A DNA stretch of 59,899 nucleotides, taken from contig JAAOXS010000014.1 of NCBI GenBank assembly GCA_018220985.1, forward strand, positions 1 through 59,899, read 5' to 3'. The notes beneath the pieces are model-generated. The model made no database searches, was not told where the DNA came from, and saw only the letters and a list, made by a program, of their open reading frames with translations. The position numbers were made by a program, and so were the translations under genes. Every line of letters begins with the position of its first letter. The stretch's first letter is position 1. The DNA comes from Nanobdellota archaeon. GTDB taxonomy: Archaea > Nanobdellota > Nanobdellia > PEZQ01. Of this stretch, positions 1 through 59,899 are shown in pieces.

Positions 1-82
1 ATTGTTGTATACCACATGTTGGTTCTTCATTAAGTAGAGAACCAGACCTGTAGTGCTTGCACACCACTAAATGTGCAAAGCC
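1..82. repeat. Edge-truncated copy of a ~100-bp inverted-repeat hairpin element (full copy at 24204-24305)
   Basis: Apical hairpin GGTTCT-TCATTAAGTAG-AGAACC at 21-43. There is a 34-nt arm (38-71) between the loop and the terminal block TGTGCAAAGC (72-81), the same spacing as in the full copy. The left end lies outside the window. Confidence 0.4.
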
Positions 83-175
83 TAAAAAAACTAGCAGTTG
101 GAAATAACAAAAGATTAAATAATTTTTAGACAGATACAATGAATAAGAATAATTTGTTCAGCACCATTTTTTGAA

Positions 176-1006
176 TTATTCAACCATTAATCCAATATGT
201 ACAGCGTGTGTGTTTTTACTTCCCTGATTCAAAAGTTCAAAATTGGTTATATCATCACCAAAGTATTGCTTTTTTCTTACAGGCAAAATAGGAAGTGTTG
301 GAGCTGAAAATTCTTTACAAAACATTTCCGATTTTTCAGAAGGACTCCAAAGCATAGCGTGTTTAAAATCTTCGCTTGAAAAAGTTATTCCAATTTTTTC
401 ATTTACATACTTAATCATACTAGTATCTGGAAGTAAATAAGCCTCATTAGGCGGCATATTGGACGCTTTGATTACTTCTAATAAAGTTATACTATTACCA
501 TCATTTTTACCGTAATAAAAAATACCTTCCTCAACAGGACCATTAACTTTGAAAGCAGGATGCCATCCAATCATAAAAGGCATAACTCGTTCTGATTTAT
601 TTTCAACTGTGAGACTAACAATTAACCCATCATCCACAGGCTCAAATTTTTTCTCAAGACGATAAGACATCCAATTAAGAGTTTCTGGACGATGGCTTCC
701 TTCTTTCCACTTTGAATTTGGAATATTTTTTCCAGAGTATTCTTGATAAAGAACTATCTCCTCAGTTCTTTCAATTTTAAAAGGCATATGTCGTGAAATT
801 CCATGCTGATCCAAAACAAATTCTGACTCCCCAACTTGAACTAAATTATTAAGAACAGGACCGAATACAGGAAAACAAACTATCTCTGAATTTGACCAGC
901 CAGGACCATTATAGTTAGAAGCTCCGCCAGGATGAAAAAACTCAACACCTTCATGGATAAGACTTACTAATTGCCCTGAAGATGAAAAATCGATTTTGGG
1001 TTTCAT
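176..1006 (-). CDS. Aldose 1-epimerase / galactose mutarotase-like family protein
   Basis: 276-aa ORF. By eye it has family-like motifs (FPVFGP, DQHGISRH, GWHPAFKV). Family-level call only. Confidence 0.55.
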   Translation of the reverse strand: MKPKIDFSSSGQLVSLIHEGVEFFHPGGASNYNGPGWSNSEIVCFPVFGPVLNNLVQVGESEFVLDQHGISRHMPFKIERTEEIVLYQEYSGKNIPNSKWKEGSHRPETLNWMSYRLEKKFEPVDDGLIVSLTVENKSERVMPFMIGWHPAFKVNGPVEEGIFYYGKNDGNSITLLEVIKASNMPPNEAYLLPDTSMIKYVNEKIGITFSSEDFKHAMLWSPSEKSEMFCKEFSAPTLPILPVRKKQYFGDDITNFELLNQGSKNTHAVHIGLMVE

Positions 1007-1092
1007 AACAATGAAAATAATAATTTATTTTTTAAGTATTTCGTAATTAGATTTACTAATACTTAATTTTAAGTTTATTAACACATAACCCC

Positions 1093-1100
1093 AAAAAAAA
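1093..1100 (-). terminator. Oligo-T (T8) tract just downstream of the EF-2 stop codon
   Basis: A8 on the plus strand gives T8 on the coding strand, 7 nt after the stop. Archaeal RNAP terminates at oligo-T. Confidence 0.35.
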
Positions 1101-1106
1101 CTGTGT

Positions 1107-3287
1107 TTATATCTGAGTATCAGCAAGCCCTTTTCTCTGCCTAATTTTTCTAACAACATCTTCCTGCAAACTCTTAGGTAACGGTTCGAAAGTTATGTTC
1201 TTCAAACTCCAAACAGCCCTACCACTCGTAGCAGACCTTAAATCACTAGTAAAACCAAAAGAGTCCGCGACAGGCATTTTAGCAGTAATGACTAAAGCAG
1301 CACCTTCCTGATCCATACCTAACAAATTACCACGCCTCGCTTGAATAACACTACTAATCGCGCTCAAATACTCATTAGGCGCGTCAACACGAATCTCACG
1401 AATCGGCTCGTACAAACAAGGACCAGCATGAAGAACTGCCTGCCTAATCGCCTCACGAACAGCTGGAACAACTTGCGCAGGACCACGATGAATCGCATCC
1501 TCATGCAATTTCATATCATTCAACCTGACCTTTAAAGCAATGCACGGCTCCCTACCCAACGGACCTGAACGTACAACTTCCTCAAAAGCATCAATGACCA
1601 TTGGCAAAACTTCACGAATTTGAACAATACCCTTAGTCATATCCAACAAAGCAGAATCATCATACGTATCTTTCACGTTTTTAGCATCATCCTTACCCAT
1701 GCCCAATTCAGCTAACTCTTTCCAATAATCCTTATCCTTAGGCCTAACGCGCTTAGCGTCAATCTGCTTATTCTTCAAAGCAAGATAGATAGGCTCATCT
1801 AATAATTCTACACTCATGTAAAACTTATTATGCTTGTTAGGAGACTTACCTTCAAAACTCTCACTCTTATTAGTAACAGACTCCCTGTAAACAACAATTG
1901 GCGAAGAAGTTTGAACTTCCACACCTTTATATTTCTGAATTTTTTGCTCAATCCACTCTAAATGCAACTCGCCAAGACCGCTAATCAAAAACTCGCCGGT
2001 CTCCTCGTTAATGCTCACTTTAAGAGTAGGATCTTCCTTTTCAATATCCTTTAAAACATTAATTAATTTAGGTAAGTCTTTAGGATTTTTAGCTTCAATT
2101 GATTTAGTAACAACTGGCTCGAAAATGTGCTTAATATCCTCAAAAGAATCCATTTTAATAGAGGATAATGTTTCACCTGAAAAAGCGTTTTTTAAACCAG
2201 TAATGCCAATAATGTTACCCGCAACAGCTTTTTCAATATTCATCCGCTTAGCACCCTTGTAAATATTAACGTTCTGAATTCGCTCACTAACACCTGCTTT
2301 GATAAGATTTAATTCCATACCCGGCTTGATAGTTCCTGAAAATAAACGACCCGTAGCAACTTCACCGTACTCGTCAACAACAATCTTAGTTATCTCAACT
2401 ATAACAGGACCATTAGCGTCACAAGACATCATTGCTTTACCTTCAGTGTTCTCCAAATCACCCTGCCAAATAGCTGGAATACGATACTTTTGCGCTTGAA
2501 GAGGGTTAGGGAAATGCTTAACCATCATGTCTAACAAAACATCTGCAAGAGGTGCTTTAACGCCTAACTGCTTAATTGCTTCCTCATCTTTTTCAACGTA
2601 CGCTTTAATAACTTCACTTAAACCAATTCCTTTCTCCTTCATATAAGTAAAACTAAGAGCCCACTTATCAACAGCACTGCCAAAAGCAACTGTGCCATCC
2701 ATAACATTCACTTGCCAAGCTTTTTTGAATTCGTTAGGAGCAAAATCCTTAATTAATTTATTAATAGAAGCAATGGTTTTAACAAAACGAGCCTGCATAT
2801 CCTCAGGCTTCAACCTTAACTCTTTCATTAAACGGTCAACTTTATTAATAAATAAAACAGGTTTAACACGTTCTTTAAGAGCTTGCCTAAGAACTGTTTC
2901 AGTTTGAGGCATTGCGCCTTCAACAGCGTCAACAAGAACAAGAGCGCCGTCAACAGCTCTCATCGCACGAGTAACGTCACCGCCAAAATCAACGTGACCT
3001 GGCGTGTCAATAAGATTAATCAAGAATTCCTTGCCATCAAAAGTGTGAACCATGTTAATATTAGAAGATTGAATAGTGATTCCTCGCGCTTGCTCTTCTT
3101 CAAGAAAATCAAGTGAGCGCGCTTCACCTGCAACTTTTTCACTGAGCATTCCAGCACCCACTAATAAGCTATCAGATAAAGTGGTTTTACCATGGTCAAT
3201 ATGAGCAACAATTCCCATGTTGCGAATGTATTTAGGGTCATTCATTAATGAAACAACCTTTTTAGTTAAATCAGTCTCTTTTACCAT
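1107..3287 (-). CDS. fusA: Translation elongation factor 2 (aEF-2)
   Basis: GTPase motifs AHIDHGKTT, DTPGHVDF, NKVD and a full-length EF-2 body. ATG at 3287 is preferred over the upstream TTG at 3302. It sits in the conserved position after rps12-rps7. Confidence 0.95.
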   Translation of the reverse strand: MVKETDLTKKVVSLMNDPKYIRNMGIVAHIDHGKTTLSDSLLVGAGMLSEKVAGEARSLDFLEEEQARGITIQSSNINMVHTFDGKEFLINLIDTPGHVDFGGDVTRAMRAVDGALVLVDAVEGAMPQTETVLRQALKERVKPVLFINKVDRLMKELRLKPEDMQARFVKTIASINKLIKDFAPNEFKKAWQVNVMDGTVAFGSAVDKWALSFTYMKEKGIGLSEVIKAYVEKDEEAIKQLGVKAPLADVLLDMMVKHFPNPLQAQKYRIPAIWQGDLENTEGKAMMSCDANGPVIVEITKIVVDEYGEVATGRLFSGTIKPGMELNLIKAGVSERIQNVNIYKGAKRMNIEKAVAGNIIGITGLKNAFSGETLSSIKMDSFEDIKHIFEPVVTKSIEAKNPKDLPKLINVLKDIEKEDPTLKVSINEETGEFLISGLGELHLEWIEQKIQKYKGVEVQTSSPIVVYRESVTNKSESFEGKSPNKHNKFYMSVELLDEPIYLALKNKQIDAKRVRPKDKDYWKELAELGMGKDDAKNVKDTYDDSALLDMTKGIVQIREVLPMVIDAFEEVVRSGPLGREPCIALKVRLNDMKLHEDAIHRGPAQVVPAVREAIRQAVLHAGPCLYEPIREIRVDAPNEYLSAISSVIQARRGNLLGMDQEGAALVITAKMPVADSFGFTSDLRSATSGRAVWSLKNITFEPLPKSLQEDVVRKIRQRKGLADTQI

Positions 3288-3330
3288 AACAAAAAAAATC
3301 AAGAAAGAATGATTTTATAAGAGTAGCGGT

Positions 3331-3753
3331 TTACATCCCACTACTACCAAATCTTTCAGCGCCACGATTAGTTTCTGATAATTCTTTAACAACTAAAGGT
3401 TCAACAATGCTAACGGGCTGTACAAGTAATTGAGCAATCCTATCCCCTTTCAAAATTTTGATTTCCTCAGCCCCTAAGTTTACTGCAATAACTTTCAGTT
3501 CGCCGCGATAATTACTATCAATAACGCCAGCAAGCGTGTGTAAACCATGCTTAAAAGACCATCCGCCCCTATCCCAAAATAGTCCAACAAAGTTTTTAGG
3601 AATTTCACAAGCAATGCCAGTACCAATTGATTTACGCTTACCTGGTGATAAAACTAATTCTTCATCACTATGCAAATCAAGACCTGCATCACCTTCCCTG
3701 GACTTTTTAGGAATTTTCGCTGACTCGGATAAAATTTTGAACTTAACAATCAT
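3331..3753 (-). CDS. dut: dUTP diphosphatase (trimeric dUTPase)
   Basis: 140 aa with GDAGLDL, GVIDSNYRGE and the C-terminal RFGSSG motif. Confidence 0.85.
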   Translation of the reverse strand: MIVKFKILSESAKIPKKSREGDAGLDLHSDEELVLSPGKRKSIGTGIACEIPKNFVGLFWDRGGWSFKHGLHTLAGVIDSNYRGELKVIAVNLGAEEIKILKGDRIAQLLVQPVSIVEPLVVKELSETNRGAERFGSSGM

Positions 3754-3817
3754 AAATAAACAATTTAGTTACATATTATAAAAATTATGTAAATAATAAC
3801 ATACAAATAAGCATTAA

Positions 3818-4051
3818 CAAAAAATCTTTATAATAATACTTTCACAGGAAAAAAACTACTTTTTCGGACTACCTGAAAACCTAATACTTAACAAAACACA
3901 AATAACTGTTAATTATGTAAAAGTCGGTGAATTTGGTTATCCTAGTGATAGTGTAGAAATAATAGAGATAAATAATTCTCTTAAACAAACAATATTCAAG
4001 CAGTATGGAATAGAACTGGATGGGATAATAACAGGAACGTATCCGCTTTAA
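3818..4051 (+). pseudogene. Start-less 77-codon open frame, a possible gene remnant
   Basis: Stop-free from 3818 to the TAA at 4049-4051 in an AT-rich spacer. There is no in-frame ATG, GTG or TTG. The translation looks protein-like (..GLPENLILNKTQITVNYVKVGEFGYPSDSVEIIEINNSLKQTIFKQYGIELDGIITGTYPL). Confidence 0.2.
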
Positions 4052-4720
4052 TTATCGACTAGCAGCTGCCTGTCTTTCAGCTTCAGTTTTTTTTGTAATT
4101 GCAAAACTCATATTATCATTTTTAGCGGAATTCATAATCTCACTTGCAAGAGCTTGACCAGCAGAAGTTTTTGACTTAGTGCACTTCATGTAAGCTCCCT
4201 GAGTAATCCAACGCAATGATAAATCAACACGTCTTTGAGGAGCTGTGTCAACGGCTTTCGGATGACGAATACCACCATACTCAATATTCGTAACTTCCTC
4301 CATAGGAGCTGAATTCTCAATAGCTATAACCAATACTTGTAATGGATTCTTCTTAGTTTTAGATTCAATAATTTCAAAAGCGCTCATACAATTCTTAAAA
4401 TTTGAATTGAACTTACCTGAATTCCTACCTGAAGAAAAATTATGCTTCTTACCTTTATGCCCTGAAACCATCATCTTACAAATTAAACGCTCAACAACAT
4501 GCATATCCTCACTCTTCCAGAAACGCTTAGTTTCCTGCCTGCCAAAATTACGAGGAACAATGATAGGCTTAAGATTAATGTACGATTTCAACGCTGGATC
4601 GCGAATATTAACATTATTAGAATACTTATTAAATAATAAAATAGAATTATCAACAAACTCTTCTTCAACTACTTCTTTCTCAACAACTTCATTCTTAACA
4701 GCTTCTTTACTCTCCACCAT
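4052..4720 (-). CDS. rps7: 30S ribosomal protein S7 (uS7) with an acidic N-terminal extension
   Basis: Conserved uS7 core (..VERLICKMMVSGHKGKKH.., ..AIENSAPMEEV..) and synteny with rps12. Confidence 0.9.
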   Translation of the reverse strand: MVESKEAVKNEVVEKEVVEEEFVDNSILLFNKYSNNVNIRDPALKSYINLKPIIVPRNFGRQETKRFWKSEDMHVVERLICKMMVSGHKGKKHNFSSGRNSGKFNSNFKNCMSAFEIIESKTKKNPLQVLVIAIENSAPMEEVTNIEYGGIRHPKAVDTAPQRRVDLSLRWITQGAYMKCTKSKTSAGQALASEIMNSAKNDNMSFAITKKTEAERQAAASR

Positions 4721-4721
4721 T

Positions 4722-5159
4722 TTACTTATTAGGCTTCTCCTTCTTACCCTTAACTAATTGATCTAAACTAATACCTTGAACTTTAACAACCTTATATTTA
4801 ACACCTGGAATGTCACCAGCACTCTTGCCCATGGGACCTCCAATTTTTTGGATCATGACATTATCGTGCTCATCAACATATTTTAAAGCACCTTCACCAG
4901 GCATGAACGCTGTAACAGTCTTACCGTTCTTGATAAGTTGAACTACAGCGCACTTTCTTAAACCAGAATGGGGCTGTTTACACTCAACATTCTTCTTTTT
5001 AAGAACAATACCAGAAGCCATAGGCGCGCCTTCAAGTGCATCATACTTTCTCCAACCACCTGAACTTTTTAATTTAGAACCTTTTCTTTTGAATTTGAAC
5101 TGTTTTCTTCTTTTCAGTAACTTCTTACCAGCCATTAATCCATTAGACTTCTTAACCAT
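4722..5159 (-). CDS. rps12: 30S ribosomal protein S12 (uS12)
   Basis: 145 aa with a typical archaeal uS12 sequence (..[31 protein letters not shown]..). It is 1 nt upstream of rps7. Confidence 0.9.
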
Positions 5160-5207
5160 AACAACAAACCAAAGAACATTTACTTTAAAAAGGTTATCAT
5201 TTACAAA

Positions 5208-5978
5208 TTAATTTCGCCTATTAAACGCTAAAGCAGCTATTATTACAGTAAAAACCGTAAAACCAACAACAACTAACACGTCAAGAACAGGGTTAAAAAA
5301 AGAAACTCCGAGAATAAGATATCTTAACAAATCAACACCATATGTTAACGGGTCAAGTTTAGTTAACAAACTCAACCAACTTGGAAGATTATCAATAGGA
5401 AATAAAGCTCCTGAAAGCATGAAAACAGGCATTACGAAAAGATTAATCATTAATTGAAAACCTTGAACTGACTCGAAAAAAGTTGCTATCATCATGCCCA
5501 AACCCAAAAAACCCGCGCTAATCAACAACATTGTAAAAATGATAAAAGGAATGTTAATTAAAGGAAAACTAATGTCAAATAAGATTGCAAGCATAAGGAT
5601 TAAACAACCTTGAATAAGACTTGTAAAACTATTTCCTAAAACTTTACCAACAACAATGCTTACCCTACTAATCGGCGCCACCAGCATTTCTTTCATAAAA
5701 CCATATTGTTTATCCACAAGAATGTTCACGCCAGCACCAATAGACCTCATAAAAAGGTTTAACGCAATCACGCCTGGAAACACGAAAGCAGTGTAATTAG
5801 TAAATGTAGAATTCGAAAACTTCATGGACGCGCCAAGACCTGTACCAAAAATTACGAGCCAGAATAAAGGCATAAAAATACTTGAAAAAACACGAGAACG
5901 AGCTCTGAAAAAACGTTTAACTTCTCGAATAGCAATTCCGTAAACAGCTCTGAACTCACTTATCAATGTCCATGCCAC
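5208..5978 (-). CDS. ABC-2 type transporter permease
   Basis: 256 aa with about 6 hydrophobic segments. It overlaps the upstream ABC ATPase gene by 16 nt. Confidence 0.75.
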   Translation of the reverse strand: MAWTLISEFRAVYGIAIREVKRFFRARSRVFSSIFMPLFWLVIFGTGLGASMKFSNSTFTNYTAFVFPGVIALNLFMRSIGAGVNILVDKQYGFMKEMLVAPISRVSIVVGKVLGNSFTSLIQGCLILMLAILFDISFPLINIPFIIFTMLLISAGFLGLGMMIATFFESVQGFQLMINLFVMPVFMLSGALFPIDNLPSWLSLLTKLDPLTYGVDLLRYLILGVSFFNPVLDVLVVVGFTVFTVIIAALAFNRRN

Positions 5979-6931
5979 CTCATACGATTCTTAACCCAAT
6001 CATTATCATTTGCTTTCTCATCCCTAATTTGTTTACCAGTAAGAGAAAGAAAAACGTCATTCAAAGAAGGTTTCTTAATATTAACGCTTTTAATAATAAC
6101 ACCTTTTTTTGATAATTTAGATAATATTTGAGCAAGTTTTTTATCAGCATTTCTAACACTTAAATGAACACGACCATCAAAATTTTTGGAATTCTTCAAA
6201 ATTTTAACAGCGCTTTCTGAATCGTCAACGTCAAGAATTATAACATCCCCTTTCAAATCATTCTTCAGTTTTGAAACAGAATCTAACGCAATGATTTTGC
6301 CATTATCAATAATCCCCACCATATCACATAATAGTTCAGCTTCCTCCATGTAATGCGTTGTTAAAAGAATCGTCATCTTCTTCTCTTTTTTTAATTTAAG
6401 AATGTAATCCCAAATCTTACTGCGCGTCTGAGGGTCCAACCCCAGAGTTGGCTCGTCCAAAAATAGTACGCGCGGATGGTGGATAAGTCCGCGCGCGATT
6501 TCTAAACGACGCTTCATCCCACCACTAAAATTTTTAACTTGGATATTACGCTTATCACTTAAATCAACAAGCTCTAAAACATCACTAATCCTACTCATTG
6601 TTTCAGAACGTGGAACATTATACAATCTCGCGTGCAAAATCAAGTTTTCAAAAGCTGTTAATTCAACATCCAAAGACGGTTCTTGAAAAACAATTCCAAT
6701 ACTTGAACGCACTTTTGAAGAATTAAGGTTAACATCATAACCGCAAACAGTAACATTACCTGAAGATGGTTTTAATAAAGTAGCAAGAATTTTAATAGAA
6801 GTCGTTTTACCAGCACCATTCGGTCCGAGTAAGCCGAAAATTTGTCCTTCACCAATGTTGAAAGAGATTCCATCAACAGCTTTAACTGATTTAAAATGTT
6901 TTTTTAAATCTTTAACAATAATAACTGACAT
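5963..6931 (-). CDS. ABC transporter ATP-binding protein (DrrA/CcmA-like)
   Basis: Walker A GPNGAGKTT, signature FSGGMKRRL, Walker B LFLDEPTLGLD. Confidence 0.85.
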   Translation of the reverse strand: MSVIIVKDLKKHFKSVKAVDGISFNIGEGQIFGLLGPNGAGKTTSIKILATLLKPSSGNVTVCGYDVNLNSSKVRSSIGIVFQEPSLDVELTAFENLILHARLYNVPRSETMSRISDVLELVDLSDKRNIQVKNFSGGMKRRLEIARGLIHHPRVLFLDEPTLGLDPQTRSKIWDYILKLKKEKKMTILLTTHYMEEAELLCDMVGIIDNGKIIALDSVSKLKNDLKGDVIILDVDDSESAVKILKNSKNFDGRVHLSVRNADKKLAQILSKLSKKGVIIKSVNIKKPSLNDVFLSLTGKQIRDEKANDNDWVKNRMRWHGH

Positions 6932-6966
6932 TGAAATAAAAATTACTTAATCAACAATTAAAAAAC

Positions 6967-7380
6967 TTATCCTAATTTTATGGTATCAATATTATGATAG
7001 CGCTGAATAATGTCCAAAGCGTATCTTAATTTACTCCTAACCAAACCCTTATCACTCTTAGGGTTAAGATAAAGAATTTTCTTACCTGAACTATTTTCAC
7101 TAACGTAAGATTTTGAAAGTTCAGCAGGGTGAAAAAGGTTCGCGGCAAACTTTAAAGGATCTTTACTAAACTCTATGATTTCAATTCTTTTACGTAACTT
7201 GTTCTGCAATGAAATCACGTTAACACCTGACTTGCCAATAGCCAAACCTGCCTGACCTTCTTTAACAATGAAAACTACTTTATTAACACTAACAATACAA
7301 TCTTTAACAATTGCGCCAGTAATATTCTCAAATAATGCTACAAAACGCATAGAATCCGTATCCAACTTTATACTAACCAT
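6967..7380 (-). CDS. nusA: Archaeal NusA-like protein (two KH domains)
   Basis: 137 aa with the KH motif LAIGKSGVNV. It occupies the conserved position between rpl30e and rps12. Confidence 0.75.
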   Translation of the reverse strand: MVSIKLDTDSMRFVALFENITGAIVKDCIVSVNKVVFIVKEGQAGLAIGKSGVNVISLQNKLRKRIEIIEFSKDPLKFAANLFHPAELSKSYVSENSSGKKILYLNPKSDKGLVRSKLRYALDIIQRYHNIDTIKLG

Positions 7381-7383
7381 TAT

Positions 7384-11193
<3,810 letters not shown>

Positions 11194-11194
<1 letters not shown>

Positions 11195-12996
11195 TATCCT
11201 TTTTTAGGCCCCACATCAATTTTTGGGTGAATACCCAAACTTCTTAATTCATCAAGTAATAATTTAAAAGCATAACTCATTTCAACAAATTTAATACGAG
11301 AATCCTTACAACTCGGGCAAACAGATTCATTACGGAACTTGTTATAAATACTAGTCAAACCGCAATTATCGCACACTGGAATAATAGTTTTATCACTGTC
11401 AAAACGCTCTTTAAGCAGTAAAGAAGCTCCATGAGCAATTAAAACATCCTTCTCCATTTCACCGAGTCTTAAACCACCATCTTTCGCACGACCTTCAGTA
11501 GGTTGGCGAGTTAATAATTGCATTGGACCGCGTGAACGCGCGTGAATCTTACTACTAACCAAGTGTTTAAGGCGTAAATAATAAATGTTACCAACAAGAA
11601 TACGTGCTTTTAATGGTTCGCCAGTCACACCATCAATAAGGGATTCAGCGCCATCCTCTCTAAAACCATGATTTTTAAGAATTTTACTAAACTCTTTTTC
11701 ACCAACATTATCAAAAACTGTTCCGTCAATAAATTCTCCTTGCAAAGCACCTGCTTTACCCGCTATCATTTCGAGCAATTGACTTACAGTCATCCTACCA
11801 GGCAATGAGTGAGGGTTAAAGATTATGTCAGGAATAACTCCATCAGCTGTTTGAGGCATGTCTTCAGGGGCGAGCATGATGCCAATCACGCCCTTCTGAC
11901 CATGTCTTGTAGTGAATTTATCACCCATTTCAGGAATTTTAGGAATTCTAAGCTTAACTTTAATACTCTTATTACCTTCCTCATTTTCAGTTATTACAAC
12001 AGTATCAACAACGCTCTTACCTGAATCGTCAACAGTTATTGAAGCATCTCTTCTTGCTTCAACACCCATTTTGAACTCTTCCATTTCAGCAAGAAAACGA
12101 GGTGGAGATGTTTTACCAATAAGAACATCATCTTTTGTCACAACTGATTCTGGAAAAATGATACCATCATCCTCTAAAAAACGATAATCTTCCTCTTTTT
12201 TAAAACCGCGAACTTCCTTATCAGGTATTTCAAACAAGTCCACCTGCCCGCCCAAATACTTAAGCTCTGAGCTCTTATAAGGCTTGAAATAAGTTGAACG
12301 GAACAAACCTCTTTCAATTGAAGCTTTATTAATAATAATAGAATCATGCATGTTATAACCATCAAAACTCATAACAGCGATTACAACATTTTGACCAATA
12401 GGATGGTCATCATAATTAATGTGATTTAAAACAATTGTTTCCACAATAGGTCTTTGAGGATAATGTAATAAATGAGTATCAGTATCTTGCCGTAAGTGAA
12501 AATTTTGAGCGTAAACGCCAACACCTTGTTTTTGCAATTTAGAACCAAAACTAACCCTTGGACCTTGATTATGCTCAGCGTAAGGAACCATTCCAGTTAA
12601 TAAACCAACAACTGCAAAAGGAGTTAGTTCCAAATGAGTATGTTCACTTGTTAATTCTTTCTCATTAAGAGAAATAAACGCGTTTTCTTCTTCATCAGCG
12701 TCTAAGAATTCGACAACACCCTCTTTAACTAAATCAGACCATACTAATTCTCCTTTTTGTAACTTGCTTAAATGAACATCAGTTATTCTTGACTTACCGT
12801 TCTCAACAATTATTAATGGTCTTCTAATACGTCCCTTTTCAGTTAGTATTTCAATCTTATCCTCTGATTCATCATAAAAAACGTTGATAAATTCTGGAAT
12901 TTTTCCATCACTCCTTAATTTTTTAACACCCTTAACAAATTCAAGAGCATTAGAGTGATTTCCTAAAAAAACATGATCAACATACACATCACTCAT
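11194..12996 (-). CDS. rpoB1: DNA-directed RNA polymerase subunit B' (C-terminal half of split RpoB)
   Basis: Motifs GDKFTTRHGQKGV, GGLRLGEMEKD and a C-terminal Zn ribbon CDNCG..CPSC. Confidence 0.95.
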
Positions 12997-14501
12997 TTCA
13001 AATCACCAATAGTTTTCATACCTAACTCTTTAAGAGAAGGTAATAATTTAGAATAATGAATTTTTTCTTCGGAAGAAACTTCAGCTGTTACAGCTAAATT
13101 CTTTCTCAAACCCACGTTTTGACCTTCAGGAGTTTCAGAAGTGCAAAGCTTACCCCAATGAGTAGGGTGCAAATCACGCGCTTCAAAATTCTCACGTGAG
13201 GAAGATAATAATGAAACAACACGTCTTAAATTTGAAATCGTTGCAAAATAATTTAACCTATCTAATCTTTGAGATATTCCTTCACGACTACCCCAATTAC
13301 CTGTTGCAAGAGAACTTCTCAAACGAGAAGTCAATATTTTAGAACGCGTAACTCCTTGAAGAGATGGAATCCTACCTCTCTTAATCAGACGCTCATAATT
13401 ATATTTAATATCTGAAACCATCATTCTAAAACTACTTCTAAACAGTGTTTCCATTAAATCACCAGCAAGACGAAGACGCTTATTAGAATAATGGTCCTTA
13501 TCATCAGTGGGTAATTCCTTATTAGACACTAATAATACTTTTTTAACACACTTACCTAAGTAATGTGCTTTAAGAATTCTTGCTTCAACAGAACTTCCAA
13601 TATGAGGTAAAAAATATTTATCAATTAAATTAAGAATTCTCTCCGCTCTCTTATCCTCTTCAATGTAAGAAATCTTAGCTTTTTTTGCAATAAAATCAAG
13701 AGCGTCTTTTTGAGTTTTAACGTCCTGAGCTTCATATAAATTAATATAAATATCGTTGTACAAATCCTCTCTCTCAGAGATTAATTGAGCAATTTCTTTA
13801 TCTTTAACAACGCCTAAAGCTTTCATAAGAACTGCAAAAGGAATATCTTTCAATCTTGTGAAATTAGCGTAAACCATTGATTGTTTGTTCCTAACTATTT
13901 CATGAGGAATACGATAACCCCTACGTTCAGAAAATATTTTTCCAATATAATCATATTTTCCATGAGGATTTTCTTGCACGAACAATTTGTTAGGCGCTAA
14001 ATCTTCAACAATAATAATAACCCTTTCTGTTCCATTAATAATAAAATAACCACCAGGATCTGACGCATCCTCACCCATTTCAATAAGTTCGGAGTGAGTC
14101 TTATTTTTCAAATAACAATAATCTGATTTGAGCATTATAGGCATATTACCTAAATAAACAGTTGTTTCATCATCGCGAACACCATCAGCTACAACAGTCA
14201 TTTTAATGTAAATAGGCGCTTCATAAACTAAATCACGAATTCTTGCCTCTATAGGAAGCATTTTCCTATTAGAACCATCAGCTTCGCGCATGATTGGATC
14301 TTCAATCCAAATCTCGCCAAACTCTATTTCATAATTTTCATAACCTTCAGGTTTAATATCCAAACCAACTTTTTTAACTTCATCAACAATGGATTGCATA
14401 CCCTTCTTAATAAACATGTTAAAAGAATTCGTATTGTAAGCAACAAGGTCTGAAGCTTCAAAATATGATTTAATAACTTGTTTAGAAAGTTCAGGCATCA
14501 A
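12993..14501 (-). CDS. rpoB2: DNA-directed RNA polymerase subunit B'' (N-terminal half of split RpoB)
   Basis: 502 aa with an RpoB N-terminal lobe/protrusion sequence. It ends ..TPEGQNVGLRKNL.. and overlaps rpoB' by 4 nt. Confidence 0.95.
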   Translation of the reverse strand: MMPELSKQVIKSYFEASDLVAYNTNSFNMFIKKGMQSIVDEVKKVGLDIKPEGYENYEIEFGEIWIEDPIMREADGSNRKMLPIEARIRDLVYEAPIYIKMTVVADGVRDDETTVYLGNMPIMLKSDYCYLKNKTHSELIEMGEDASDPGGYFIINGTERVIIIVEDLAPNKLFVQENPHGKYDYIGKIFSERRGYRIPHEIVRNKQSMVYANFTRLKDIPFAVLMKALGVVKDKEIAQLISEREDLYNDIYINLYEAQDVKTQKDALDFIAKKAKISYIEEDKRAERILNLIDKYFLPHIGSSVEARILKAHYLGKCVKKVLLVSNKELPTDDKDHYSNKRLRLAGDLMETLFRSSFRMMVSDIKYNYERLIKRGRIPSLQGVTRSKILTSRLRSSLATGNWGSREGISQRLDRLNYFATISNLRRVVSLLSSSRENFEARDLHPTHWGKLCTSETPEGQNVGLRKNLAVTAEVSSEEKIHYSKLLPSLKELGMKTIGDLK

Positions 14502-14733
14502 TAATCACCCTATAATGCTTTGCAGTTCCTGAAGTGCGACTTTTACGAGTTATTTCAAGAACTTCACCTGCTTTTGCTTCAAGTCTTTCAACAATAGGAT
14601 CTGAAACGAATATTTTTGGAAGTTGAGAAAATTTTATGTTATGCTCTCTTAAAATAACATTAATCTCTTCCTCATTCATAACGCGGTACGCTGGAACGAG
14701 TTCGTGTTGGAGAATGTCAACTTTTTTAGTCAT
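14491..14733 (-). CDS. rpoH: DNA-directed RNA polymerase subunit H (Rpo5)
   Basis: 80 aa (..HELVPAYRVMNEEE.., ..DPIVERLEAKAGEVLEITR.. ). First gene of the RNAP operon. Confidence 0.8.
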   Translation of the reverse strand: MTKKVDILQHELVPAYRVMNEEEINVILREHNIKFSQLPKIFVSDPIVERLEAKAGEVLEITRKSRTSGTAKHYRVIIDA

Positions 14734-14772
14734 AATGTCACCAATAGTGCTTCAAAAAAAAATTATTATTCG

Positions 14773-14779
14773 TTTAAAA
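14773..14779 (-). promoter_or_regulatory. Candidate TATA box for the rpoH-led operon
   Basis: The coding strand reads AAAGCTTTTAAACG about 40-46 nt upstream of the rpoH ATG, in an otherwise gene-free 120-nt spacer. Confidence 0.3.
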
Positions 14780-14853
14780 GCTTTTCTATCATTTAATAAG
14801 CCCATTATTGGTTATCTCATAAATACTTAACTTTACTTCTTAAAGGTTTTGGT

Positions 14854-15777
14854 TTATTTTTCTAATGTTAGAATGTTATAACTTACACCATCAATACCCA
14901 CATTAATAATTCCAAAAGATTCACTCCAAGGAGTATTCAATTCTAAACCATGTTTTTTCAGTATTTGCTCTGATTGTTCACATACTTGTTGTAAAGGATC
15001 CTTTGTATATGAGCCGGGGGTGAATGCTAAATTTTTTACGTTTGTACGTTCAGCAACATCTTCAAGAGTAAGAATATTTTTTCCAGGAGATTTAAACGCA
15101 TTATTTTCATGTATGTGACCTGAAATAAAAGCTAAAGGCTTTTTTTCCTGTAAATCTTTAATTAACAAACTTGAAAAATTAAAATCATTAGACAAAGCAT
15201 TTTGTGGTTTTAGAAATTTAAGTGCTTGTTCACTATATTGACCTAATAGATTAAATCCTGGAATCAAACCCTGTTGTGTTAGTACGAAATATGCTGTATC
15301 TCCTAAATCTAATCCAGGAATATGACACATAACTATTGTTTTTTCAGGATTAACATTATTCAAATTGTTTTTGAATTTTGTGTAAGCCTCAACATCAATC
15401 AGTAATGGCGCATCATTATTATTTGGGAACCACGTTGTTCCAGGAATTGGAAGAATTGTATAACCATTTACTGTAGTCACATCTTTTCTGGTTAAATCAA
15501 AAATTTGTTCAGGGTTTTTTTCTGTAAAATTATCCATTAAAGCATTGTAATCATTCATATCTTCGTGACTTCCAGGTAAGAAATATGAGGGTTTATCAGA
15601 CAGTTTAATTAATTTTTTAAGATTTCTAAAGCCATTCTCAATATGTCCTGGCTCAAATATGTCACCATTAAATAGAATTGCATCAACTTTTTCAAAATTA
15701 AATTTGTTCAAAGCTTGTTCTAAATCCCGCCCATGCGTGTCATTTATTACTCCAATTCTTCCCATAATCAAAAACAA
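14854..15777 (-). CDS. Calcineurin-like metallophosphoesterase
   Basis: Motifs INDTHG, NGDIFEPG, and GHIHEN near the C-terminal half. Confidence 0.65.
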   Translation of the reverse strand: MFLIMGRIGVINDTHGRDLEQALNKFNFEKVDAILFNGDIFEPGHIENGFRNLKKLIKLSDKPSYFLPGSHEDMNDYNALMDNFTEKNPEQIFDLTRKDVTTVNGYTILPIPGTTWFPNNNDAPLLIDVEAYTKFKNNLNNVNPEKTIVMCHIPGLDLGDTAYFVLTQQGLIPGFNLLGQYSEQALKFLKPQNALSNDFNFSSLLIKDLQEKKPLAFISGHIHENNAFKSPGKNILTLEDVAERTNVKNLAFTPGSYTKDPLQQVCEQSEQILKKHGLELNTPWSESFGIINVGIDGVSYNILTLEK

Positions 15778-15900
15778 AAATAAGAATACTATTTTTAAAG
15801 ATTACTATTCTAACTCCCAATAAGTAAAAATAACGAGAAAACTAATGTTTCATCATACCTTACAATAATATTTATATGATGCTATAACACTGAAGATAGG

Positions 15901-16251
15901 ATGATAGATTTAAGTGAAGAAGAAATGAAAATAATGTTTTCTAATCCATTTATTGATGGAAACGATGAAATAAATAATAAAAAAGAATTAACAAACCATT
16001 ATGGAATACTCGGATTACTCAACTCTAACAAAAGCAAAATTAAAGGAAATATAGAATTAATACTTCGAAAAGAATCTCAATATTTTAATAAAAACCAAAT
16101 AAATAAATTAATTGAACTTTACAAAAAAGAATTCGGAACCGTTTTTTCACAAGTACAAAAAGAAAACGGGCATTACTCAATAAACACCACAAATGTTATA
16201 TCAAACACAACTGAAAAACTACCTGGACTTTATTTTCACTTAAAAGAATAA
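15901..16251 (+). CDS. Hypothetical protein (116 aa)
   Basis: ORF only. No recognisable motif. Confidence 0.35.
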   Translation: MIDLSEEEMKIMFSNPFIDGNDEINNKKELTNHYGILGLLNSNKSKIKGNIELILRKESQYFNKNQINKLIELYKKEFGTVFSQVQKENGHYSINTTNVISNTTEKLPGLYFHLKE

Positions 16252-16318
16252 AGAAAACACACATTTTTTATTACGAATAACAAAATAAAGTAGTTAATAC
16301 TTTTAAATTATTAAAATA

Positions 16319-17065
16319 ATGCGTTCAATAATAAACCCTTCAAAAAACAGGTTTAAAGTACTACTTGAAAGATCACTGCGAAAAACGCATTCAATCAACA
16401 TAATGTGCAACTGCGAAGTGGAATATAAAGGACGAGCAGTAAGCCACCTAAAAATGGGTGATAGGGTTGTCTTAATCAAACCAGACAAAACAGTAATAGT
16501 CCACCAACCATCAGGACGAAACCCTGTTAATTGGATGCCCGCTCAAGCACACATAAAACTTGAAGAAAGCACTCTAAAAATTGAAAGCGTAAACCCAAGA
16601 GAATTCATGAAAATAAAGTTTAATCACGTGCACGTGTTTTCAAGCTCACCGTTAAAAGATGCTGCAACACTAAAACAAGTAGGCAGTGAAGCTGACATGG
16701 CAAAAATGATTTATGACAATCCACGACTAATAGGTGAATTCGTGCCAGCAAGCATGGAAGAACAAACCACTTATGGTTTCATAGACGTTTTCGGAAGAGA
16801 TTATAATAATAACTTAATAATTATTGAATGCAAAAGGTACAAAGCAGGACTGGACGCTGTGCAACAATTACGCAGGTACGTTGAAAAAATAAAGAAAGAT
16901 AAAAGTAAAGAAATAGTAACTGGAATTATTGCAGCGCCAAAAATAACTTCCAACGCGAAAAAAATGCTGGAAGATTGGAATTTCAAATTCGTAAAAATTG
17001 AGCCTCCAATGTACTTAGTGCCTGATAAAGAATTACAAAAAAGATTAGAAGAATATGAAACGTGA
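16319..17065 (+). CDS. nucS: Endonuclease NucS (EndoMS)
   Basis: N-terminal beta-barrel region (CEVEYKGRAVSHL, LIKPDKTVIVH) and a C-terminal RecB-like nuclease motif (FIDVFGRD...IIIECKR). Confidence 0.8.
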   Translation: MRSIINPSKNRFKVLLERSLRKTHSINIMCNCEVEYKGRAVSHLKMGDRVVLIKPDKTVIVHQPSGRNPVNWMPAQAHIKLEESTLKIESVNPREFMKIKFNHVHVFSSSPLKDAATLKQVGSEADMAKMIYDNPRLIGEFVPASMEEQTTYGFIDVFGRDYNNNLIIIECKRYKAGLDAVQQLRRYVEKIKKDKSKEIVTGIIAAPKITSNAKKMLEDWNFKFVKIEPPMYLVPDKELQKRLEEYET

Positions 17066-17348
17066 GCAAGTATACAAAATCGTGGAACAAGTCCCAGAAG
17101 GAAAAGTCATAACTTACAAAAGAATAGCTGAAAAACTTAATTGCAAGTGTTATCAATTAATAGGGCAAATAATGGCTAAAAACCCTTACGCGCCAAAAGT
17201 TCCCTGCCATCGAGTTGTTAAATCAAATGGTGAAGTAGGAGGGTTTAATGGAAAAATTGAGAACAAAGAAAAAATAAGATTACTGGAAAAAGAAGGAGTA
17301 AAAATTGAGAATGGTAAAATAATTGATTTTAAAAAAATTTGTTTTTAA
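17055..17348 (+). CDS. Minimal MGMT/Ogt-family protein (C-terminal DNA-binding/active-site domain only)
   Basis: 97 aa with the active-site motif PCHRVV retaining the Cys. It overlaps the nucS 3' end by 11 nt. Confidence 0.75.
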   Translation: MKREQVYKIVEQVPEGKVITYKRIAEKLNCKCYQLIGQIMAKNPYAPKVPCHRVVKSNGEVGGFNGKIENKEKIRLLEKEGVKIENGKIIDFKKICF

Positions 17349-18322
17349 TATTTTACTACAGGTGTTTCAATAACATCTTCTAAACTATTATTTCGTCGTG
17401 ATTCATTATTAAATTTAATACCTAATTTTTCAACTAAATCTTTATACCTATTTCTAATAGTTGTAGGAGTAATACGCGTAACGTCATAAATCTGATCCTG
17501 AGTTTTATTAGACCCCATTATTTTAGCAGCAAGGTAAAGAGCAGAACCAGCTAAGCCAATTGGATCTTTTCCAAAATGAATTTTCTTATTTACCGCATCA
17601 TCCAAAATTTCAAAAGCTTTTTTTTGAACAATCATAGGTAAATTTAGTTCTGTTCCATATCTTAAAACATAATCTTGAGGACGAGCAATAGGTATTGATA
17701 AACCTAATTCATTTACTAAAACACGATACATTCTACCTAACCCTATTTTAGTTATACCTGTTTTACTAGCTATCTCATCAAGAGTTCTAGGAAACCGCCT
17801 TATCCTAGTAGCAGCGTAAATAGAAGCTAAACTCACTTTTTTTATACTATATCCTCTAACAATTTCTCTATTCAGTGCTTTTTTATAAATTGAAGCGGCT
17901 GTTAACACAACATTTTTTGGCAACTCCAATTGTGAAGAAATTAGTTTAAATTCTTTCTCAGCTTTTTCCAATTTTTTTCCAAGAGGCGAATTATATGAAT
18001 ACCATACGTTATTGAATTCTCTTAAATGGAAAAATTTTTTTCTTTGATAAAGGCTTAAAGGATTTCTACTAAAATCATAATTTCCAAGACCAATCAGTGT
18101 AGAAAGATTATTCTCATTAAAAATATTGTTTTGAGGGGGTCCAGTATGTGATTTTTCTTCAATTTGTTTTTTATTGAAAGCTCGCCATTCTTGATTTGTT
18201 TCAATAATGTTATGGTTAATAACAAGACCGCAATTCCCACAAGCTTCTTCACCCCTTGAATAAGTTGAAACAATGTTTGAACTACCACATTCAGAGCAGC
18301 AATTATTTTTTGATAAATTCAT
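17345..18322 (-). CDS. tfb: Transcription initiation factor IIB (TFB)
   Basis: N-terminal Zn ribbon CSECGS..CGNCG followed by two cyclin-like repeats, 325 aa. Confidence 0.9.
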   Translation of the reverse strand: MNLSKNNCCSECGSSNIVSTYSRGEEACGNCGLVINHNIIETNQEWRAFNKKQIEEKSHTGPPQNNIFNENNLSTLIGLGNYDFSRNPLSLYQRKKFFHLREFNNVWYSYNSPLGKKLEKAEKEFKLISSQLELPKNVVLTAASIYKKALNREIVRGYSIKKVSLASIYAATRIRRFPRTLDEIASKTGITKIGLGRMYRVLVNELGLSIPIARPQDYVLRYGTELNLPMIVQKKAFEILDDAVNKKIHFGKDPIGLAGSALYLAAKIMGSNKTQDQIYDVTRITPTTIRNRYKDLVEKLGIKFNNESRRNNSLEDVIETPVVKY

Positions 18323-18417
18323 GTGTAATTATATTAAATTTATAACACATTTAAAAAAATTATTAAAAAATAGAACATTAGTTAAGTTTAAAAAGGCTTT
18401 TTCCGTTTTTTTTTGTT

Positions 18418-18942
18418 ATGAAACAAGCAATTCTTGCGTTAGTGTTCCTAACATTAGTGTTAGCAATGTTCGGAGGTTTTGACTCAAAAATTTCAGGCAA
18501 TTACGTTAGCCCTGCAAAAATAAGAGCTGTTGAAACAATTAATGTACTTAACAATATTGATGTTCAAGTTCGTGAAAATGATTTTTTAATTAACACTAAC
18601 GAATTATCAACTCATAATGGAATACCCATCCTCATTTCAGGTGAGGAAACAGAACTAATTCTTGATTTCTCATTTCTTAACAACGATTTTTTCAATGAAA
18701 TAGATAACTACGTTAATTTTTACAAAACCAGAACTTACTTGAAAATTGAAAGTGAAATTGTTGAAAGCGAATTAAAACCATCAGGTTTCTTACAGTACTC
18801 TTGCAATTTTAAAATTCCGAAAACTGTTTCGGGTAAAGGTATTCTCGTTTACGAAACAAAAACTTGGAGTAAAAACGTAAACGTAATAATCAGCAACGAA
18901 TCAGAAATAACACTATTAGGCATAACAGAAATCACATTATAA
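18418..18942 (+). CDS. Secreted hypothetical protein (N-terminal signal/anchor)
   Basis: Hydrophobic N-terminus MKQAILALVFLTLVLAMFGG. No known domain recognised. Confidence 0.45.
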   Translation: MKQAILALVFLTLVLAMFGGFDSKISGNYVSPAKIRAVETINVLNNIDVQVRENDFLINTNELSTHNGIPILISGEETELILDFSFLNNDFFNEIDNYVNFYKTRTYLKIESEIVESELKPSGFLQYSCNFKIPKTVSGKGILVYETKTWSKNVNVIISNESEITLLGITEITL

Positions 18943-18980
18943 AAAAAATTGCCCTTCAAATTTTTTTTTGAGTAATGAAC

Positions 18981-19634
18981 TTAATTCTTCCACTCTCTAA
19001 AAAATTGTTTTAAGAATTTTAACATAAATCTATGTCTACTTACAGCTAATTTTTTAGCTGTTTTTGTATTCATATTATCTTTTAATTTCAAAAGTTTATC
19101 ATAAAAATGTTCAATTGTGCTATTATTTAAGTTCTCAACTTTATAAAATTCATTTTTAGAAATGTTTTCTTTCCACATAGAAATGTTATGAGCACCTCCA
19201 AATGCAAAAGCTCTTTCAATACCAATAGCACCTAAACCATCTAAATTGTCAGCATCTTGGATTATTTTTGCTTCAATGGTTTCAGCTTTATTTCCTTCTT
19301 TTGTAAAATTATAATGATCATGGACTTCTACACAATGCAAAACTTCAGATATCTTCTCTTCAGGAAATTTAACTTTTTTAAGAATTTTTTCAGCTTCTTT
19401 TAAACTATCTTTACCACTAAAATATTTTTTATGTTTTTATGCAAGTGCTTGATGTAAATCATGTAGTAATGCAGAAGTTCCTATAACTAGTTTATTTCCA
19501 CATTCTTTCTTTTGTAAAAAAAGAGATAATTTGACTACTCTTAATATATGATAAAAGTCATGAGAAGGATCTTTAGAATACCCAAATAATTCCACTTCTT
19601 TTTCTATTTTTTCAAATATTATTTTTTCTTCCAT
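18981..19634 (-). pseudogene. YedJ/YpgQ-like HD-domain phosphohydrolase interrupted by one in-frame TAA (19437-19439)
   Basis: The two track ORFs (19437-19634 and 18981-19340) are in the same frame. The 96 nt between them are stop-free and continue the family sequence (..ALLHDLHQALA*KHKKYFSGKDSLKEAEKILKKVKFPEEKISEVLHCVEVHD..DADNLDGLGAIGIERAF..). Total 218 codons. Confidence 0.7.
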
Positions 19635-19779
19635 GTTTAAAATTTTTACATTTTTATTTTATATGCATTATTAACTATCACCAATATTGTTTTTATATTT
19701 GCTTGTCTCTTTACTCATGAGTTTTTTGTGCATTTCTAATAACATTTAAAACACATATCATTAATAAAAAAATTATAAG

Positions 19780-19907
19780 CGCCCCGGCCGGGATTTGAAC
19801 CCGGGTCGCGGGATTTCTGCAACCCTTTTGGTTTTTTTGCTCAAGCTTTTTTTCCAAAAAAAGGTTGTGACAGTCCCGCATCCTGGACCAGGCTAGACTA
19901 CCGAAGC
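19780..19907 (-). tRNA. tRNA-Asp(GUC) with a 53-nt intron at the canonical 37/38 position (intron about 19815-19867)
   Basis: Hand-folded cloverleaf: acceptor GCTTCGG/CCGGGGC, anticodon stem CGGGA/TCCCG, loop CTGTCA|..|A, T arm CCGGG-TTCAAAT-CCCGG. Canonical hBHBh': central helix CUGU/GCAG with 3-nt bulges CA|C and AA|A. Confidence 0.85.
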
Positions 19908-19932
19908 GTAAGGTTACTGTAAAATTTTAGGG

Positions 19933-19940
19933 TTTAAAAG
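19933..19940 (-). promoter_or_regulatory. TATA-like box upstream of tRNA-Asp
   Basis: The coding strand reads CTTTTAAAC, 26-33 nt upstream of the mature 5' end. Confidence 0.3.
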
Positions 19941-19979
19941 CATTACTCATAGTTATTAAATTTGAATTCGTCTGTTTCT

Positions 19980-20531
19980 TTAATCAAAAACTTTTGATAA
20001 TACATCAAATTTTTGTTGTTTTAAACTCCATACACAAGTACGAGGGAAACCTTTGGTTTTAGATTTGTTCAGCCACTTTTGCTTAAACAATTGATTAGCA
20101 ACAGCGTAAGCTTTCTGCGTTGACACGTCCAAGTCATTACTTAACTCCTTACTTGAAATAGTTTCAGGATACTTATCAACTAACACCATAATAACTTCAA
20201 AATCAAGACTTGAAAAGAACTGGCCGAAAAAACCATCAATAAAATTCACTCTGCTAATCGCGTTATCAACCTTATTTATCATATCCTTACGTTCACTTAA
20301 CAGTTTAGAGTTTTCTAATTGAGCTTGGGAAACAATCATGCCCGCACGTCTAAGCTTGCCCGACTGGTCATTAACAATTCTGGAAAGAACATTATTACGT
20401 TTAGAAATGTAAGCAAAAAGTTTTGAATCAAAAATTTTGAATAATTTAATAATCAAAAATGATGTTGGCATAAGTACGCCAAAAGATAATGTTGACAGCA
20501 TTAAAACATTCGCCCAAACAATATCACTCAT
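19980..20531 (-). CDS. Membrane-anchored protein with a C-terminal winged-helix-like domain
   Basis: N-terminal hydrophobic segments, a central coiled-coil-like stretch, and a C-terminal region (..ETISSKELSNDLDVSTQKAYAVANQLFKQKWL..) that looks like wHTH by eye. Confidence 0.4.
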   Translation of the reverse strand: MSDIVWANVLMLSTLSFGVLMPTSFLIIKLFKIFDSKLFAYISKRNNVLSRIVNDQSGKLRRAGMIVSQAQLENSKLLSERKDMINKVDNAISRVNFIDGFFGQFFSSLDFEVIMVLVDKYPETISSKELSNDLDVSTQKAYAVANQLFKQKWLNKSKTKGFPRTCVWSLKQQKFDVLSKVFD

Positions 20532-20592
20532 AAAAAAAGATTAATTAAAAACAACTTTTAAAACTTTTCATCACTAAAAAGTGGTTAAAAAA

Positions 20593-21990
20593 CTATTTTT
20601 TTCCTGTTGAAACAAGAGAAATTTTTCCACGCACACTTCCAACTTTTCCTTTATGCTTATACTCAACTTTTGTACCTGGCAAAAATATTCTACCCAGAAT
20701 AGCAAGAGACGTGTCAAAATGATAAGTGATTATTACCTCACTCTTAGGCGCTACTTCACCAACAGACCATAACAATTTTTTACCAGTTAAATCCCTAATC
20801 ATTTTTGGATGAAGCGTTCCGTACGTGCCAATCTTTTTAATGAAAGGTAACATCACATCTCTAACACGCACGTTTTTCAAAGTTGCATTAGATATGTTCT
20901 TAATTTTTATGGTAACCTTAAAAGTTGAAGAATGCTCACCCAAATTTAAAGGCACAACTTTTCGTGAAATGCTAATCTTACGCGTTGCGTAAACGTAAAT
21001 TAAGTAAATTCCAAGAAGAATAAATGGCAATAATAATAATGGAATATACGTAACTTTGTAAACAAAACTTGCAGTTTCACCAGCATTTAAAGTTGCTGTT
21101 AACAAGATTTTACCATTCTCAAACACTATATCACCATCAGTATAATAATTGAAAAACCTTTCAATAGGAGCAATGTTAATAGGAACTGAAATCACTCCCT
21201 CACCAGTACCAACATTAGTTATGTTCAATTTAATGATTTTACCAAAAACGTTTTGCTCAACAACAGGACTTCCAACAGCGTACTCGTAATAACTAATAAC
21301 TTTGAACTCGGTCTCATTCCACTCATTAGCATAACCCTTATTATATGCTCTAAATCGAAGAATATAATCTTCAGGTAACTGACCATATTCTAATCCTATT
21401 TTGAAAAAAACTTTAGCAGTTGTCAAAGGCTCCAATAACACATTTTTAGAATTATTAAATAAAACAACATCATATTGTAAAATTTCATAACGAACTTCAG
21501 AATCAATAATCATGTTAGTTGGATTATGAACATTAATGATTAATTCCTGTTCTTGACGCGGATCAACAAAATCAAGAAAAGAATAACCAGTAACAATAGG
21601 ACGTAAATTGCTCGCTTTCAAAAACTTACCTTTAAGAGTTATTTCATTATTCATACCTGCAGGATTTGAAAAATAAATTGTGAAAGGAATTTCAATAAGT
21701 AATGGCGTATCTTTTGTTGAATCAATGTAAAAATCTATTGATTTATTCTCACCAGCAAGAAGTGAAACACGACTTGCTGAAGAATGAATATTAAACAAGT
21801 TTTCATCAATAAAGTAAGATAACCAAATATTATCAGTATAAGATTTCTCATTTGTAATTGTAAAAATGTAGTGTAAAGAATCACCTTCAATAACAGTACT
21901 ATTAATAACTTCATACGCTAATGTGTAAGCATTAACTGCCAAAGGCAATGCTAACATAGCAAATAATAGTATTACCACCTTACAATTCAT
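20593..21990 (-). CDS. Secreted/transmembrane protein (signal peptide, one TM about 130 aa from the C-terminus)
   Basis: ATG at 21990 gives MNCKVVILLFAMLALPLAVNA. TM segment PLLLLPFILLGIYLIYVY. Beta-rich Ig-like sequence on both sides. Confidence 0.5.
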   Translation of the reverse strand: MNCKVVILLFAMLALPLAVNAYTLAYEVINSTVIEGDSLHYIFTITNEKSYTDNIWLSYFIDENLFNIHSSASRVSLLAGENKSIDFYIDSTKDTPLLIEIPFTIYFSNPAGMNNEITLKGKFLKASNLRPIVTGYSFLDFVDPRQEQELIINVHNPTNMIIDSEVRYEILQYDVVLFNNSKNVLLEPLTTAKVFFKIGLEYGQLPEDYILRFRAYNKGYANEWNETEFKVISYYEYAVGSPVVEQNVFGKIIKLNITNVGTGEGVISVPINIAPIERFFNYYTDGDIVFENGKILLTATLNAGETASFVYKVTYIPLLLLPFILLGIYLIYVYATRKISISRKVVPLNLGEHSSTFKVTIKIKNISNATLKNVRVRDVMLPFIKKIGTYGTLHPKMIRDLTGKKLLWSVGEVAPKSEVIITYHFDTSLAILGRIFLPGTKVEYKHKGKVGSVRGKISLVSTGKK

Positions 21991-22043
21991 AATAATCAAA
22001 TTAAAACAAGGTTCAGTATTAAAGATTTTCTTGAATATAAACG

Positions 22044-22598
22044 CTATATTAGGAGTAACTCTTTAACTAACTTTTCTGTTTGAGAGTATAACTCTTCAAG
22101 AGTAGAATCATTTCGCAAAATTTTATGAGTGTACTTGAATGTTTCGTGCATGTTAAAAGTTTCAAACTCTCTTTTCTCATGTTCTTTAAACTTCTCTAAA
22201 GTTTTTGGAAATCCTGGACGCGCACGTTTTTTCATACGTTCAAAACGTATTTCTGGCTTAGCGTCAACTAAAACCAAAACATATTCATTCCCCAATTTTT
22301 GTAATGGAATTTTGGCGTCAACTGGATTTCTCACACCATTAAAAATCGCTTTTTCAACACTACTATCCTTAATTTTTTTTAGAATAGTATCAACAAAAAA
22401 AGTTTCACCATGCTTCGCGTACAATTCTTTACTTACAACATTAAGATTATCTCTTGTAAGTTTCAAACCTCTTTTAGAAGCAACTTCACGACTAATATCA
22501 CCTGAACGGAAACTTACAAAACCATGTTTTTCAACTAAGTAATCTGCAACAACATCTTTTCCAGAACCGTTTGTTCCCATTAAACCAATAACTACCAT
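22044..22598 (-). CDS. P-loop nucleotide/nucleoside kinase-like protein
   Basis: N-terminal Walker A GLMGTNGSGKD, 184 aa. Substrate not assignable by eye. Confidence 0.5.
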   Translation of the reverse strand: MVVIGLMGTNGSGKDVVADYLVEKHGFVSFRSGDISREVASKRGLKLTRDNLNVVSKELYAKHGETFFVDTILKKIKDSSVEKAIFNGVRNPVDAKIPLQKLGNEYVLVLVDAKPEIRFERMKKRARPGFPKTLEKFKEHEKREFETFNMHETFKYTHKILRNDSTLEELYSQTEKLVKELLLI

Positions 22599-22656
22599 TT
22601 CAAAATGGAATAATCAACAATTGTTAAAAAATGTTTTGGAGGGGGAAAAATGTTAA

Positions 22657-22730
22657 AGCCTCAGAAGGGATTTGAACCCTCGACCTCCGCCTTACCAAGG
22701 CGGTGCGCTACCGAACTGTGCCACTGAGGC
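22657..22730 (-). tRNA. tRNA-Thr(GGU)
   Basis: Acceptor GCCTCAG/CTGAGGC, anticodon arm CCGCC-TTGGTAA-GGCGG, T arm GAGGG-TTCAAAT-CCCTT. No intron. Confidence 0.85.
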
Positions 22731-22751
22731 GTTAAGGATAGCACGTTTACT

Positions 22752-22784
22752 AATATTTGATGAATTTTAATATTTGATGAATTT
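22752..22784. repeat. Direct repeat AATATTTGATGAATTT x2 (period 17) upstream of tRNA-Thr
   Basis: Exact 16-nt copies at 22752-22767 and 22769-22784. On the tRNA strand the proximal copy supplies an AAATATTA TATA-like box about 22-29 nt upstream of the 5' end. Confidence 0.6.
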
Positions 22785-22823
22785 ATTAACTTTTTCCATA
22801 ATTTAAGATTATTAAATAGTTAA

Positions 22824-23198
22824 TTATTTACGACTTAATTTTCCAACATCCAAAGCTTTACCGCAACCACCACACTTGAACTTGAACTTTTTAGCAGTCT
22901 TCGTCCTAACCCATTCTTCCTCAAACTCACCATGATGCTCACAATAAGGACAATCATACTCGCCCATACTAATCAAAATCATTTCATCAACGGGAAAATC
23001 TTTACCACACTTATCGCAAACAAAAAACTTAGCTTTCCGCTTAGGCTTGTTTAACACACCATCACCACAAGAAGGGCAGTTAGGCTTGAAAACCCACATA
23101 TGACAAAAACCACTCTGGTCATCCTCATCTTTACGGGAAAGAGGTCTTTGCGTATGATAAGCTAATTCATTAATGTTAGTTGGCTTTCTTAAACCCAT
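22824..23198 (-). CDS. Zinc-ribbon-rich small protein (four CxxC pairs)
   Basis: CPSCG, CDKCG, CPYCE, CGGCG, 124 aa. Confidence 0.5.
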   Translation of the reverse strand: MGLRKPTNINELAYHTQRPLSRKDEDDQSGFCHMWVFKPNCPSCGDGVLNKPKRKAKFFVCDKCGKDFPVDEMILISMGEYDCPYCEHHGEFEEEWVRTKTAKKFKFKCGGCGKALDVGKLSRK

Positions 23199-23250
23199 GA
23201 TAAACTAAAAACGCGAAATACTCTTTTATAAAACTTTGCTAATAAAAACC

Positions 23251-23257
23251 TTTAAAT
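23251..23257 (+). promoter_or_regulatory. TATA-like box upstream of tRNA-Leu
   Basis: AAAACCTTTAAATT, 31-37 nt upstream of the mature 5' end. Confidence 0.3.
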
Positions 23258-23287
23258 TAGTAAAAACAAAAAAAGATATGTTAAACT

Positions 23288-23428
23288 GCGGGGGTGGCTG
23301 AGTCTGGTCAAAAGCGCAGGACTTAAGACAACCTTTTTTTCGCAAGCGCAAAAAACTTGACCAAAAAAAAAGGAAGTTAGATATCCTGTGGGTTAGTCCC
23401 TGCGTGGGTTCAAATCCCTCCCCCCGCA
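23288..23428 (+). tRNA. tRNA-Leu(UAA), long variable arm, with a 55-nt intron at 37/38 (about 23328-23382)
   Basis: Acceptor GCGGGGG/CCCCCGC, anticodon stem CAGGA/TCCTG, loop CTTAAG|..|A, long variable arm, T loop TTCAAAT. The antisense track ORF 23226-23435 is spurious. Confidence 0.8.
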
Positions 23429-23453
23429 CTAACATTTTTCTTTTTAAAAAAAA

Positions 23454-24158
23454 TTAAGAAAATCTTGAAGAAATTTTCCTACACAAATTCATCATCCCTT
23501 CACCACCAAAAACACGAATATCTTTCAAAGAACCTGCAAACTCATTAATAAACAATTTATCACTATTAAACAAATCAGGTGCTGAAACGATTTCACTCAA
23601 ACCCCCAAAACCCCGATTAACAATTTTACACCTAGCAGCATTATAATGAGAAGTTACAAAAAAACGTTCATCAAAACTAACTTTATCTTTATTCAACTCT
23701 TTTATAACTTTCAGAGAATCACTCCAATACCCCCTCATTTTTTTATCCCATGTTTTATCAAAAACTTGACCCCTTCGCTGCCTTAAATTCTTCAAAGAAT
23801 CAATAGGATGATAATTTAACAATGTTTCACCATTCTCAATCAATTCAATAAGCGCGTTAAACTCGACAAAACTCATAACAGTATCAGCAGAACCAACACC
23901 GCAAACAAAATCAACACCCTTATTTTTTAAACCACCCTGATCATTCATGTAATCACGAATCCTATAAGAAACTAAATTCAATTCAGCATTACCAATAGTT
24001 CCTAGAGGAAAAACAACAACATGATTATCATCATCTAAATGTTTTTTAATAAGTTTTGAAGCAACCAATGACCTAATTAAATCTTCACCAAAATCAAATC
24101 CTTTAACAGGAGAGTATCTGTTACTTACGTGAACGCCAATACCAATATATTTATTCAT
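23454..24158 (-). CDS. Hypothetical protein (234 aa)
   Basis: ORF with a TATA-like ATTTAAAA about 26-32 nt upstream. No family recognised. Confidence 0.45.
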   Translation of the reverse strand: MNKYIGIGVHVSNRYSPVKGFDFGEDLIRSLVASKLIKKHLDDDNHVVVFPLGTIGNAELNLVSYRIRDYMNDQGGLKNKGVDFVCGVGSADTVMSFVEFNALIELIENGETLLNYHPIDSLKNLRQRRGQVFDKTWDKKMRGYWSDSLKVIKELNKDKVSFDERFFVTSHYNAARCKIVNRGFGGLSEIVSAPDLFNSDKLFINEFAGSLKDIRVFGGEGMMNLCRKISSRFS

Positions 24159-24203
24159 AAAATATTTCAGAAAAAGAACCTGTTTTAAATCTTATCATTT
24201 AAC

Positions 24204-24305
24204 AGACTTTGCACAATTAGTTGTGTGCGTATACTATAGTATTGGTTTTTCATTAAGTAGAAAACCATACATATAGTATTTATGAATTACTTTTTGTGCA
24301 AAGCT
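24204..24305. mobile_element. MITE-like element: 12-13 bp terminal inverted repeats, an 8-bp flanking direct repeat and a long internal hairpin
   Basis: Left end AGACTTTGCACAA. The reverse complement of the right end is AGCTTTGCACAA. It is flanked by CATTTAAC at 24196-24203 and 24306-24313. Apical hairpin GGTTTT-TCATTAAGTAG-AAAACC at 24244-24266, with two 34-nt arms. Confidence 0.45.
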
Positions 24306-24388
24306 CATTTAACCTTGAAAAACGAACCAAAAAAAGATCACAACTTCACAGAGTTTAAATAACATTCTTACCCAAAAAAATAGTTCCC

Positions 24389-24619
24389 ATGAATTATGTA
24401 ACTAAAACAGATAACATTAAAGAAGAAAGCTACAAATTAGTATCCATAATACCCATGTCAGGACTTGTAGGTTATAAGATAAGAAGTGATGGTAACGTAT
24501 TAGACCAAAAAGATTTTGAAAAAATTGTTAGCGATTTAGAGAATAAACTAGAAACACCTATTGAAAAAAGCATACTTCACGAAAAACTAGTTACAGCTTT
24601 TGAATCAATTAAGAACTAG
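24389..24619 (+). CDS. Hypothetical protein (76 aa)
   Basis: ORF only. Confidence 0.35.
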   Translation: MNYVTKTDNIKEESYKLVSIIPMSGLVGYKIRSDGNVLDQKDFEKIVSDLENKLETPIEKSILHEKLVTAFESIKN

Positions 24620-25101
24620 TAAAATTTCTTCACCAAACGCTCGTACAATTCGTGAGTTCTATCCCATTTCATAAGCATAGACGCAATCATTGGAAAACCA
24701 ATTGAATTAAAAGCGGCGAACAAAATTTCCATTCCAAAAACGAATTTGAAAAAAAGAAATGGAACAACAACGAAAAACAAAACAACTTTTAAAGTTCCAG
24801 AAGGCGGTTGCTCATAAATAACTCTAAACTCCATAATACGCTCTTCAAACTTATCTTTAAATGCCATCATTAAAAACACGACACCACCCTGAATAAAGAA
24901 AATCAAAGTTCCAAAAATCATTAAAGGATTAGGATTTTCAGCACTTAAAAAAAAATGAAAACCGCCAATCAAACCCAACGACACCATCGTAATTGTGTTA
25001 ATATAAACAACTTTTGCCATGAAACGCTCAGAAGGCTTTTTCTCAGAAACAACATAATAAATCTCACCTAAAAATACTGGCAAGAATAATAAAATCAGCA
25101 A
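24616..25101 (-). CDS. Integral membrane protein (about 4 TM)
   Basis: Hydrophobic segments throughout. No family recognised. Confidence 0.5.
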   Translation of the reverse strand: MLILLFLPVFLGEIYYVVSEKKPSERFMAKVVYINTITMVSLGLIGGFHFFLSAENPNPLMIFGTLIFFIQGGVVFLMMAFKDKFEERIMEFRVIYEQPPSGTLKVVLFFVVVPFLFFKFVFGMEILFAAFNSIGFPMIASMLMKWDRTHELYERLVKKFY

Positions 25102-25125
25102 AGAAATCCCTAAAGTTCCAATATT

Positions 25126-25512
25126 CTAAAAATATTCATCAAACATTAAACCATCAAAATCAACAAGAGATTTCAAAGACAGCGCTGAAAAAGAAAAAAT
25201 AAGCAAAGCAAGAACTGCAATCATAAACATCCCATCCTGAGACACGGCAGGGAAAAAAATGTTCACTAAAAAATTAAGAAACGAATTCACAAAATCAGAC
25301 CAGAACTTCTTACACAAACCAGCAAAACCCAAAGATAATAACACGAAAACCGCGAAGAAAAAAAGTGAAAAAACATTCTCACCACTAAAAAAAGAACTAA
25401 CACCAAAAAACAAGAAACCAGCAAGCAACACCAAATAAAAAAAACCAACAAAACCCAAACCTAACCAACGCGTGCTCGAAACTTTTTCATCCTCACTTAA
25501 AACCATACACAT
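25126..25512 (-). CDS. Integral membrane protein (about 4 TM)
   Basis: Hydrophobic, Phe-rich segments. No family recognised. Confidence 0.45.
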   Translation of the reverse strand: MCMVLSEDEKVSSTRWLGLGFVGFFYLVLLAGFLFFGVSSFFSGENVFSLFFFAVFVLLSLGFAGLCKKFWSDFVNSFLNFLVNIFFPAVSQDGMFMIAVLALLIFSFSALSLKSLVDFDGLMFDEYF

Positions 25513-25614
25513 AAACTAATAATTAATAGAATAAATCATTTACTCCACAAAACACTAACTTCACATTAAAAATATGAATATGTTTAAAAACTAATCAAAT
25601 TTCCCTTTTATATT

Positions 25615-26337
25615 ATGTTATTAGAGGATTTAGCTTGTAAAACAAAAGAAATGGTTAATAATATTGATAAATTTATAGGAATTAAAACAACTTTAAAGAA
25701 TTCAATACCAATCAAATATACTAATATTAGTTACCAAAATATTGGTTACTTTTTAAAAGAACCGAACAATTTTTTCGCAATAATAAGAAATACGTCAGCA
25801 ATTTATACTGGAAAAAAACACAACAAACCAGGATATATCACATTTTACATTTTACCAGAATCAAAAGAATTTAGAGAATCCAGTTTATTCCATGAAGTTG
25901 CGCATTTTGTCCATGATTCGCACAGTGCTCCATTTATGCCGAAAACGTTTGAAGAATTAACTTGGAAAAGTATTCTAATGGAAGGTTTTGCAACTTGGAT
26001 AACAGATCAATGTTACACTAAAATAAACAGGAAAAAAACAACACATATCAATTCAAAAAATCCATTTAAGATTCCAAATATTTTTATAGATAATTTATAC
26101 AGTTTAGGAAATCAATTATTTGAAAAAGTACATGAAAAAAAAGACATTGATCAAATTAAGAAGATTATACTAAATGAGCCTGAAAATCCTATTTTTGATA
26201 CAACACCTTTAGAAAAGATTTTCAACACTAAAAACATTCTTCTAAAAAGTGGAAAAATAGCAAATTATGTAAGATGTTTGAATAATACACTCATTCAAGA
26301 ATCAGACAACCTAGCGGAATATCTCATTAACCAATAA
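25615..26337 (+). CDS. Putative zinc metallopeptidase-like protein (HExxH)
   Basis: HEVAH motif followed about 25 aa later by MEGFATW, which may supply a third-ligand Glu. Confidence 0.45.
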   Translation: MLLEDLACKTKEMVNNIDKFIGIKTTLKNSIPIKYTNISYQNIGYFLKEPNNFFAIIRNTSAIYTGKKHNKPGYITFYILPESKEFRESSLFHEVAHFVHDSHSAPFMPKTFEELTWKSILMEGFATWITDQCYTKINRKKTTHINSKNPFKIPNIFIDNLYSLGNQLFEKVHEKKDIDQIKKIILNEPENPIFDTTPLEKIFNTKNILLKSGKIANYVRCLNNTLIQESDNLAEYLINQ

Positions 26338-26369
26338 AGTATTTAACAAAACTTCAAAAAAACCAAAAC

Positions 26370-26378
26370 CTTAAAAAA
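26370..26378 (+). promoter_or_regulatory. TATA-like box upstream of tRNA-Glu
   Basis: CTTAAAAAA, 26-34 nt upstream of the mature 5' end. Confidence 0.3.
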
Positions 26379-26403
26379 GACAAAAAAAGACATTACACTT
26401 CAG

Positions 26404-26478
26404 GCCCTTGTAGTCTAGCACGGTCAAGGATTCTGGCCTTTCAAGCCAGGGACCCGGGTTCAAATCCCGGCGAGGGCA
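26404..26478 (+). tRNA. tRNA-Glu(UUC)
   Basis: Acceptor GCCCTTG/CGAGGGC, anticodon arm CTGGC-CTTTCAA-GCCAG, T arm CCGGG-TTCAAAT-CCCGG. No intron. Confidence 0.9.
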
Positions 26479-26529
26479 CTATCATAACCTTTTCTTGAAA
26501 AGAAAAGCTTGAGTAAAAGAATGTTAATA

Positions 26530-26537
26530 TTTTTTTT
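26530..26537 (+). terminator. T8 tract ending the tRNA-Glu transcription unit
   Basis: Oligo-T lies 52-59 nt after the tRNA 3' end and is preceded by the hairpin CTTTTCTT-G-AAAAGAAAAG. Confidence 0.4.
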
Positions 26538-26577
26538 AATAAAACTTTCTTTTTTTAGAAAATATTTTTAAGATTTT

Positions 26578-27678
26578 CTAAATCAAAACACTAATTTGCC
26601 AAGCCATACCAGCAATTAAAATAATCATCATTAAATAAGGCAAAAAGTCAGACCCTCCAACAACAAACTCTGGCTTCCTATTACTCTTTTCACGCGATTT
26701 AATAACCATCAAACAAATCATACAACCAATCACGCCACCTGAAAAAGAGCCTATAACACTAAGAATTCCAATAAAACCTGGCTGCAACACCAACCATGCA
26801 AACAAAGGAACAGCAAGTGTTAAAAACCAAGGAACACGCTTCTTAAACTTCATATCCAACATAAACATGTCCTTCATAACAACGCCAATCGCTAGGAAAG
26901 ACGTGACGAACAAAAGCAAAGTCATGAACGCACCGATAAACAATAAACCACCAGTAAGAGATTGCGTGGCAACACTATCAACACTTGAACCGAACACGCC
27001 GACAAAAGAATACGAAAACAAAACATAAAGAAAAATAATAACGCCATAAGAAAACATTATTATCTTAGCCAAATTCTTCTTATCATCATTCATCTCACGA
27101 GCTACTTCTGGAATAATTGTAAAACCCATAAAACCAAAAAGAATAACACCATAACCCACGAAAGGCGTGCTCGAAATAATTGAAAAATTCTCAAACCGTG
27201 AATTAGGAACTATAAACATACATAATAATAAAATAACGCCCACAAGCAATAAAGATAGAAAACTTTCTGCACGCGCGATAACGTGCAACCTGAACAAAAG
27301 TAAAATAAACATTGCACCAATAACCAAATAAGAAATTAAATGCCCGTAAAAACCAAAAACATTTACTAAAACACTATTAATCCCCACTAAATAAGCAGTT
27401 AACGCACCGTACTGGCTTAATATAAAAGCCCAAAACATTAACCGTTTAGCATTAACTCCAAGATAACGTTTTGCAAGAACAACTAATTGATGATTCCCTT
27501 TAGTTCTAAGAACAACTTCGCCCACAAACAAGTTAAGAACAGTAATCATCAAACCGAGAAACACAATTTGAAACACACCATTCCAAAAACCTGCCTGAGA
27601 AATCACAAAAGGCAAACCCAACATGCCCGCGCCAACAACAAGAGCAATAATGGTGCCTGCAGAAATCATTCCACTCAT
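26578..27678 (-). CDS. Amino acid permease (Trp/Tyr permease / Aa_trans-like)
   Basis: 366 aa, about 10-11 TM. N-terminal sequence ..GAGMLGLPFVISQAGF.. is typical of this transporter family. Confidence 0.65.
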   Translation of the reverse strand: MSGMISAGTIIALVVGAGMLGLPFVISQAGFWNGVFQIVFLGLMITVLNLFVGEVVLRTKGNHQLVVLAKRYLGVNAKRLMFWAFILSQYGALTAYLVGINSVLVNVFGFYGHLISYLVIGAMFILLLFRLHVIARAESFLSLLLVGVILLLCMFIVPNSRFENFSIISSTPFVGYGVILFGFMGFTIIPEVAREMNDDKKNLAKIIMFSYGVIIFLYVLFSYSFVGVFGSSVDSVATQSLTGGLLFIGAFMTLLLFVTSFLAIGVVMKDMFMLDMKFKKRVPWFLTLAVPLFAWLVLQPGFIGILSVIGSFSGGVIGCMICLMVIKSREKSNRKPEFVVGGSDFLPYLMMIILIAGMAWQISVLI

Positions 27679-27717
27679 AAAACTTAATAATTAAAACACT
27701 AAAATAAAAGTGTTATT

Positions 27718-27733
27718 AAAAAAGGAAAAAAAA
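27718..27733 (-). terminator. T8-CC-T6 tract after the last gene of the surface-protein cluster
   Basis: Starts 2 nt after the stop of 27736-27960 on the coding strand. Confidence 0.4.
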
Positions 27734-27735
27734 TT

Positions 27736-27960
27736 TTACTTTCTTTTTCTTCGCTTCTTCTTACCTTTCAACAATTTCAAATCATCCTCTAATTCATCTT
27801 CAATTCCGCGCAACCGCTTAGTTAAATCAACAAGGGTTTTAACAGATTTCTTTAATTGTCTGAATTCAAATTCGAGAATTATTAAGTAAACAACAACTAC
27901 AATAGATAAAATCGTTAACAATTCAAGAAGGGGAACGTCAATGCCGAAAATGTAAACCAT
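27736..27960 (-). CDS. Small membrane-anchored coiled-coil protein with a poly-basic tail
   Basis: 74 aa with an N-terminal TM (LLELLTILSIVVVVYLIIL), a charged helix and a C-terminal KGKKKRRKRK. It starts 1 nt after the stop of the upstream giant gene. Confidence 0.55.
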   Translation of the reverse strand: MVYIFGIDVPLLELLTILSIVVVVYLIILEFEFRQLKKSVKTLVDLTKRLRGIEDELEDDLKLLKGKKKRRKRK

Positions 27961-27961
27961 C

Positions 27962-30900
27962 CTACTTTAATTTACCTCTCCTAATTACGTAATAAATCAT
28001 TAAACCGCCTAATAAAACTATGAAAATTAAAGTAACATTGCGAGACACGATTGGTTCAACACCTGCAACGCTAAAACCCGTTTTTCCAACACTAATAACT
28101 GACCCAATACCCCCCCTAAAACGAGCTCCTGCAACGTAAGCACCAGTAGGCATGAATGTTGAAATCTGAAATGTGTCTTCAATCTCAGTTGTTTCAGCAG
28201 GGTTTAAAGCTCTTAAATCAAGAATGTTTGAATGCACTAAATCCATTCCTTCAGAGTAAACTTCTGTTTCAATAAAAGGATGTTTAACATCTTCAGCGCC
28301 GTTAATCACTGTAATAGTCAACATAACTTCATCATTGGATGCGTATTCACCTTTATCCGTTTTAATAATGACCAATGGGTAACTCTCCTTAAACAGTACT
28401 CCAACTTCTTTCAACGAATTAGCAGGAAATTCAGGAATTAAAACTGACAATGTTTTACCTGAAAAATCTAATATTTCCCCAAATTCATTAGTTACTGAAA
28501 TAACTTGACTTGACTTAATAGGTAAATTAAAACGTACATTTTCATAATCTTCTTCAGCGAAGTTTCTTAAAGAAACTTTAACTTTTAATTCAATAAGATT
28601 ATCCGAAATTTTTTCTAAAACCTCAACATCCCTTCCAGTTTCCAAAACGGGAGGGGTAAAAACTTTAAGCGTGTAAACACGAGATTCTTGAGCACCTATT
28701 CTTGAAGACCATACAAGAGTTTTACCAATAATTTCAGCATTCTCAACTATTTCCTCACCAAAATCATTAACGTAAGTAACACGATAATTTAGAGCATCAT
28801 TAAATATTTCTGTTTCAAAAATTGGCTCAACAGGTGCGAGATTAGGATTGTAAACTTCAAAATTCTTAAACCATTCAACAGGCTTACCTACCGTAACAAA
28901 TTGTGAAACTTGAAATTCTGAATCCGTAATAACAGGTTCAAGAAGTGGCGGTGACAACGTAATTTTAATAAAACCAAACGCGTTTGAACCAAAACTTTCA
29001 CCAGTTTTAGGATCAAAACCAGCTAATTGCATAGGCATCACGTAATCTCCCTCACTGTTTATACGAACTTGGTAAGAAATATTAAACTGGTCACCATCAT
29101 ACATGACACCATCCCATGTTCCACCTTCATACGTGTACTCATAACCAGTAACTTGAATTCCATCACTAAGCGTAATTGAACCATTATTGTAAGCTAAGAA
29201 TTCAGTTCCATTTGACCAAATGCTCCAGCCAGAACCACTCTCATCATTAAAACTAACAGTAACATTTGTGAAATTAAAATCCGTTCCTGCAGGAATAAAA
29301 TCAATCCACTTAATACCTGAAATCCCCCCTTGCGCAGCACTTTTATCAATAACTGAAATGTTTATTGTAACATTAACTAATGTTTCATCACTTGAGTCAT
29401 CAATCCAAACTTGCTTGTAAGCAAGTAAACGTTTTTCACTTGCAGTAACAGTTTGATTAGGTTGAGCTTCAGTTATTGGCGTGCCACCAGTTGTAATAAA
29501 TTTTGTTTGACCCCAAAAAGTAAAGTTTTCACCAGTTAAAATATTATTAGAACTTAAAACCTGAAAAGTAACATTAATAAAATCCTCCCCGCCATTTGAC
29601 AAATTAGAACCCAAATTATCACCACTAAAGTCAATGCAATTAACCCGAGATAAATCATGAATTGTAACATTAAGAACGCCGAACGTGCCTGATGAAGGAT
29701 CAGTTATTGAAATATTAATAACCCCTGTTTCATTAGTAGAATTTAACAATAAATCATGCGTACTATTATGATAATAAATTTTGATATCATAAGAATTATT
29801 AATATCAAACAATCTTTCATTACTACCCACATCATCCTCATAAGGTACTTTTGAAAGCAATTCTATCTCACCAACATCAAGAGAATCATCACCATTATGT
29901 GTTGCCTTATCCGTAATAAGTAAAGCATTATTCGCAGTTTCAGGTAAAAGAACACCTGAAGGCGCTGGTTTTTCAGGAGTTATATCAATCTCGTAAAGAG
30001 TTGGAAAAACAAGTGTCGTGTTTATTTCACCATAATACACGGGCGATGCCCAATCGACTTGCCAATCAAAAGCAACAGAAAAATAAGGTTTACCACTTGA
30101 AGTGGCTGTATTAAACCAATCAGTATAAATTCGCGAATCACTAGGCTCTAAACTACTATTCCAATCACCAGAACTCGTGTAAGTAAGATTATAATCATCA
30201 AATGGCGCGCCATTTGAAGCGTTAATTTCGTAAATTGTCCAATTAGTCACATTATAAATTAAATCATTAGAACCCGTATCAGCAGCGTTTTCGACAAAGC
30301 CTCTAATCTGCCAATTTCCAGTAGAAGGATTTGGCGCAAAATCCACTCCTTGAAGAACAGGACCTCTCGTGAATAAATTAGCAATAGAGTTACTTGTTAA
30401 AACTTGGGTTGTAATGTTCCAACTCGTTCGCGCTCCAAGAGATGTTCCACCATCCAAACCATTAAGATTATTTGAAGTTGTAGTATAATGAAAATTTCCT
30501 TGAACGTCCGCGTCAAAATCTATTGCAAGCTCGGAACCTGCATTAATATTACCAACCCAAATTAATGTATCATTATCACCATCAGCGTCAGAATCACTTA
30601 CTGCAATTGAGGTTTGAGAAGTACCAGTACCATAACTACTTAATCCCGTTGTTAAAATATTAACAGCATCCTGCGCAGCTGTTTTTGCAAATGAAATTCT
30701 AACATAAACATCATCCCCATCCAAATTCTTATCAGCACTGGGATTAGTTATGTTGATTATAAAATCAAAAGTATTATTAATACCACCACTTCCAACATTA
30801 TCTTCAGAATACATGTTAGAACCTCCTTGTTGATTATTATACGTCCAAAAGTGCAGTGCTAAAGACGGCGCCGCTGTAATGTTACTAATATTATAAGCAT

Positions 30901-31255
30901 TATCCCAATTAGTATCATCACCATCATCAGTAGCATTGACTTTAATACGTGTTTTATCCCCCGCACCAGGTGATGCAGCAACATTACGAACAGAGGTATT
31001 CGTATTAATATCTGTTTCATCAAGGGCATCAGAAAGATTAATCCTAATGTATTGTAAAACGTCAACAGTATTAGGAACAACTACATCAACATAACCTTGC
31101 CAATCAATATCCACTGAAATAGTCCCATCTACATTATAGCTTCCAGTAACTGTTTCAGTAAGGTAAGGCGTAGGACTAGTAGCGAAAACAGGTGTTTCAA
31201 ATAATGAGCAAACTAACAGGAAAAATAACAATAAATATGCTTTATTTTTAATCAT
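27962..31255 (-). CDS. Giant surface protein P1 (1097 aa): signal peptide, C-terminal TM anchor
   Basis: Signal peptide MIKNKAYLLLFFLLVCSLFETPVFA and C-terminal TM LIFIVLLGGLMIYYVI + RRGKLK. Many N-x-S/T sequons. Paralogous to 31806-34994 (shared DVLQYIRINLS, F[ST]RGP, PVEW[FY].N..VYNPN). Confidence 0.7.
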   Translation of the reverse strand: MIKNKAYLLLFFLLVCSLFETPVFATSPTPYLTETVTGSYNVDGTISVDIDWQGYVDVVVPNTVDVLQYIRINLSDALDETDINTNTSVRNVAASPGAGDKTRIKVNATDDGDDTNWDNAYNISNITAAPSLALHFWTYNNQQGGSNMYSEDNVGSGGINNTFDFIINITNPSADKNLDGDDVYVRISFAKTAAQDAVNILTTGLSSYGTGTSQTSIAVSDSDADGDNDTLIWVGNINAGSELAIDFDADVQGNFHYTTTSNNLNGLDGGTSLGARTSWNITTQVLTSNSIANLFTRGPVLQGVDFAPNPSTGNWQIRGFVENAADTGSNDLIYNVTNWTIYEINASNGAPFDDYNLTYTSSGDWNSSLEPSDSRIYTDWFNTATSSGKPYFSVAFDWQVDWASPVYYGEINTTLVFPTLYEIDITPEKPAPSGVLLPETANNALLITDKATHNGDDSLDVGEIELLSKVPYEDDVGSNERLFDINNSYDIKIYYHNSTHDLLLNSTNETGVINISITDPSSGTFGVLNVTIHDLSRVNCIDFSGDNLGSNLSNGGEDFINVTFQVLSSNNILTGENFTFWGQTKFITTGGTPITEAQPNQTVTASEKRLLAYKQVWIDDSSDETLVNVTINISVIDKSAAQGGISGIKWIDFIPAGTDFNFTNVTVSFNDESGSGWSIWSNGTEFLAYNNGSITLSDGIQVTGYEYTYEGGTWDGVMYDGDQFNISYQVRINSEGDYVMPMQLAGFDPKTGESFGSNAFGFIKITLSPPLLEPVITDSEFQVSQFVTVGKPVEWFKNFEVYNPNLAPVEPIFETEIFNDALNYRVTYVNDFGEEIVENAEIIGKTLVWSSRIGAQESRVYTLKVFTPPVLETGRDVEVLEKISDNLIELKVKVSLRNFAEEDYENVRFNLPIKSSQVISVTNEFGEILDFSGKTLSVLIPEFPANSLKEVGVLFKESYPLVIIKTDKGEYASNDEVMLTITVINGAEDVKHPFIETEVYSEGMDLVHSNILDLRALNPAETTEIEDTFQISTFMPTGAYVAGARFRGGIGSVISVGKTGFSVAGVEPIVSRNVTLIFIVLLGGLMIYYVIRRGKLK

Positions 31256-31312
31256 ACTCCCTCAATGATTTATTACAAATTGTTTTATTAAATAGTTTAT
31301 TGTTGAAGTAGT

Positions 31313-31813
31313 TTAAAGAACACGTTCTTTTTCACGGTCCAATCTTTTCCTAATCTTCCTAAGCTGTTGTTCTTGCATTAAAGTTTCTTTAATAACAAGA
31401 GATAACTGATCTAAAAACACACGCGTTTTTTCCTCTTTCTTCTCAAAACTCGCTTTTTCCCTGCGAAGAAAGCTTATTTCCTTCTTAACTTTAGGTAATT
31501 GTTTCTTCTTTTTTTCCAAATCCCGAATCCAATTATCTATTTTCTTTTTCTCTTCAAGCTTTTTCTTTATATTACGCTCATTAACATCAACATTCCTGCT
31601 AAGACGTTCTTTAAGTTCTGTTAAATTCTTTTTTTTAGCTTTTAATTTTACAACACGAGTTTTAACAGTTTCGTAAACTTTCTCCTGCTCGATTCGAGAT
31701 AAATCAATATCCCCCAGCAAACGATTCCTAGTTTCGAATAATTGCTTATCAACATTAGAAATAGATTTTTTTAAAGAATCAATATTATCAAAAATTTTTT
31801 TCTTACTATACAT
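31313..31813 (-). CDS. Basic coiled-coil protein (166 aa, no TM)
   Basis: K/E/R-rich heptad-like sequence. Its start overlaps the upstream giant gene by 8 nt and is preceded by a G7 tract. Confidence 0.6.
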   Translation of the reverse strand: MYSKKKIFDNIDSLKKSISNVDKQLFETRNRLLGDIDLSRIEQEKVYETVKTRVVKLKAKKKNLTELKERLSRNVDVNERNIKKKLEEKKKIDNWIRDLEKKKKQLPKVKKEISFLRREKASFEKKEEKTRVFLDQLSLVIKETLMQEQQLRKIRKRLDREKERVL

Positions 31814-34800
31814 TGCCCCCCCTTTTTAATACATTATCTATGCGCCTTAATAACTTTTGCTCCTCTGAAATTCTCTTTCTTATTTTACGCTTTTTTGGCT
31901 TTGGCTTTATTTTATGTTTAACCATTCTTTTCGGTTTAGGAGAGCGTTTAAAATGCTTAAACAATTTTTTAACCTGTTTCAACTGCGAATTCAAAAACAT
32001 TACACCATCAACATTTAATATTCTCCAAGCACTAATTAGTCTTTCCTTATTCCTTTTAGCGAGGATTACAACAAAAAACATAAAGAAAAAAGGTATAATC
32101 CAAATAATGCTTATTGCCTTTTCATTACCTGAAATAGTAAAATAATAAGTTTCGGATGCTAAAGTAAGATAATCTTTTTTCAAACTACCTAACACCAAAT
32201 ATTCTCCAGAAGGTAATTCTAACAACAATTCCCTAAAAAATGATATTTCATCAAACGCGTTTATTTTAGTGAATTCTTTAACATCAGCATAAACCACGCT
32301 AAAAGAATTCATTGGACCCACTACGTCAAGTTCAAGCATTGCGTAAGCCATATCAGTTTTAGTGATTGCGGAAACATTTATTTTTAAAAAATCATTCGGG
32401 TTCAAAAATTTTTTATCAGTAGTTATAGTTATTTTAGGAGGGTACTCTAATGAGCTTATTTTTACAGGTTTTGAAGTCAAAGCTCCAATCAAAGGAATAT
32501 TTATTAATAAAACATTATTCTCTTTTTCGAATTCCAGTACGCCATCATCGCTTGAAACTTCGAAAATTTGCGCAAAACTTGTTTTCATATTATAAGAAAC
32601 ATTCTCATAATCTTCTAAAGCAGTGTTTTCAAGAGTTGAAGAAGTGAATAAACGTATTGCAGTAGAATTATAAGTGGTAAAACTTGTTGAGTAAAGTGTC
32701 TCTATTATTGGCGGCGTGTAAACAGTTAATAAAAATGTTTTATACTCTTGCGACTTAATTGAATCAACCCATGACACGCTTAAAGATGAAGAATCAGCAA
32801 TTAATCTCGTTATTTCCCCTTCCACAGTTGATGATAATGCATCTGAAAAAATTTTAATTGTGAAAGGCTGTGAAATTTCAAAATTATTAGGGTTGTAAAC
32901 AGTTATGTTATTATACCATTCAACAGGTTCACCTACCAAACAATTTCCTTGAATAAAACCTGATTTTGCAACTATTAAAGGTTGAGTTATTATTGGTTTA
33001 GCACTCCCTGTTTCAATAATTGAAACAAGGTAAGATGTTATTTCCTCGGAAATGATTTTTCCAGTTGAAGGACTATAACCAAAAAATTCTGTTCCGAAAG
33101 TGTGAACACCTTTCCCACGTAAAAACGTTAAATAATTAATATTTAATAAATCACTATCATACATCAACCAATCCCCCCACTCGCGTTCAATAAGATAAAC
33201 ACCATCACCTTGACTTGCAATAATCACATCATCCTGAATCCAAGTATCAATAGAGGAATCATAAAAAAATGCTTTAACACTAGACTCATTGAGAACTGAG
33301 TCATTATACAAATACAAATACGCTTTAACATTTGAAATACCCTCACCAGTGTTATCATTAGCAATTACTCCGCTTGTAATGTTCCCAAAATTATTAAAAG
33401 CACTCGCATCATTTGTTATGACTTCAAAACCTGTTCTGCTCAATCGTTCAGAAATTATTCCATCACCCCCACCCCCACCACCAATTATGGTATCCTCACT
33501 TGAAGGAATAGTAACAATTTTAGAAGTGTTTTTTTCAAAAACAGTTCCGCTTAAAGTTCTTATTAAAGAATCAACACTAAAAGAAAACTGTTGTTTTTCA
33601 TTAGCAGCTTTTGAAGAAAGTTGATATGAAACAATTATCATATCATTTGGGAACAATATTTTATCAGAGCTAACAACAACTTTATTATAAAAAGTTGAAA
33701 TTGAAGCAGTTATTGGAATTAAAGAACCATTATAATAATAAACATTAACAGAATCCACATACCATGTTATATAACCATATTCTGAATAATATGGAATTTT
33801 TGAAGTTATAGTTGTAAAATTAGTGTTTGAAGTTCCAAGATTCTGAACTTTATCAGTGATAATTAGTTCACGATTAACTTCATTAGTTGCAATTTGAACC
33901 AGTTTGTAAACTTCAGAATTAACAAGATCCAAAAAAGGAAAATACGTGTTAGTAATCAAATTATTCTCGTAAATTGTAGAATTCCAAATAGACTTCCAAT
34001 CAAAAGATGAACTGTAATAAATTGATTTATCAGCACCCAGCCATTCAGTAAAATAATCTTGAGAAGGTGAAAGAAAAACATTAATTATTTCTTCCTGTTT
34101 TGGAGTTGAATTATTAACTTCATAAATACTCCATTGACTAATATTATAAACCAATTCATCAGCAACGTTTTTAATAAAACCTCTTACACGCACTTCAGGT
34201 GAAATGATCATTTCCACACCCTCCCTAATTGGACCTCTTGAAAACAAATCTGAAACAGAAATATTCGTAAAAGTATTAGGATTATCAAAACTTGAAAAGG
34301 CATAATCCACTAATTGGTGCGTTGAATAACCATCCCAATTAATACCCTCAATAATTCTTACAGTAAAATAAACAATAAATGGTTCTGTTCCAGCAATTCC
34401 CGACCAAGTGATTAAATCATTAAAACCATCACTATCAGAATCAATAATTACACCACTTGAAGCATTTGATAAGTTGGCGGAATCATTTATTCCTAAAACA
34501 TTTTTAAAAAAAATAATTGAAAAATTAGCAGGTGTATTATTAACAGATGCGTTAATTCTAATTGTGAAATTTAAAGTATTGCTTCCTTTAACTAGTTCAT
34601 GACCTCCTGAATCCAGATTCACCCAATCAATTATTAAATTTGATGACTGGGAAACATTAAAAGTGTATGATAAATCTTGCGAAGATGCTGACGTGTTAAG
34701 AAAAAGGAATGTTCTATCACCAATGTTAGGTGAAGCTGCAGTAGCACGGTAAGCAGTAACTGATTCTAAATTAGTACTTGTTATTGAAGAAAGATTTATG

Positions 34801-34994
34801 CGAATGTATTGTAAAACATCATTTGAAGGTGTGATAACTTGAACATACCCTTTACTTGTTGAATTAATAATTGAATTATTATAATATTGATTTAAAGTTA
34901 AGTTTTCAACAAGTATTGCTTGAGGATTAGCAAAAACGGGAGTTACTAATAAAACAAAAATTAAAACCATCCTCACCATATTACATATATTCAT
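31806..34994 (-). CDS. Giant surface protein P2 (1062 aa): signal peptide, C-terminal TM plus an ~85-aa K/R-rich tail
   Basis: Signal peptide MVRMVLIFVLLVTPVFA, TM IIWIIPFFFMFFVVIL, tail ..KPKPKKRKIRKR... Sequon-rich, with a GGGGGG linker. Paralog of P1. Confidence 0.7.
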   Translation of the reverse strand: MNICNMVRMVLIFVLLVTPVFANPQAILVENLTLNQYYNNSIINSTSKGYVQVITPSNDVLQYIRINLSSITSTNLESVTAYRATAASPNIGDRTFLFLNTSASSQDLSYTFNVSQSSNLIIDWVNLDSGGHELVKGSNTLNFTIRINASVNNTPANFSIIFFKNVLGINDSANLSNASSGVIIDSDSDGFNDLITWSGIAGTEPFIVYFTVRIIEGINWDGYSTHQLVDYAFSSFDNPNTFTNISVSDLFSRGPIREGVEMIISPEVRVRGFIKNVADELVYNISQWSIYEVNNSTPKQEEIINVFLSPSQDYFTEWLGADKSIYYSSSFDWKSIWNSTIYENNLITNTYFPFLDLVNSEVYKLVQIATNEVNRELIITDKVQNLGTSNTNFTTITSKIPYYSEYGYITWYVDSVNVYYYNGSLIPITASISTFYNKVVVSSDKILFPNDMIIVSYQLSSKAANEKQQFSFSVDSLIRTLSGTVFEKNTSKIVTIPSSEDTIIGGGGGGDGIISERLSRTGFEVITNDASAFNNFGNITSGVIANDNTGEGISNVKAYLYLYNDSVLNESSVKAFFYDSSIDTWIQDDVIIASQGDGVYLIEREWGDWLMYDSDLLNINYLTFLRGKGVHTFGTEFFGYSPSTGKIISEEITSYLVSIIETGSAKPIITQPLIVAKSGFIQGNCLVGEPVEWYNNITVYNPNNFEISQPFTIKIFSDALSSTVEGEITRLIADSSSLSVSWVDSIKSQEYKTFLLTVYTPPIIETLYSTSFTTYNSTAIRLFTSSTLENTALEDYENVSYNMKTSFAQIFEVSSDDGVLEFEKENNVLLINIPLIGALTSKPVKISSLEYPPKITITTDKKFLNPNDFLKINVSAITKTDMAYAMLELDVVGPMNSFSVVYADVKEFTKINAFDEISFFRELLLELPSGEYLVLGSLKKDYLTLASETYYFTISGNEKAISIIWIIPFFFMFFVVILAKRNKERLISAWRILNVDGVMFLNSQLKQVKKLFKHFKRSPKPKRMVKHKIKPKPKKRKIRKRISEEQKLLRRIDNVLKRGGNV

Positions 34995-35000
34995 ATTTTT

Positions 35001-38000
35001 TCATTTATGACTCTTTTTATTTTTTCGAACAGCGCGATTTTTAACATGAGTAAGAGTTAATTTATCATACCTTTCAATTTTAACAGTTCTAATTCTAAAT
35101 GTTAAAACAACTATAACACCAAACAAGATTACTACTAAAACCCAAATCAAACTACTTGACGTATCAGAACCTTTAACTTCAAAAGTTCGAGTACTTATCG
35201 CTTCTCTTCCAGCATAAGTTACGAGCGCTTCAAAAGCGTAAACTCCTGAACGCGTTTTTTCAGGAATTCTTAAAACTAATTCTTTATCAACTTGATCTGT
35301 AACAGCAATAGTATCTGTTGATTCAGTAATCAAATTACCTTCTAATGTTTTTGCTGAATAAGTTATTGCAACATCAACAGTTGCTTTAGGACCTCCAATA
35401 TTTAAAATGGTTAGCAGTGCTTTCACGCGCTCACCTGGATTAATAATTATATCCAACAATTCTAAAATGGTATCAAACAAAGGTACAACCAATTTCACAT
35501 GAGTTTCAGTGTTAACATGTTTCTTGTATGTTGGATCAAAACCCGCAATTATTGTTGGCAACACCCATGTTCCACCACCAATAATGCTCACATTCATGGT
35601 AACATTAATCGTGTCACTTTCGTACAAAGTTCCATCCCAAGCAGATTCTAAACCTGTTGAAAAATTGTATTTGTAAATGTCAACGCTTAAACCATCAGGT
35701 AATAATTCAGAAGTACTAGCATATTTTATGTAGTCAGTTCCATCACTAAGCTCTATTATAGTATCATTATTGTATGTTATGTTTAAGTAATCAATGCTTG
35801 CGCCAACAGGTAAATAATCAGCTATGTGAATATCAGTTATGTTCCCACCAACAGCTTTCAGTATAAAAGTTATGCTCGCGTTAAGAGGGTTTACTTCATC
35901 AATGTCTAATGATTTATATGATTTCAAAAATGCGTGAGATGAAGTAATATTCTCCCATAATGAATCAATGTATTGCGTATTATCTGTATTATTTATTGTT
36001 GTGTTCGCGTCAAAAATTTTTGAAACATCCACGTCAAGCTCTGAAGAAATCATAGAATAATAAATCCTAATTTTTTCCGAATCCATTAAGTATGTTCCAA
36101 TATTCGTTTCAGACATATTATAAATGGTAAGATTTATTTCAGTTTCAGGGTCAGCGTCAATATCACTAACTGTAACATCAAAACCCGAACTTAACAAAGT
36201 ATTAGAACTACCAAGATGCCACACATCAACACTACCCTCGCTAGGTGCAGTAAATCCTCCTGGCACTTCATCAATTATTTCAACAAAATAAACTGGGTTA
36301 TTTGAACCATTATTTTCAAGAGTTGTGTTAACATTAATTGTTTCAACAGTTTTTGGTAAAACCCAATTCTGAGAAATGTACTTACTCATTTCCACTGTTA
36401 CAACACGAATTGTTAAATTATACGCTAAATCATTGCTTGGCGAACCGAACTCGCAAGTCGTGTTAATAGTAATATTATAACTACCAGTATCATTAACAGT
36501 TATAGTCCAATTAGGGTAATAACACGAATTGTTAGTAATATTATAAGGCCCATAAGTCCACGCGTCAGGACTCAAATCATCACCATCACCTGTGTAAAAA
36601 AGGATTTTAGGCACGCAATTAGAAATATTACCATTCTCAGAACAAATAGAAGCGTTAACGTAAAAATCATAATTTTTAGTTATGTAAGAATCATTTACGG
36701 GCGTTGATATATTCGTTGTTGAATTACCAATCTCATCTAATTCAATTGGAGGATCTCCAGGCTCTAATCCTTTAACAGTTATTACATTATTCACTTTATC
36801 AATTGAAAAATTGGTTAATTCCATCCAATTACCATTACACACACGATTGTTAAAATCCCAATCATCACACTTGAAAGGTCGTAAATTATCCTCGGAACTA
36901 ATGCTACTTATCTTACTTGAATAACTTATGTTAGCCTCAGCGTAATCAAAATTCAAAGATAAATTGAACATTACCATCTCAACACCTGTTAAGCTGCCCA
37001 TGTTTTCATCATCATTTGGTGAATCATCAAAACTGATTTTATCAGCGAACGACTCGTTAATTGACACGTTATAAACTGTGATGTTCAATTTATTATTAAA
37101 AGCGTTGATAACCAAATCATAATATCCTTCATCCAAACGATTATTGTAATCACCACTAAAATCAGTGTCAAAATCGTATTCTACTGTTTGAGTTCCCAGC
37201 TCATAAAAAGTGAAATTTACTAGTACTGCAGTACTATCACCATCCTCTAAAGTTCCGCTCAACAAGTGGGAAGGAATTATGGTGATAGTAACATTACTAG
37301 TACTATTATCACCAATCTCATTATATGAAGAAGTAAAATTAACATCCAATTCATACGCGTCATTGATTGTTCCTGTAACATTCAGAGACCAATTAAGTTG
37401 GCACACATCCTGATAAACCAAAACACCGCAAGACTGAGGATTAGAATCACCTGTATAAAACGGAATTGCTTCACTTGTGCTTACAATAGTGTCAGGTGTT
37501 GTTATAGAAGCATTATACCTTACACCACCACTAACAGAACCGCATTTCGCCCCACTTGTCGTTCCACCACAAACAATAGTTGTGTTAAACCATTTCATAG
37601 TTATATTACCCCAAGTAATATCATCAGATGGTGTTTGTAAAGAAACTTGAAGTTCGCCATGCTCGTAAACAGTATACAATTGTGTTTCAGTAACGTTCCA
37701 CTCATCATTTGAATCATTAGCCCAAATTTTCCACTCAACAGTTTTACCCCAGCACTGACTTGGCCAAGACTTGTTAATCCAAGTTAAATTACTCGCAGGC
37801 ATTTCAACCCATGATTCATTAGCGCTTACTGTTGAACAATCCACTTCGGAAGCGTTTACAAAAAATTTGTAACCACTTAATGCAGTATTATCACTCCATT
37901 CAGCTTCGTGCTGGACAACTTCATTTTCAAAAACGTCAGAATTGTTAGTCTGAACATTAGTTGATTGGGGTGGTGGAGGATCTATTACGTGATTAAACTC

Positions 38001-39116
38001 TAAAAAAGCGATTTCAGAATCGTCGTTAACAATTCTTAAATCAAAAGTATTATGACTACCTTCCATTCCTATTAAATAAATTTTATAATACTTTTCAGAA
38101 ATGATAATTGGGAATTCAGTGATTTTTTTAGAAGTGTTAAAATAATAAACTTCTATTAATGTGTTAAAACTCTGATTGTTACGAACATAAACTGTAATAT
38201 CATTAATTGCTGTTAAGTTTTGTTCAAAAATAACTCTTAAAAATTCATTCTCATAAATTGGCTCTGACCACGCGTCATCCAATTCTTTAACTTCTTCAAA
38301 AACATTAGAAATTAAAGAATAATTTTCATCCAAGTGCATTGCATTTGTTATTTCAATTACAACTCTGAATGTTTGATTAATCAAGTAAGGAATAATCCAA
38401 GATAATACAGAATTATTCAAAGAAATGTTGTAATCAGAATTGTTAGTGATGTCAACGGGGGAATTGTTACTAATTTCATAAATTCTAAATCTTGTTTTAG
38501 TTGGAACATTAGTGCTAACAGAAACGTTTTCATAACCTTCAAAAACAGAACTAACTAACACGTTTTTAACTAAGTTGGAATTATTAATTAACAAAAATTC
38601 CTTCTTAACAGGTGCTGGAGTGGAATACACAATTTCAAAATAATCATTAAACCTGACAAGTGAAATATTAACTGCTCCTTCAGGAACTTTTTTCAAAGCG
38701 AAAGTTTCATTAAAAGCTTTAACTCTTGCAATCCAATTAACAGGTTTCTCTACAATAATTGAAGAATGGCTGTAATTTATTAATTTAGAATCGTCAATGG
38801 CGTATGAAAAACTAGTGGTGGCGTTAAGAACATTAAATAATATAATGTTGTGCGTTTCATTGTATGGGGAAACAACGCCACCACCAGAGAATAATTCAAT
38901 AACATTAGTTGGTATGAAAAACTCAACGGGTTTGTTTAATAACATTCTGAAAGAATTGTTAATCAACCCATTTTCACGCGCTGAAGAAAAATTAATTGTG
39001 TTATTAAGATTTTTAGTAAAAAAACCAGTAATGGAACCTGATAAATCAAAAATTAATAAAGCTAAGAATAATACGGTAAGCACTATTTTGACCCAAGGTC
39101 GTAAAATCTTCCCCAT
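35001..39116 (-). CDS. Giant surface protein P3 (1371 aa): N-terminal signal anchor, C-terminal TM plus basic tail
   Basis: N-terminal VKIVLTVLFLALLIF, C-terminal TM LIWVLVVILFGVIVVL. It shares AGFDP and the membrane-proximal module with P1/P2. Sequon-rich. Confidence 0.7.
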   Translation of the reverse strand: MGKILRPWVKIVLTVLFLALLIFDLSGSITGFFTKNLNNTINFSSARENGLINNSFRMLLNKPVEFFIPTNVIELFSGGGVVSPYNETHNIILFNVLNATTSFSYAIDDSKLINYSHSSIIVEKPVNWIARVKAFNETFALKKVPEGAVNISLVRFNDYFEIVYSTPAPVKKEFLLINNSNLVKNVLVSSVFEGYENVSVSTNVPTKTRFRIYEISNNSPVDITNNSDYNISLNNSVLSWIIPYLINQTFRVVIEITNAMHLDENYSLISNVFEEVKELDDAWSEPIYENEFLRVIFEQNLTAINDITVYVRNNQSFNTLIEVYYFNTSKKITEFPIIISEKYYKIYLIGMEGSHNTFDLRIVNDDSEIAFLEFNHVIDPPPPQSTNVQTNNSDVFENEVVQHEAEWSDNTALSGYKFFVNASEVDCSTVSANESWVEMPASNLTWINKSWPSQCWGKTVEWKIWANDSNDEWNVTETQLYTVYEHGELQVSLQTPSDDITWGNITMKWFNTTIVCGGTTSGAKCGSVSGGVRYNASITTPDTIVSTSEAIPFYTGDSNPQSCGVLVYQDVCQLNWSLNVTGTINDAYELDVNFTSSYNEIGDNSTSNVTITIIPSHLLSGTLEDGDSTAVLVNFTFYELGTQTVEYDFDTDFSGDYNNRLDEGYYDLVINAFNNKLNITVYNVSINESFADKISFDDSPNDDENMGSLTGVEMVMFNLSLNFDYAEANISYSSKISSISSEDNLRPFKCDDWDFNNRVCNGNWMELTNFSIDKVNNVITVKGLEPGDPPIELDEIGNSTTNISTPVNDSYITKNYDFYVNASICSENGNISNCVPKILFYTGDGDDLSPDAWTYGPYNITNNSCYYPNWTITVNDTGSYNITINTTCEFGSPSNDLAYNLTIRVVTVEMSKYISQNWVLPKTVETINVNTTLENNGSNNPVYFVEIIDEVPGGFTAPSEGSVDVWHLGSSNTLLSSGFDVTVSDIDADPETEINLTIYNMSETNIGTYLMDSEKIRIYYSMISSELDVDVSKIFDANTTINNTDNTQYIDSLWENITSSHAFLKSYKSLDIDEVNPLNASITFILKAVGGNITDIHIADYLPVGASIDYLNITYNNDTIIELSDGTDYIKYASTSELLPDGLSVDIYKYNFSTGLESAWDGTLYESDTINVTMNVSIIGGGTWVLPTIIAGFDPTYKKHVNTETHVKLVVPLFDTILELLDIIINPGERVKALLTILNIGGPKATVDVAITYSAKTLEGNLITESTDTIAVTDQVDKELVLRIPEKTRSGVYAFEALVTYAGREAISTRTFEVKGSDTSSSLIWVLVVILFGVIVVLTFRIRTVKIERYDKLTLTHVKNRAVRKNKKSHK

Positions 39117-39149
39117 ACAAGAATCATATTATAATTGTTAACTAATAAA

Positions 39150-40748
39150 TTATGTGCAAGATTTAACAAAATTCAAGAATAAGGGTTCTGGTTTTTCAAA
39201 ACTACTTGAAAACTCTGGATGAGCTTGAGTTGCAAAAAAAAATTTGTGCTCAGGTAATTCTATGAACTCCACTAATTTTTCATCAGGTGAAATCCCTGAA
39301 AACACCAATCCATTCTCTTGAAGCAAAACATGATATTTTGGATTAACTTCATACCTATGCCTATGCCTGCGAAGTATTATGCTCTCACCGTAAATTTCGA
39401 AAAGTTTAGAACCTTTTTTTATGACAGTAGGATAATTACCTAAACGCATTGACGAGCCATAATCATTATTCTTTAATAATTCCCGCTGCTCTGGTAAAAT
39501 ATCAATCACTGAATGTTCCGCTCCAACATCAAACTCAGAGCTATTAGCTTTTAACCCGCACACGTTTCTAGCAAAATCAATAACTGCAACTTGCAATCCT
39601 AAACACAAACCCAAATATGGAATATTATTTTCACGCGCGTATTTTGCAGCTCGTATTTTTCCCTCAATACCAGTACTTCCAAAACCACCTGGAACAATCA
39701 CGCCATCCACTTCACTTAATAACTCTGGTTTTTTTTCGATTTCCAAAGCATCAAACCACACGATTTCAGGTTCAATACTTAAATGAGTTGCAGCATGTTT
39801 CACAGATTCTACAACACTCACATAAGAATCAGGTAATAAAAAAGCACCTGTTTTAAAATATTTAGCGACCAAACCTATTTTCACTTTTTTCTTAGGTGAA
39901 TTAATTTTTTCAATAAGAGAATTCCATAAATCCAAATCAGGCTTTCCATTTTCAATATTAAATTTTTCAAAAATTTGAGAAGTCATACCTTGCTCCTCAA
40001 GTAATAATGGAACTTTGTAAACAGATTTCACATCATGAGATGAAAAAATGTTTTTACTAGAGATATTGCAAAAAGTGCTTATCTTTTTTTTACGAACATC
40101 ATCAACAGGTCGCTCTGAACGGCAAACAATCATATCTGGAGCAACGCCCATTTCCCACAAAAAACGAACAGATTGTTGAACAGGCTTTGTTTTCGCTTCA
40201 CCTAAATGTGCAGGTATTGGAACGTACACGACATGAACAAAAATAACAGGCAAATCTTCCTCATACTTAAGTAATCTGCAAGCTTGCAGAAAAGGAATGT
40301 TCTGATAATCACCAGCAGTGCCTCCAATTTCAACAAGAATAAAATCAGTATCATCTTTAGCTACATTCTTAATTCTTCTTTTAATTTCCTCACTCACATG
40401 AGGAAAAATTTCAACATCACTGCCCAAATACTTTCCAGAACGCTCATTTTGAATAACTTGCAAATAAACCTGACCAGTCGTAATATTATTTTGTTTTGAT
40501 AATTCCCGATTCAGGAATCGTTCATAATGACCTAAATCCTGATCGGTTTCACCGCCATCATAAGTTACCCAAACCTCACCATGAACAGTTGGGCGCATAG
40601 TCCCAGCATCAATGTTTAAGTAAGGGTCAATTTTGCAAATTTGAATTTTAAAACCACGTGCTTGTAATAATTTACCAATGCTTGAAGTTACAATACCTTT
40701 ACCAAGACCTGAAATAACTCCCCCCGTAATAATAATAAATTTAAGCAT
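39150..40748 (-). CDS. pyrG: CTP synthase
   Basis: N-terminal ITGGVISGLGKGI and the C-terminal glutamine amidotransferase motif GLCLGLQ, 532 aa. Confidence 0.95.
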   Translation of the reverse strand: MLKFIIITGGVISGLGKGIVTSSIGKLLQARGFKIQICKIDPYLNIDAGTMRPTVHGEVWVTYDGGETDQDLGHYERFLNRELSKQNNITTGQVYLQVIQNERSGKYLGSDVEIFPHVSEEIKRRIKNVAKDDTDFILVEIGGTAGDYQNIPFLQACRLLKYEEDLPVIFVHVVYVPIPAHLGEAKTKPVQQSVRFLWEMGVAPDMIVCRSERPVDDVRKKKISTFCNISSKNIFSSHDVKSVYKVPLLLEEQGMTSQIFEKFNIENGKPDLDLWNSLIEKINSPKKKVKIGLVAKYFKTGAFLLPDSYVSVVESVKHAATHLSIEPEIVWFDALEIEKKPELLSEVDGVIVPGGFGSTGIEGKIRAAKYARENNIPYLGLCLGLQVAVIDFARNVCGLKANSSEFDVGAEHSVIDILPEQRELLKNNDYGSSMRLGNYPTVIKKGSKLFEIYGESIILRRHRHRYEVNPKYHVLLQENGLVFSGISPDEKLVEFIELPEHKFFFATQAHPEFSSSFEKPEPLFLNFVKSCT

Positions 40749-40922
40749 TTACTAAGCTAAAAAAAGTATATTAATAATTTTTTTGATTCTTGAACACAAA
40801 GTATTTATTACACTAAAAAGAGTTATAAAAATGGAGAGGTGAATAATTAAAAATGGTCAGAAGAAAACCTAAACCAAAAGCGTAAATAATCTTATTAATT
40901 TAATTTTATTATCTATTTATTT

Positions 40923-41786
40923 ATGATAGGCGTTGTAGAATACGAAAATTCTGTTTTCATTAATGATTTATTAAAAAAAATAGGGAAACCATTTCAATGG
41001 ATTCAATACCGCCAATTACCAACACCTTTTTTTAATGACTATAAAGTAATCATTGACAGATTAAGCTTGCAGAACGAATTCTTAAGCACTACGCTAAAAA
41101 TTCAAAGCATGAACAACGCTTACGTTATTAACAACCCTTTCTCTTGCGATGTGCTAAATAAAGGCGTGGACATGTCAATACTAAACGAACTTAACATCCC
41201 CCACCCAAAAACGTTCATCCTACCATCTTTTGTTGGAGAATGGGATTTGGGAAAAGCCATAAGCAAGGTTAACTGGGAAATAATTGTAAAAGAATTCTCA
41301 TTCCCAATCATCATGAAACCCCTCATGGGTTGGGGTTGGCGCAACGTATTTGAAATAAATTCAATTGAAGAATTAAAAAACAAATATGAAGAATTCGCTG
41401 AAAAAGAAGTAATGGTAGTTCAAGAAAAAATAATTGCGGACACGTTCTTACGCGTATTTTGCGTTGGAAAAGAGAAAACACTAGTCACAAAATACTTACC
41501 AGCACCTCTTGGCGCTGGAAAAATAGTTATTCACGATTGCTCACAAGAACTAATCAAAAAAGTAAGCGATTGGAGTTTAACTTTTTGCAAAAAAGTTGAC
41601 TTAGATTTTAACGTTGTTGAATGGGCAGTTCGCGAAAACAAACCTTTCGTAATTGACGCTTACAACCCAATACCAGACGTTAGCGAAAAAATCCCAAAAG
41701 AATATTACAATTGGATTGTTAATGAACTAGCAAGTTTCGTAAACAAAATTTACGAAGCAAACAGTAAGAATAAAAAATTCTTTTAA
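40923..41786 (+). CDS. ATP-grasp fold protein (RimK/GshB-like by eye)
   Basis: ..FPIIMKPLMGWGWRNVFEINSIEELKNKYEEF..VMVVQEKI.. resembles the ATP-grasp central domain. Substrate unknown. Confidence 0.45.
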   Translation: MIGVVEYENSVFINDLLKKIGKPFQWIQYRQLPTPFFNDYKVIIDRLSLQNEFLSTTLKIQSMNNAYVINNPFSCDVLNKGVDMSILNELNIPHPKTFILPSFVGEWDLGKAISKVNWEIIVKEFSFPIIMKPLMGWGWRNVFEINSIEELKNKYEEFAEKEVMVVQEKIIADTFLRVFCVGKEKTLVTKYLPAPLGAGKIVIHDCSQELIKKVSDWSLTFCKKVDLDFNVVEWAVRENKPFVIDAYNPIPDVSEKIPKEYYNWIVNELASFVNKIYEANSKNKKFF

Positions 41787-42568
41787 AGCAAACCCTCTTT
41801 CTTAATTTGATTCTCACCTTTCTTAATCATCCAACTACCCAAGAATAAAGTTATCACACCAAAAATGAAAAGAATACTGATTTCAGGTAAAACATCTATT
41901 AACGTAGCATTTTCAAGCATTACTTTTCTCACACCCTCAACAGCGTAATAAGGCGGAAGAAGTTTTGAAAAAGACTGTAAAAAACCAGGCAAAACAGTTA
42001 TTGGATAAAACACGCCAGATACCAATCTTAACATTTCAAAAGCGACTTCAGTTATTGCCTCAATCCTACCAAGCATAAGATTAATCCCTGAAAAAATGTA
42101 AGACATCCCAATAAGACTAAACCATGAAAGTAAAAACATTAACACAAGCATTAAAACATTAAAATTCACGTTCATACCAAACAAGAACATTAAAAATATG
42201 AGAATGGACGCGTCAATTAACCCGCGTAAAAATTCGAAAAGGGAGAAACCAAAAAAATAACCTAACCTACTTGAAGGAGTTACGTAAATGTAAGCTAATC
42301 TTTTACGTTCAAATTCCTGATTGATTTTGTGCTGAACCTTTCTAAAACCCCTAGACATAAAAGTCCAAGTCATGGTTCCAGTAATAACAAAAGCACCGTA
42401 ATCCTGAATGTCAGATACTGAACCAACCACTTTACCCAAAAAATACCACATGAAAAAAGTTACGACAGGCCATACAAATATCCACGCACTATAATCCAGC
42501 CAAAAATATCTTACTGCTTTCCACCTGTCAATCATAGAATATTTAGCGCCTAATAGAAACGTTTTCAT
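41783..42568 (-). CDS. ABC-2 type transporter permease
   Basis: 261 aa, about 6 TM. 4-nt overlap with the upstream ATPase gene. Confidence 0.7.
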   Translation of the reverse strand: MKTFLLGAKYSMIDRWKAVRYFWLDYSAWIFVWPVVTFFMWYFLGKVVGSVSDIQDYGAFVITGTMTWTFMSRGFRKVQHKINQEFERKRLAYIYVTPSSRLGYFFGFSLFEFLRGLIDASILIFLMFLFGMNVNFNVLMLVLMFLLSWFSLIGMSYIFSGINLMLGRIEAITEVAFEMLRLVSGVFYPITVLPGFLQSFSKLLPPYYAVEGVRKVMLENATLIDVLPEISILFIFGVITLFLGSWMIKKGENQIKKEGLL

Positions 42569-43539
42569 ATTTTAGCACCTTTATTCAAGTATAAGAAAAC
42601 ATCTTCTAAGCTGGGTTGTGTGACTTCGAAGCGTGCGAGTTTAATTTTTTTCTTTTTCAAGTAATACATTACGTCATTAACTTCATCATAATTTTTAACT
42701 AATACTTCATTGTGGTCTCCGACTTTTTTTAGTTCAAATTTGAAATTTGAGAAATCATGTTTTCTGAAAGTTTCGAAAATAACTCTATGCTGTTTTGAAA
42801 GCATTTTTTTAAGTTTTTTAATGTTGTTAACCATAACGATTTTACCATCGTAAATAAACGCTATCCTATCACAATATTTTTCCGCTTCTAGCATGTAGTG
42901 CGTTGTTAACAAAACACTTAACCCCTCCTCTTTTTTGAGTTGCAAAACTTTTTTCCAAACACTACGTTGAATTGACGGGTCCATTCCAATAGTAGGCTCA
43001 TCCAATAACCATACTTTAGGTGAGTGAATTAAGCTCTTAGCTAGTTTAAGTCTTTGAACATAACCCGTACTTAACGTTACTGTTGAATGATTGCTAACTT
43101 CAAGTAGTCCGAGAGTTTTTAATAATTCTTCAACGCGCTCCACTGCTTTTTTTTGAGATATGTCATAAAGGTTAGCGTAAGTGAGTAAGTCATGACGTAC
43201 AGTAGTTGCTACTTTTCCAATTTGAGCTAGTACTAATCCTAATTTTTTCCTAACTTCATTAGGTTCTTTTTGAATTTCATGCCCGTAAACAAAAGCATTA
43301 CCTGAATCTGGCGTGACAAGTGTTGCGAGCATTTTTATTATTGTTGTTTTACCAGCACCGTTTGGTCCTAGTAAGCCAAAAATTTCACCTTTTTTTATGT
43401 TAAATGATGCGTTATCAACTGCCTTGAAGTAATCTTTGTTACGGTAGCGTCTGCGAAAAGTATCTAAGAAAGAATATTGATTACGCCTACCTCCTTTAAG
43501 ATAAAGTTTAGTTAAATTATTAACTTCTACAACGTTCAT
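42565..43539 (-). CDS. ABC transporter ATP-binding protein
   Basis: Walker A GPNGAGKTT, signature LSTGYVQRL, Walker B WLLDEPTIGMD. Confidence 0.85.
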   Translation of the reverse strand: MNVVEVNNLTKLYLKGGRRNQYSFLDTFRRRYRNKDYFKAVDNASFNIKKGEIFGLLGPNGAGKTTIIKMLATLVTPDSGNAFVYGHEIQKEPNEVRKKLGLVLAQIGKVATTVRHDLLTYANLYDISQKKAVERVEELLKTLGLLEVSNHSTVTLSTGYVQRLKLAKSLIHSPKVWLLDEPTIGMDPSIQRSVWKKVLQLKKEEGLSVLLTTHYMLEAEKYCDRIAFIYDGKIVMVNNIKKLKKMLSKQHRVIFETFRKHDFSNFKFELKKVGDHNEVLVKNYDEVNDVMYYLKKKKIKLARFEVTQPSLEDVFLYLNKGAKI

Positions 43540-43674
43540 TGAATTGTGATTTATACACTGCAGTATATATTTTTAAAAATTGTTGAAATTGAATATGGAA
43601 ATGTTATAAAGAATTGGAATTCTTGTTTTAGGATAAGGGTTTATAAATAATAATTTCTAAATAATATTGCACGC

Positions 43675-44067
43675 ATGAAAGATGAAAACGCGGGTAAGTT
43701 CATTATTGGAACTGGAATTTTATTATTACTAATGATTTTCACTTATCACATAACAGTCCTAACTAAATTATTTTTTTTAATGGAAATTTTGTATTTGTTA
43801 GTGGTTTTTGCTTTAATAACAACAGGTTTTTACATTATTTTCAGAAAACGATTTCAAGGACGGTTTGAAGAACTTAAAAAAGAATTGTATAATTTGACGC
43901 CTGACGAAATCAAGGTTTATGATTTAATCAAAAAAAAAATTCCGCTAAGAAAAATTTGTAAAAAAACAAGAATTCCAAAAATCAAAGTTAAAAAAATTTT
44001 GGACAACATACAAGAAAAAGGACTTGTAAAAATAAGTAATAAAGGGCAAATTAAAATTTTAGAATAA
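43675..44067 (+). CDS. Membrane-anchored winged-helix-like protein
   Basis: Two N-terminal TM segments, then LTPDEIKVYDLIKKK..ICKKTRIPKIKVKKILDNIQEKGLV (wHTH-like by eye). Confidence 0.45.
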   Translation: MKDENAGKFIIGTGILLLLMIFTYHITVLTKLFFLMEILYLLVVFALITTGFYIIFRKRFQGRFEELKKELYNLTPDEIKVYDLIKKKIPLRKICKKTRIPKIKVKKILDNIQEKGLVKISNKGQIKILE

Positions 44068-44073
44068 ACAAAA

Positions 44074-45837
44074 TTATTTAACAGTGACGGATTTAGCAAG
44101 ATTTCTTGGCTTATCCACATTACAACCTTTCTCAACAGCAGTGTAATAAGCTAACAATTGGCAAGGAATGTTTGCAAGAATAGGATAATACAACGGGTCA
44201 ACCTTAGGAATCAATAATTCAAAATCGAAAACACCATTAGAATGATCAGTAATCCCAATCACGAAACCACCCCTCGCCTTAACCTCATGAATATTATTAA
44301 TCGTCTCACTGTAAGTGTAATCATAAGGTGCAATAGCGATAACAGGCGTGCCATCAGTGATTAAAGCAAGAGTACCATGCTTTAATTCTCCAGCAGGCAT
44401 TCCCTCAGCATGAATATAACTAATCTCCTTAATCTTCAACGCGCCCTCACTAGCAACTGCAAAATTAATTGCACGAGCAATATAATAAATATCATTCTCA
44501 TCCTTAATTTTTTTAGCTAACAACTTTGTTTTTTCCTCATTATTAGCAATAACTTCCCTAATCTTATCAACTAAACCACGCAACTCAACAAGCTTCTCAT
44601 CCAAATTGTACGTCATTGTATAAGCTATTTGATAAAAAATCATTAACTGACTTGAAAAAGCCTTAGTTGAAGCAACACTAATCTCAGGACCAGCGTTCAA
44701 ATAAACACTAATGTCAGATAATAAATCAAGCGACGAGCCAACAACATTAACAATACTAATAAGCTTACATCCAGCATGTTTAGCTATTCTAACAGGACCT
44801 AAAACGTCTGCAGTCTCACCGCTTTGCGAAACAGCAATTATTAACGTATCCTTACCTATCTTATCAACAAAATATTGGAATTCGCTTGCCATGTAAACTT
44901 CACAATACTTACCAGTAACTTCAGAAATAATGTACCTGCCAACAATAGCAGCATGCCTTGAAGTTCCGCAAGCAATAATGCAAACACGCGGTGCTGAATT
45001 AATCATTCTTGCAACTTCAATAAGTTTACTTTTATCCTGCATTAATGAAAGTTTTAACGTGTCAGGTTGCTCGTGAATTTCCTTAATCAAAAAATGATCC
45101 ATACCCCCTTTTGAAACATCGTAAGAACCATCAGCTACTTTTGAAACATTTTTTTTAATTTCTTTACCTGAAAAAAAATCGTAAAAAACAGCCCCACCAT
45201 TTTTCACCACAACAGCTTCACCGTCACTCATAAAAACCACGTTACGCGTTTTATTACTAAACGATAACGTATCCGAAGCTATGAAAAACTCGTTCTCACC
45301 AATACCAGTCACTAAAGGACTTTCCTTCCTGCATGCTACAAGCATTTTTTCCTTAACGTGCATTGCAATGAACGCGAACGAACCTTTAAGTTTTAAAGCA
45401 GTTTTGAAAACTGCTTGCACAAAATCACCATCATAAAATTCCTCTATTAAATGAGCTATTACTTCACTGTCTGTCTCGCTCTTGAAAACATGATTTTTCA
45501 ATTCTTTTTTTAATTCAACAAAATTTTCAATAATGCCATTATGAACAATAGCTATATCCCCACTACACGATGTGTGAGGATGCGTGTTTTCATCAGTAAC
45601 ACCACCATGCGTTGCCCAACGCGTATGAGAAATCCCAATATTACCCTCAACGTTTTCAAAACGTTTCTCCTCACAAACTTTTCCAACGCTTCCAATACCC
45701 TTAAGAACATGTATATCAGGATTTTTTAAAACTGCAATACCGCAAGAATCATAACCTCGATACTCCAGTCTTTTCAAACCCCGCGTCAAAATTTTTGAAG
45801 CTTGTTCCTGACCAACATAACCAATTATTCCACACAT
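44074..45837 (-). CDS. glmS: Glutamine--fructose-6-phosphate aminotransferase
   Basis: ATG at 45837 gives MCGIIGY, providing the required N-terminal nucleophile Cys (the track start at 45846 is GTG). Two SIS domains and a C-terminal ..NLAKSVTVK. Confidence 0.95.
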   Translation of the reverse strand: MCGIIGYVGQEQASKILTRGLKRLEYRGYDSCGIAVLKNPDIHVLKGIGSVGKVCEEKRFENVEGNIGISHTRWATHGGVTDENTHPHTSCSGDIAIVHNGIIENFVELKKELKNHVFKSETDSEVIAHLIEEFYDGDFVQAVFKTALKLKGSFAFIAMHVKEKMLVACRKESPLVTGIGENEFFIASDTLSFSNKTRNVVFMSDGEAVVVKNGGAVFYDFFSGKEIKKNVSKVADGSYDVSKGGMDHFLIKEIHEQPDTLKLSLMQDKSKLIEVARMINSAPRVCIIACGTSRHAAIVGRYIISEVTGKYCEVYMASEFQYFVDKIGKDTLIIAVSQSGETADVLGPVRIAKHAGCKLISIVNVVGSSLDLLSDISVYLNAGPEISVASTKAFSSQLMIFYQIAYTMTYNLDEKLVELRGLVDKIREVIANNEEKTKLLAKKIKDENDIYYIARAINFAVASEGALKIKEISYIHAEGMPAGELKHGTLALITDGTPVIAIAPYDYTYSETINNIHEVKARGGFVIGITDHSNGVFDFELLIPKVDPLYYPILANIPCQLLAYYTAVEKGCNVDKPRNLAKSVTVK

Positions 45838-45931
45838 AGCACTCACTAAAAATTATTCGCCCAGTTAAAAACGAGTATTCAAAATCAAAACAATTAAAGA
45901 TTTATAAACTTAATGAACAAAAAGTATCAAA

Positions 45932-46093
45932 TCATATATCAGTTATTATATCTGATAAATCACTACCAACACTACTAATATCAGAAGAAACATCACCTAT
46001 CTCTTCAATAACAGTTTCATTTTCAATTATTTGTTCAGAGCTTGAAGTCACGCAACCCGAAATAAACAAGACTAAAACCAACAATATTAACCA
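45932..46093 (-). CDS. Small (53 aa) secreted/lipobox-like acidic peptide, below the track cutoff
   Basis: Hand translation: MVNIVVLVLFISGCVTSSSEQIIENETVIEEIGDVSSDISSVGSDLSDIITDI. The ATG lies 1 nt after the TGA of the upstream Cys-rich gene. Coordinates +/-1 nt. Confidence 0.3.
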   Translation of the reverse strand, partial: WLILLVLVLFISGCVTSSSEQIIENETVIEEIGDVSSDISSVGSDLSDIITDI

Positions 46094-46095
46094 TT

Positions 46096-48321
46096 TCATA
46101 AACTTTCACCTTCAATAATGTAATCAATAACAGTCATAAAATTTTCAAAAACACCTATCAAACCATTCTTTATAACTAATAAATCATTAATTGTAGCAAT
46201 ATCCTTAACATTACGAATATCCAATTTTATCCTTGTTAAATCAGAATTAACTTCTCCTAATTTATTACTAATAAAATTCCAATGCATGTAAGCAGATGTA
46301 TCTACTGAATAATGGTTAGCAATGTTTAACGTTTTATTTTTAATAATGTTAACTTTTATTTGAACTGTTTCAATTTTAAGAATAATCTCTGCAAGTTTTA
46401 GTTTAACCTCGTTAATAGAATATTCTTTTTGAAGAGTGTTCTCTTCAGATTTAACAGCTCTAATTTGCAATGTGTGAGTTTCATCTTCTTCAAAAACCTC
46501 ATCAGTTTCCATTGTTTCATCTTCAACAATCTCTTCTGTCACATTAACATCCTCACTTGTTAAAGAATCATTTACATTTCCTAAAGGATTTACTTCTAAA
46601 GAAATATCTTCTCCATCAATAATATTTTCTTGGGATGTTACTCCTTGATAAATATTTAAGTAAAAACAATTACTTGTTTTGATTTTAATTTTTGAAGTTT
46701 TAGGCGTGTAATAAATATCACCAGAATAACTTTTCTGATTTGGATTATTATATTCTGTTTTCTTAACCCAAAACGCGCCATTAAACTCGTAAATTTCGAA
46801 ATCTGGGTTTGTACAAACATAAGCATCAGTGTAATAATATAATTTAATAGATTCGTTTTGAAGAGTTTCGTAAATCTTATAATTAGAGCAACCGCCCCAA
46901 ACAAACCAGTTCGCACTTCCATCACCAATAGTTGGATAAGTCACTCCACGTGAATTAATGCAATAATCAACATCACTTTCAACAGGATAAATCTTATACC
47001 CATTAGAAATTGTCGTAACACAATCATTACAATCTTGCACGCAAGAAGAACAATTTTCGTTGATATTGCACACACCATCACCGCATGCATCTTCTAAATC
47101 ACCAACAACATCACTTTCAATTACACAAACCCCCTCACTTGAGCACGTGTAACCAGAACTGCACCCGCAATCAAGAACACAAGAACCGCAAGTTTCATCA
47201 AGCGAAGAATTACAAACATTATCACCACATATATCTTCTATTTCAGAATTATTATTTACTATATTATTTTCAACAATACATGTTCCATCTGAACAAGTAT
47301 AGCCCAAATCACATCCACAATCAACAACACAAGAACTACAAGTTTCATCAAGCGAAGAATTACAAACATTATCACCACATGTATCTGAAACAATTATGCA
47401 CGCACCGTCAACACATGATTGACCTGAATCACAGCTAAGTGTTGTAGCAGTAATAGATGCACCAGTACAATAATACTCGTATAATGTTGTTCCTGAACAA
47501 TAGTCAGTATAACCCCCATCAACATTAGTGTTCAAATAAGTTTGCCCTTTAACTGTTTTAACATTACCACTATCAGTGTCAATACATTCAATGTTTTCAC
47601 AAGTGCAAAGATTAGAACAATAAACCAAATTACTAAAACCACAACCACTACAACAAGGACTAACTACTCCATCGCAATCCTCGCCAGATTCAACAATATC
47701 ATTACCACACACACCAGCCTCACTTAATTGACAAGTTTGAGACGAGTCATTACAGAAATAATTACCATCACAAGCACAATCACTAACACAAGAAGCGCAA
47801 GTTTCATTACCATCACACACTGAATCACCGCAAACAACAGGCTCAGAAATTGTTTTTGAAAGTTTATAAATAGCTTTAAACCAACCCGTTTCCAAATCCA
47901 TTTCGTAAAAAGTTTCATTCACAATCAAACCAGAAGGAGTAGTGTAATTTCCACCCCATTCCAGCCACGTACAAGAAGATGGTGGTAAACTCATTGAACA
48001 AGTTTGTGCAGGTACATAGTAATATACACCCTCATCAAAAGGATCTAACAAACCACCACTATAAAACATAAGTTCAAAATTGTTAGATTCAGGATCTAAA
48101 ACATAAAACATATCATAACTACCATTAGACGCCACATAATACAATTTTATTAATAATGGAATTACATCATCATACATATAATAATCATAATCTGGAATTA
48201 AATCACTACCACTAACCTGATCGAAAATCAAACCGCTTGAAGAAGAAATATCATGAGAATAAGTTACTGCAAAACCAGAACTCACAAAAAAAACCAAACT
48301 CAAAAATAAAAATTTCCTCAT
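46096..48321 (-). CDS. Secreted cysteine-rich repeat protein (CGDxxC...C..C..DC modules) with a C-terminal helical domain
   Basis: ATG at 48321 gives the signal peptide MRKFLFLSLVFFVSSGFA. The longer track start would overlap pelota. There are at least 5 Cys modules, an acidic linker and a helical C-terminus. Confidence 0.65.
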   Translation of the reverse strand: MRKFLFLSLVFFVSSGFAVTYSHDISSSSGLIFDQVSGSDLIPDYDYYMYDDVIPLLIKLYYVASNGSYDMFYVLDPESNNFELMFYSGGLLDPFDEGVYYYVPAQTCSMSLPPSSCTWLEWGGNYTTPSGLIVNETFYEMDLETGWFKAIYKLSKTISEPVVCGDSVCDGNETCASCVSDCACDGNYFCNDSSQTCQLSEAGVCGNDIVESGEDCDGVVSPCCSGCGFSNLVYCSNLCTCENIECIDTDSGNVKTVKGQTYLNTNVDGGYTDYCSGTTLYEYYCTGASITATTLSCDSGQSCVDGACIIVSDTCGDNVCNSSLDETCSSCVVDCGCDLGYTCSDGTCIVENNIVNNNSEIEDICGDNVCNSSLDETCGSCVLDCGCSSGYTCSSEGVCVIESDVVGDLEDACGDGVCNINENCSSCVQDCNDCVTTISNGYKIYPVESDVDYCINSRGVTYPTIGDGSANWFVWGGCSNYKIYETLQNESIKLYYYTDAYVCTNPDFEIYEFNGAFWVKKTEYNNPNQKSYSGDIYYTPKTSKIKIKTSNCFYLNIYQGVTSQENIIDGEDISLEVNPLGNVNDSLTSEDVNVTEEIVEDETMETDEVFEEDETHTLQIRAVKSEENTLQKEYSINEVKLKLAEIILKIETVQIKVNIIKNKTLNIANHYSVDTSAYMHWNFISNKLGEVNSDLTRIKLDIRNVKDIATINDLLVIKNGLIGVFENFMTVIDYIIEGESL
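47091..47390 (-). repeat. Tandem 150-bp (50-aa) coding repeat inside the Cys-rich gene
   Basis: Exact 42-bp match at 47189-47230 and 47339-47380, with flanking near-identity. It encodes (D/T)(I/T)CGDNVCNSSLDETC(G/S)SCV(L/V)DCGC.. twice. Confidence 0.8.
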
Positions 48322-48388
48322 CTCAGTAATATAACTGACAAAAACACATATAAAAAACTTATTAAAAACAAGCGCTAAATAAGTTATT

Positions 48389-49408
48389 ATGAAAGTCTTA
48401 CTTAAAGACAAAAAACACAACACGCTAAAAATAGTGATAGACGATAATGAAGATTATTACTATTTAGATAAATTAGTGAACGCCGGCGATAAAATAAAAA
48501 CTGTTTCTTACAGAAAAACCAAAAAAGGACGTAAAGAAGAAACAGTCAAAAAAAAATACGTAATAGAAATAGTTCTTGAACAAACAATTTTTGGTACGAA
48601 CAACTTACGATTTAAAGGAAAAATAACGTGGACTAACAGTGATGACGTGCCACTTGGCAGCTACCACTCACTAACAGTGGAACAAGGAAGTAAAATCACC
48701 ATTACAAAAAAAATAGTGAAAACCGATGAAGAAATACTAAAAAAAGCAGTGAAAACGAGAAAAACAAAAATCGCACTAAGCGTAATTGATTACGGAGAAG
48801 CTCATTTCGGAATACTAGAAAAAAACAAAATAAGAAGATTAGGCAGTTTTGAAGAAAACATAAATGAAAGAGAAATAAAAAAAACGGAGAACAATCAAAA
48901 AAAGTACTTGAAAGAATACGCTAAAAAATTAGAAGAATTAAACAAACAAGAACAACCAGGAATAATCATAATTGGCTCAACAGGATTCATGAATGAACAC
49001 GTAAAAAAAATAATGCCAGACATTCTAAAAAAGAAAACACACTATTGCAAAGTATCCAACACAACACAAAGAGGATTGCAAGAAATAATTAATCGCGACG
49101 AAACAGGCAAAATACTAGCTGAAGAAGAAGTAAGCAAAGAAACAGGAATAATAAATTTGTTTTTTGAAAAAATAGGGAAAAAAAATTCTAAAACAATCTA
49201 CGGATTAAAAATTGTAAAAGAAAAAACAATGACTGGCGCTGTTGAAACATTACTAATAAGTGATGAATTATTAAAAAACGAAGAAATAAGAAACATAATT
49301 GAAAAAAACGAAGAATTAAGCGGGAAAATAGAAATAATAAGCTCGCAACACGGGAAAGGTGAAGAGTTCTTAAAATTCGGTGGAATAGGCGCTTTTCTCA
49401 GGTATTAA
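48389..49408 (+). CDS. pelA: Pelota (aDom34) mRNA surveillance / ribosome rescue factor
   Basis: 339 aa with an N-terminal Sm-like domain sequence and central/C-terminal eRF1-like domains (..VETLLISDEL..). Family recognised by eye. Confidence 0.8.
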   Translation: MKVLLKDKKHNTLKIVIDDNEDYYYLDKLVNAGDKIKTVSYRKTKKGRKEETVKKKYVIEIVLEQTIFGTNNLRFKGKITWTNSDDVPLGSYHSLTVEQGSKITITKKIVKTDEEILKKAVKTRKTKIALSVIDYGEAHFGILEKNKIRRLGSFEENINEREIKKTENNQKKYLKEYAKKLEELNKQEQPGIIIIGSTGFMNEHVKKIMPDILKKKTHYCKVSNTTQRGLQEIINRDETGKILAEEEVSKETGIINLFFEKIGKKNSKTIYGLKIVKEKTMTGAVETLLISDELLKNEEIRNIIEKNEELSGKIEIISSQHGKGEEFLKFGGIGAFLRY

Positions 49409-49441
49409 ACATAAATAAAAAACAAAAAAACAAAAAATAAA

Positions 49442-49738
49442 TTACGTTCTTAACTTATAAAGCACAAGCACGCCAACAGCCATTGCAGCAACTAATGCTG
49501 CGAACCAACCGTCAAAACCGTAAAGACGCGTAACTGCTTTACCAGTAATTTGCAATTCTTCCTGCGCGAAACCACAGTCCCCATTTTCCAAACAAACCAT
49601 GCTTGAACTGCAAGCGCAATCTTCACAACAACTACTGCGCGACTCGCCTGCAACAGTGTTACACACTCCATCACCGCAATAAGCGAAAACAGAAGAAACA
49701 GCCACTAAAAACGCGATTGCAAAAAATGCTGATCTCAT
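49442..49738 (-). CDS. Small membrane-anchored protein carrying one CGDGVC Cys module
   Basis: ATG at 49738 gives the signal MRSAFFAIAFLVAVSSVFA. This is followed by YCGDGVCN..SCCEDCAC..C..GDC and a C-terminal TM WFAALVAAMAVGVLVLY. Confidence 0.55.
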   Translation of the reverse strand: MRSAFFAIAFLVAVSSVFAYCGDGVCNTVAGESRSSCCEDCACSSSMVCLENGDCGFAQEELQITGKAVTRLYGFDGWFAALVAAMAVGVLVLYKLRT

Positions 49739-49773
49739 ATTAAAAATTAAATGGTAATTAAACATTAAAAAAC

Positions 49774-50352
49774 TTATCCTATTTCAACAAATAATTTACC
49801 GCCACGTAATTCTTTTTTAAGAATTTTAGACTCGTCAGGAACGGAAATCACTTTAAAATAACTCTTACCCCTGCCAAAAGCGCGCACTTCAATACTCTCA
49901 CCTAACTTTATTATTTCAACATCATTAATTGATTTAACGTGAGGAATTTTTAATTCTACAAAAACAGAATTACCAACACCCCTAACACTTGCTTCAGGCT
50001 CCTCAACATTCTTTAAAGCACGGCCAGATTTTTTAAGAACAGGCTCTGAAATAACATGTTCTGAAACAGGAATTTTCGCACTTTCATCATAAACTTTAAT
50101 GTCTGGTGTGCCACCACCATCTAAATTACTCATTTTAATAACAAAATTTTTAGAATCCCCAAAAGAAAAGTTCTCATCATTAAAAGAAAAAGAATCGAAA
50201 ACTTGTTTGAACATTTTATCAAAAGATTTCATGAACAATTTGTTAGAGAAGCCCTTGAAAGGATTTCTGAAAAATCCACGCTTCTCTTCACCGCAGTACG
50301 CACAGTAATTCCAACCGTTTTCAAATTTTTTATTACAATTCGAGCAATTCAT
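49774..50352 (-). CDS. Zinc-ribbon protein with a C-terminal Hsp20/alpha-crystallin-like domain
   Basis: N-terminal CSNC..CAYCG. The C-terminal beta-rich segment (VFVELKIPHVKSINDVEIIKLGESIEVRAF...LFVEI) resembles the ACD/CS fold by eye. Confidence 0.45.
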   Translation of the reverse strand: MNCSNCNKKFENGWNYCAYCGEEKRGFFRNPFKGFSNKLFMKSFDKMFKQVFDSFSFNDENFSFGDSKNFVIKMSNLDGGGTPDIKVYDESAKIPVSEHVISEPVLKKSGRALKNVEEPEASVRGVGNSVFVELKIPHVKSINDVEIIKLGESIEVRAFGRGKSYFKVISVPDESKILKKELRGGKLFVEIG

Positions 50353-50454
50353 TAGTAAGTAATAAACCCTGATTTAATGTTTTTAAAACTTACTAATTAT
50401 AATCATAATCATAGATACTTATTTTTATTAGTTAAACCTAATAATACCTCAACA

Positions 50455-51081
50455 ATGACTGTAATAAGTATTTCCGAAAAACCGGGCGCGGGCAGTTCGA
50501 CAACTGCGAAATTATTAGCGAAAAAATTGGGAATAAAACATTTCAGCCCTGGACGCGTATTCAAAGACATAGGATTAGGAATTGTGAAAAAACAATACTA
50601 CTACCCTCTTCTTAAAGAATTATGTGAAGAAAAAAAATTGGAAATACCACTCTTATCAGCGACAAATGACTCTAACGCGGTAACATCATTCTGGAAAACG
50701 CCACTTGGGAAAAGTAAAGAATTGCATAACATATTAGATGAATTATCCAACAACCTTGCAAGAAAAGACAATATAGTTATTGATGGCAAATTAGCAGTAA
50801 AACTTGTTAAAAAAAGTGATTTACGAGTATGGCTTGAAGCATCCTTACAAATTCGAGCTAAAAGAACATCAAAAAGAGATAGTATAAACCAACAAACCGC
50901 TGAAAAACTTATTTTAGAACGCGAAGAAAAAGAAAGAAAAGAATGGCAAAAAATTTACGGATTCGATTATTTCAATCAAAAAGAAGAAGCTGATTTAATC
51001 ATTAACACGTCAAAAATAAGTCCTGAACAAATTGTTGAAAAAATAATTTCAACGCTGAACATTCAAACGTCTCGGAACTGA
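50455..51081 (+). CDS. cmk: Archaeal-type cytidylate kinase
   Basis: ATG at 50455 gives MTVISISEKPGAGSSTTAKLLAKKLG (P-loop). The C-terminal region is typical of archaeal CMP kinases. Confidence 0.7.
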   Translation: MTVISISEKPGAGSSTTAKLLAKKLGIKHFSPGRVFKDIGLGIVKKQYYYPLLKELCEEKKLEIPLLSATNDSNAVTSFWKTPLGKSKELHNILDELSNNLARKDNIVIDGKLAVKLVKKSDLRVWLEASLQIRAKRTSKRDSINQQTAEKLILEREEKERKEWQKIYGFDYFNQKEEADLIINTSKISPEQIVEKIISTLNIQTSRN

Positions 51082-51867
51082 AAAATGAATTTTAGCTTTT
51101 TTCAACGAACTCGTAAGTTCAGTGAATAATTCAGTTTTTTTCGCTCCTAAACCTTTGTTACTCGTCCAAACATTTACAGAAATTATTACGCCATCTTTAG
51201 TAACGTCAGCAATGGTTATTGACGCGCCTTTACTCTTACTCTTCCACTTAATATTATCAACTATTTTATCAATTATTTTCATGGCTTTTTTCAAATCAGA
51301 ATCAATATCAATGTCAATTTTTAAATCAACACGTCTGCGCTTATTCTTAGAATAATTAATGATGTAATCCGTTGCAAGCTTAGCATTTGGCACGCTAACA
51401 ATTTTTCCATCAGATGTTTCAACTTTCGTTGAGCGTATTGTTATTTCTTTAACTTTCCCTTTAACCTTACCTATCTCTATTGAATCCCCTATTTCAAAAG
51501 GTCTGTCAAATATGACGAGTATTCCGCTTATCACATTCGCAACCAAGTCTTTACTTGCAAAACCAACAGCCATGCCCATGATTCCCGCGCTCGTAATGAA
51601 AGCGAAAATTATATCCTTAAGACCAAGAACGTAAAGGGATATTATTCCAGCAATCATGTAAGCAGCGTAACCGAAAATCGTTTTTAATAATTGTATTGTA
51701 TGCTCAGTTAAATCTAATTGCTTAATCCCATTCTTTTCAGCCATTTTATCCATTCTTTCTAAATAATTACCGAAAAACCTTTTAAAAATTTTAGCGCCAA
51801 TAAATGTTAGAATTATGATTAAAAACTTAGCGAACACTTCCAAAACCATTACTTGAGTTATTTCCAT
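51049..51867 (-). CDS. mscS: Small-conductance mechanosensitive channel (MscS family)
   Basis: Three N-terminal TM segments, then ..ISGILVIFDRPFEIGDSIEIGKVKGKVKEITIRSTKVET.. Confidence 0.8.
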   Translation of the reverse strand: MEITQVMVLEVFAKFLIIILTFIGAKIFKRFFGNYLERMDKMAEKNGIKQLDLTEHTIQLLKTIFGYAAYMIAGIISLYVLGLKDIIFAFITSAGIMGMAVGFASKDLVANVISGILVIFDRPFEIGDSIEIGKVKGKVKEITIRSTKVETSDGKIVSVPNAKLATDYIINYSKNKRRRVDLKIDIDIDSDLKKAMKIIDKIVDNIKWKSKSKGASITIADVTKDGVIISVNVWTSNKGLGAKKTELFTELTSSLKKAKIHFSVPRRLNVQR

Positions 51868-51911
51868 AAAACAAATTAGTTGATTGTTAACTATTTAAAA
51901 TTTTAGTAAAA

Positions 51912-53045
51912 TTACTTGAATTGAGCTGAAACATCACTAACGGCGTCACAAACTTCAACTGGCTCTCCGCCAGTAAGAGCGCAAATACCAGCAGTCAAAA
52001 CTTCAAACTCAGCTTCCTCACCAATAGCTGTTCCAGCACCCGGACGCATATAAGAACAACCAAGAACAAAAAAGGGTGTGCCAGAACCACCATACTTGCT
52101 CATAACAGATAAATGAGGAGACTCTGTTTCAACATCTATTTCAACAGCGTGAACAACAACGTAATCACTTTCAAAACTAGCTTCAACAAAACTATTACCA
52201 CCATCATAATCTATCCATTCACCGAACTGTGAAGTCGCGTTCACAAAAACAGGTCTCTCCCAAGTACAATAAACACACGTAGTGCCACTAAATAAGTAAA
52301 CAACGGGCTTACCATCTTCAACGCACACGTCATCACCTGTTTTCAAAAAATTACCCGGTAAAGGATAGCCTGTGATTTCACCAGTGATTAAATCCCTATA
52401 AATAAAACCTGTAATAATGGAATTACCTCTAAAAACGTACCAACCATCACTTTCCACACTACCAATCTGAGCGTAAACATCAGTGAAAATTTGAGAATAA
52501 TTCGACACTAACACAGGAGAAATTAAAACAACAGGAACCTCAGTAATAGAATACTTATCAATTAATGCCCTGCCTTCAGCAGAGTTCAAATCATACTCTT
52601 CAACAACACCAATATTAACACCAACTTGACCTAAAACCGAATTATGAATGTCAAGAGGCGAACAATCCGCACAGGAAACATCAGTTAAACGAATAATGTT
52701 AACAGGACTAATAACAGGAACAACAGAAACAGGCGTTTCAGTATTATCAACTCCAGTGAAATAACCAGTAACATCATTAAAACCGTGAGTTACAACACTA
52801 GCTCCAATCAAGAAAACAAGCAAGATAGAAGTGTAAAACCACATGTTAGACGGAAAATTGAAAACCAAATCTTCACCATCACGAGCAATAAATTTATCTT
52901 TTTTAATTTTTGGTTTTCTATCAAAAGGAGTTTCAGCAGGCTTAACAATTTCAGGCTTAACAATTTCTTCTTTAATTTCTTTAACTTCTTCAACCTTTTT
53001 TTCAGGCTTATCATCCTTAAATTCGATAATAGGACTATCACTCAT
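51912..53045 (-). CDS. Membrane-anchored protein with two extracytoplasmic thioredoxin-like CxxC regions
   Basis: K/E-rich N-terminus and a TM (WFYTSILLVFLIGASVV), followed by CADC and CVYC motifs. The second motif is followed by GTPFFVLG (cis-Pro loop-like). Confidence 0.5.
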   Translation of the reverse strand: MSDSPIIEFKDDKPEKKVEEVKEIKEEIVKPEIVKPAETPFDRKPKIKKDKFIARDGEDLVFNFPSNMWFYTSILLVFLIGASVVTHGFNDVTGYFTGVDNTETPVSVVPVISPVNIIRLTDVSCADCSPLDIHNSVLGQVGVNIGVVEEYDLNSAEGRALIDKYSITEVPVVLISPVLVSNYSQIFTDVYAQIGSVESDGWYVFRGNSIITGFIYRDLITGEITGYPLPGNFLKTGDDVCVEDGKPVVYLFSGTTCVYCTWERPVFVNATSQFGEWIDYDGGNSFVEASFESDYVVVHAVEIDVETESPHLSVMSKYGGSGTPFFVLGCSYMRPGAGTAIGEEAEFEVLTAGICALTGGEPVEVCDAVSDVSAQFK

Positions 53046-53785
53046 ACTTCACAACCCCCATTAACTTCTGAAGTAATACTTTCAATAATTTCAGAACAGC
53101 CACTTAAAGAAGAGTCAATAGAACAAATAGCCTGCTTATAACCATCAACACTCCTAACACCTTGATACGAAACCCCATTAAAGAATAGTGTTGGAGAACC
53201 CCTAACTTCCAAAGAATCGCCAAGAGCCTTATCAACACTTAATAAATCAATAGCTTCCGTGTCAAGGCAAGTTTGGATTTTATTAACATTAACACCTGTT
53301 TTCACAGCACAACCAGACCAGCATTCCTCAACATTAGCTGAAGAACACTCACTATTAATACAACCAACATAGTCCCACCACGTATCCTCATCATAATACT
53401 GCCAAATGCACAACTGACGGACTCCTTCATTCAATTCACTAATACCATGCATAGAACAATAAACATTCTCTTCATCAATACAATAATTAGGAAAACCACT
53501 CTGATAATTAGAATAAATAACGAAATGAGGCTCAAAAAGAACGTCATTCTTGAAAACGTCATAAACTGGTTTTAAAATTTCCTCTGCTTGAGAACCAAAA
53601 GGGCAAAAACTCATAACAAAAAAATCAACTTTAACACTTCTATTTGGATGCAATTCCTTAGTAGCGAAGCCAGTTAATGGATTAACGCTAAACCCCTGTG
53701 TTAAAATACTACCTACAAAAACACAACCTAAAAGAATTGCTATGTAAAACCATTTATCTTTCATGTAAAACCATTTATCTTTCAT
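53042..53785 (-). CDS. Extracytoplasmic DsbA/GILT-like thioredoxin-fold protein
   Basis: N-terminal anchor and FVMSFCPFGSQ in the active-site position. ..CSMHGISELNEGVRQLC.. is GILT-like and ..RGSPTLFFNG.. resembles the DsbA cis-Pro loop. Start is ambiguous (53785 or 53764) because of a 21-bp duplication. Confidence 0.5.
   Translation of the reverse strand: MKDKWFYMKDKWFYIAILLGCVFVGSILTQGFSVNPLTGFATKELHPNRSVKVDFFVMSFCPFGSQAEEILKPVYDVFKNDVLFEPHFVIYSNYQSGFPNYCIDEENVYCSMHGISELNEGVRQLCIWQYYDEDTWWDYVGCINSECSSANVEECWSGCAVKTGVNVNKIQTCLDTEAIDLLSVDKALGDSLEVRGSPTLFFNGVSYQGVRSVDGYKQAICSIDSSLSGCSEIIESITSEVNGGCEV
53744..53785 (-). repeat. Perfect 21-bp tandem duplication including the start codon (MKDKWFY x2)
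   Basis: GTAAAACCATTTATCTTTCAT occurs twice in tandem on the plus strand. Confidence 0.85.
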
Positions 53786-53827
53786 GTGTGAAAAAATACA
53801 AACAAATAATACTTTAAAAAGATTACT

Positions 53828-54733
53828 CTAAAACAAAAGTAACTTGCTAATCAAGTCCTCAATCAAAGGTGCAGGTAAGTAAAGAAACAGCACCACTGTA
53901 TGAAAAATGGGTTCGAATTGCTCCCCGTAAAAACGCCTTAAAAAAACTTCCATTTCATCCATCATAGCAGGAGTAAGACTTTGCACAAGTTTAGTTAATA
54001 AATAAGAAGTTGTCGATATAGGGTCAACGTATTGCAATAAAAAACCAGTTTTTTTAAGCAAACTGACAAAATTATTTTCAGTTGTTTTAACAATGGATTC
54101 CCATGCTTGACCATATTTTAAACGGGAAAACAAAGCAAGAGTTAGTAAAGTGAAGAATTTACTCTTGAAAAGCTCTACAATATCAATATCCCTTTTTCTA
54201 ACCTCTTTCGTATCCCACTCCAAAAACAACTTGCTTAAATTAACTGTTTTAAAAAATGACTTTAAAAAATAATACTCCCACTTCAATTCTTCACCCTCAC
54301 TTAACCATAAATCAAGAAGTAAAGAGAAATCAGCAGTGTAAATGTAACGACTCCTACCAGTTAAACCATAAGACTTTTTGAAAACAGGATCCCATGACAA
54401 ACTACGCAATAAACCTGTTTTTTCAAGGCGAACAAGCGATTTATCCAACCTACTCCTCGCTAAGTTGGTTTTTTTGTTATAATACGTCTGAGCAAGAGTA
54501 TATTTATTGTGAGGTCTAAGCAAAAACAAGTAAAATAACTTGGAAGTCAAACCACCTTTTAAAAGCCCTAAATGCTCTTTTGGAAGGGATTCTAAACGGA
54601 AAGTTCCAGAAGGCTCGTCAAGTCCATCCTCATAACCATTCTTGAATTTCAACCAAACATTACCAGTAATCAAATTAAGCTTTAATTCTGAAGATTCAGC
54701 TTCTTCAAGCAATCTAAGCGTTTGCTCTTTCAT
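53828..54733 (-). CDS. Hypothetical protein (301 aa), possibly with an N-terminal winged helix
   Basis: ..YTLAQTYYNKKTNLARSRLDKSLVRLEKTGLLRS.. looks wHTH-like. The rest is unassigned. Confidence 0.4.
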   Translation of the reverse strand: MKEQTLRLLEEAESSELKLNLITGNVWLKFKNGYEDGLDEPSGTFRLESLPKEHLGLLKGGLTSKLFYLFLLRPHNKYTLAQTYYNKKTNLARSRLDKSLVRLEKTGLLRSLSWDPVFKKSYGLTGRSRYIYTADFSLLLDLWLSEGEELKWEYYFLKSFFKTVNLSKLFLEWDTKEVRKRDIDIVELFKSKFFTLLTLALFSRLKYGQAWESIVKTTENNFVSLLKKTGFLLQYVDPISTTSYLLTKLVQSLTPAMMDEMEVFLRRFYGEQFEPIFHTVVLFLYLPAPLIEDLISKLLLF

Positions 54734-54890
54734 GTGTTCAAAATATACAACAAACTTGGAAAATATAAGGCTTACCTTAACAAACAGTTCAAACGGGTTC
54801 CGAAGAAGACGTTTTCAAGCTCCAAACAGCAAAAGATATGTGTTGAATTGACACAGTTTATTTAAACCCTTATAAAACGCAAAGAATTTA

Positions 54891-55076
54891 ATGATGTGTT
54901 TTTTAAATACATGTGTAATGGGAATACTTAGTTTTATTGTGTCTGAAAAACCCACCATATGTGAAAAGTGTGGTGGTGATATGGTTGAGTCTGGTGAAAT
55001 CAAAACCAAGACTGGAAAACGAAAAAAAGTATATAGATGCACAAATTGTCAGCACCGCGTGACTTCAAACAAATAA
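54891..55076 (+). CDS. Small zinc-ribbon protein (61 aa)
   Basis: CEKCGG..(20 aa)..CTNCQH with a basic spacer. An AT-rich TATA-like sequence lies upstream. Confidence 0.35.
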   Translation: MMCFLNTCVMGILSFIVSEKPTICEKCGGDMVESGEIKTKTGKRKKVYRCTNCQHRVTSNK

Positions 55077-55107
55077 TTAATGTGTTTTTTGAACACAATA
55101 CAGCAAT

Positions 55108-57906
55108 TTATGGTTTTTTAATTAATTTTTGCTTAGCATCATCAAAACTTGCAAGAGAATAATTGCCAGGCTCATATTCTTGGCGTAATCTATGCAAGTT
55201 TACAAGTATATCTTTAACATCCCCAGTAACATGACTTTCATATTCAACATTCTTTTTTATTTCAGGTTTTGTTAACTTATCAGGTTCATTCTTGCTGAAA
55301 GTTACGTATTTAACAACTTTTCCAGGAGGACCAAGATTAGCTTCTGTTTTTTTCTCAACACTCTCCACTTTTTCCTCTTTTTTCACTTCATCTTTCTGAA
55401 CATCTTCAATTTCTTTCTGAACAGGTTCTGGAATAGATTTCTCTTCTTGTTTAACTTCTTTTTCAAGTTCTTCAATTGGTTTCTCCGCTTTTTCTTCACT
55501 TATCTGTTTTTTAACAGGTTCTGAAGATTCTTCAGTTTTCTCAGCAGATTTATCAGAAGATTTTGTTTCTTCAGGTTTGTTCTCAGTTAAGTTCTCTTCA
55601 TTTTTAGGAGGTTCAGATGGTTTATCAGCAGGTTCGGAAGGTTCCGAGCTTTTTTCTTCAGTTTTTTCTTCAGGTTTCTGAGGTTCGGAAGGTGTTTGAA
55701 CATGTGTTTTCTCTGTTTTCGGGTTTTCAGCAGGTGTTTCAATAGGTTTTGGAGCTTCAACAGGTGTTGGCGGTGCAGCACTTGGCGCTGGAATTACTTG
55801 TTCAGTTAGCGTTTCAGCAGGTTTTACTTCTGCAGGCGCGTTTTCCCCTGTTTTCTCTTCAGGTTTTGGTTCTTCCCCAGTTTTAACTGGTTTTCTTACT
55901 TTTTTACCAGTAAAATCATTGCACTGCCTGTAAAGCATTTCCAAATCACGCCTATCAGTTCTCCCCCTATCAAGAACGGAGATGATTTTACCTTCTAATT
56001 CCTCAAAAGAACGTTTTTTCTCATCTTTTATGCGTCTTAACTCGTTATACGCTTTTTCAGAAATTAAAGCATCGTCATACTGCTCATTAAGTATTCTCAG
56101 ATCATGTTTTAACAATTCTTCCTTCTCATTAATTAAATCAAGAACTTCAGCAAAATAATCCCTATCACTGCCAGTTAATTCCTTATCACTGACCATGTCA
56201 ATCTCATCTTCAACGCGGGAAAATTTATTATCCATTTTCGCTTTAAACTCGGCTAATTCCGTTTTTGACGTGTAATCAGCCATTCTCGTTTTTAAATTAT
56301 CCATTGCTTGCAATAATTCAAAAGATAAACCATCAATACGATTAACTTTATCAACGAAAACGGGCAAATCAGAAAATTTTCGTTCAACTTGCAAATACAT
56401 ATCCTCAACCTTGTTCGCAAGTCTTTGAATTATTTTTTCAGCATCCTCAATCTTAATTAATTTCTCACCAACATCCTTACCAACATCAATTAATAGTTTT
56501 AAATTACGCAAATCCTCAAAAACCTCTGAAATTTTATCAAACTTTTTAAGCAAATCAGTAACAGTCCCTTCCAATGTTTTAAAAGAATTATCAATACCAC
56601 TTAAACGATTAGTTGTTTCACGCTCAAACTTTGCAATAGTTTGCGGGTTTATTTCAGCAACATTCGCGTTTAACGTTTCAATTTTTAATTGCATTTCACC
56701 AAAACTCTTTTCACGAGTGGTTACTTGCCCCTTAACCTCACTTAATCTTTCAGAAAAACCATCTAATTTCTCATTCAAACCTTTAAAACGCTCTTCAGCA
56801 GACAAAATTTTCGTTCTTAATTCCTCAAATGCTTTTTCATACTCAATCATTTTATCAGATGGCATTGAAGAAACAGATTCAACAGTGGGAGCGGGTGCTG
56901 AAACAGGAGCTGAAGGAAGAGGTGTTGCTGGTTGAGCAGGAGTGGTTGCTTGAGGTATAGCTTGAGTTGCTACGGCAGGTTCAGCAGTTGTTTTTTTACC
57001 TTTCTGGTCAGGTTCTTCTAATTCGTCCTCAGAATTTATTTTCTCCAAAGCTTGAGGTGTGAATTCCATAATTGTTCGTGACTCTTCTTTCTCCATATCA
57101 GGAGTTTTAACAGGCATGTCAACAATGCTTGTCCCATCAATAAAACCAAGCGTGTCCAAATACTTTTTTAAAACATCTAACTCAATGGACATTAAGCCAT
57201 TCTGGCTTAGAATAGAATTAATTTCTGAAAGCGTCGTGTCTAATGGGAAGAAAAAATTACCTGCACGACTCCAGTAAGCTTTTTCTTTCTGGTTTTTTGC
57301 ATAAACGTTTTTCAAAAGCTTTCTTAAAGCGTTTAAAGGACCTAAACCAGTATAATCCTCATCAACATCACTTTTCTTTTTAGGTTTTTCTTCTTTTTGC
57401 TCAGAATCCTTTTTTTCATCTTTCTCTTCATCTGATTTTTTCTCTTTTTCAGGTTCGGAGGGTTTAGTATCCTCTTTCACACTTTCGTCTTGTTTTTTTA
57501 CATTTTTTTCATCAGATTTCGAATCTTCAGTGTCCTCTTTTTTCTTTTCAGATTCAGTATTAGAAAGTTCTATTTCTTTAGTTTCCTCACCCATACTTTC
57601 TTTAGGCGCTTTTAGAGTTTTAAGACTTTTGAAAGCGTTCAACACTTCTTCATAACTCTTACTTGAAATCAAACCTTTACTATGCTGTTCTTCAAGCTCT
57701 CGGAGAATTGGTGAATCACGCAATTCAACACTCTTTCTTAAATTTTCTTTTCTTTCAATGCTTTCAGAATCCTTTTTTTCTAAAAATTTCTGCTCAAAAC
57801 TATGAATTTTTTGCAATAAACGTTTTGGAGCTTTATCAACAAAAACATCCTCCTTAACATCCTCAAAATTATCCTCTTTTTTCTTAATGAAAGGCAGTTC
57901 AATCAT
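55108..57906 (-). CDS. 932-aa acidic coiled-coil / low-complexity protein, no TM
   Basis: Central heptad-rich region flanked by E/K/P/S/T low-complexity regions, with three copies of a ~25-aa SHOCT-like motif. It starts 9 nt after the stop of the upstream ATPase gene. Confidence 0.6.
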   Translation of the reverse strand: MIELPFIKKKEDNFEDVKEDVFVDKAPKRLLQKIHSFEQKFLEKKDSESIERKENLRKSVELRDSPILRELEEQHSKGLISSKSYEEVLNAFKSLKTLKAPKESMGEETKEIELSNTESEKKKEDTEDSKSDEKNVKKQDESVKEDTKPSEPEKEKKSDEEKDEKKDSEQKEEKPKKKSDVDEDYTGLGPLNALRKLLKNVYAKNQKEKAYWSRAGNFFFPLDTTLSEINSILSQNGLMSIELDVLKKYLDTLGFIDGTSIVDMPVKTPDMEKEESRTIMEFTPQALEKINSEDELEEPDQKGKKTTAEPAVATQAIPQATTPAQPATPLPSAPVSAPAPTVESVSSMPSDKMIEYEKAFEELRTKILSAEERFKGLNEKLDGFSERLSEVKGQVTTREKSFGEMQLKIETLNANVAEINPQTIAKFERETTNRLSGIDNSFKTLEGTVTDLLKKFDKISEVFEDLRNLKLLIDVGKDVGEKLIKIEDAEKIIQRLANKVEDMYLQVERKFSDLPVFVDKVNRIDGLSFELLQAMDNLKTRMADYTSKTELAEFKAKMDNKFSRVEDEIDMVSDKELTGSDRDYFAEVLDLINEKEELLKHDLRILNEQYDDALISEKAYNELRRIKDEKKRSFEELEGKIISVLDRGRTDRRDLEMLYRQCNDFTGKKVRKPVKTGEEPKPEEKTGENAPAEVKPAETLTEQVIPAPSAAPPTPVEAPKPIETPAENPKTEKTHVQTPSEPQKPEEKTEEKSSEPSEPADKPSEPPKNEENLTENKPEETKSSDKSAEKTEESSEPVKKQISEEKAEKPIEELEKEVKQEEKSIPEPVQKEIEDVQKDEVKKEEKVESVEKKTEANLGPPGKVVKYVTFSKNEPDKLTKPEIKKNVEYESHVTGDVKDILVNLHRLRQEYEPGNYSLASFDDAKQKLIKKP

Positions 57907-57915
57907 TTAGTTTAT

Positions 57916-59899
57916 TCACCCCCCTAAACCCTTTAACGTTTTATCAACTGAAGTGAAATATGTTTCAGCCATTTTCAATTGACTGTCCCTCATTTTACCA
58001 ACAGCAAGTTTGAATTCTAATTCAACATCATAAGTATTTACTCCCTTAGCTTTTAATTGAGTTATCCTACTTTCCAAAGCACGCTTAGTCTTACCAACAC
58101 GGAAGTAATCCTGTAATTGCACATCAGTTAACCTTCGCACACCATGTTTTATTGGCTTGAAAGTTATGAAATAAGGCTTTCCATTATTGTACTTAGGATT
58201 TTGGAATAAACCAGTACCAACTTCCATTTTTGCAATGTAATCAGAATACACCACACCATACTTTTGTTTAACCCTATTAATATCACCCTCATACTTTGTA
58301 CGTAATTGAACCTCACTGCCAATGTTAGCACGAATCGCCCCTCTAAAATCAATCAAAACCTGTGAAATCATGATTATACCCACACCCCACTTACGGAACT
58401 CACGCGCACCTCTTTCCAAAGCAGTGTAACCACCCTTACCACCATACTTTGGCAAAAGCCTGTGAACCTCATCATAAACAATTTCCAAACGCAATTGTTT
58501 GGACTCGTCAAGTTGAGCGTCGAAAACGCTTCCAATAGTGTTCTGAACAAACTTATCTAAATCACCGCCTTTCAACTTATTCATGGTAAAAATGAACATT
58601 GTTCCTTTATTCTTTTCATCCAAAAATTGTTTAATATCAATTTTCATATCAGCGTTTTCAACATCTATTATTTCAACTTTGTAACGTTTAGCATCCTCTT
58701 TTTTCATGCCGAATTTAGGGTATAACGCGTACAAATTCTCATCTTCAAGTTTTTGAGTAAACCCTGTCCACTGAAGAGTAGGATCGAAAACAATAACTGG
58801 CACGTCATTATCCAACACGTCCTCAATCCAGCCCATTATGCTAAAAGTTTTACCACTACCAGTTCCACCAGCTGCAAGAGCGTGAACCATTAACTGATCC
58901 ATTTCAAGATGCGCAAATTTATCACTCTCAGCAATTCTACCCAAAAACAAAGTTCGAGGCCCGGGCTTAGGCATTTTAGAATGGTCAACAGGGAACACGT
59001 ATTTTGCGTGCGCGAGCGAACGAGTTTTGTAAACAGCGTAAACCTTTCTGAACACTATTAATCCAACAATACCAGAGATTAGTAAATAAGTAATCCAACT
59101 ACTTATGATAAACCTAATAAACAATAATATGAACGGTGTTTCAACAACAGTAAATGAAGTAAGACTGCTTGCAATTCTATCATCATAATGCGCGACGGCT
59201 TCAATTATGTAAATACCCGGAGCAGTTGTTAAAGGTATTTTCTCCTCTTTAGATAAATCCAAAGTATTTTCTAAAGCGAGAGTTTCTTCACGAATAATAA
59301 TAAACTCGCCAGTTTCAGCATTTGTTATTGTATAATTAATCCAAACATCAACTTTCTTTGTTTCACCAAGATTGAACAATGAAATCTTAAATTTCAAATT
59401 ATCACCAGGCCCAACTTCAGGCAATAGAGTAGCTATTTTAACGTCAAGTAACGCTTCCTTTCTAGGAACAACTTTTAAAGTTGTAGGAACAGTTCTCTCA
59501 ACATCACCCAATGTAAGCGTAATATCCCCTGTGTAAGTTCCAGTACGCGTAGCTGGCAAAGTATAATACTTGATTTTAACTGTTTTTGTTGATTTAGCTG
59601 GAATTGTAAAACTCGTTTCCTCTATTTGCACATGCTGCCACACATCACCTCTAACACTAATTGTTCCACTTACAGAAAATATCTTATTATTTGTTATATC
59701 TATTGACGCTATTTTGAAATCGCCTGGCGTAAGTTCAAATTCTATTGAAGACTTTGAAACAACATAATCTGACGGGTAAACATCAGGCTCTGGCGCAGGC
59801 TCAAATGTCACACCCCCCGCACCACCTCCAGCTTCTTGAATAATCACTACAGGTACTGTTGCACCACCATCATCACCAGTACCACCACCATCATCACCA
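57916..59899 (-). CDS. Membrane-anchored HerA/FtsK-superfamily P-loop ATPase (DUF87-like) with extracellular Ig-like N-terminal domains; 5' end outside the window
   Basis: The frame is open to the window edge (..GDDGGGTGDDGGATVPVV..). Two beta-rich Ig/CARDB-like segments precede the TM FILLFIRFIISSWITYLLISGIVGLIVF. Then come Walker A AAGGTGSGKT, Walker B LEIVYDEVHRL and IIMISQ. Confidence 0.7.
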   Translation of the reverse strand, partial: GDDGGGTGDDGGATVPVVIIQEAGGGAGGVTFEPAPEPDVYPSDYVVSKSSIEFELTPGDFKIASIDITNNKIFSVSGTISVRGDVWQHVQIEETSFTIPAKSTKTVKIKYYTLPATRTGTYTGDITLTLGDVERTVPTTLKVVPRKEALLDVKIATLLPEVGPGDNLKFKISLFNLGETKKVDVWINYTITNAETGEFIIIREETLALENTLDLSKEEKIPLTTAPGIYIIEAVAHYDDRIASSLTSFTVVETPFILLFIRFIISSWITYLLISGIVGLIVFRKVYAVYKTRSLAHAKYVFPVDHSKMPKPGPRTLFLGRIAESDKFAHLEMDQLMVHALAAGGTGSGKTFSIMGWIEDVLDNDVPVIVFDPTLQWTGFTQKLEDENLYALYPKFGMKKEDAKRYKVEIIDVENADMKIDIKQFLDEKNKGTMFIFTMNKLKGGDLDKFVQNTIGSVFDAQLDESKQLRLEIVYDEVHRLLPKYGGKGGYTALERGAREFRKWGVGIIMISQVLIDFRGAIRANIGSEVQLRTKYEGDINRVKQKYGVVYSDYIAKMEVGTGLFQNPKYNNGKPYFITFKPIKHGVRRLTDVQLQDYFRVGKTKRALESRITQLKAKGVNTYDVELEFKLAVGKMRDSQLKMAETYFTSVDKTLKGLGG

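Follow-up and report, generated by a model that had tools for sequence, protein, structure and literature searches.

A syntenic P2-P1-s74 module of predicted surface proteins in DPANN archaea and its linkage to giant adhesin-ATPase genes

What might a DPANN archaeon do with three very large putative surface proteins that are encoded in one tight cluster with two small ones? The question is raised by positions 27736-39116 of a 59,899-nucleotide stretch of DNA (the window) from a Nanobdellota archaeon (GCA_018220985.1 JAAOXS010000014.1:1-59899). A preliminary description, made from the sequence alone, had read the locus as a surface apparatus, S-layer-like or for host attachment, and had placed it in the DPANN; the source genome is archaeal and DPANN-like. 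We consider there to be about an even chance that the cluster is a membrane-anchored envelope scaffold or accessory module working with a giant adhesin-ATPase. What is observed directly is that the genes are real, that the large proteins are related as paralogs and rich in sequons, and that the gene order recurs in relatives, usually next to a giant gene.

Gene organisation of the locus

All of the genes concerned lie on the minus strand. First comes pyrG (39150-40748), an ORF with a TIGR00337 match at E 1e-211, which is followed after 33 nt by P3 (35001-39116; 1371 aa) and after a further 6 nt by P2 (31806-34994; 1062 aa). The end of P2 overlaps by 8 nt with cc166 (31313-31813; 166 aa), and P1 (27962-31255; 1097 aa) and s74 (27736-27960; 74 aa) follow after 57 nt and 1 nt, respectively. 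ORF calling thus returns the five co-directional, nearly abutting genes exactly as first described, coordinates and gaps included, together with their distance from pyrG, the identity of which is confirmed by TIGR00337. The 57-nt spacer before P1 (31256..31312, minus strand) holds a TATA-like element, TTTAATAA, and, 3 nt ahead of the ATG, the Shine-Dalgarno-like site GAGGGAG; the two may represent an internal promoter and ribosome-binding site. A T-run, TTTTTTTTCCTTTTTT, with a short inverted repeat directly past s74 (27690..27735, minus strand) is probably the transcription end of the cluster; both assignments come from reading the DNA.

All five ORFs are real genes, since each has homologs and cc166 also has a low dN/dS. 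That such long or small ORFs might instead be non-functional, as annotation artefacts or decaying genes, is extremely improbable and effectively refuted by the conservation data. The sole hint of it is that the P2 ATG has no obvious ribosome-binding site, and against it stand unbroken ORFs of 1062-1371 codons in DNA of 31-35% G+C, full-length homologs for all of the ORFs, an s74 that is 83% identical on the related contig L028, and a cc166 of constant length (166 aa) with a dN/dS of 0.12.

Two paralogous putative surface proteins and a mosaic third

According to hydropathy, each of P1, P2 and P3 begins with a hydrophobic signal or anchor and has one transmembrane (TM) segment, near the C-terminus; the AlphaFold model of P1 agrees. 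The preliminary description had given all three a K/R-rich tail as well; anchor and TM segment stand, but a long basic tail is found only in P2 (80 aa, net charge +23), those of P3 and P1 being 24 aa (+7) and ~7 aa (+4). In P1 and P2 the N-terminal segment is followed by a conserved ...PVFA cleavage-like site, and the P2 signal peptide is of the cleavable type (...TPVFA/NPQ). The predicted TM segment of P2 spans ~958-982, and the tail beyond it, which terminates in SEEQKLLRRIDNVLKRGGNV, is kept with its terminal motif in L028 and L113. For P1 a signal peptide, ~10 beta-sandwich domains and a TM helix at 1072-1096 are predicted. Its AlphaFold2 model, of moderate confidence (pLDDT 72, pTM 0.31), is an all-beta chain of domains between the signal-peptide helix and the TM helix, with no long helices in the ectodomain, and its best Foldseek matches are PrgB Ig-like domains (E 1e-13) and a DUF11-domain protein, with TM-scores <=0.2. 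This predicted fold is a generic Ig-like array. An S-layer-like role and host attachment, the two options first offered, are inseparable by sequence.

The very many N-x-S/T sequons reported previously amount to two to three times the number in same-sequence shuffles (67 against 24.4 +/- 4.1 in P3, 33 against 15.6 +/- 3.4 in P1 and 28 against 15.7 +/- 3.3 in P2), whereas the cytoplasmic genes of the window are at or under the shuffled expectation. P1-P3 are probably N-glycosylated, and all three would be exposed at the surface. Sequence and profile searches of Pfam, NCBIfam and the PDB gave no match to P1-P3, and the cluster proteins had no Pfam match to DUF11 or CARDB even at E <= 1, in agreement with the earlier view of lineage-specific surface proteins without a recognised enzymatic or adhesin domain.

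The three proteins had also been called paralogs, which for P1 and P2 is true over their full length: BLASTP aligns them end to end (E 5e-65, 26% identity) across the previously noted motifs DVLQYIRINLS, F[ST]RGP and PVEW[FY].N..VYNPN. A profile search finds their family in 176 representative clusters among 1.84 billion, ~60 of them near full length, and its distribution is scarce and patchy (25 loci among 185,579 species genomes). In a neighbour-joining tree P1 and P2 form separate clades whose internal branching orders mirror each other, as would fit a pair that duplicated long ago and has since co-evolved. Conservation within the family is highest in the N-terminal, membrane-distal region. 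Identity to the L028 orthologs is 54% for P1 and 39% for P2, compared with 83% for s74.

P3 (35001..39116, minus strand), a putative type-I surface glycoprotein with N-terminal signal or anchor, variable head, stalk, beta-sandwich, TM segment and 24-aa basic tail, is by sequence comparison a partial, mosaic paralog rather than a full one, because only a C-terminal stalk and anchor module of ~350-450 residues aligns with P1/P2. The stalk (residues 867-1213; 35478..36518, minus strand) corresponds by homology to the middle of P1/P2, where these vary most; it was delimited with the family profile, positions 370-732 of which match it. BLASTP had aligned a shorter stretch that includes AGFDP, P1 601-776 with P3 1055-1218, at E 1e-16; the 'EKPVNW' match is not significant by itself (E 0.96, BLASTP). 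L008 and L025 also have a P3-like gene ahead of P2, with 39-42% identity to the C-terminal 450 aa of P3. Nearer the N-terminus, residues ~113-385 (37962..38780, minus strand) are confidently modelled as two beta-sandwich or jelly-roll domains, the only part of the P3 model to reach a pLDDT of 80-95, and these head domains give weak CBM-like Foldseek matches. BLAST matches residues 150-380 to numerous large surface proteins from Woese-, Pace- and Hadarchaeota (35-64% identity), with an invariant core at 256-380. The membrane-proximal beta-sandwich and TM segment (residues 1210-1347; 35076..35489, minus strand) resemble the ectodomain-proximal domain and TM segment of the giant ATPase protein described below: P3 1210-1341 aligns with o643 143-284 (E 3e-8, BLASTP), and the region matches the giants of L029-L032 at E ~1e-9 to 1e-12.

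The small proteins s74 and cc166

By prediction s74 is a bitopic membrane protein with an N-terminal TM segment and the motif MYIFGI..P.LELL…YLIILE[FIY]EF[RK]Q, followed by an amphipathic helix in the cytoplasm and, as its tail, KGKKKRRKRK. The second small protein, cc166, has no TM segment, is 21% K with a net charge of +22, and is predicted to be soluble and helical. Both had been presented as coiled-coil partners; a soluble K-rich protein and a TM-plus-helix protein they remain, but their heptad periodicity exceeds that of shuffled sequences by a modest margin: 8 of 300 shuffles of cc166 and 4 of 300 of s74 reach the observed value.

The cc166 gene is confined to a narrow clade of the window's close relatives and is absent from L001-L027. 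Its four other orthologs are all exactly 166 aa long (identities include 87%, 51% and 47%), and the 8-nt overlap of its start with the end of P2 recurs in L028 and L113. Comparison with the 87%-identical ortholog (dN 0.074, dS 0.63, dN/dS ~0.12) indicates purifying selection. The presence of cc166 and of the long P2 tail can be judged together on three contigs, namely the window, L028 and L113, and each of these carries both. The suggestion that the basic tails pair with the coiled-coil partners fares badly: since the P2 tail (+23) is strongly basic and so is cc166 (+22), their direct pairing is unlikely, and an acidic partner common to the two is more plausible.

A conserved P2-P1-s74 module

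Defined as a P2-clade gene that is followed on the same strand by a P1-clade gene and then by the gene of a 66-82 aa TM protein bearing ILE[FIY]EF[RK]Q, the module is syntenic on ~15 distinct DPANN contigs. It is complete in L001, L002, L004-L009 and L022 as well as in the window, where cc166 is inserted between P2 and P1, a form shared with L028, and P1-s74 occurs without an adjacent P2 in L011, L013 and L021. The five genes originally treated as a unit are therefore of unequal standing, as P2-P1-s74 is conserved but P3-like genes lie beside it on only 3 contigs and cc166 is found only in close relatives. The preliminary description had staked its reading on synteny in at least some relative, and this is found: s74 homologs of 66-82 aa directly follow the P1 ortholog on the ~15 distinct contigs, so that s74 keeps its place as the TM-plus-helix partner following P1.

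Linkage to giant adhesin-ATPase genes

The most informative context for the module, absent from the preliminary description, is the adjacency of a giant SPEARE-type gene, which adjoins it on 12 of 17 informative contigs. The giant gene takes one of three positions: it is divergent on the upstream side of P2, follows s74 in tandem, or comes behind a second small TM paralog. Adjacency has survived at least three rearrangements among proteins that are 30-36% identical. One complete giant, 2969 aa long, combines a signal peptide with beta-propellers and Ig arrays, has its one TM segment at 2573-2600 and carries a HerA/VirB4-like ATPase that matches DUF87 (E 7e-12).

The window itself carries the C-terminal 660 aa of a giant (57916..59899, minus strand; cut by the window end), with Ig-like domains, a TM segment at ~229-273 and a HerA/VirB4-like P-loop ATPase (Walker A GGTGSGKT, Walker B VYDEVH). 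PDB HerA matches were found for this ATPase, and its DUF87 and HerA_C matches are weak, below the Pfam gathering thresholds. Orthologs of this giant in L029-L032 are at least 3146-3952 aa long. Directly after its gene comes o932 (55108..57906, minus strand), which encodes an acidic (net charge -45) helical protein with heptad stretches; the pair is conserved, o932-like genes also following the giant in L029-L032, and o301 (53828..54733, minus strand), for which Pfam gave no match, is the third gene of a conserved giant-o932-o301 trio.

In the window the giant gene lies ~19 kb from the cluster and ~24 kb from P1, with pyrG, an ABC transporter, glmS and aRF1 among the genes between, and because such housekeeping genes separate the two, gene-order coupling is not obligatory. 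Within 10 kb downstream of the giants of the window's own subfamily (L029-L032) there are no P1/P2 genes, and SPEARE-type proteins are present in lineages without the P1/P2 family. As a counterpoint to coupling, adjacency might only reflect common regulation of envelope genes.

Comparison with known systems

In Sulfolobales, SlaA and SlaB are two co-encoded, heavily glycosylated beta-rich proteins that form an anchored layer in which one component is the membrane anchor. The anchoring part of SlaB is a coiled-coil stalk outside the cell, and the two are not paralogs. P1 and P2 are similarly two co-encoded, beta-rich and putatively glycosylated proteins of what would be an anchored envelope layer, but they are mutual paralogs with a TM segment each, and the helical parts of s74 and cc166 are predicted to be cytoplasmic. 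An anchor of the SlaA/SlaB type, with its extracellular coiled-coil stalk, was rejected on this topology and on the P1 model, the ectodomain of which has no long helices; there was no sequence match to SlaA/SlaB, and neither was among the Foldseek matches listed. DUF11/CARDB-repeat proteins and PrgB-like Gram-positive adhesins share the beta-sandwich chain (TM-scores <=0.2), whereas P1-P3 are anchored by a C-terminal TM segment and not by a sortase or PGF-CTERM signal.

More generally, hydropathy, the ...PVFA site and the AlphaFold model of P1 indicate the secreted, beta-rich, multi-domain make-up with signal peptide that is typical of S-layer proteins, and Pfam, NCBIfam and PDB sequence/profile searches showed no homology to described families (SlaA/SlaB, Haloferax csg, DUF1608 and others). 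Putative S-layer proteins of cultivated DPANN (MJ1_0160, MJ1_0707 and others of Nanobdella aerobiophila; NEQ300; Micr_00292) are alike in having ~1000 aa, a signal peptide, Ig-like folds, many sequons and, in some, a C-terminal TM segment, and they too are without homology to classical S-layer families (bioRxiv 10.1101/2023.10.27.564410). General database searches revealed no sequence relationship to these candidates; what differs here is the fixed paralog pair with its 66-82 aa TM partner and giant ATPase linkage.

The SPEARE/giant proteins of Nanohaloarchaeota, such as NAR1_1133, SVXNc_0300 and BNXNv_0298, are expressed, and a part in host interaction has been proposed for them (PMC6642349, PMC10266531). 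By architecture the giants neighbouring the module are SPEARE-like: behind a signal peptide, an ectodomain of thousands of residues combines PQQ-like beta-propellers with tandem Ig-like domains, and after a single TM segment come a cytoplasmic VirB4/TraG/HerA-like ATPase and a C-terminal coiled coil. P1-P3 are three to nine times shorter, have only short tails and lack the ATPase, so that they were rejected as SPEARE members and are regarded as associates of the giants, which do qualify. The architecture of SPEARE/giant surface proteins is known already; P2-P1-s74 partners do not figure in those two accounts. The arCOG01314-associated predicted secretion system, in which a MoxR-type AAA+ ATPase, vWA and DUF4350 lie beside S-layer-like Ig proteins (Makarova et al. 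2015; PMC5898192), was rejected, as the large ORFs of the window gave none of these domains.

Possible functions of the module

We infer a single complex of these proteins, with a possible role in host contact. P1 and P2 would be anciently duplicated, co-evolving type-I glycoproteins, exported by Sec, each with ~10 beta-sandwich domains and one C-terminal TM helix as anchor, and would be produced jointly with s74. The s74 TM helix and its conserved juxtamembrane ILE-F-EF-R/K-Q motif would probably pack against these anchors, leaving the cytoplasmic helix as the inner foot of the complex. P3 would be a lineage addition with the same stalk and anchor and a different, possibly glycan-binding, head; further such additions would be the long basic cytoplasmic tail of P2 and the cytoplasmic protein cc166, which is basic and predicted to be helical. 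The module is proposed to work with a SPEARE-type giant that has a cytoplasmic HerA/VirB4-like ATPase, most likely as an S-layer-like scaffold or collar that would seat this host-contact machine.

It is also conceivable, though appreciably less probable, that P1 and P2 are simply the main lattice-forming envelope glycoproteins, with s74 as an anchor or assembly helper and the giant gene nearby only because genes for the envelope happen to cluster. Their size of ~1000 aa, signal peptide, multiple Ig-like folds, many sequons and C-terminal TM segment are the features that nominate S-layer candidates in cultivated DPANN (bioRxiv 10.1101/2023.10.27.564410), P1 has its own TATA-like element and strong Shine-Dalgarno-like site, and the conservation of the membrane-distal N-termini is more in keeping with lattice contacts than with a variable tip that binds a host. 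However, sequence similarity to known S-layer families is lacking, none is among the 50 Foldseek PDB matches listed, the family is rare and patchy, and giant adjacency maintained through at least three rearrangements exceeds usual incidental clustering. The scaffold coupled to a giant is likewise favoured over the still less probable reading of P1-P3 as stand-alone adhesins that recognise the host by binding its surface glycans or S-layer, with no scaffold and with the small proteins as passengers. Tandem Ig-like arrays resembling those of PrgB, a P3 that combines a variable head and weakly CBM-like module with a conserved stalk, and ectodomains that diverge faster than s74 would all suit adhesins. 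Yet s74 is no passenger, because it is strictly syntenic and highly conserved, P1 and P2 are retained as a pair with mirrored trees, and it is the distal N-termini that are most conserved, the opposite of usual host-range determinants.

Gene arrangement and genomic setting

The five genes of the surface-protein cluster lie on the reverse strand behind pyrG (39150-40748, -; a normal CTP synthase, E 1e-211) in the order P3 (35001-39116, 1371 aa), P2 (31806-34994, 1062 aa), cc166 (31313-31813, 166 aa), P1 (27962-31255, 1097 aa) and s74 (27736-27960, 74 aa), and are followed by an amino-acid permease gene (26578-27678, -). From pyrG to s74 the ORF coordinates exactly reproduce the spacings of the preliminary description, that is, 33 nt, 6 nt, an 8-nt overlap, 57 nt and 1 nt; the observation as a whole is confirmed and its interpretation is supported in part. 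The G+C content of the region is even (about 0.31-0.35), so a foreign origin is unmarked. The 33-nt gap before P3 holds a TATA-like element, with no Shine-Dalgarno sequence for P3 itself, a TTTAATAA element and a GAGGGAG site are found upstream of P1, and an oligo-T tract and a short hairpin lie downstream of s74; read from the sequence, these may act as expression signals.

The remainder of the window encodes archaeal housekeeping proteins, including a split RpoB, RpoA'/A'', TFB, aEF-2 and aRF1. Among 185,579 species genomes RpoA' finds no better match than 57% identity, in MAGs that bear Parvarchaeota or Woesearchaeota labels; the source is therefore a deep DPANN-type archaeon without a close sequenced relative, which this marker places no more finely than within DPANN. 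Labels such as 'Methanosarcinales' on some of the related loci are probably binning or labelling errors.

Relationships and architecture of the large proteins

P1 and P2 align over their full length (BLASTP E 5e-65, 26% identity), and all the motifs that had been quoted for their paralogy fall inside this alignment. P3, which had been counted as a third paralog, is related only in part. It has one module in common with P1 (E 1e-16), which the family profile stretches to P3 residues 867-1213, and its C-terminal beta-sandwich and transmembrane (TM) segment are similar to those of another protein of the window, o643 (E 3e-8). As the likeness is limited to these parts, P3 is a mosaic, in which a different N-terminal region of 860 residues is mounted on a stalk and anchor common with its relatives.

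Hydropathy gives each of the three proteins one N-terminal and one C-terminal hydrophobic segment. The many sequons that had been reported in all three exceed the shuffled expectation in P3 (67 against 24.4 +/- 4.1), P1 (33 against 15.6 +/- 3.4) and P2 (28 against 15.7 +/- 3.3), whereas the cytoplasmic proteins of the window are at or below theirs. A K/R-rich tail had likewise been ascribed to all three; the C-terminal TM segment is present in each, but the tail is long in P2 alone (80 aa, net +23).

None of the five cluster proteins scored above noise against Pfam or NCBIfam, and neither PDB sequence searches (P1; P3) nor a family-profile search gave a match, in agreement with the original statement that no enzymatic or known adhesin domain is recognised. 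An AlphaFold2 model of P1, built on a 15-sequence alignment (pLDDT 72, pTM 0.31), is all-beta, with about ten sandwich domains strung between the signal-peptide helix and a TM helix at 1072-1096. Whole-chain Foldseek searches recovered only generic Ig-like arrays from the PDB (PrgB Ig-like domains, mastigonemes and macroglobulin domains) and a DUF11-domain protein from the viral library BFVD, with TM-scores <=0.2 in both cases, so that these two libraries yielded no assignable family and no sign of viral origin. In the model of P3 residues 1-900 only residues 113-385 are confident (pLDDT 80-95). This two-domain beta module (residues about 113-385; 37962-38780, -) belongs to no Pfam family, and a counterpart of its residues 150-380 (35-64% identity) is present in very large surface proteins, dozens of them from Woese-, Pace- and Hadarchaeota, and also in a Thermoplasmatales single-cell genome. 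In Foldseek the module resembles carbohydrate-binding modules only weakly (E 4e-4 to 8e-3), and a lectin function is for this reason only a hint. The cluster as a whole would comprise Ig-array surface glycoproteins of a kind not characterised before, together with a mini-TM protein as their dedicated partner.

Conservation of the P2-P1-s74 module

The P1/P2 family is rare, with 15 matches in a word-indexed search of 5.8 billion proteins, 176 representative clusters (about 60 near full length) in an exhaustive HMMER search of 1.84 billion, and 25 loci in GTDB species genomes, whose MAGs bear labels such as Aenigmatarchaeota, Nanohaloarchaeota and Nanobdellati. An s74 homolog of 66-82 aa comes directly after a P1-clade gene on about 15 distinct contigs, most of which also have a P2-clade gene before the P1-clade gene. 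The five-gene cluster is therefore syntenic in its P2-P1-s74 part, but P3 and cc166 are found in few relatives; besides the window, two contigs, L008 and L025, have a P3-like gene upstream of P2. In a neighbour-joining tree P1 and P2 fall into separate clades with mirrored sub-topologies, which fits an old duplication that would have been followed by co-evolution. On L001 a short DDE transposase remnant (9630-9845, -) sits between the P2-like and P1-like genes, indicating that the module tolerates insertions between its genes.

Members of the s74 family have in common an N-terminal TM segment, which is strikingly conserved, and an ILE[FIY]EF[RK]Q motif; in the s74 of the window the cytoplasmic part has a net charge of +9. 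In many relatives s74 is immediately followed by a second, longer paralog that shares its TM segment and EFKQL motif (L001 13623-14102; L002 13407-13886; L009 11577-12071; L011 3757-4152; L013 11461-11874; L021 9043-9483; L008 11561-11803), whose acidic, low-complexity tail ends in …LK.MLD. The window lacks this paralog, and its lineage has basic additions in its place, namely cc166, the P2 tail and the KGKKKRRKRK end of s74.

cc166 has a net charge of +22. Its coiled-coil character, and that of s74, had been put forward in the preliminary description, but the heptad periodicity is modest, the observed value being equalled by 8/300 shuffles for cc166 and 4/300 for s74. In the closest relative (L028, Logan SRR11241199), in which P1 is 54% identical to that of the window, cc166 also has 166 aa and the same 8-nt overlap, and aligns without gaps at 47% identity. 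Two further orthologs are 87% and 51% identical, the former with dN 0.074 and dS 0.63, and cc166 was not found in L001-L027 at E <= 0.01. It co-occurs with the long basic P2 tail, which ends SEEQKLLR.ID..LK.GGNV. The suggestion that the basic tails pair with the coiled-coil protein is unlikely to hold as a direct electrostatic contact, since the P2 tail and cc166 are both strongly basic; an acidic partner, such as nucleic acid, lipid head groups or the acidic protein o932, would be more plausible. cc166 is not detectably a fragment or relative of the coiled-coil protein o932 (BLASTP E 0.063, not significant).

Linkage to giant adhesin-ATPase genes

The preliminary description took no account of the giant-gene context. 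On 12 of the 17 distinct contigs with enough flanking sequence, from MAGs labelled Aenigmatarchaeota, Nanohaloarchaeota and other DPANN, the module directly adjoins a giant gene of one family, the products of which are 30-36% identical over >2000 residues. The giant gene takes one of three positions: divergent and upstream of P2, in tandem downstream of s74, or downstream of the second small TM gene. A complete example of 2969 aa (L114, 3302-12208), obtained with sequence that extends beyond the giant gene of L005 to the contig end, has a signal peptide, an ectodomain of PQQ-like beta-propellers and Ig-like domains, a single TM segment (2573-2600), an ATPase and a helical C-terminus. The ATPase is a DUF87/HerA-type P-loop domain (E 7e-12) that also gives weak ResIII, FtsK and TrwB matches.

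This is the architecture published for the SPEARE, or giant surface, proteins of nanohaloarchaea, which are expressed. An initial reading gave these proteins a restriction-enzyme domain (PMC6642349); a later one replaced it by a VirB4/TraG-like ATPase, as part of a proposed type-IV-secretion-like 'straw' (PMC10266531). The ResIII match of the complete giant (residues 2649-2794, Pfam E 1.6e-3), weaker than that to DUF87, probably explains the first annotation as a type III restriction enzyme domain. Proteins resembling P1, P2 or s74 are named as partners in neither paper; for the SPEARE-type giants these three are the first candidates.

The window has a giant gene of its own, cut by the window end, of which the C-terminal 660 residues (57916-59899, -) comprise Ig-like domains, a TM segment and a HerA/VirB4-like ATPase with Walker A and B motifs; its orthologs have at least 3146-3952 residues. 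It is followed by o932 (55108-57906, -; 932 aa), which is acidic (net -45), helical and conserved in this position, and by o301 (53828-54733, -; 301 aa), which has no Pfam match. These three genes recur together in MAGs that carry the labels Woesearchaeota, Parvarchaeota and Haiyanarchaeum, and less clearly in those labelled Undinarchaeota. A few kb from P1-s74, two loci encode stand-alone ATPases of 650-680 aa (L003 8035-10080; L013 2181-4139) with DUF87 matches (E 3e-33 and 3e-38) and weak matches to type IV secretion coupling proteins, and these recall the separate VirB4/TraG-like ATPase reported beside nanohaloarchaeal giant genes.

Possible roles of the module

For the attachment of DPANN archaea to their hosts, and for the exchange of material between the two, the giant SPEARE-type proteins are the only recurrent molecular candidates, and the module may bear on both processes. 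Lineage-specific surface proteins had been proposed, with an S-layer-like or host-attachment role, and the first part of that proposal is supported. For the second, we favour, with about an even chance of being right, a reading in which P2-P1-s74, enlarged in the lineage of the window by P3, cc166 and the P2 tail, would act together with the giant adhesin-ATPase as a scaffold of the envelope or as an accessory module. A plain S-layer would match the general features of the proteins and the conservation of their distal N-termini, but explains the persistent linkage to the giant gene less well, and we consider it rather unlikely; should P1 and P2 nevertheless prove to form one, it would be a new type for DPANN, in which reports of 2023-24 had no determined S-layer protein. 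That the large proteins are stand-alone adhesins sits poorly with the strict pairing of P1 and P2 and with their conserved partner, and is improbable. An analogy with SlaA/SlaB was rejected because the helical parts here are cytoplasmic, as was a predicted archaeal secretion system around arCOG01314/arCOG02487, the MoxR, vWA and DUF4350 components of which are absent here.

A bolder extension of the scaffold reading, which we hold to be decidedly unlikely, makes P2, P1 and s74 dedicated structural subunits of a new archaeal trans-envelope machine around the SPEARE-type giant, moving DNA, proteins or metabolites to or from hosts. A P1/P2 heteromer would then form an extracellular collar or conduit, linked across the membrane by s74 to the HerA/VirB4-like motor; in the lineage of the window cc166 and the P2 tail would add to this coupling, with the acidic o932 as a possible partner. 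P1/P2 and s74 are in any case concrete candidates for co-purification, complex modelling and the assignment of structures in cryo-ET.

Other features of the window

Only two tRNA genes were found in the window, tRNA-Thr(GGT) (22657-22730, -) and tRNA-Glu(TTC) (26404-26479, +), the latter just past the permease gene downstream of the cluster. Antisense ORFs of 110-114 aa inside P2 and P3 (31813-32145, 33289-33624 and 38797-39141, +) are most likely chance ORFs. Between the cluster and the giant gene lies glmS (44074-45846, -), encoding glucosamine-6-phosphate synthase, which makes amino-sugar precursors and could feed glycosylation of the cluster proteins. A 775-aa protein (46096-48423, -) with an N-terminal hydrophobic segment and 6.7% cysteine, and a weakly similar (phmmer 1e-4) Cys-rich protein of 107 aa (49442-49765, -) with a C-terminal TM segment, both lacking Pfam matches, may be further envelope proteins.

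Follow-up and report, generated by a model that had tools for sequence, protein, structure and literature searches.

The C-terminal HerA-like ATPase module of a predicted SPEARE-family giant surface protein and its conserved coiled-coil partner

What kind of protein joins an extracellular surface module to a cytoplasmic ATPase, and what might such an ATPase do beneath the membrane of a DPANN archaeon? The window (the whole stretch of DNA analysed here, 59,899 nucleotides) ends in an incomplete gene with exactly this composition, which, according to the initial annotation, may be the motor of an undescribed envelope-spanning system.

Identity and extent of the gene

The gene in question occupies the very end of the window:

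57916–59898, minus strand: 3' end of a SPEARE-type giant surface protein gene (660 codons and the stop codon; the 5' part lies past the window edge)

Translation of this region identifies a stop codon only at 57916–57918 and a frame that is still open at the window edge, which confirms that the gene is truncated, as originally noted. The ATPase motifs quoted at that stage are all found in the 660-aa translation (AAGGTGSGKT, aa 342–351; EIVYDEVH, aa 472–479; IIMISQ, aa 508–513), as is IPLTTAPGIYIIEAVAHYDDRIASSLTSFTVV.

The architecture of giant SPEARE proteins of DPANN archaea is known from Hamm et al. 2019 (PMC6642349), who showed that such a protein is expressed in culture, detected its extracellular and cytoplasmic portions in separate size fractions and annotated the conserved part inside the cell as type III restriction-like. 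A 2023 Frontiers paper (PMC10266531) re-read the SPEARE ATPase as "VirB4/TraG-like", described the TM, the cytosolic ATPase and the coiled-coil tail that follows it, and proposed a role in contact or secretion, in line with the possible role at host contact put forward in the initial annotation. The known representatives from Nanohaloarchaeota are NAR1_1133 of Ca. Nanohaloarchaeum antarcticus (5,998 aa) and SVXNc_0300 of Ca. Nanohalococcus occultus (9,409 aa). A BLASTP comparison with the C-terminal sequence of NAR1_1133, as given in the published SI, shows that the visible 660-aa fragment is collinear with the last 625 residues of that protein (35% identity, E = 3e-114), the linker, two Ig-like domains, single TM, cytosolic P-loop ATPase and coiled-coil tail following one another in the same order. 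This direct alignment identifies the fragment as the conserved C-terminal part of the SPEARE giants, so that the module has in fact been described before (PMC6642349; PMC10266531). We are highly confident that the 57916–59898 frame forms the 3' end of a DPANN archaeal gene encoding a giant surface protein of the SPEARE family. In itself, the identification is routine, the window protein being one more, fairly divergent member of the family. A literature search for work linking DPANN archaea to HerA, FtsK or DUF87 found nothing relevant.

The sequence context past the window edge was approached through P0265 (55%) and P0266 (51%), homologues of the 932-aa protein encoded next to the gene; an exact look-up of that protein itself gave no match. 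The syntenic locus L087, in which the downstream genes follow in the same order, carries a gene of at least 4,065 aa whose final 646 aa show 81% identity to the window fragment. Among the species-representative genomes of GTDB, the nearest relatives (54–58% identity) have frames that stay open over at least 3,146 aa, and at 48 of the 87 loci the ATPase frame runs on for at least 3,095 aa and is still open where the retrieved DNA ends. Full-length relatives in the library comprise 4,000–7,878 aa, with the ATPase module at the extreme C-terminus; complete short forms of 722–787 aa that include a signal peptide are likewise found among the homologues. The relatives share giant ectodomains with the nanohaloarchaeal SPEAREs, and a NEW3/NPCBM_assoc domain in the ectodomain is a further common feature. 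Judging by these relatives outside the window, the missing N-terminal part is most likely a stretch of glycosylated adhesion domains several thousand residues long; the whole protein very probably exceeds 4,000 aa, and the surface domains seen here would then make up no more than the final ~250 residues of the ectodomain.

A library search with the window protein returns 2,210 matches at E ≤ 1e-3, and the collinear fusion of surface domains and ATPase is present at no fewer than 561 loci in GTDB species genomes, with query coverage above 90% in most matches. These loci include lineages labelled Nanoarchaeota/Nanopusillaceae and Parvarchaeota, from which the family was reported absent in 2019. 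Unlike the sources of the nanohaloarchaeal SPEAREs, the source of the window is low in GC (~33%) and non-halophile-like, and is nearest to Woesearchaeota/Nanoarchaeia. The identification of one sequence, P0003, with RLG14629.1, a SPEARE match listed by Hamm et al., was rejected; P0003 is MCX8179663.1.

Topology and the ATPase core

An AF2 model of the 660-aa fragment, built from an alignment of 60 homologues (mean pLDDT 89.2), resolves the following parts, all on the minus strand:

59779–59898, minus strand: Gly/Asp-rich disordered linker, aa 1–40 (sequence; AF2 pLDDT <50)
59470–59766, minus strand: extracellular Ig-like beta-sandwich 1, aa 45–143 (AF2 strands with pLDDT >90; family HMM, E = 2e-33)
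59146–59448, minus strand: membrane-proximal Ig-like beta-sandwich 2, NEW3/CARDB-like, aa 151–251 (AF2, Foldseek, family HMM)
59008–59133, minus strand: juxtamembrane amphipathic segment and single TM helix, aa 256–297, followed by a basic cluster (hydropathy, K/R counts, AF2, family alignment)
58159–58953, minus strand: cytoplasmic HerA-like P-loop ATPase core of the RecA type, aa 316–580 (Pfam, PDB profile search, Foldseek)
58846–58875, minus strand: Walker A, AAGGTGSGKT, aa 342–351 (A343, G344, G347, G349 and K350 invariant)
58462–58485, minus strand: Walker B, EIVYDEVH, aa 472–479, followed by R480 (D476, E477, H479 and R480 invariant)
58360–58377, minus strand: sensor strand IIMISQ, aa 508–513 (S512 and Q513 invariant)
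57922–58125, minus strand: C-terminal three-helix/coiled-coil tail, aa 592–659 (AF2 helices 592–617, 623–637 and 641–659, pLDDT ~95)

In homologues, the G-rich linker comes after a Cys-rich CGNGxCE...CP module, and the Foldseek matches listed for the first beta-sandwich are the Vpr fibril, WxLIP and RbmA folds. AF2 predicts two helices in the juxtamembrane/TM region (256–266 and 268–297). The hydropathy profile shows a single hydrophobic peak (aa 256–283), with four K/R residues on its C-terminal flank versus one on the N-terminal flank, and in the nanohaloarchaeal homologue the first half of the equivalent stretch is polar; hence the protein crosses the membrane once, with the ATPase inside. 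The topology originally read from the sequence, namely a G/D linker and two Ig-like domains outside, one TM and a cytoplasmic ATPase, is borne out by AF2 and hydropathy, and the alternative of two passes, which would place the P-loop outside, is not compatible with the single pass predicted from hydropathy and the K/R flanks.

The ATPase core possesses the hallmarks of the FtsK/HerA superfamily, i.e., Walker A and B, a conserved arginine motif and a polar sensor after the next strand. Walker A (GxxGxGKT), Walker B (DEvHR), the REFRKWG motif that precedes IIMISQ (E500, F501, R502, W504 and G505 invariant) and the SQ sensor do not vary among 60 diverse homologues. A Pfam search with the window protein detects DUF87/HerA_C below threshold (DUF87, 21.5 bits vs the gathering score of 23.2), PF01935 being precomputed on virtually all of its homologues, and the NCBIfam HerA model NF040937 yields 16 bits vs a cut-off of 800. 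A PDB profile search identifies HerA family entries with E-values from 3e-8 (4d2i) to 1.5e-4, followed by FtsK (0.07), DotL (0.16) and TrwB (2.4), VirB4 being absent; a Foldseek search with the ATPase model retrieves HerA at about 1e-10, with Sir2-HerA and DUF4297-HerA among the best structural matches. The window ATPase lies nearer to HerA than to TrwB, FtsK or VirB4, its best sequence-profile and structural matches being HerA (Sulfolobus 4D2I) and DUF87/DUF853, and it shares with HerA Walker A and B, the R-K-x-G motif and the SQ sensor.

The invariant motifs, the fold and the profile matches uphold the original assignment to the HerA/FtsK superfamily, and several features separate the protein from the canonical HerA repair helicase, in keeping with the initial annotation. 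Family cut-offs are not reached; the AF2 model contains no HAS-barrel before the RecA core, where there is only a short beta-hairpin (316–332) between the TM helix and Walker A; and NurA, Mre11 and Rad50 are found neither in the window nor in the annotated neighbourhoods of homologues. Unlike HerA, the window ATPase is membrane-anchored and carries extracellular domains, and it lacks Sir2 or DUF4297 partners.

The initial annotation also held that the last domain before the TM resembles that of the three other large surface proteins of the window (P1–P3). This applies to one of them:

35070–35480, minus strand: paralogous anchor module (membrane-proximal Ig and TM) at the C-terminus of a 1371-aa surface protein (BLASTP, family HMM)

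The 1371-aa protein (35001–39116) matches the anchor profile over aa 1213–1349 (E = 7e-21) and the ATPase protein itself in BLASTP (29% identity, E = 5e-8); it ends in the same domain type as beta-sandwich 2 (E = 8e-18) and contains no ATPase. The anchor profile does not match the 1097-aa and 1062-aa surface proteins. Apart from this one anchor domain in common with the 1371-aa protein, nothing supports the functional link proposed between the ATPase gene and the P1–P3 cluster, which is located 19–30 kb away.

A conserved coiled-coil partner

Two genes downstream of the ATPase gene are relevant:

55108–57906, minus strand: conserved partner, a cytoplasmic 932-aa coiled-coil protein without TM, starting 9 nt past the ATPase stop codon
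53828–54733, minus strand: 301-aa protein without a Pfam match, restricted as a companion of the gene pair to the closest relatives

The giant coiled-coil protein originally singled out as the only partner is not a peculiarity of this contig: a homologue encoded downstream on the same strand is kept in 82 of 87 loci and is immediately adjacent in 68, and the partner has no TM in 83 of 86 cases. To our knowledge, the conservation of this ATPase/coiled-coil gene pair has not been reported before. It also distinguishes the window from the nanohaloarchaeal SPEARE loci, two of which, in cultured organisms, have a second, VirB4-like ATPase with PF03135 directly downstream (PMC10266531). The partner contains recurring LxxLExxYxxGxISxxxY motifs, and its AF2 model, built from a three-sequence alignment, is all-helical and poor (pLDDT 56). 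Many loci encode, in addition, a second large surface protein, the cytoplasmic tail of which has a motif in common with the partner; in at least 18 such proteins this motif is located ~40 aa from the C-terminus. The similarity of the motif to SHOCT is below threshold (E = 0.012–0.3), so we call it only SHOCT-like.

A ParA/MinD-like ATPase gene is found at 22 loci and a second FtsK/HerA-type ATPase near only 1 of 87. Homologues of the 301-aa protein occur at five loci (L001, L007, L008, L009 and L012) and probably at L088, judged by size and position only. No polytopic channel or other polytopic membrane protein is kept near the ATPase gene among the 87 loci, so that a conducting pore would have to be formed by single-pass helices. 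Of the partners that the initial annotation reported missing, NurA and pilin- or VirB-like genes are likewise absent from the window and the annotated neighbourhoods of homologues. Scans for sigma-70 promoters and terminators, a model that does not apply to archaea, stayed at background level.

Possible mechanisms and significance

VirD4/TrwB, VirB4, FtsK/SpoIIIE and CedB combine an N-terminal membrane anchor with a cytoplasmic, ring-forming P-loop motor, which serves an envelope machine in moving DNA or protein. By analogy, the general design of the window protein resembles these membrane-anchored translocases; unlike them, its family has only one TM helix and a huge extracellular part, sequence similarity is much weaker, and cognate channel partners are lacking. 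Membership in the SPEARE family combined with a ring-motor mechanism is, taken as a whole, quite probably the best explanation of the locus. Under this mechanism, the ATPase would assemble as a ring under the membrane, like other enzymes of the FtsK/HerA superfamily, the ring would bundle several ectodomain stalks with their TM helices and Ig collars and, where the symbiont touches its host, would use ATP hydrolysis to drive a polymer (DNA or unfolded protein) through the symbiont membrane, and the putatively co-transcribed coiled-coil protein would serve as an adaptor or scaffold. On its own, the proposal of a ring-forming motor beneath a giant adhesin that moves a polymer at host contact is tentative, and we would put it at somewhat less than an even chance; the oligomeric state, the substrate, the direction of transport and the involvement of a host are elements that we infer. 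HerA-family rings can also serve as scaffolds or switches and not as translocases, e.g., in Sir2-HerA and DUF4297-HerA; this and the absence of a conserved polytopic channel gene from the 87 loci count against translocation. The trans-envelope motor originally suggested thus stands as far as the outside-in fusion with a cytoplasmic ATPase is concerned, whereas translocation was overstated and is a matter of what we infer.

The same observations are compatible with a device for clustering or anchoring adhesins, in which giant adhesins would be gathered, positioned or tensioned into an attachment organelle by ATP-driven assembly and disassembly of the ring, a coiled-coil scaffold and ParA/MinD positioning, nothing passing through the ring. 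The nearly universal, TM-less coiled-coil partner, its tail motif in second surface proteins, the ParA/MinD-like genes, the lack of a conserved channel-forming protein nearby and the scaffolding role of HerA rings in the defence systems that top the structural matches all fit such a device. However, the family strictly conserves the catalytic and arginine motifs that characterise pumping ATPases, the likeness of the motif to SHOCT is sub-threshold, and the interactions are putative, with a poor model of the partner, so that we regard clustering as possible and on balance doubtful.

The published view for nanohaloarchaea (PMC10266531), namely a type IV secretion-like component with a VirB4/TraG-type ATPase injecting effectors into the host through a giant-protein 'straw', draws on the PF03135 ATPase encoded downstream in the two cultured organisms. 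It appears rather improbable for the window protein. Some homologues do carry precomputed sub-family matches to TrwB_AAD_bind, T4SS-DNA_transf and AAA_10, and there is a weak NCBIfam match to TraC (E = 6e-4; 17.7 bits vs a cut-off of 567), but the profile search favours HerA over FtsK, DotL and TrwB, a second ATPase of this type is exceptional, and neither the window nor the annotated neighbourhoods contain VirB6-, VirB3- or pilin-like genes. In the window protein, Pfam detects neither the VirB4 N-terminal domain (PF03135) nor the all-alpha domain of coupling proteins.

Canonical HerA, which functions in DNA-end resection, and FtsK translocate DNA, which is compatible with a third possibility, a DNA uptake or degradation device: either an enzyme resembling type III restriction enzymes that would break down host DNA after import, as originally proposed for SPEAREs (Hamm et al. 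2019; PMC6642349), or the motor of a Ced-like importer. The weak Pfam match to ResIII is reproduced here (E = 0.0027; 18.1 bits vs a cut-off of 22.5), and there is a weak NCBIfam match to CedD (E = 0.008; 14.9 bits vs 600). However, the sub-threshold ResIII match spans only the generic P-loop region, no nuclease domain is found in the AF2 model or in the published re-analysis (PMC10266531), and the 87 loci show no conserved CedA-like polytopic partner beside the gene, which makes such a device very unlikely.

Finally, an artefactual fusion, in which a surface protein and an ordinary HerA repair helicase were joined by mistake, is ruled out by the conserved collinear architecture; only the HerA identity of the closest solved relatives would point to it. 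The frame is uninterrupted, the same fusion recurs across hundreds of genomes, the AF2 model contains no HAS-barrel, and NurA/Mre11/Rad50 are absent from the annotated neighbourhoods.

Beyond the ring motor itself, a more speculative reading, which we consider possible and less likely than not, is that the locus represents a self-contained contact apparatus of DPANN archaea, unrelated to type IV secretion. Its core would consist of the Ig collar, the single TM and the HerA-like ATPase, complemented by the co-encoded coiled-coil protein and, in many lineages, by the second surface protein and the ParA/MinD ATPase; the coiled-coil protein might recognise a tail 'code' common to several giant adhesins and in this way link them to a single motor. 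Among the candidate host-interaction proteins of DPANN archaea, the SPEARE-type giants stand out most, and the family extends far beyond the nanohaloarchaea, in which it was named. Together, an ATPase that is HerA-like and not VirB4-like, a nearly universal coiled-coil partner and the wide distribution of the family narrow the range of hypotheses on how these proteins may act.

Architecture and family membership of the window protein

The ATPase gene at the edge of the window encodes a member of the SPEARE family, a class of giant membrane-anchored surface proteins of DPANN archaea with a C-terminal cytoplasmic ATPase. All motif strings quoted for this protein in the initial annotation are found on translation of the open reading frame, and the gene is indeed cut by the window edge, where the frame is still open. 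An AlphaFold2 model of the window protein, obtained from 60 homologues, has high confidence (mean pLDDT 89.2); together, translation and model give the following features.

57916-59898, minus strand: ATPase-bearing reading frame, 660 codons in one frame, TGA at 57916-57918, open at the window edge
aa 1-40: disordered Gly/Asp linker (model)
aa 45-143 and aa 151-251: two beta-sandwich domains (model)
directly N-terminal of the hydrophobic stretch: IPLTTAPGIY...SFTVV segment (translation)
aa 256-297: long helix (model)
aa 316-580: RecA-type ATPase (model)
aa 342-351: Walker A, AAGGTGSGKT (translation)
aa 472-479: Walker B, EIVYDEVH (translation)
aa 508-513: IIMISQ (translation)
aa 592-659: three C-terminal helices (model)

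The outside-in topology proposed earlier withstands the check for a second membrane pass: the only hydropathy peak (aa 256-283) is flanked by four K/R residues just C-terminal, on the inner side, versus one N-terminal, and the amphipathic first half of the hydrophobic stretch becomes polar in the nanohaloarchaeal homologue, so that the protein makes a single pass that leaves the Ig domains outside and the P-loop in the cytoplasm.

The same architecture is described for the “giant membrane-anchored extracellular proteins” of cultured nanohaloarchaea (PMC10266531), which consist of a Sec signal peptide, about 75 Ig-like domains, a TM, a cytosolic “VirB4/TraG-like” ATPase and a terminal coiled coil, and which, according to that study, are the SPEARE proteins of Hamm et al. 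2019 (PMC6642349). Hamm et al. found the intracellular portion of SPEARE proteins to be the most conserved, and took this portion for a type III restriction domain. The window protein aligns with the last 662 residues of the 5,998-aa Ca. Nha. antarcticus SPEARE sequence printed in the SI of PMC6642349 with 35% identity over 625 positions (E 3e-114), collinearly from the first Ig domain through the last helix; expression in culture of a homologue is documented in the literature. The initial observation is thus real and its outline was read correctly, and what it describes is a new addition to a family already described, not the undescribed system it was taken for.

A word-indexed protein search with the window protein yields 256 matches, most with more than 90% query coverage, from Aenigmarchaeota, Woesearchaeota, Pacearchaeota, Nanoarchaeota/Nanopusillaceae, Altiarchaeota and a few MAGs otherwise labelled. 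An exhaustive representative search gives 2,210 matches with E<=1e-3, 351 of them with E<=1e-30, and a scan of GTDB species genomes confirms at least 561 loci. Hamm et al. 2019 (PMC6642349) reported SPEARE-similar sequences in Woesearchaeota, Aenigmarchaeota, Micrarchaeota and Altiarchaeales and their absence from the Nanoarchaeota and Parvarchaeota lineages; going by MAG labels, homologues occur in Nanoarchaeota/Nanopusillaceae (protein P0043), Nanoarchaeia/Nanoarchaeota (loci L008, L010 and L016) and Parvarchaeota (L009 and L013).

The window, which encodes split RpoA and RpoB subunits, EF-2, S7, TFB and NucS, is chromosomal archaeal DNA with a GC content of about 33%. Its EF-2 (1107-3302, minus strand) is at most 59% identical to that of any GTDB species representative scanned, the nearest being from Woesearchaeota/Nanoarchaeia MAGs; the source organism has no close sequenced representative among these genomes.

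Giant and short forms

Full-length relatives in the representative library span 4,000-7,878 aa, with the window module at the extreme C-terminus (e.g., P0121, 4,658 aa and 47% identical to the window protein, and P0240, 7,878 aa). Open reading frames were called anew in 86 fetched loci, making 87 loci with the window; in 48 of these 87 the ATPase frame runs uninterrupted for 3,095 aa or more until the fetched DNA ends. Family lengths of 600-1,100 aa in databases are often artefacts because public gene calls often truncate giant genes: P0008 is called as 969 aa (L004, 6381-9290) within an open frame of 3,095 aa (L004, 3-9290), the remainder of which is covered by spurious small genes called on the opposite strand.

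Two syntenic relatives, L087 and L088, were reached through homologues of a neighbouring gene. L087 has a gene of at least 4,065 aa that is interrupted by the contig start; its final 646 residues share 81% identity with the window protein, and the gene order (ATPase, coiled-coil protein, thioredoxin-like protein, cytidylate kinase) matches that of the window. L088 reaches 82% identity across the last 293 aa and also keeps the synteny. By synteny, then, the window gene is almost certainly the giant form. Within the 3,331 visible residues of the L087 protein there are a NEW3/NPCBM_assoc domain and 189 sequons of the N-x-S/T type. Short forms that are complete at 722-787 aa also occur, sometimes together with a giant one in a single genome; each has a signal peptide of its own, then a Cys-rich module and a G-rich linker ahead of the same C-terminal unit, which identifies the unit visible in the window as the conserved functional core. 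In L001 (52% identity), a 5'-open 725-aa reading frame (1-2178) stops 20 nt before a 1,082-aa ATPase frame (2198-5446), which could mean that a giant gene is split or frameshifted here, or that the assembly is wrong.

Coiled-coil partner and other genes

The coiled-coil protein named earlier as the partner proves to be a near-constant companion. Its gene (55108-57906, minus strand, 932 aa) starts 9 nt past the ATPase stop codon, and an HMM iterated from the conserved core (aa 336-650) detects, in 82 of the 87 loci, a homologue lying downstream on the same strand, immediately adjacent in 68; the first, single-sequence round alone detects it in 78. Loci without a match are either contig ends or, in two cases, short-form loci. 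Among 86 cases of the partner, 83 lack any TM-like segment. A motif of about 20 residues, LxxLExxYxxGxISxxxY, recurs in the partner (1.49 per 1,000 aa vs 0.01-0.06 elsewhere); Pfam SHOCT and SHOCT_2 match it only below threshold.

In at least 20 loci, mostly from Aenigmarchaeota, the coiled-coil gene is followed by one for a second surface protein of large size (1,100-2,050 aa), which starts with a signal peptide or TM and has another TM at the C-terminal end; the motif recurs in the cytoplasmic tail of 18 of these 20, about 40 residues from the C-terminus. In 22 of the 87 loci the SPEARE gene is followed, 1.4-7 kb downstream, by a gene for a ParA/MinD-type ATPase of about 250 aa. Just one of the 87 has a second FtsK/HerA-type ATPase nearby, and across the 87 no polytopic membrane protein is conserved beside the ATPase gene. 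A 301-aa protein without a Pfam match (53828-54733, minus strand), whose N-terminal part shows a winged-helix-like motif by eye, follows the gene pair only in the window and its closest relatives.

L023, 11475-17453; also L018, L020, L025, L028, L032, L039 and L058 (about 20 loci in total): second surface protein
L002, 9308-10066; L004, 11871-12608; 20 further loci, same strand as the SPEARE gene: ParA/MinD-type ATPase
L001, L007, L008, L009, L012 and, probably (by size and position), L088, after the ATPase/coiled-coil pair: relatives of the 301-aa protein

An adjacent pair of thioredoxin/DsbA-like genes (247 and 377 aa; 51912-53785, minus strand) is syntenic with the SPEARE locus in close relatives (L087, 16001-17817; L088, 4852-6833) and may serve disulfide formation in Cys-rich surface proteins.

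The membrane-proximal segment had been likened to the last domain of three surface proteins of the window, P1-P3. The likeness holds for the 1371-aa protein (35001-39116, minus strand), whose last domain (aa 1213-1349) is matched by a profile built on the family's membrane-proximal Ig domain and TM (E 7e-21) and by BLASTP (29% identity, E 5e-8); neither search matches the 1097-aa or the 1062-aa protein. The 1371-aa protein also has a second ectodomain module in common with SPEARE giants (aa ~575-780). Its short basic tail, in the position where these have the ATPase, suggests an anchored surface paralogue that lacks the ATPase. No functional or syntenic evidence was found for the suggested link of the ATPase gene to this surface cluster. 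Between the 1097-aa and 1062-aa genes lies a 166-aa reading frame for a highly charged coiled-coil protein (31313-31813, minus strand) without a Pfam family.

ATPase clade and predicted function

The window protein scores 21.5 bits against Pfam DUF87, just below the threshold of 23.2; precomputed PF01935 matches are present on virtually all homologues and PF05872 matches on most. A search of all PDB sequences with the family profile ranks the HerA family first.

Seven HerA-family entries (4D2I, Sir2-HerA, DUF4297-HerA, HerA-NurA, YjgR): E 3e-8 to 1.5e-4
FtsK: E 0.07
DotL: E 0.16
TrwB: E 2.4

VirB4 is not listed among the matches of this search, and the Foldseek ATPase matches are HerA rings (~1e-10). 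Given these rankings, the original “HerA/DUF87-like” label is more accurate than the published “VirB4/TraG-like”, all being one superfamily. Canonical HerA is ruled out: the HAS-barrel is absent from the AlphaFold2 model, and NurA, Mre11 and Rad50 were not found in the window or the annotated neighbourhoods of homologues. Walker A, DPTxQW, Walker B (DEvHR), REFRKWG and the SQ sensor are invariant across 60 diverse aligned members; judged by this conservation, the domain is under constraint and presumably an active NTPase.

The window protein combines an outside-in topology, an intact catalytic site and a HerA-clade fold; its coiled-coil partner is operonic and near-universal, and the ectodomains of its relatives are giant and adhesin-like. 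The most likely role, proposed tentatively by analogy with coupling proteins, FtsK or CedB, would be polymer translocation at host contact: the ATPase would form a ring, as the superfamily does, beneath a bundle of stalks and move DNA or protein. The main rival, possible if somewhat doubtful, is ATP-driven clustering or anchoring of adhesins with the coiled-coil scaffold and ParA/MinD; the lack of a conserved channel protein and the scaffold role of HerA rings in defence systems count against simple translocation models. True membership in type IV secretion systems is improbable, and a restriction or DNA-degradation role is very improbable, the weak ResIII Pfam match behind the “restriction” name, which recurs in the window protein, being sub-threshold there and confined to the P-loop region. 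The modestly new points for the SPEARE family are the conserved coiled-coil partner and the placement of the ATPase with HerA.
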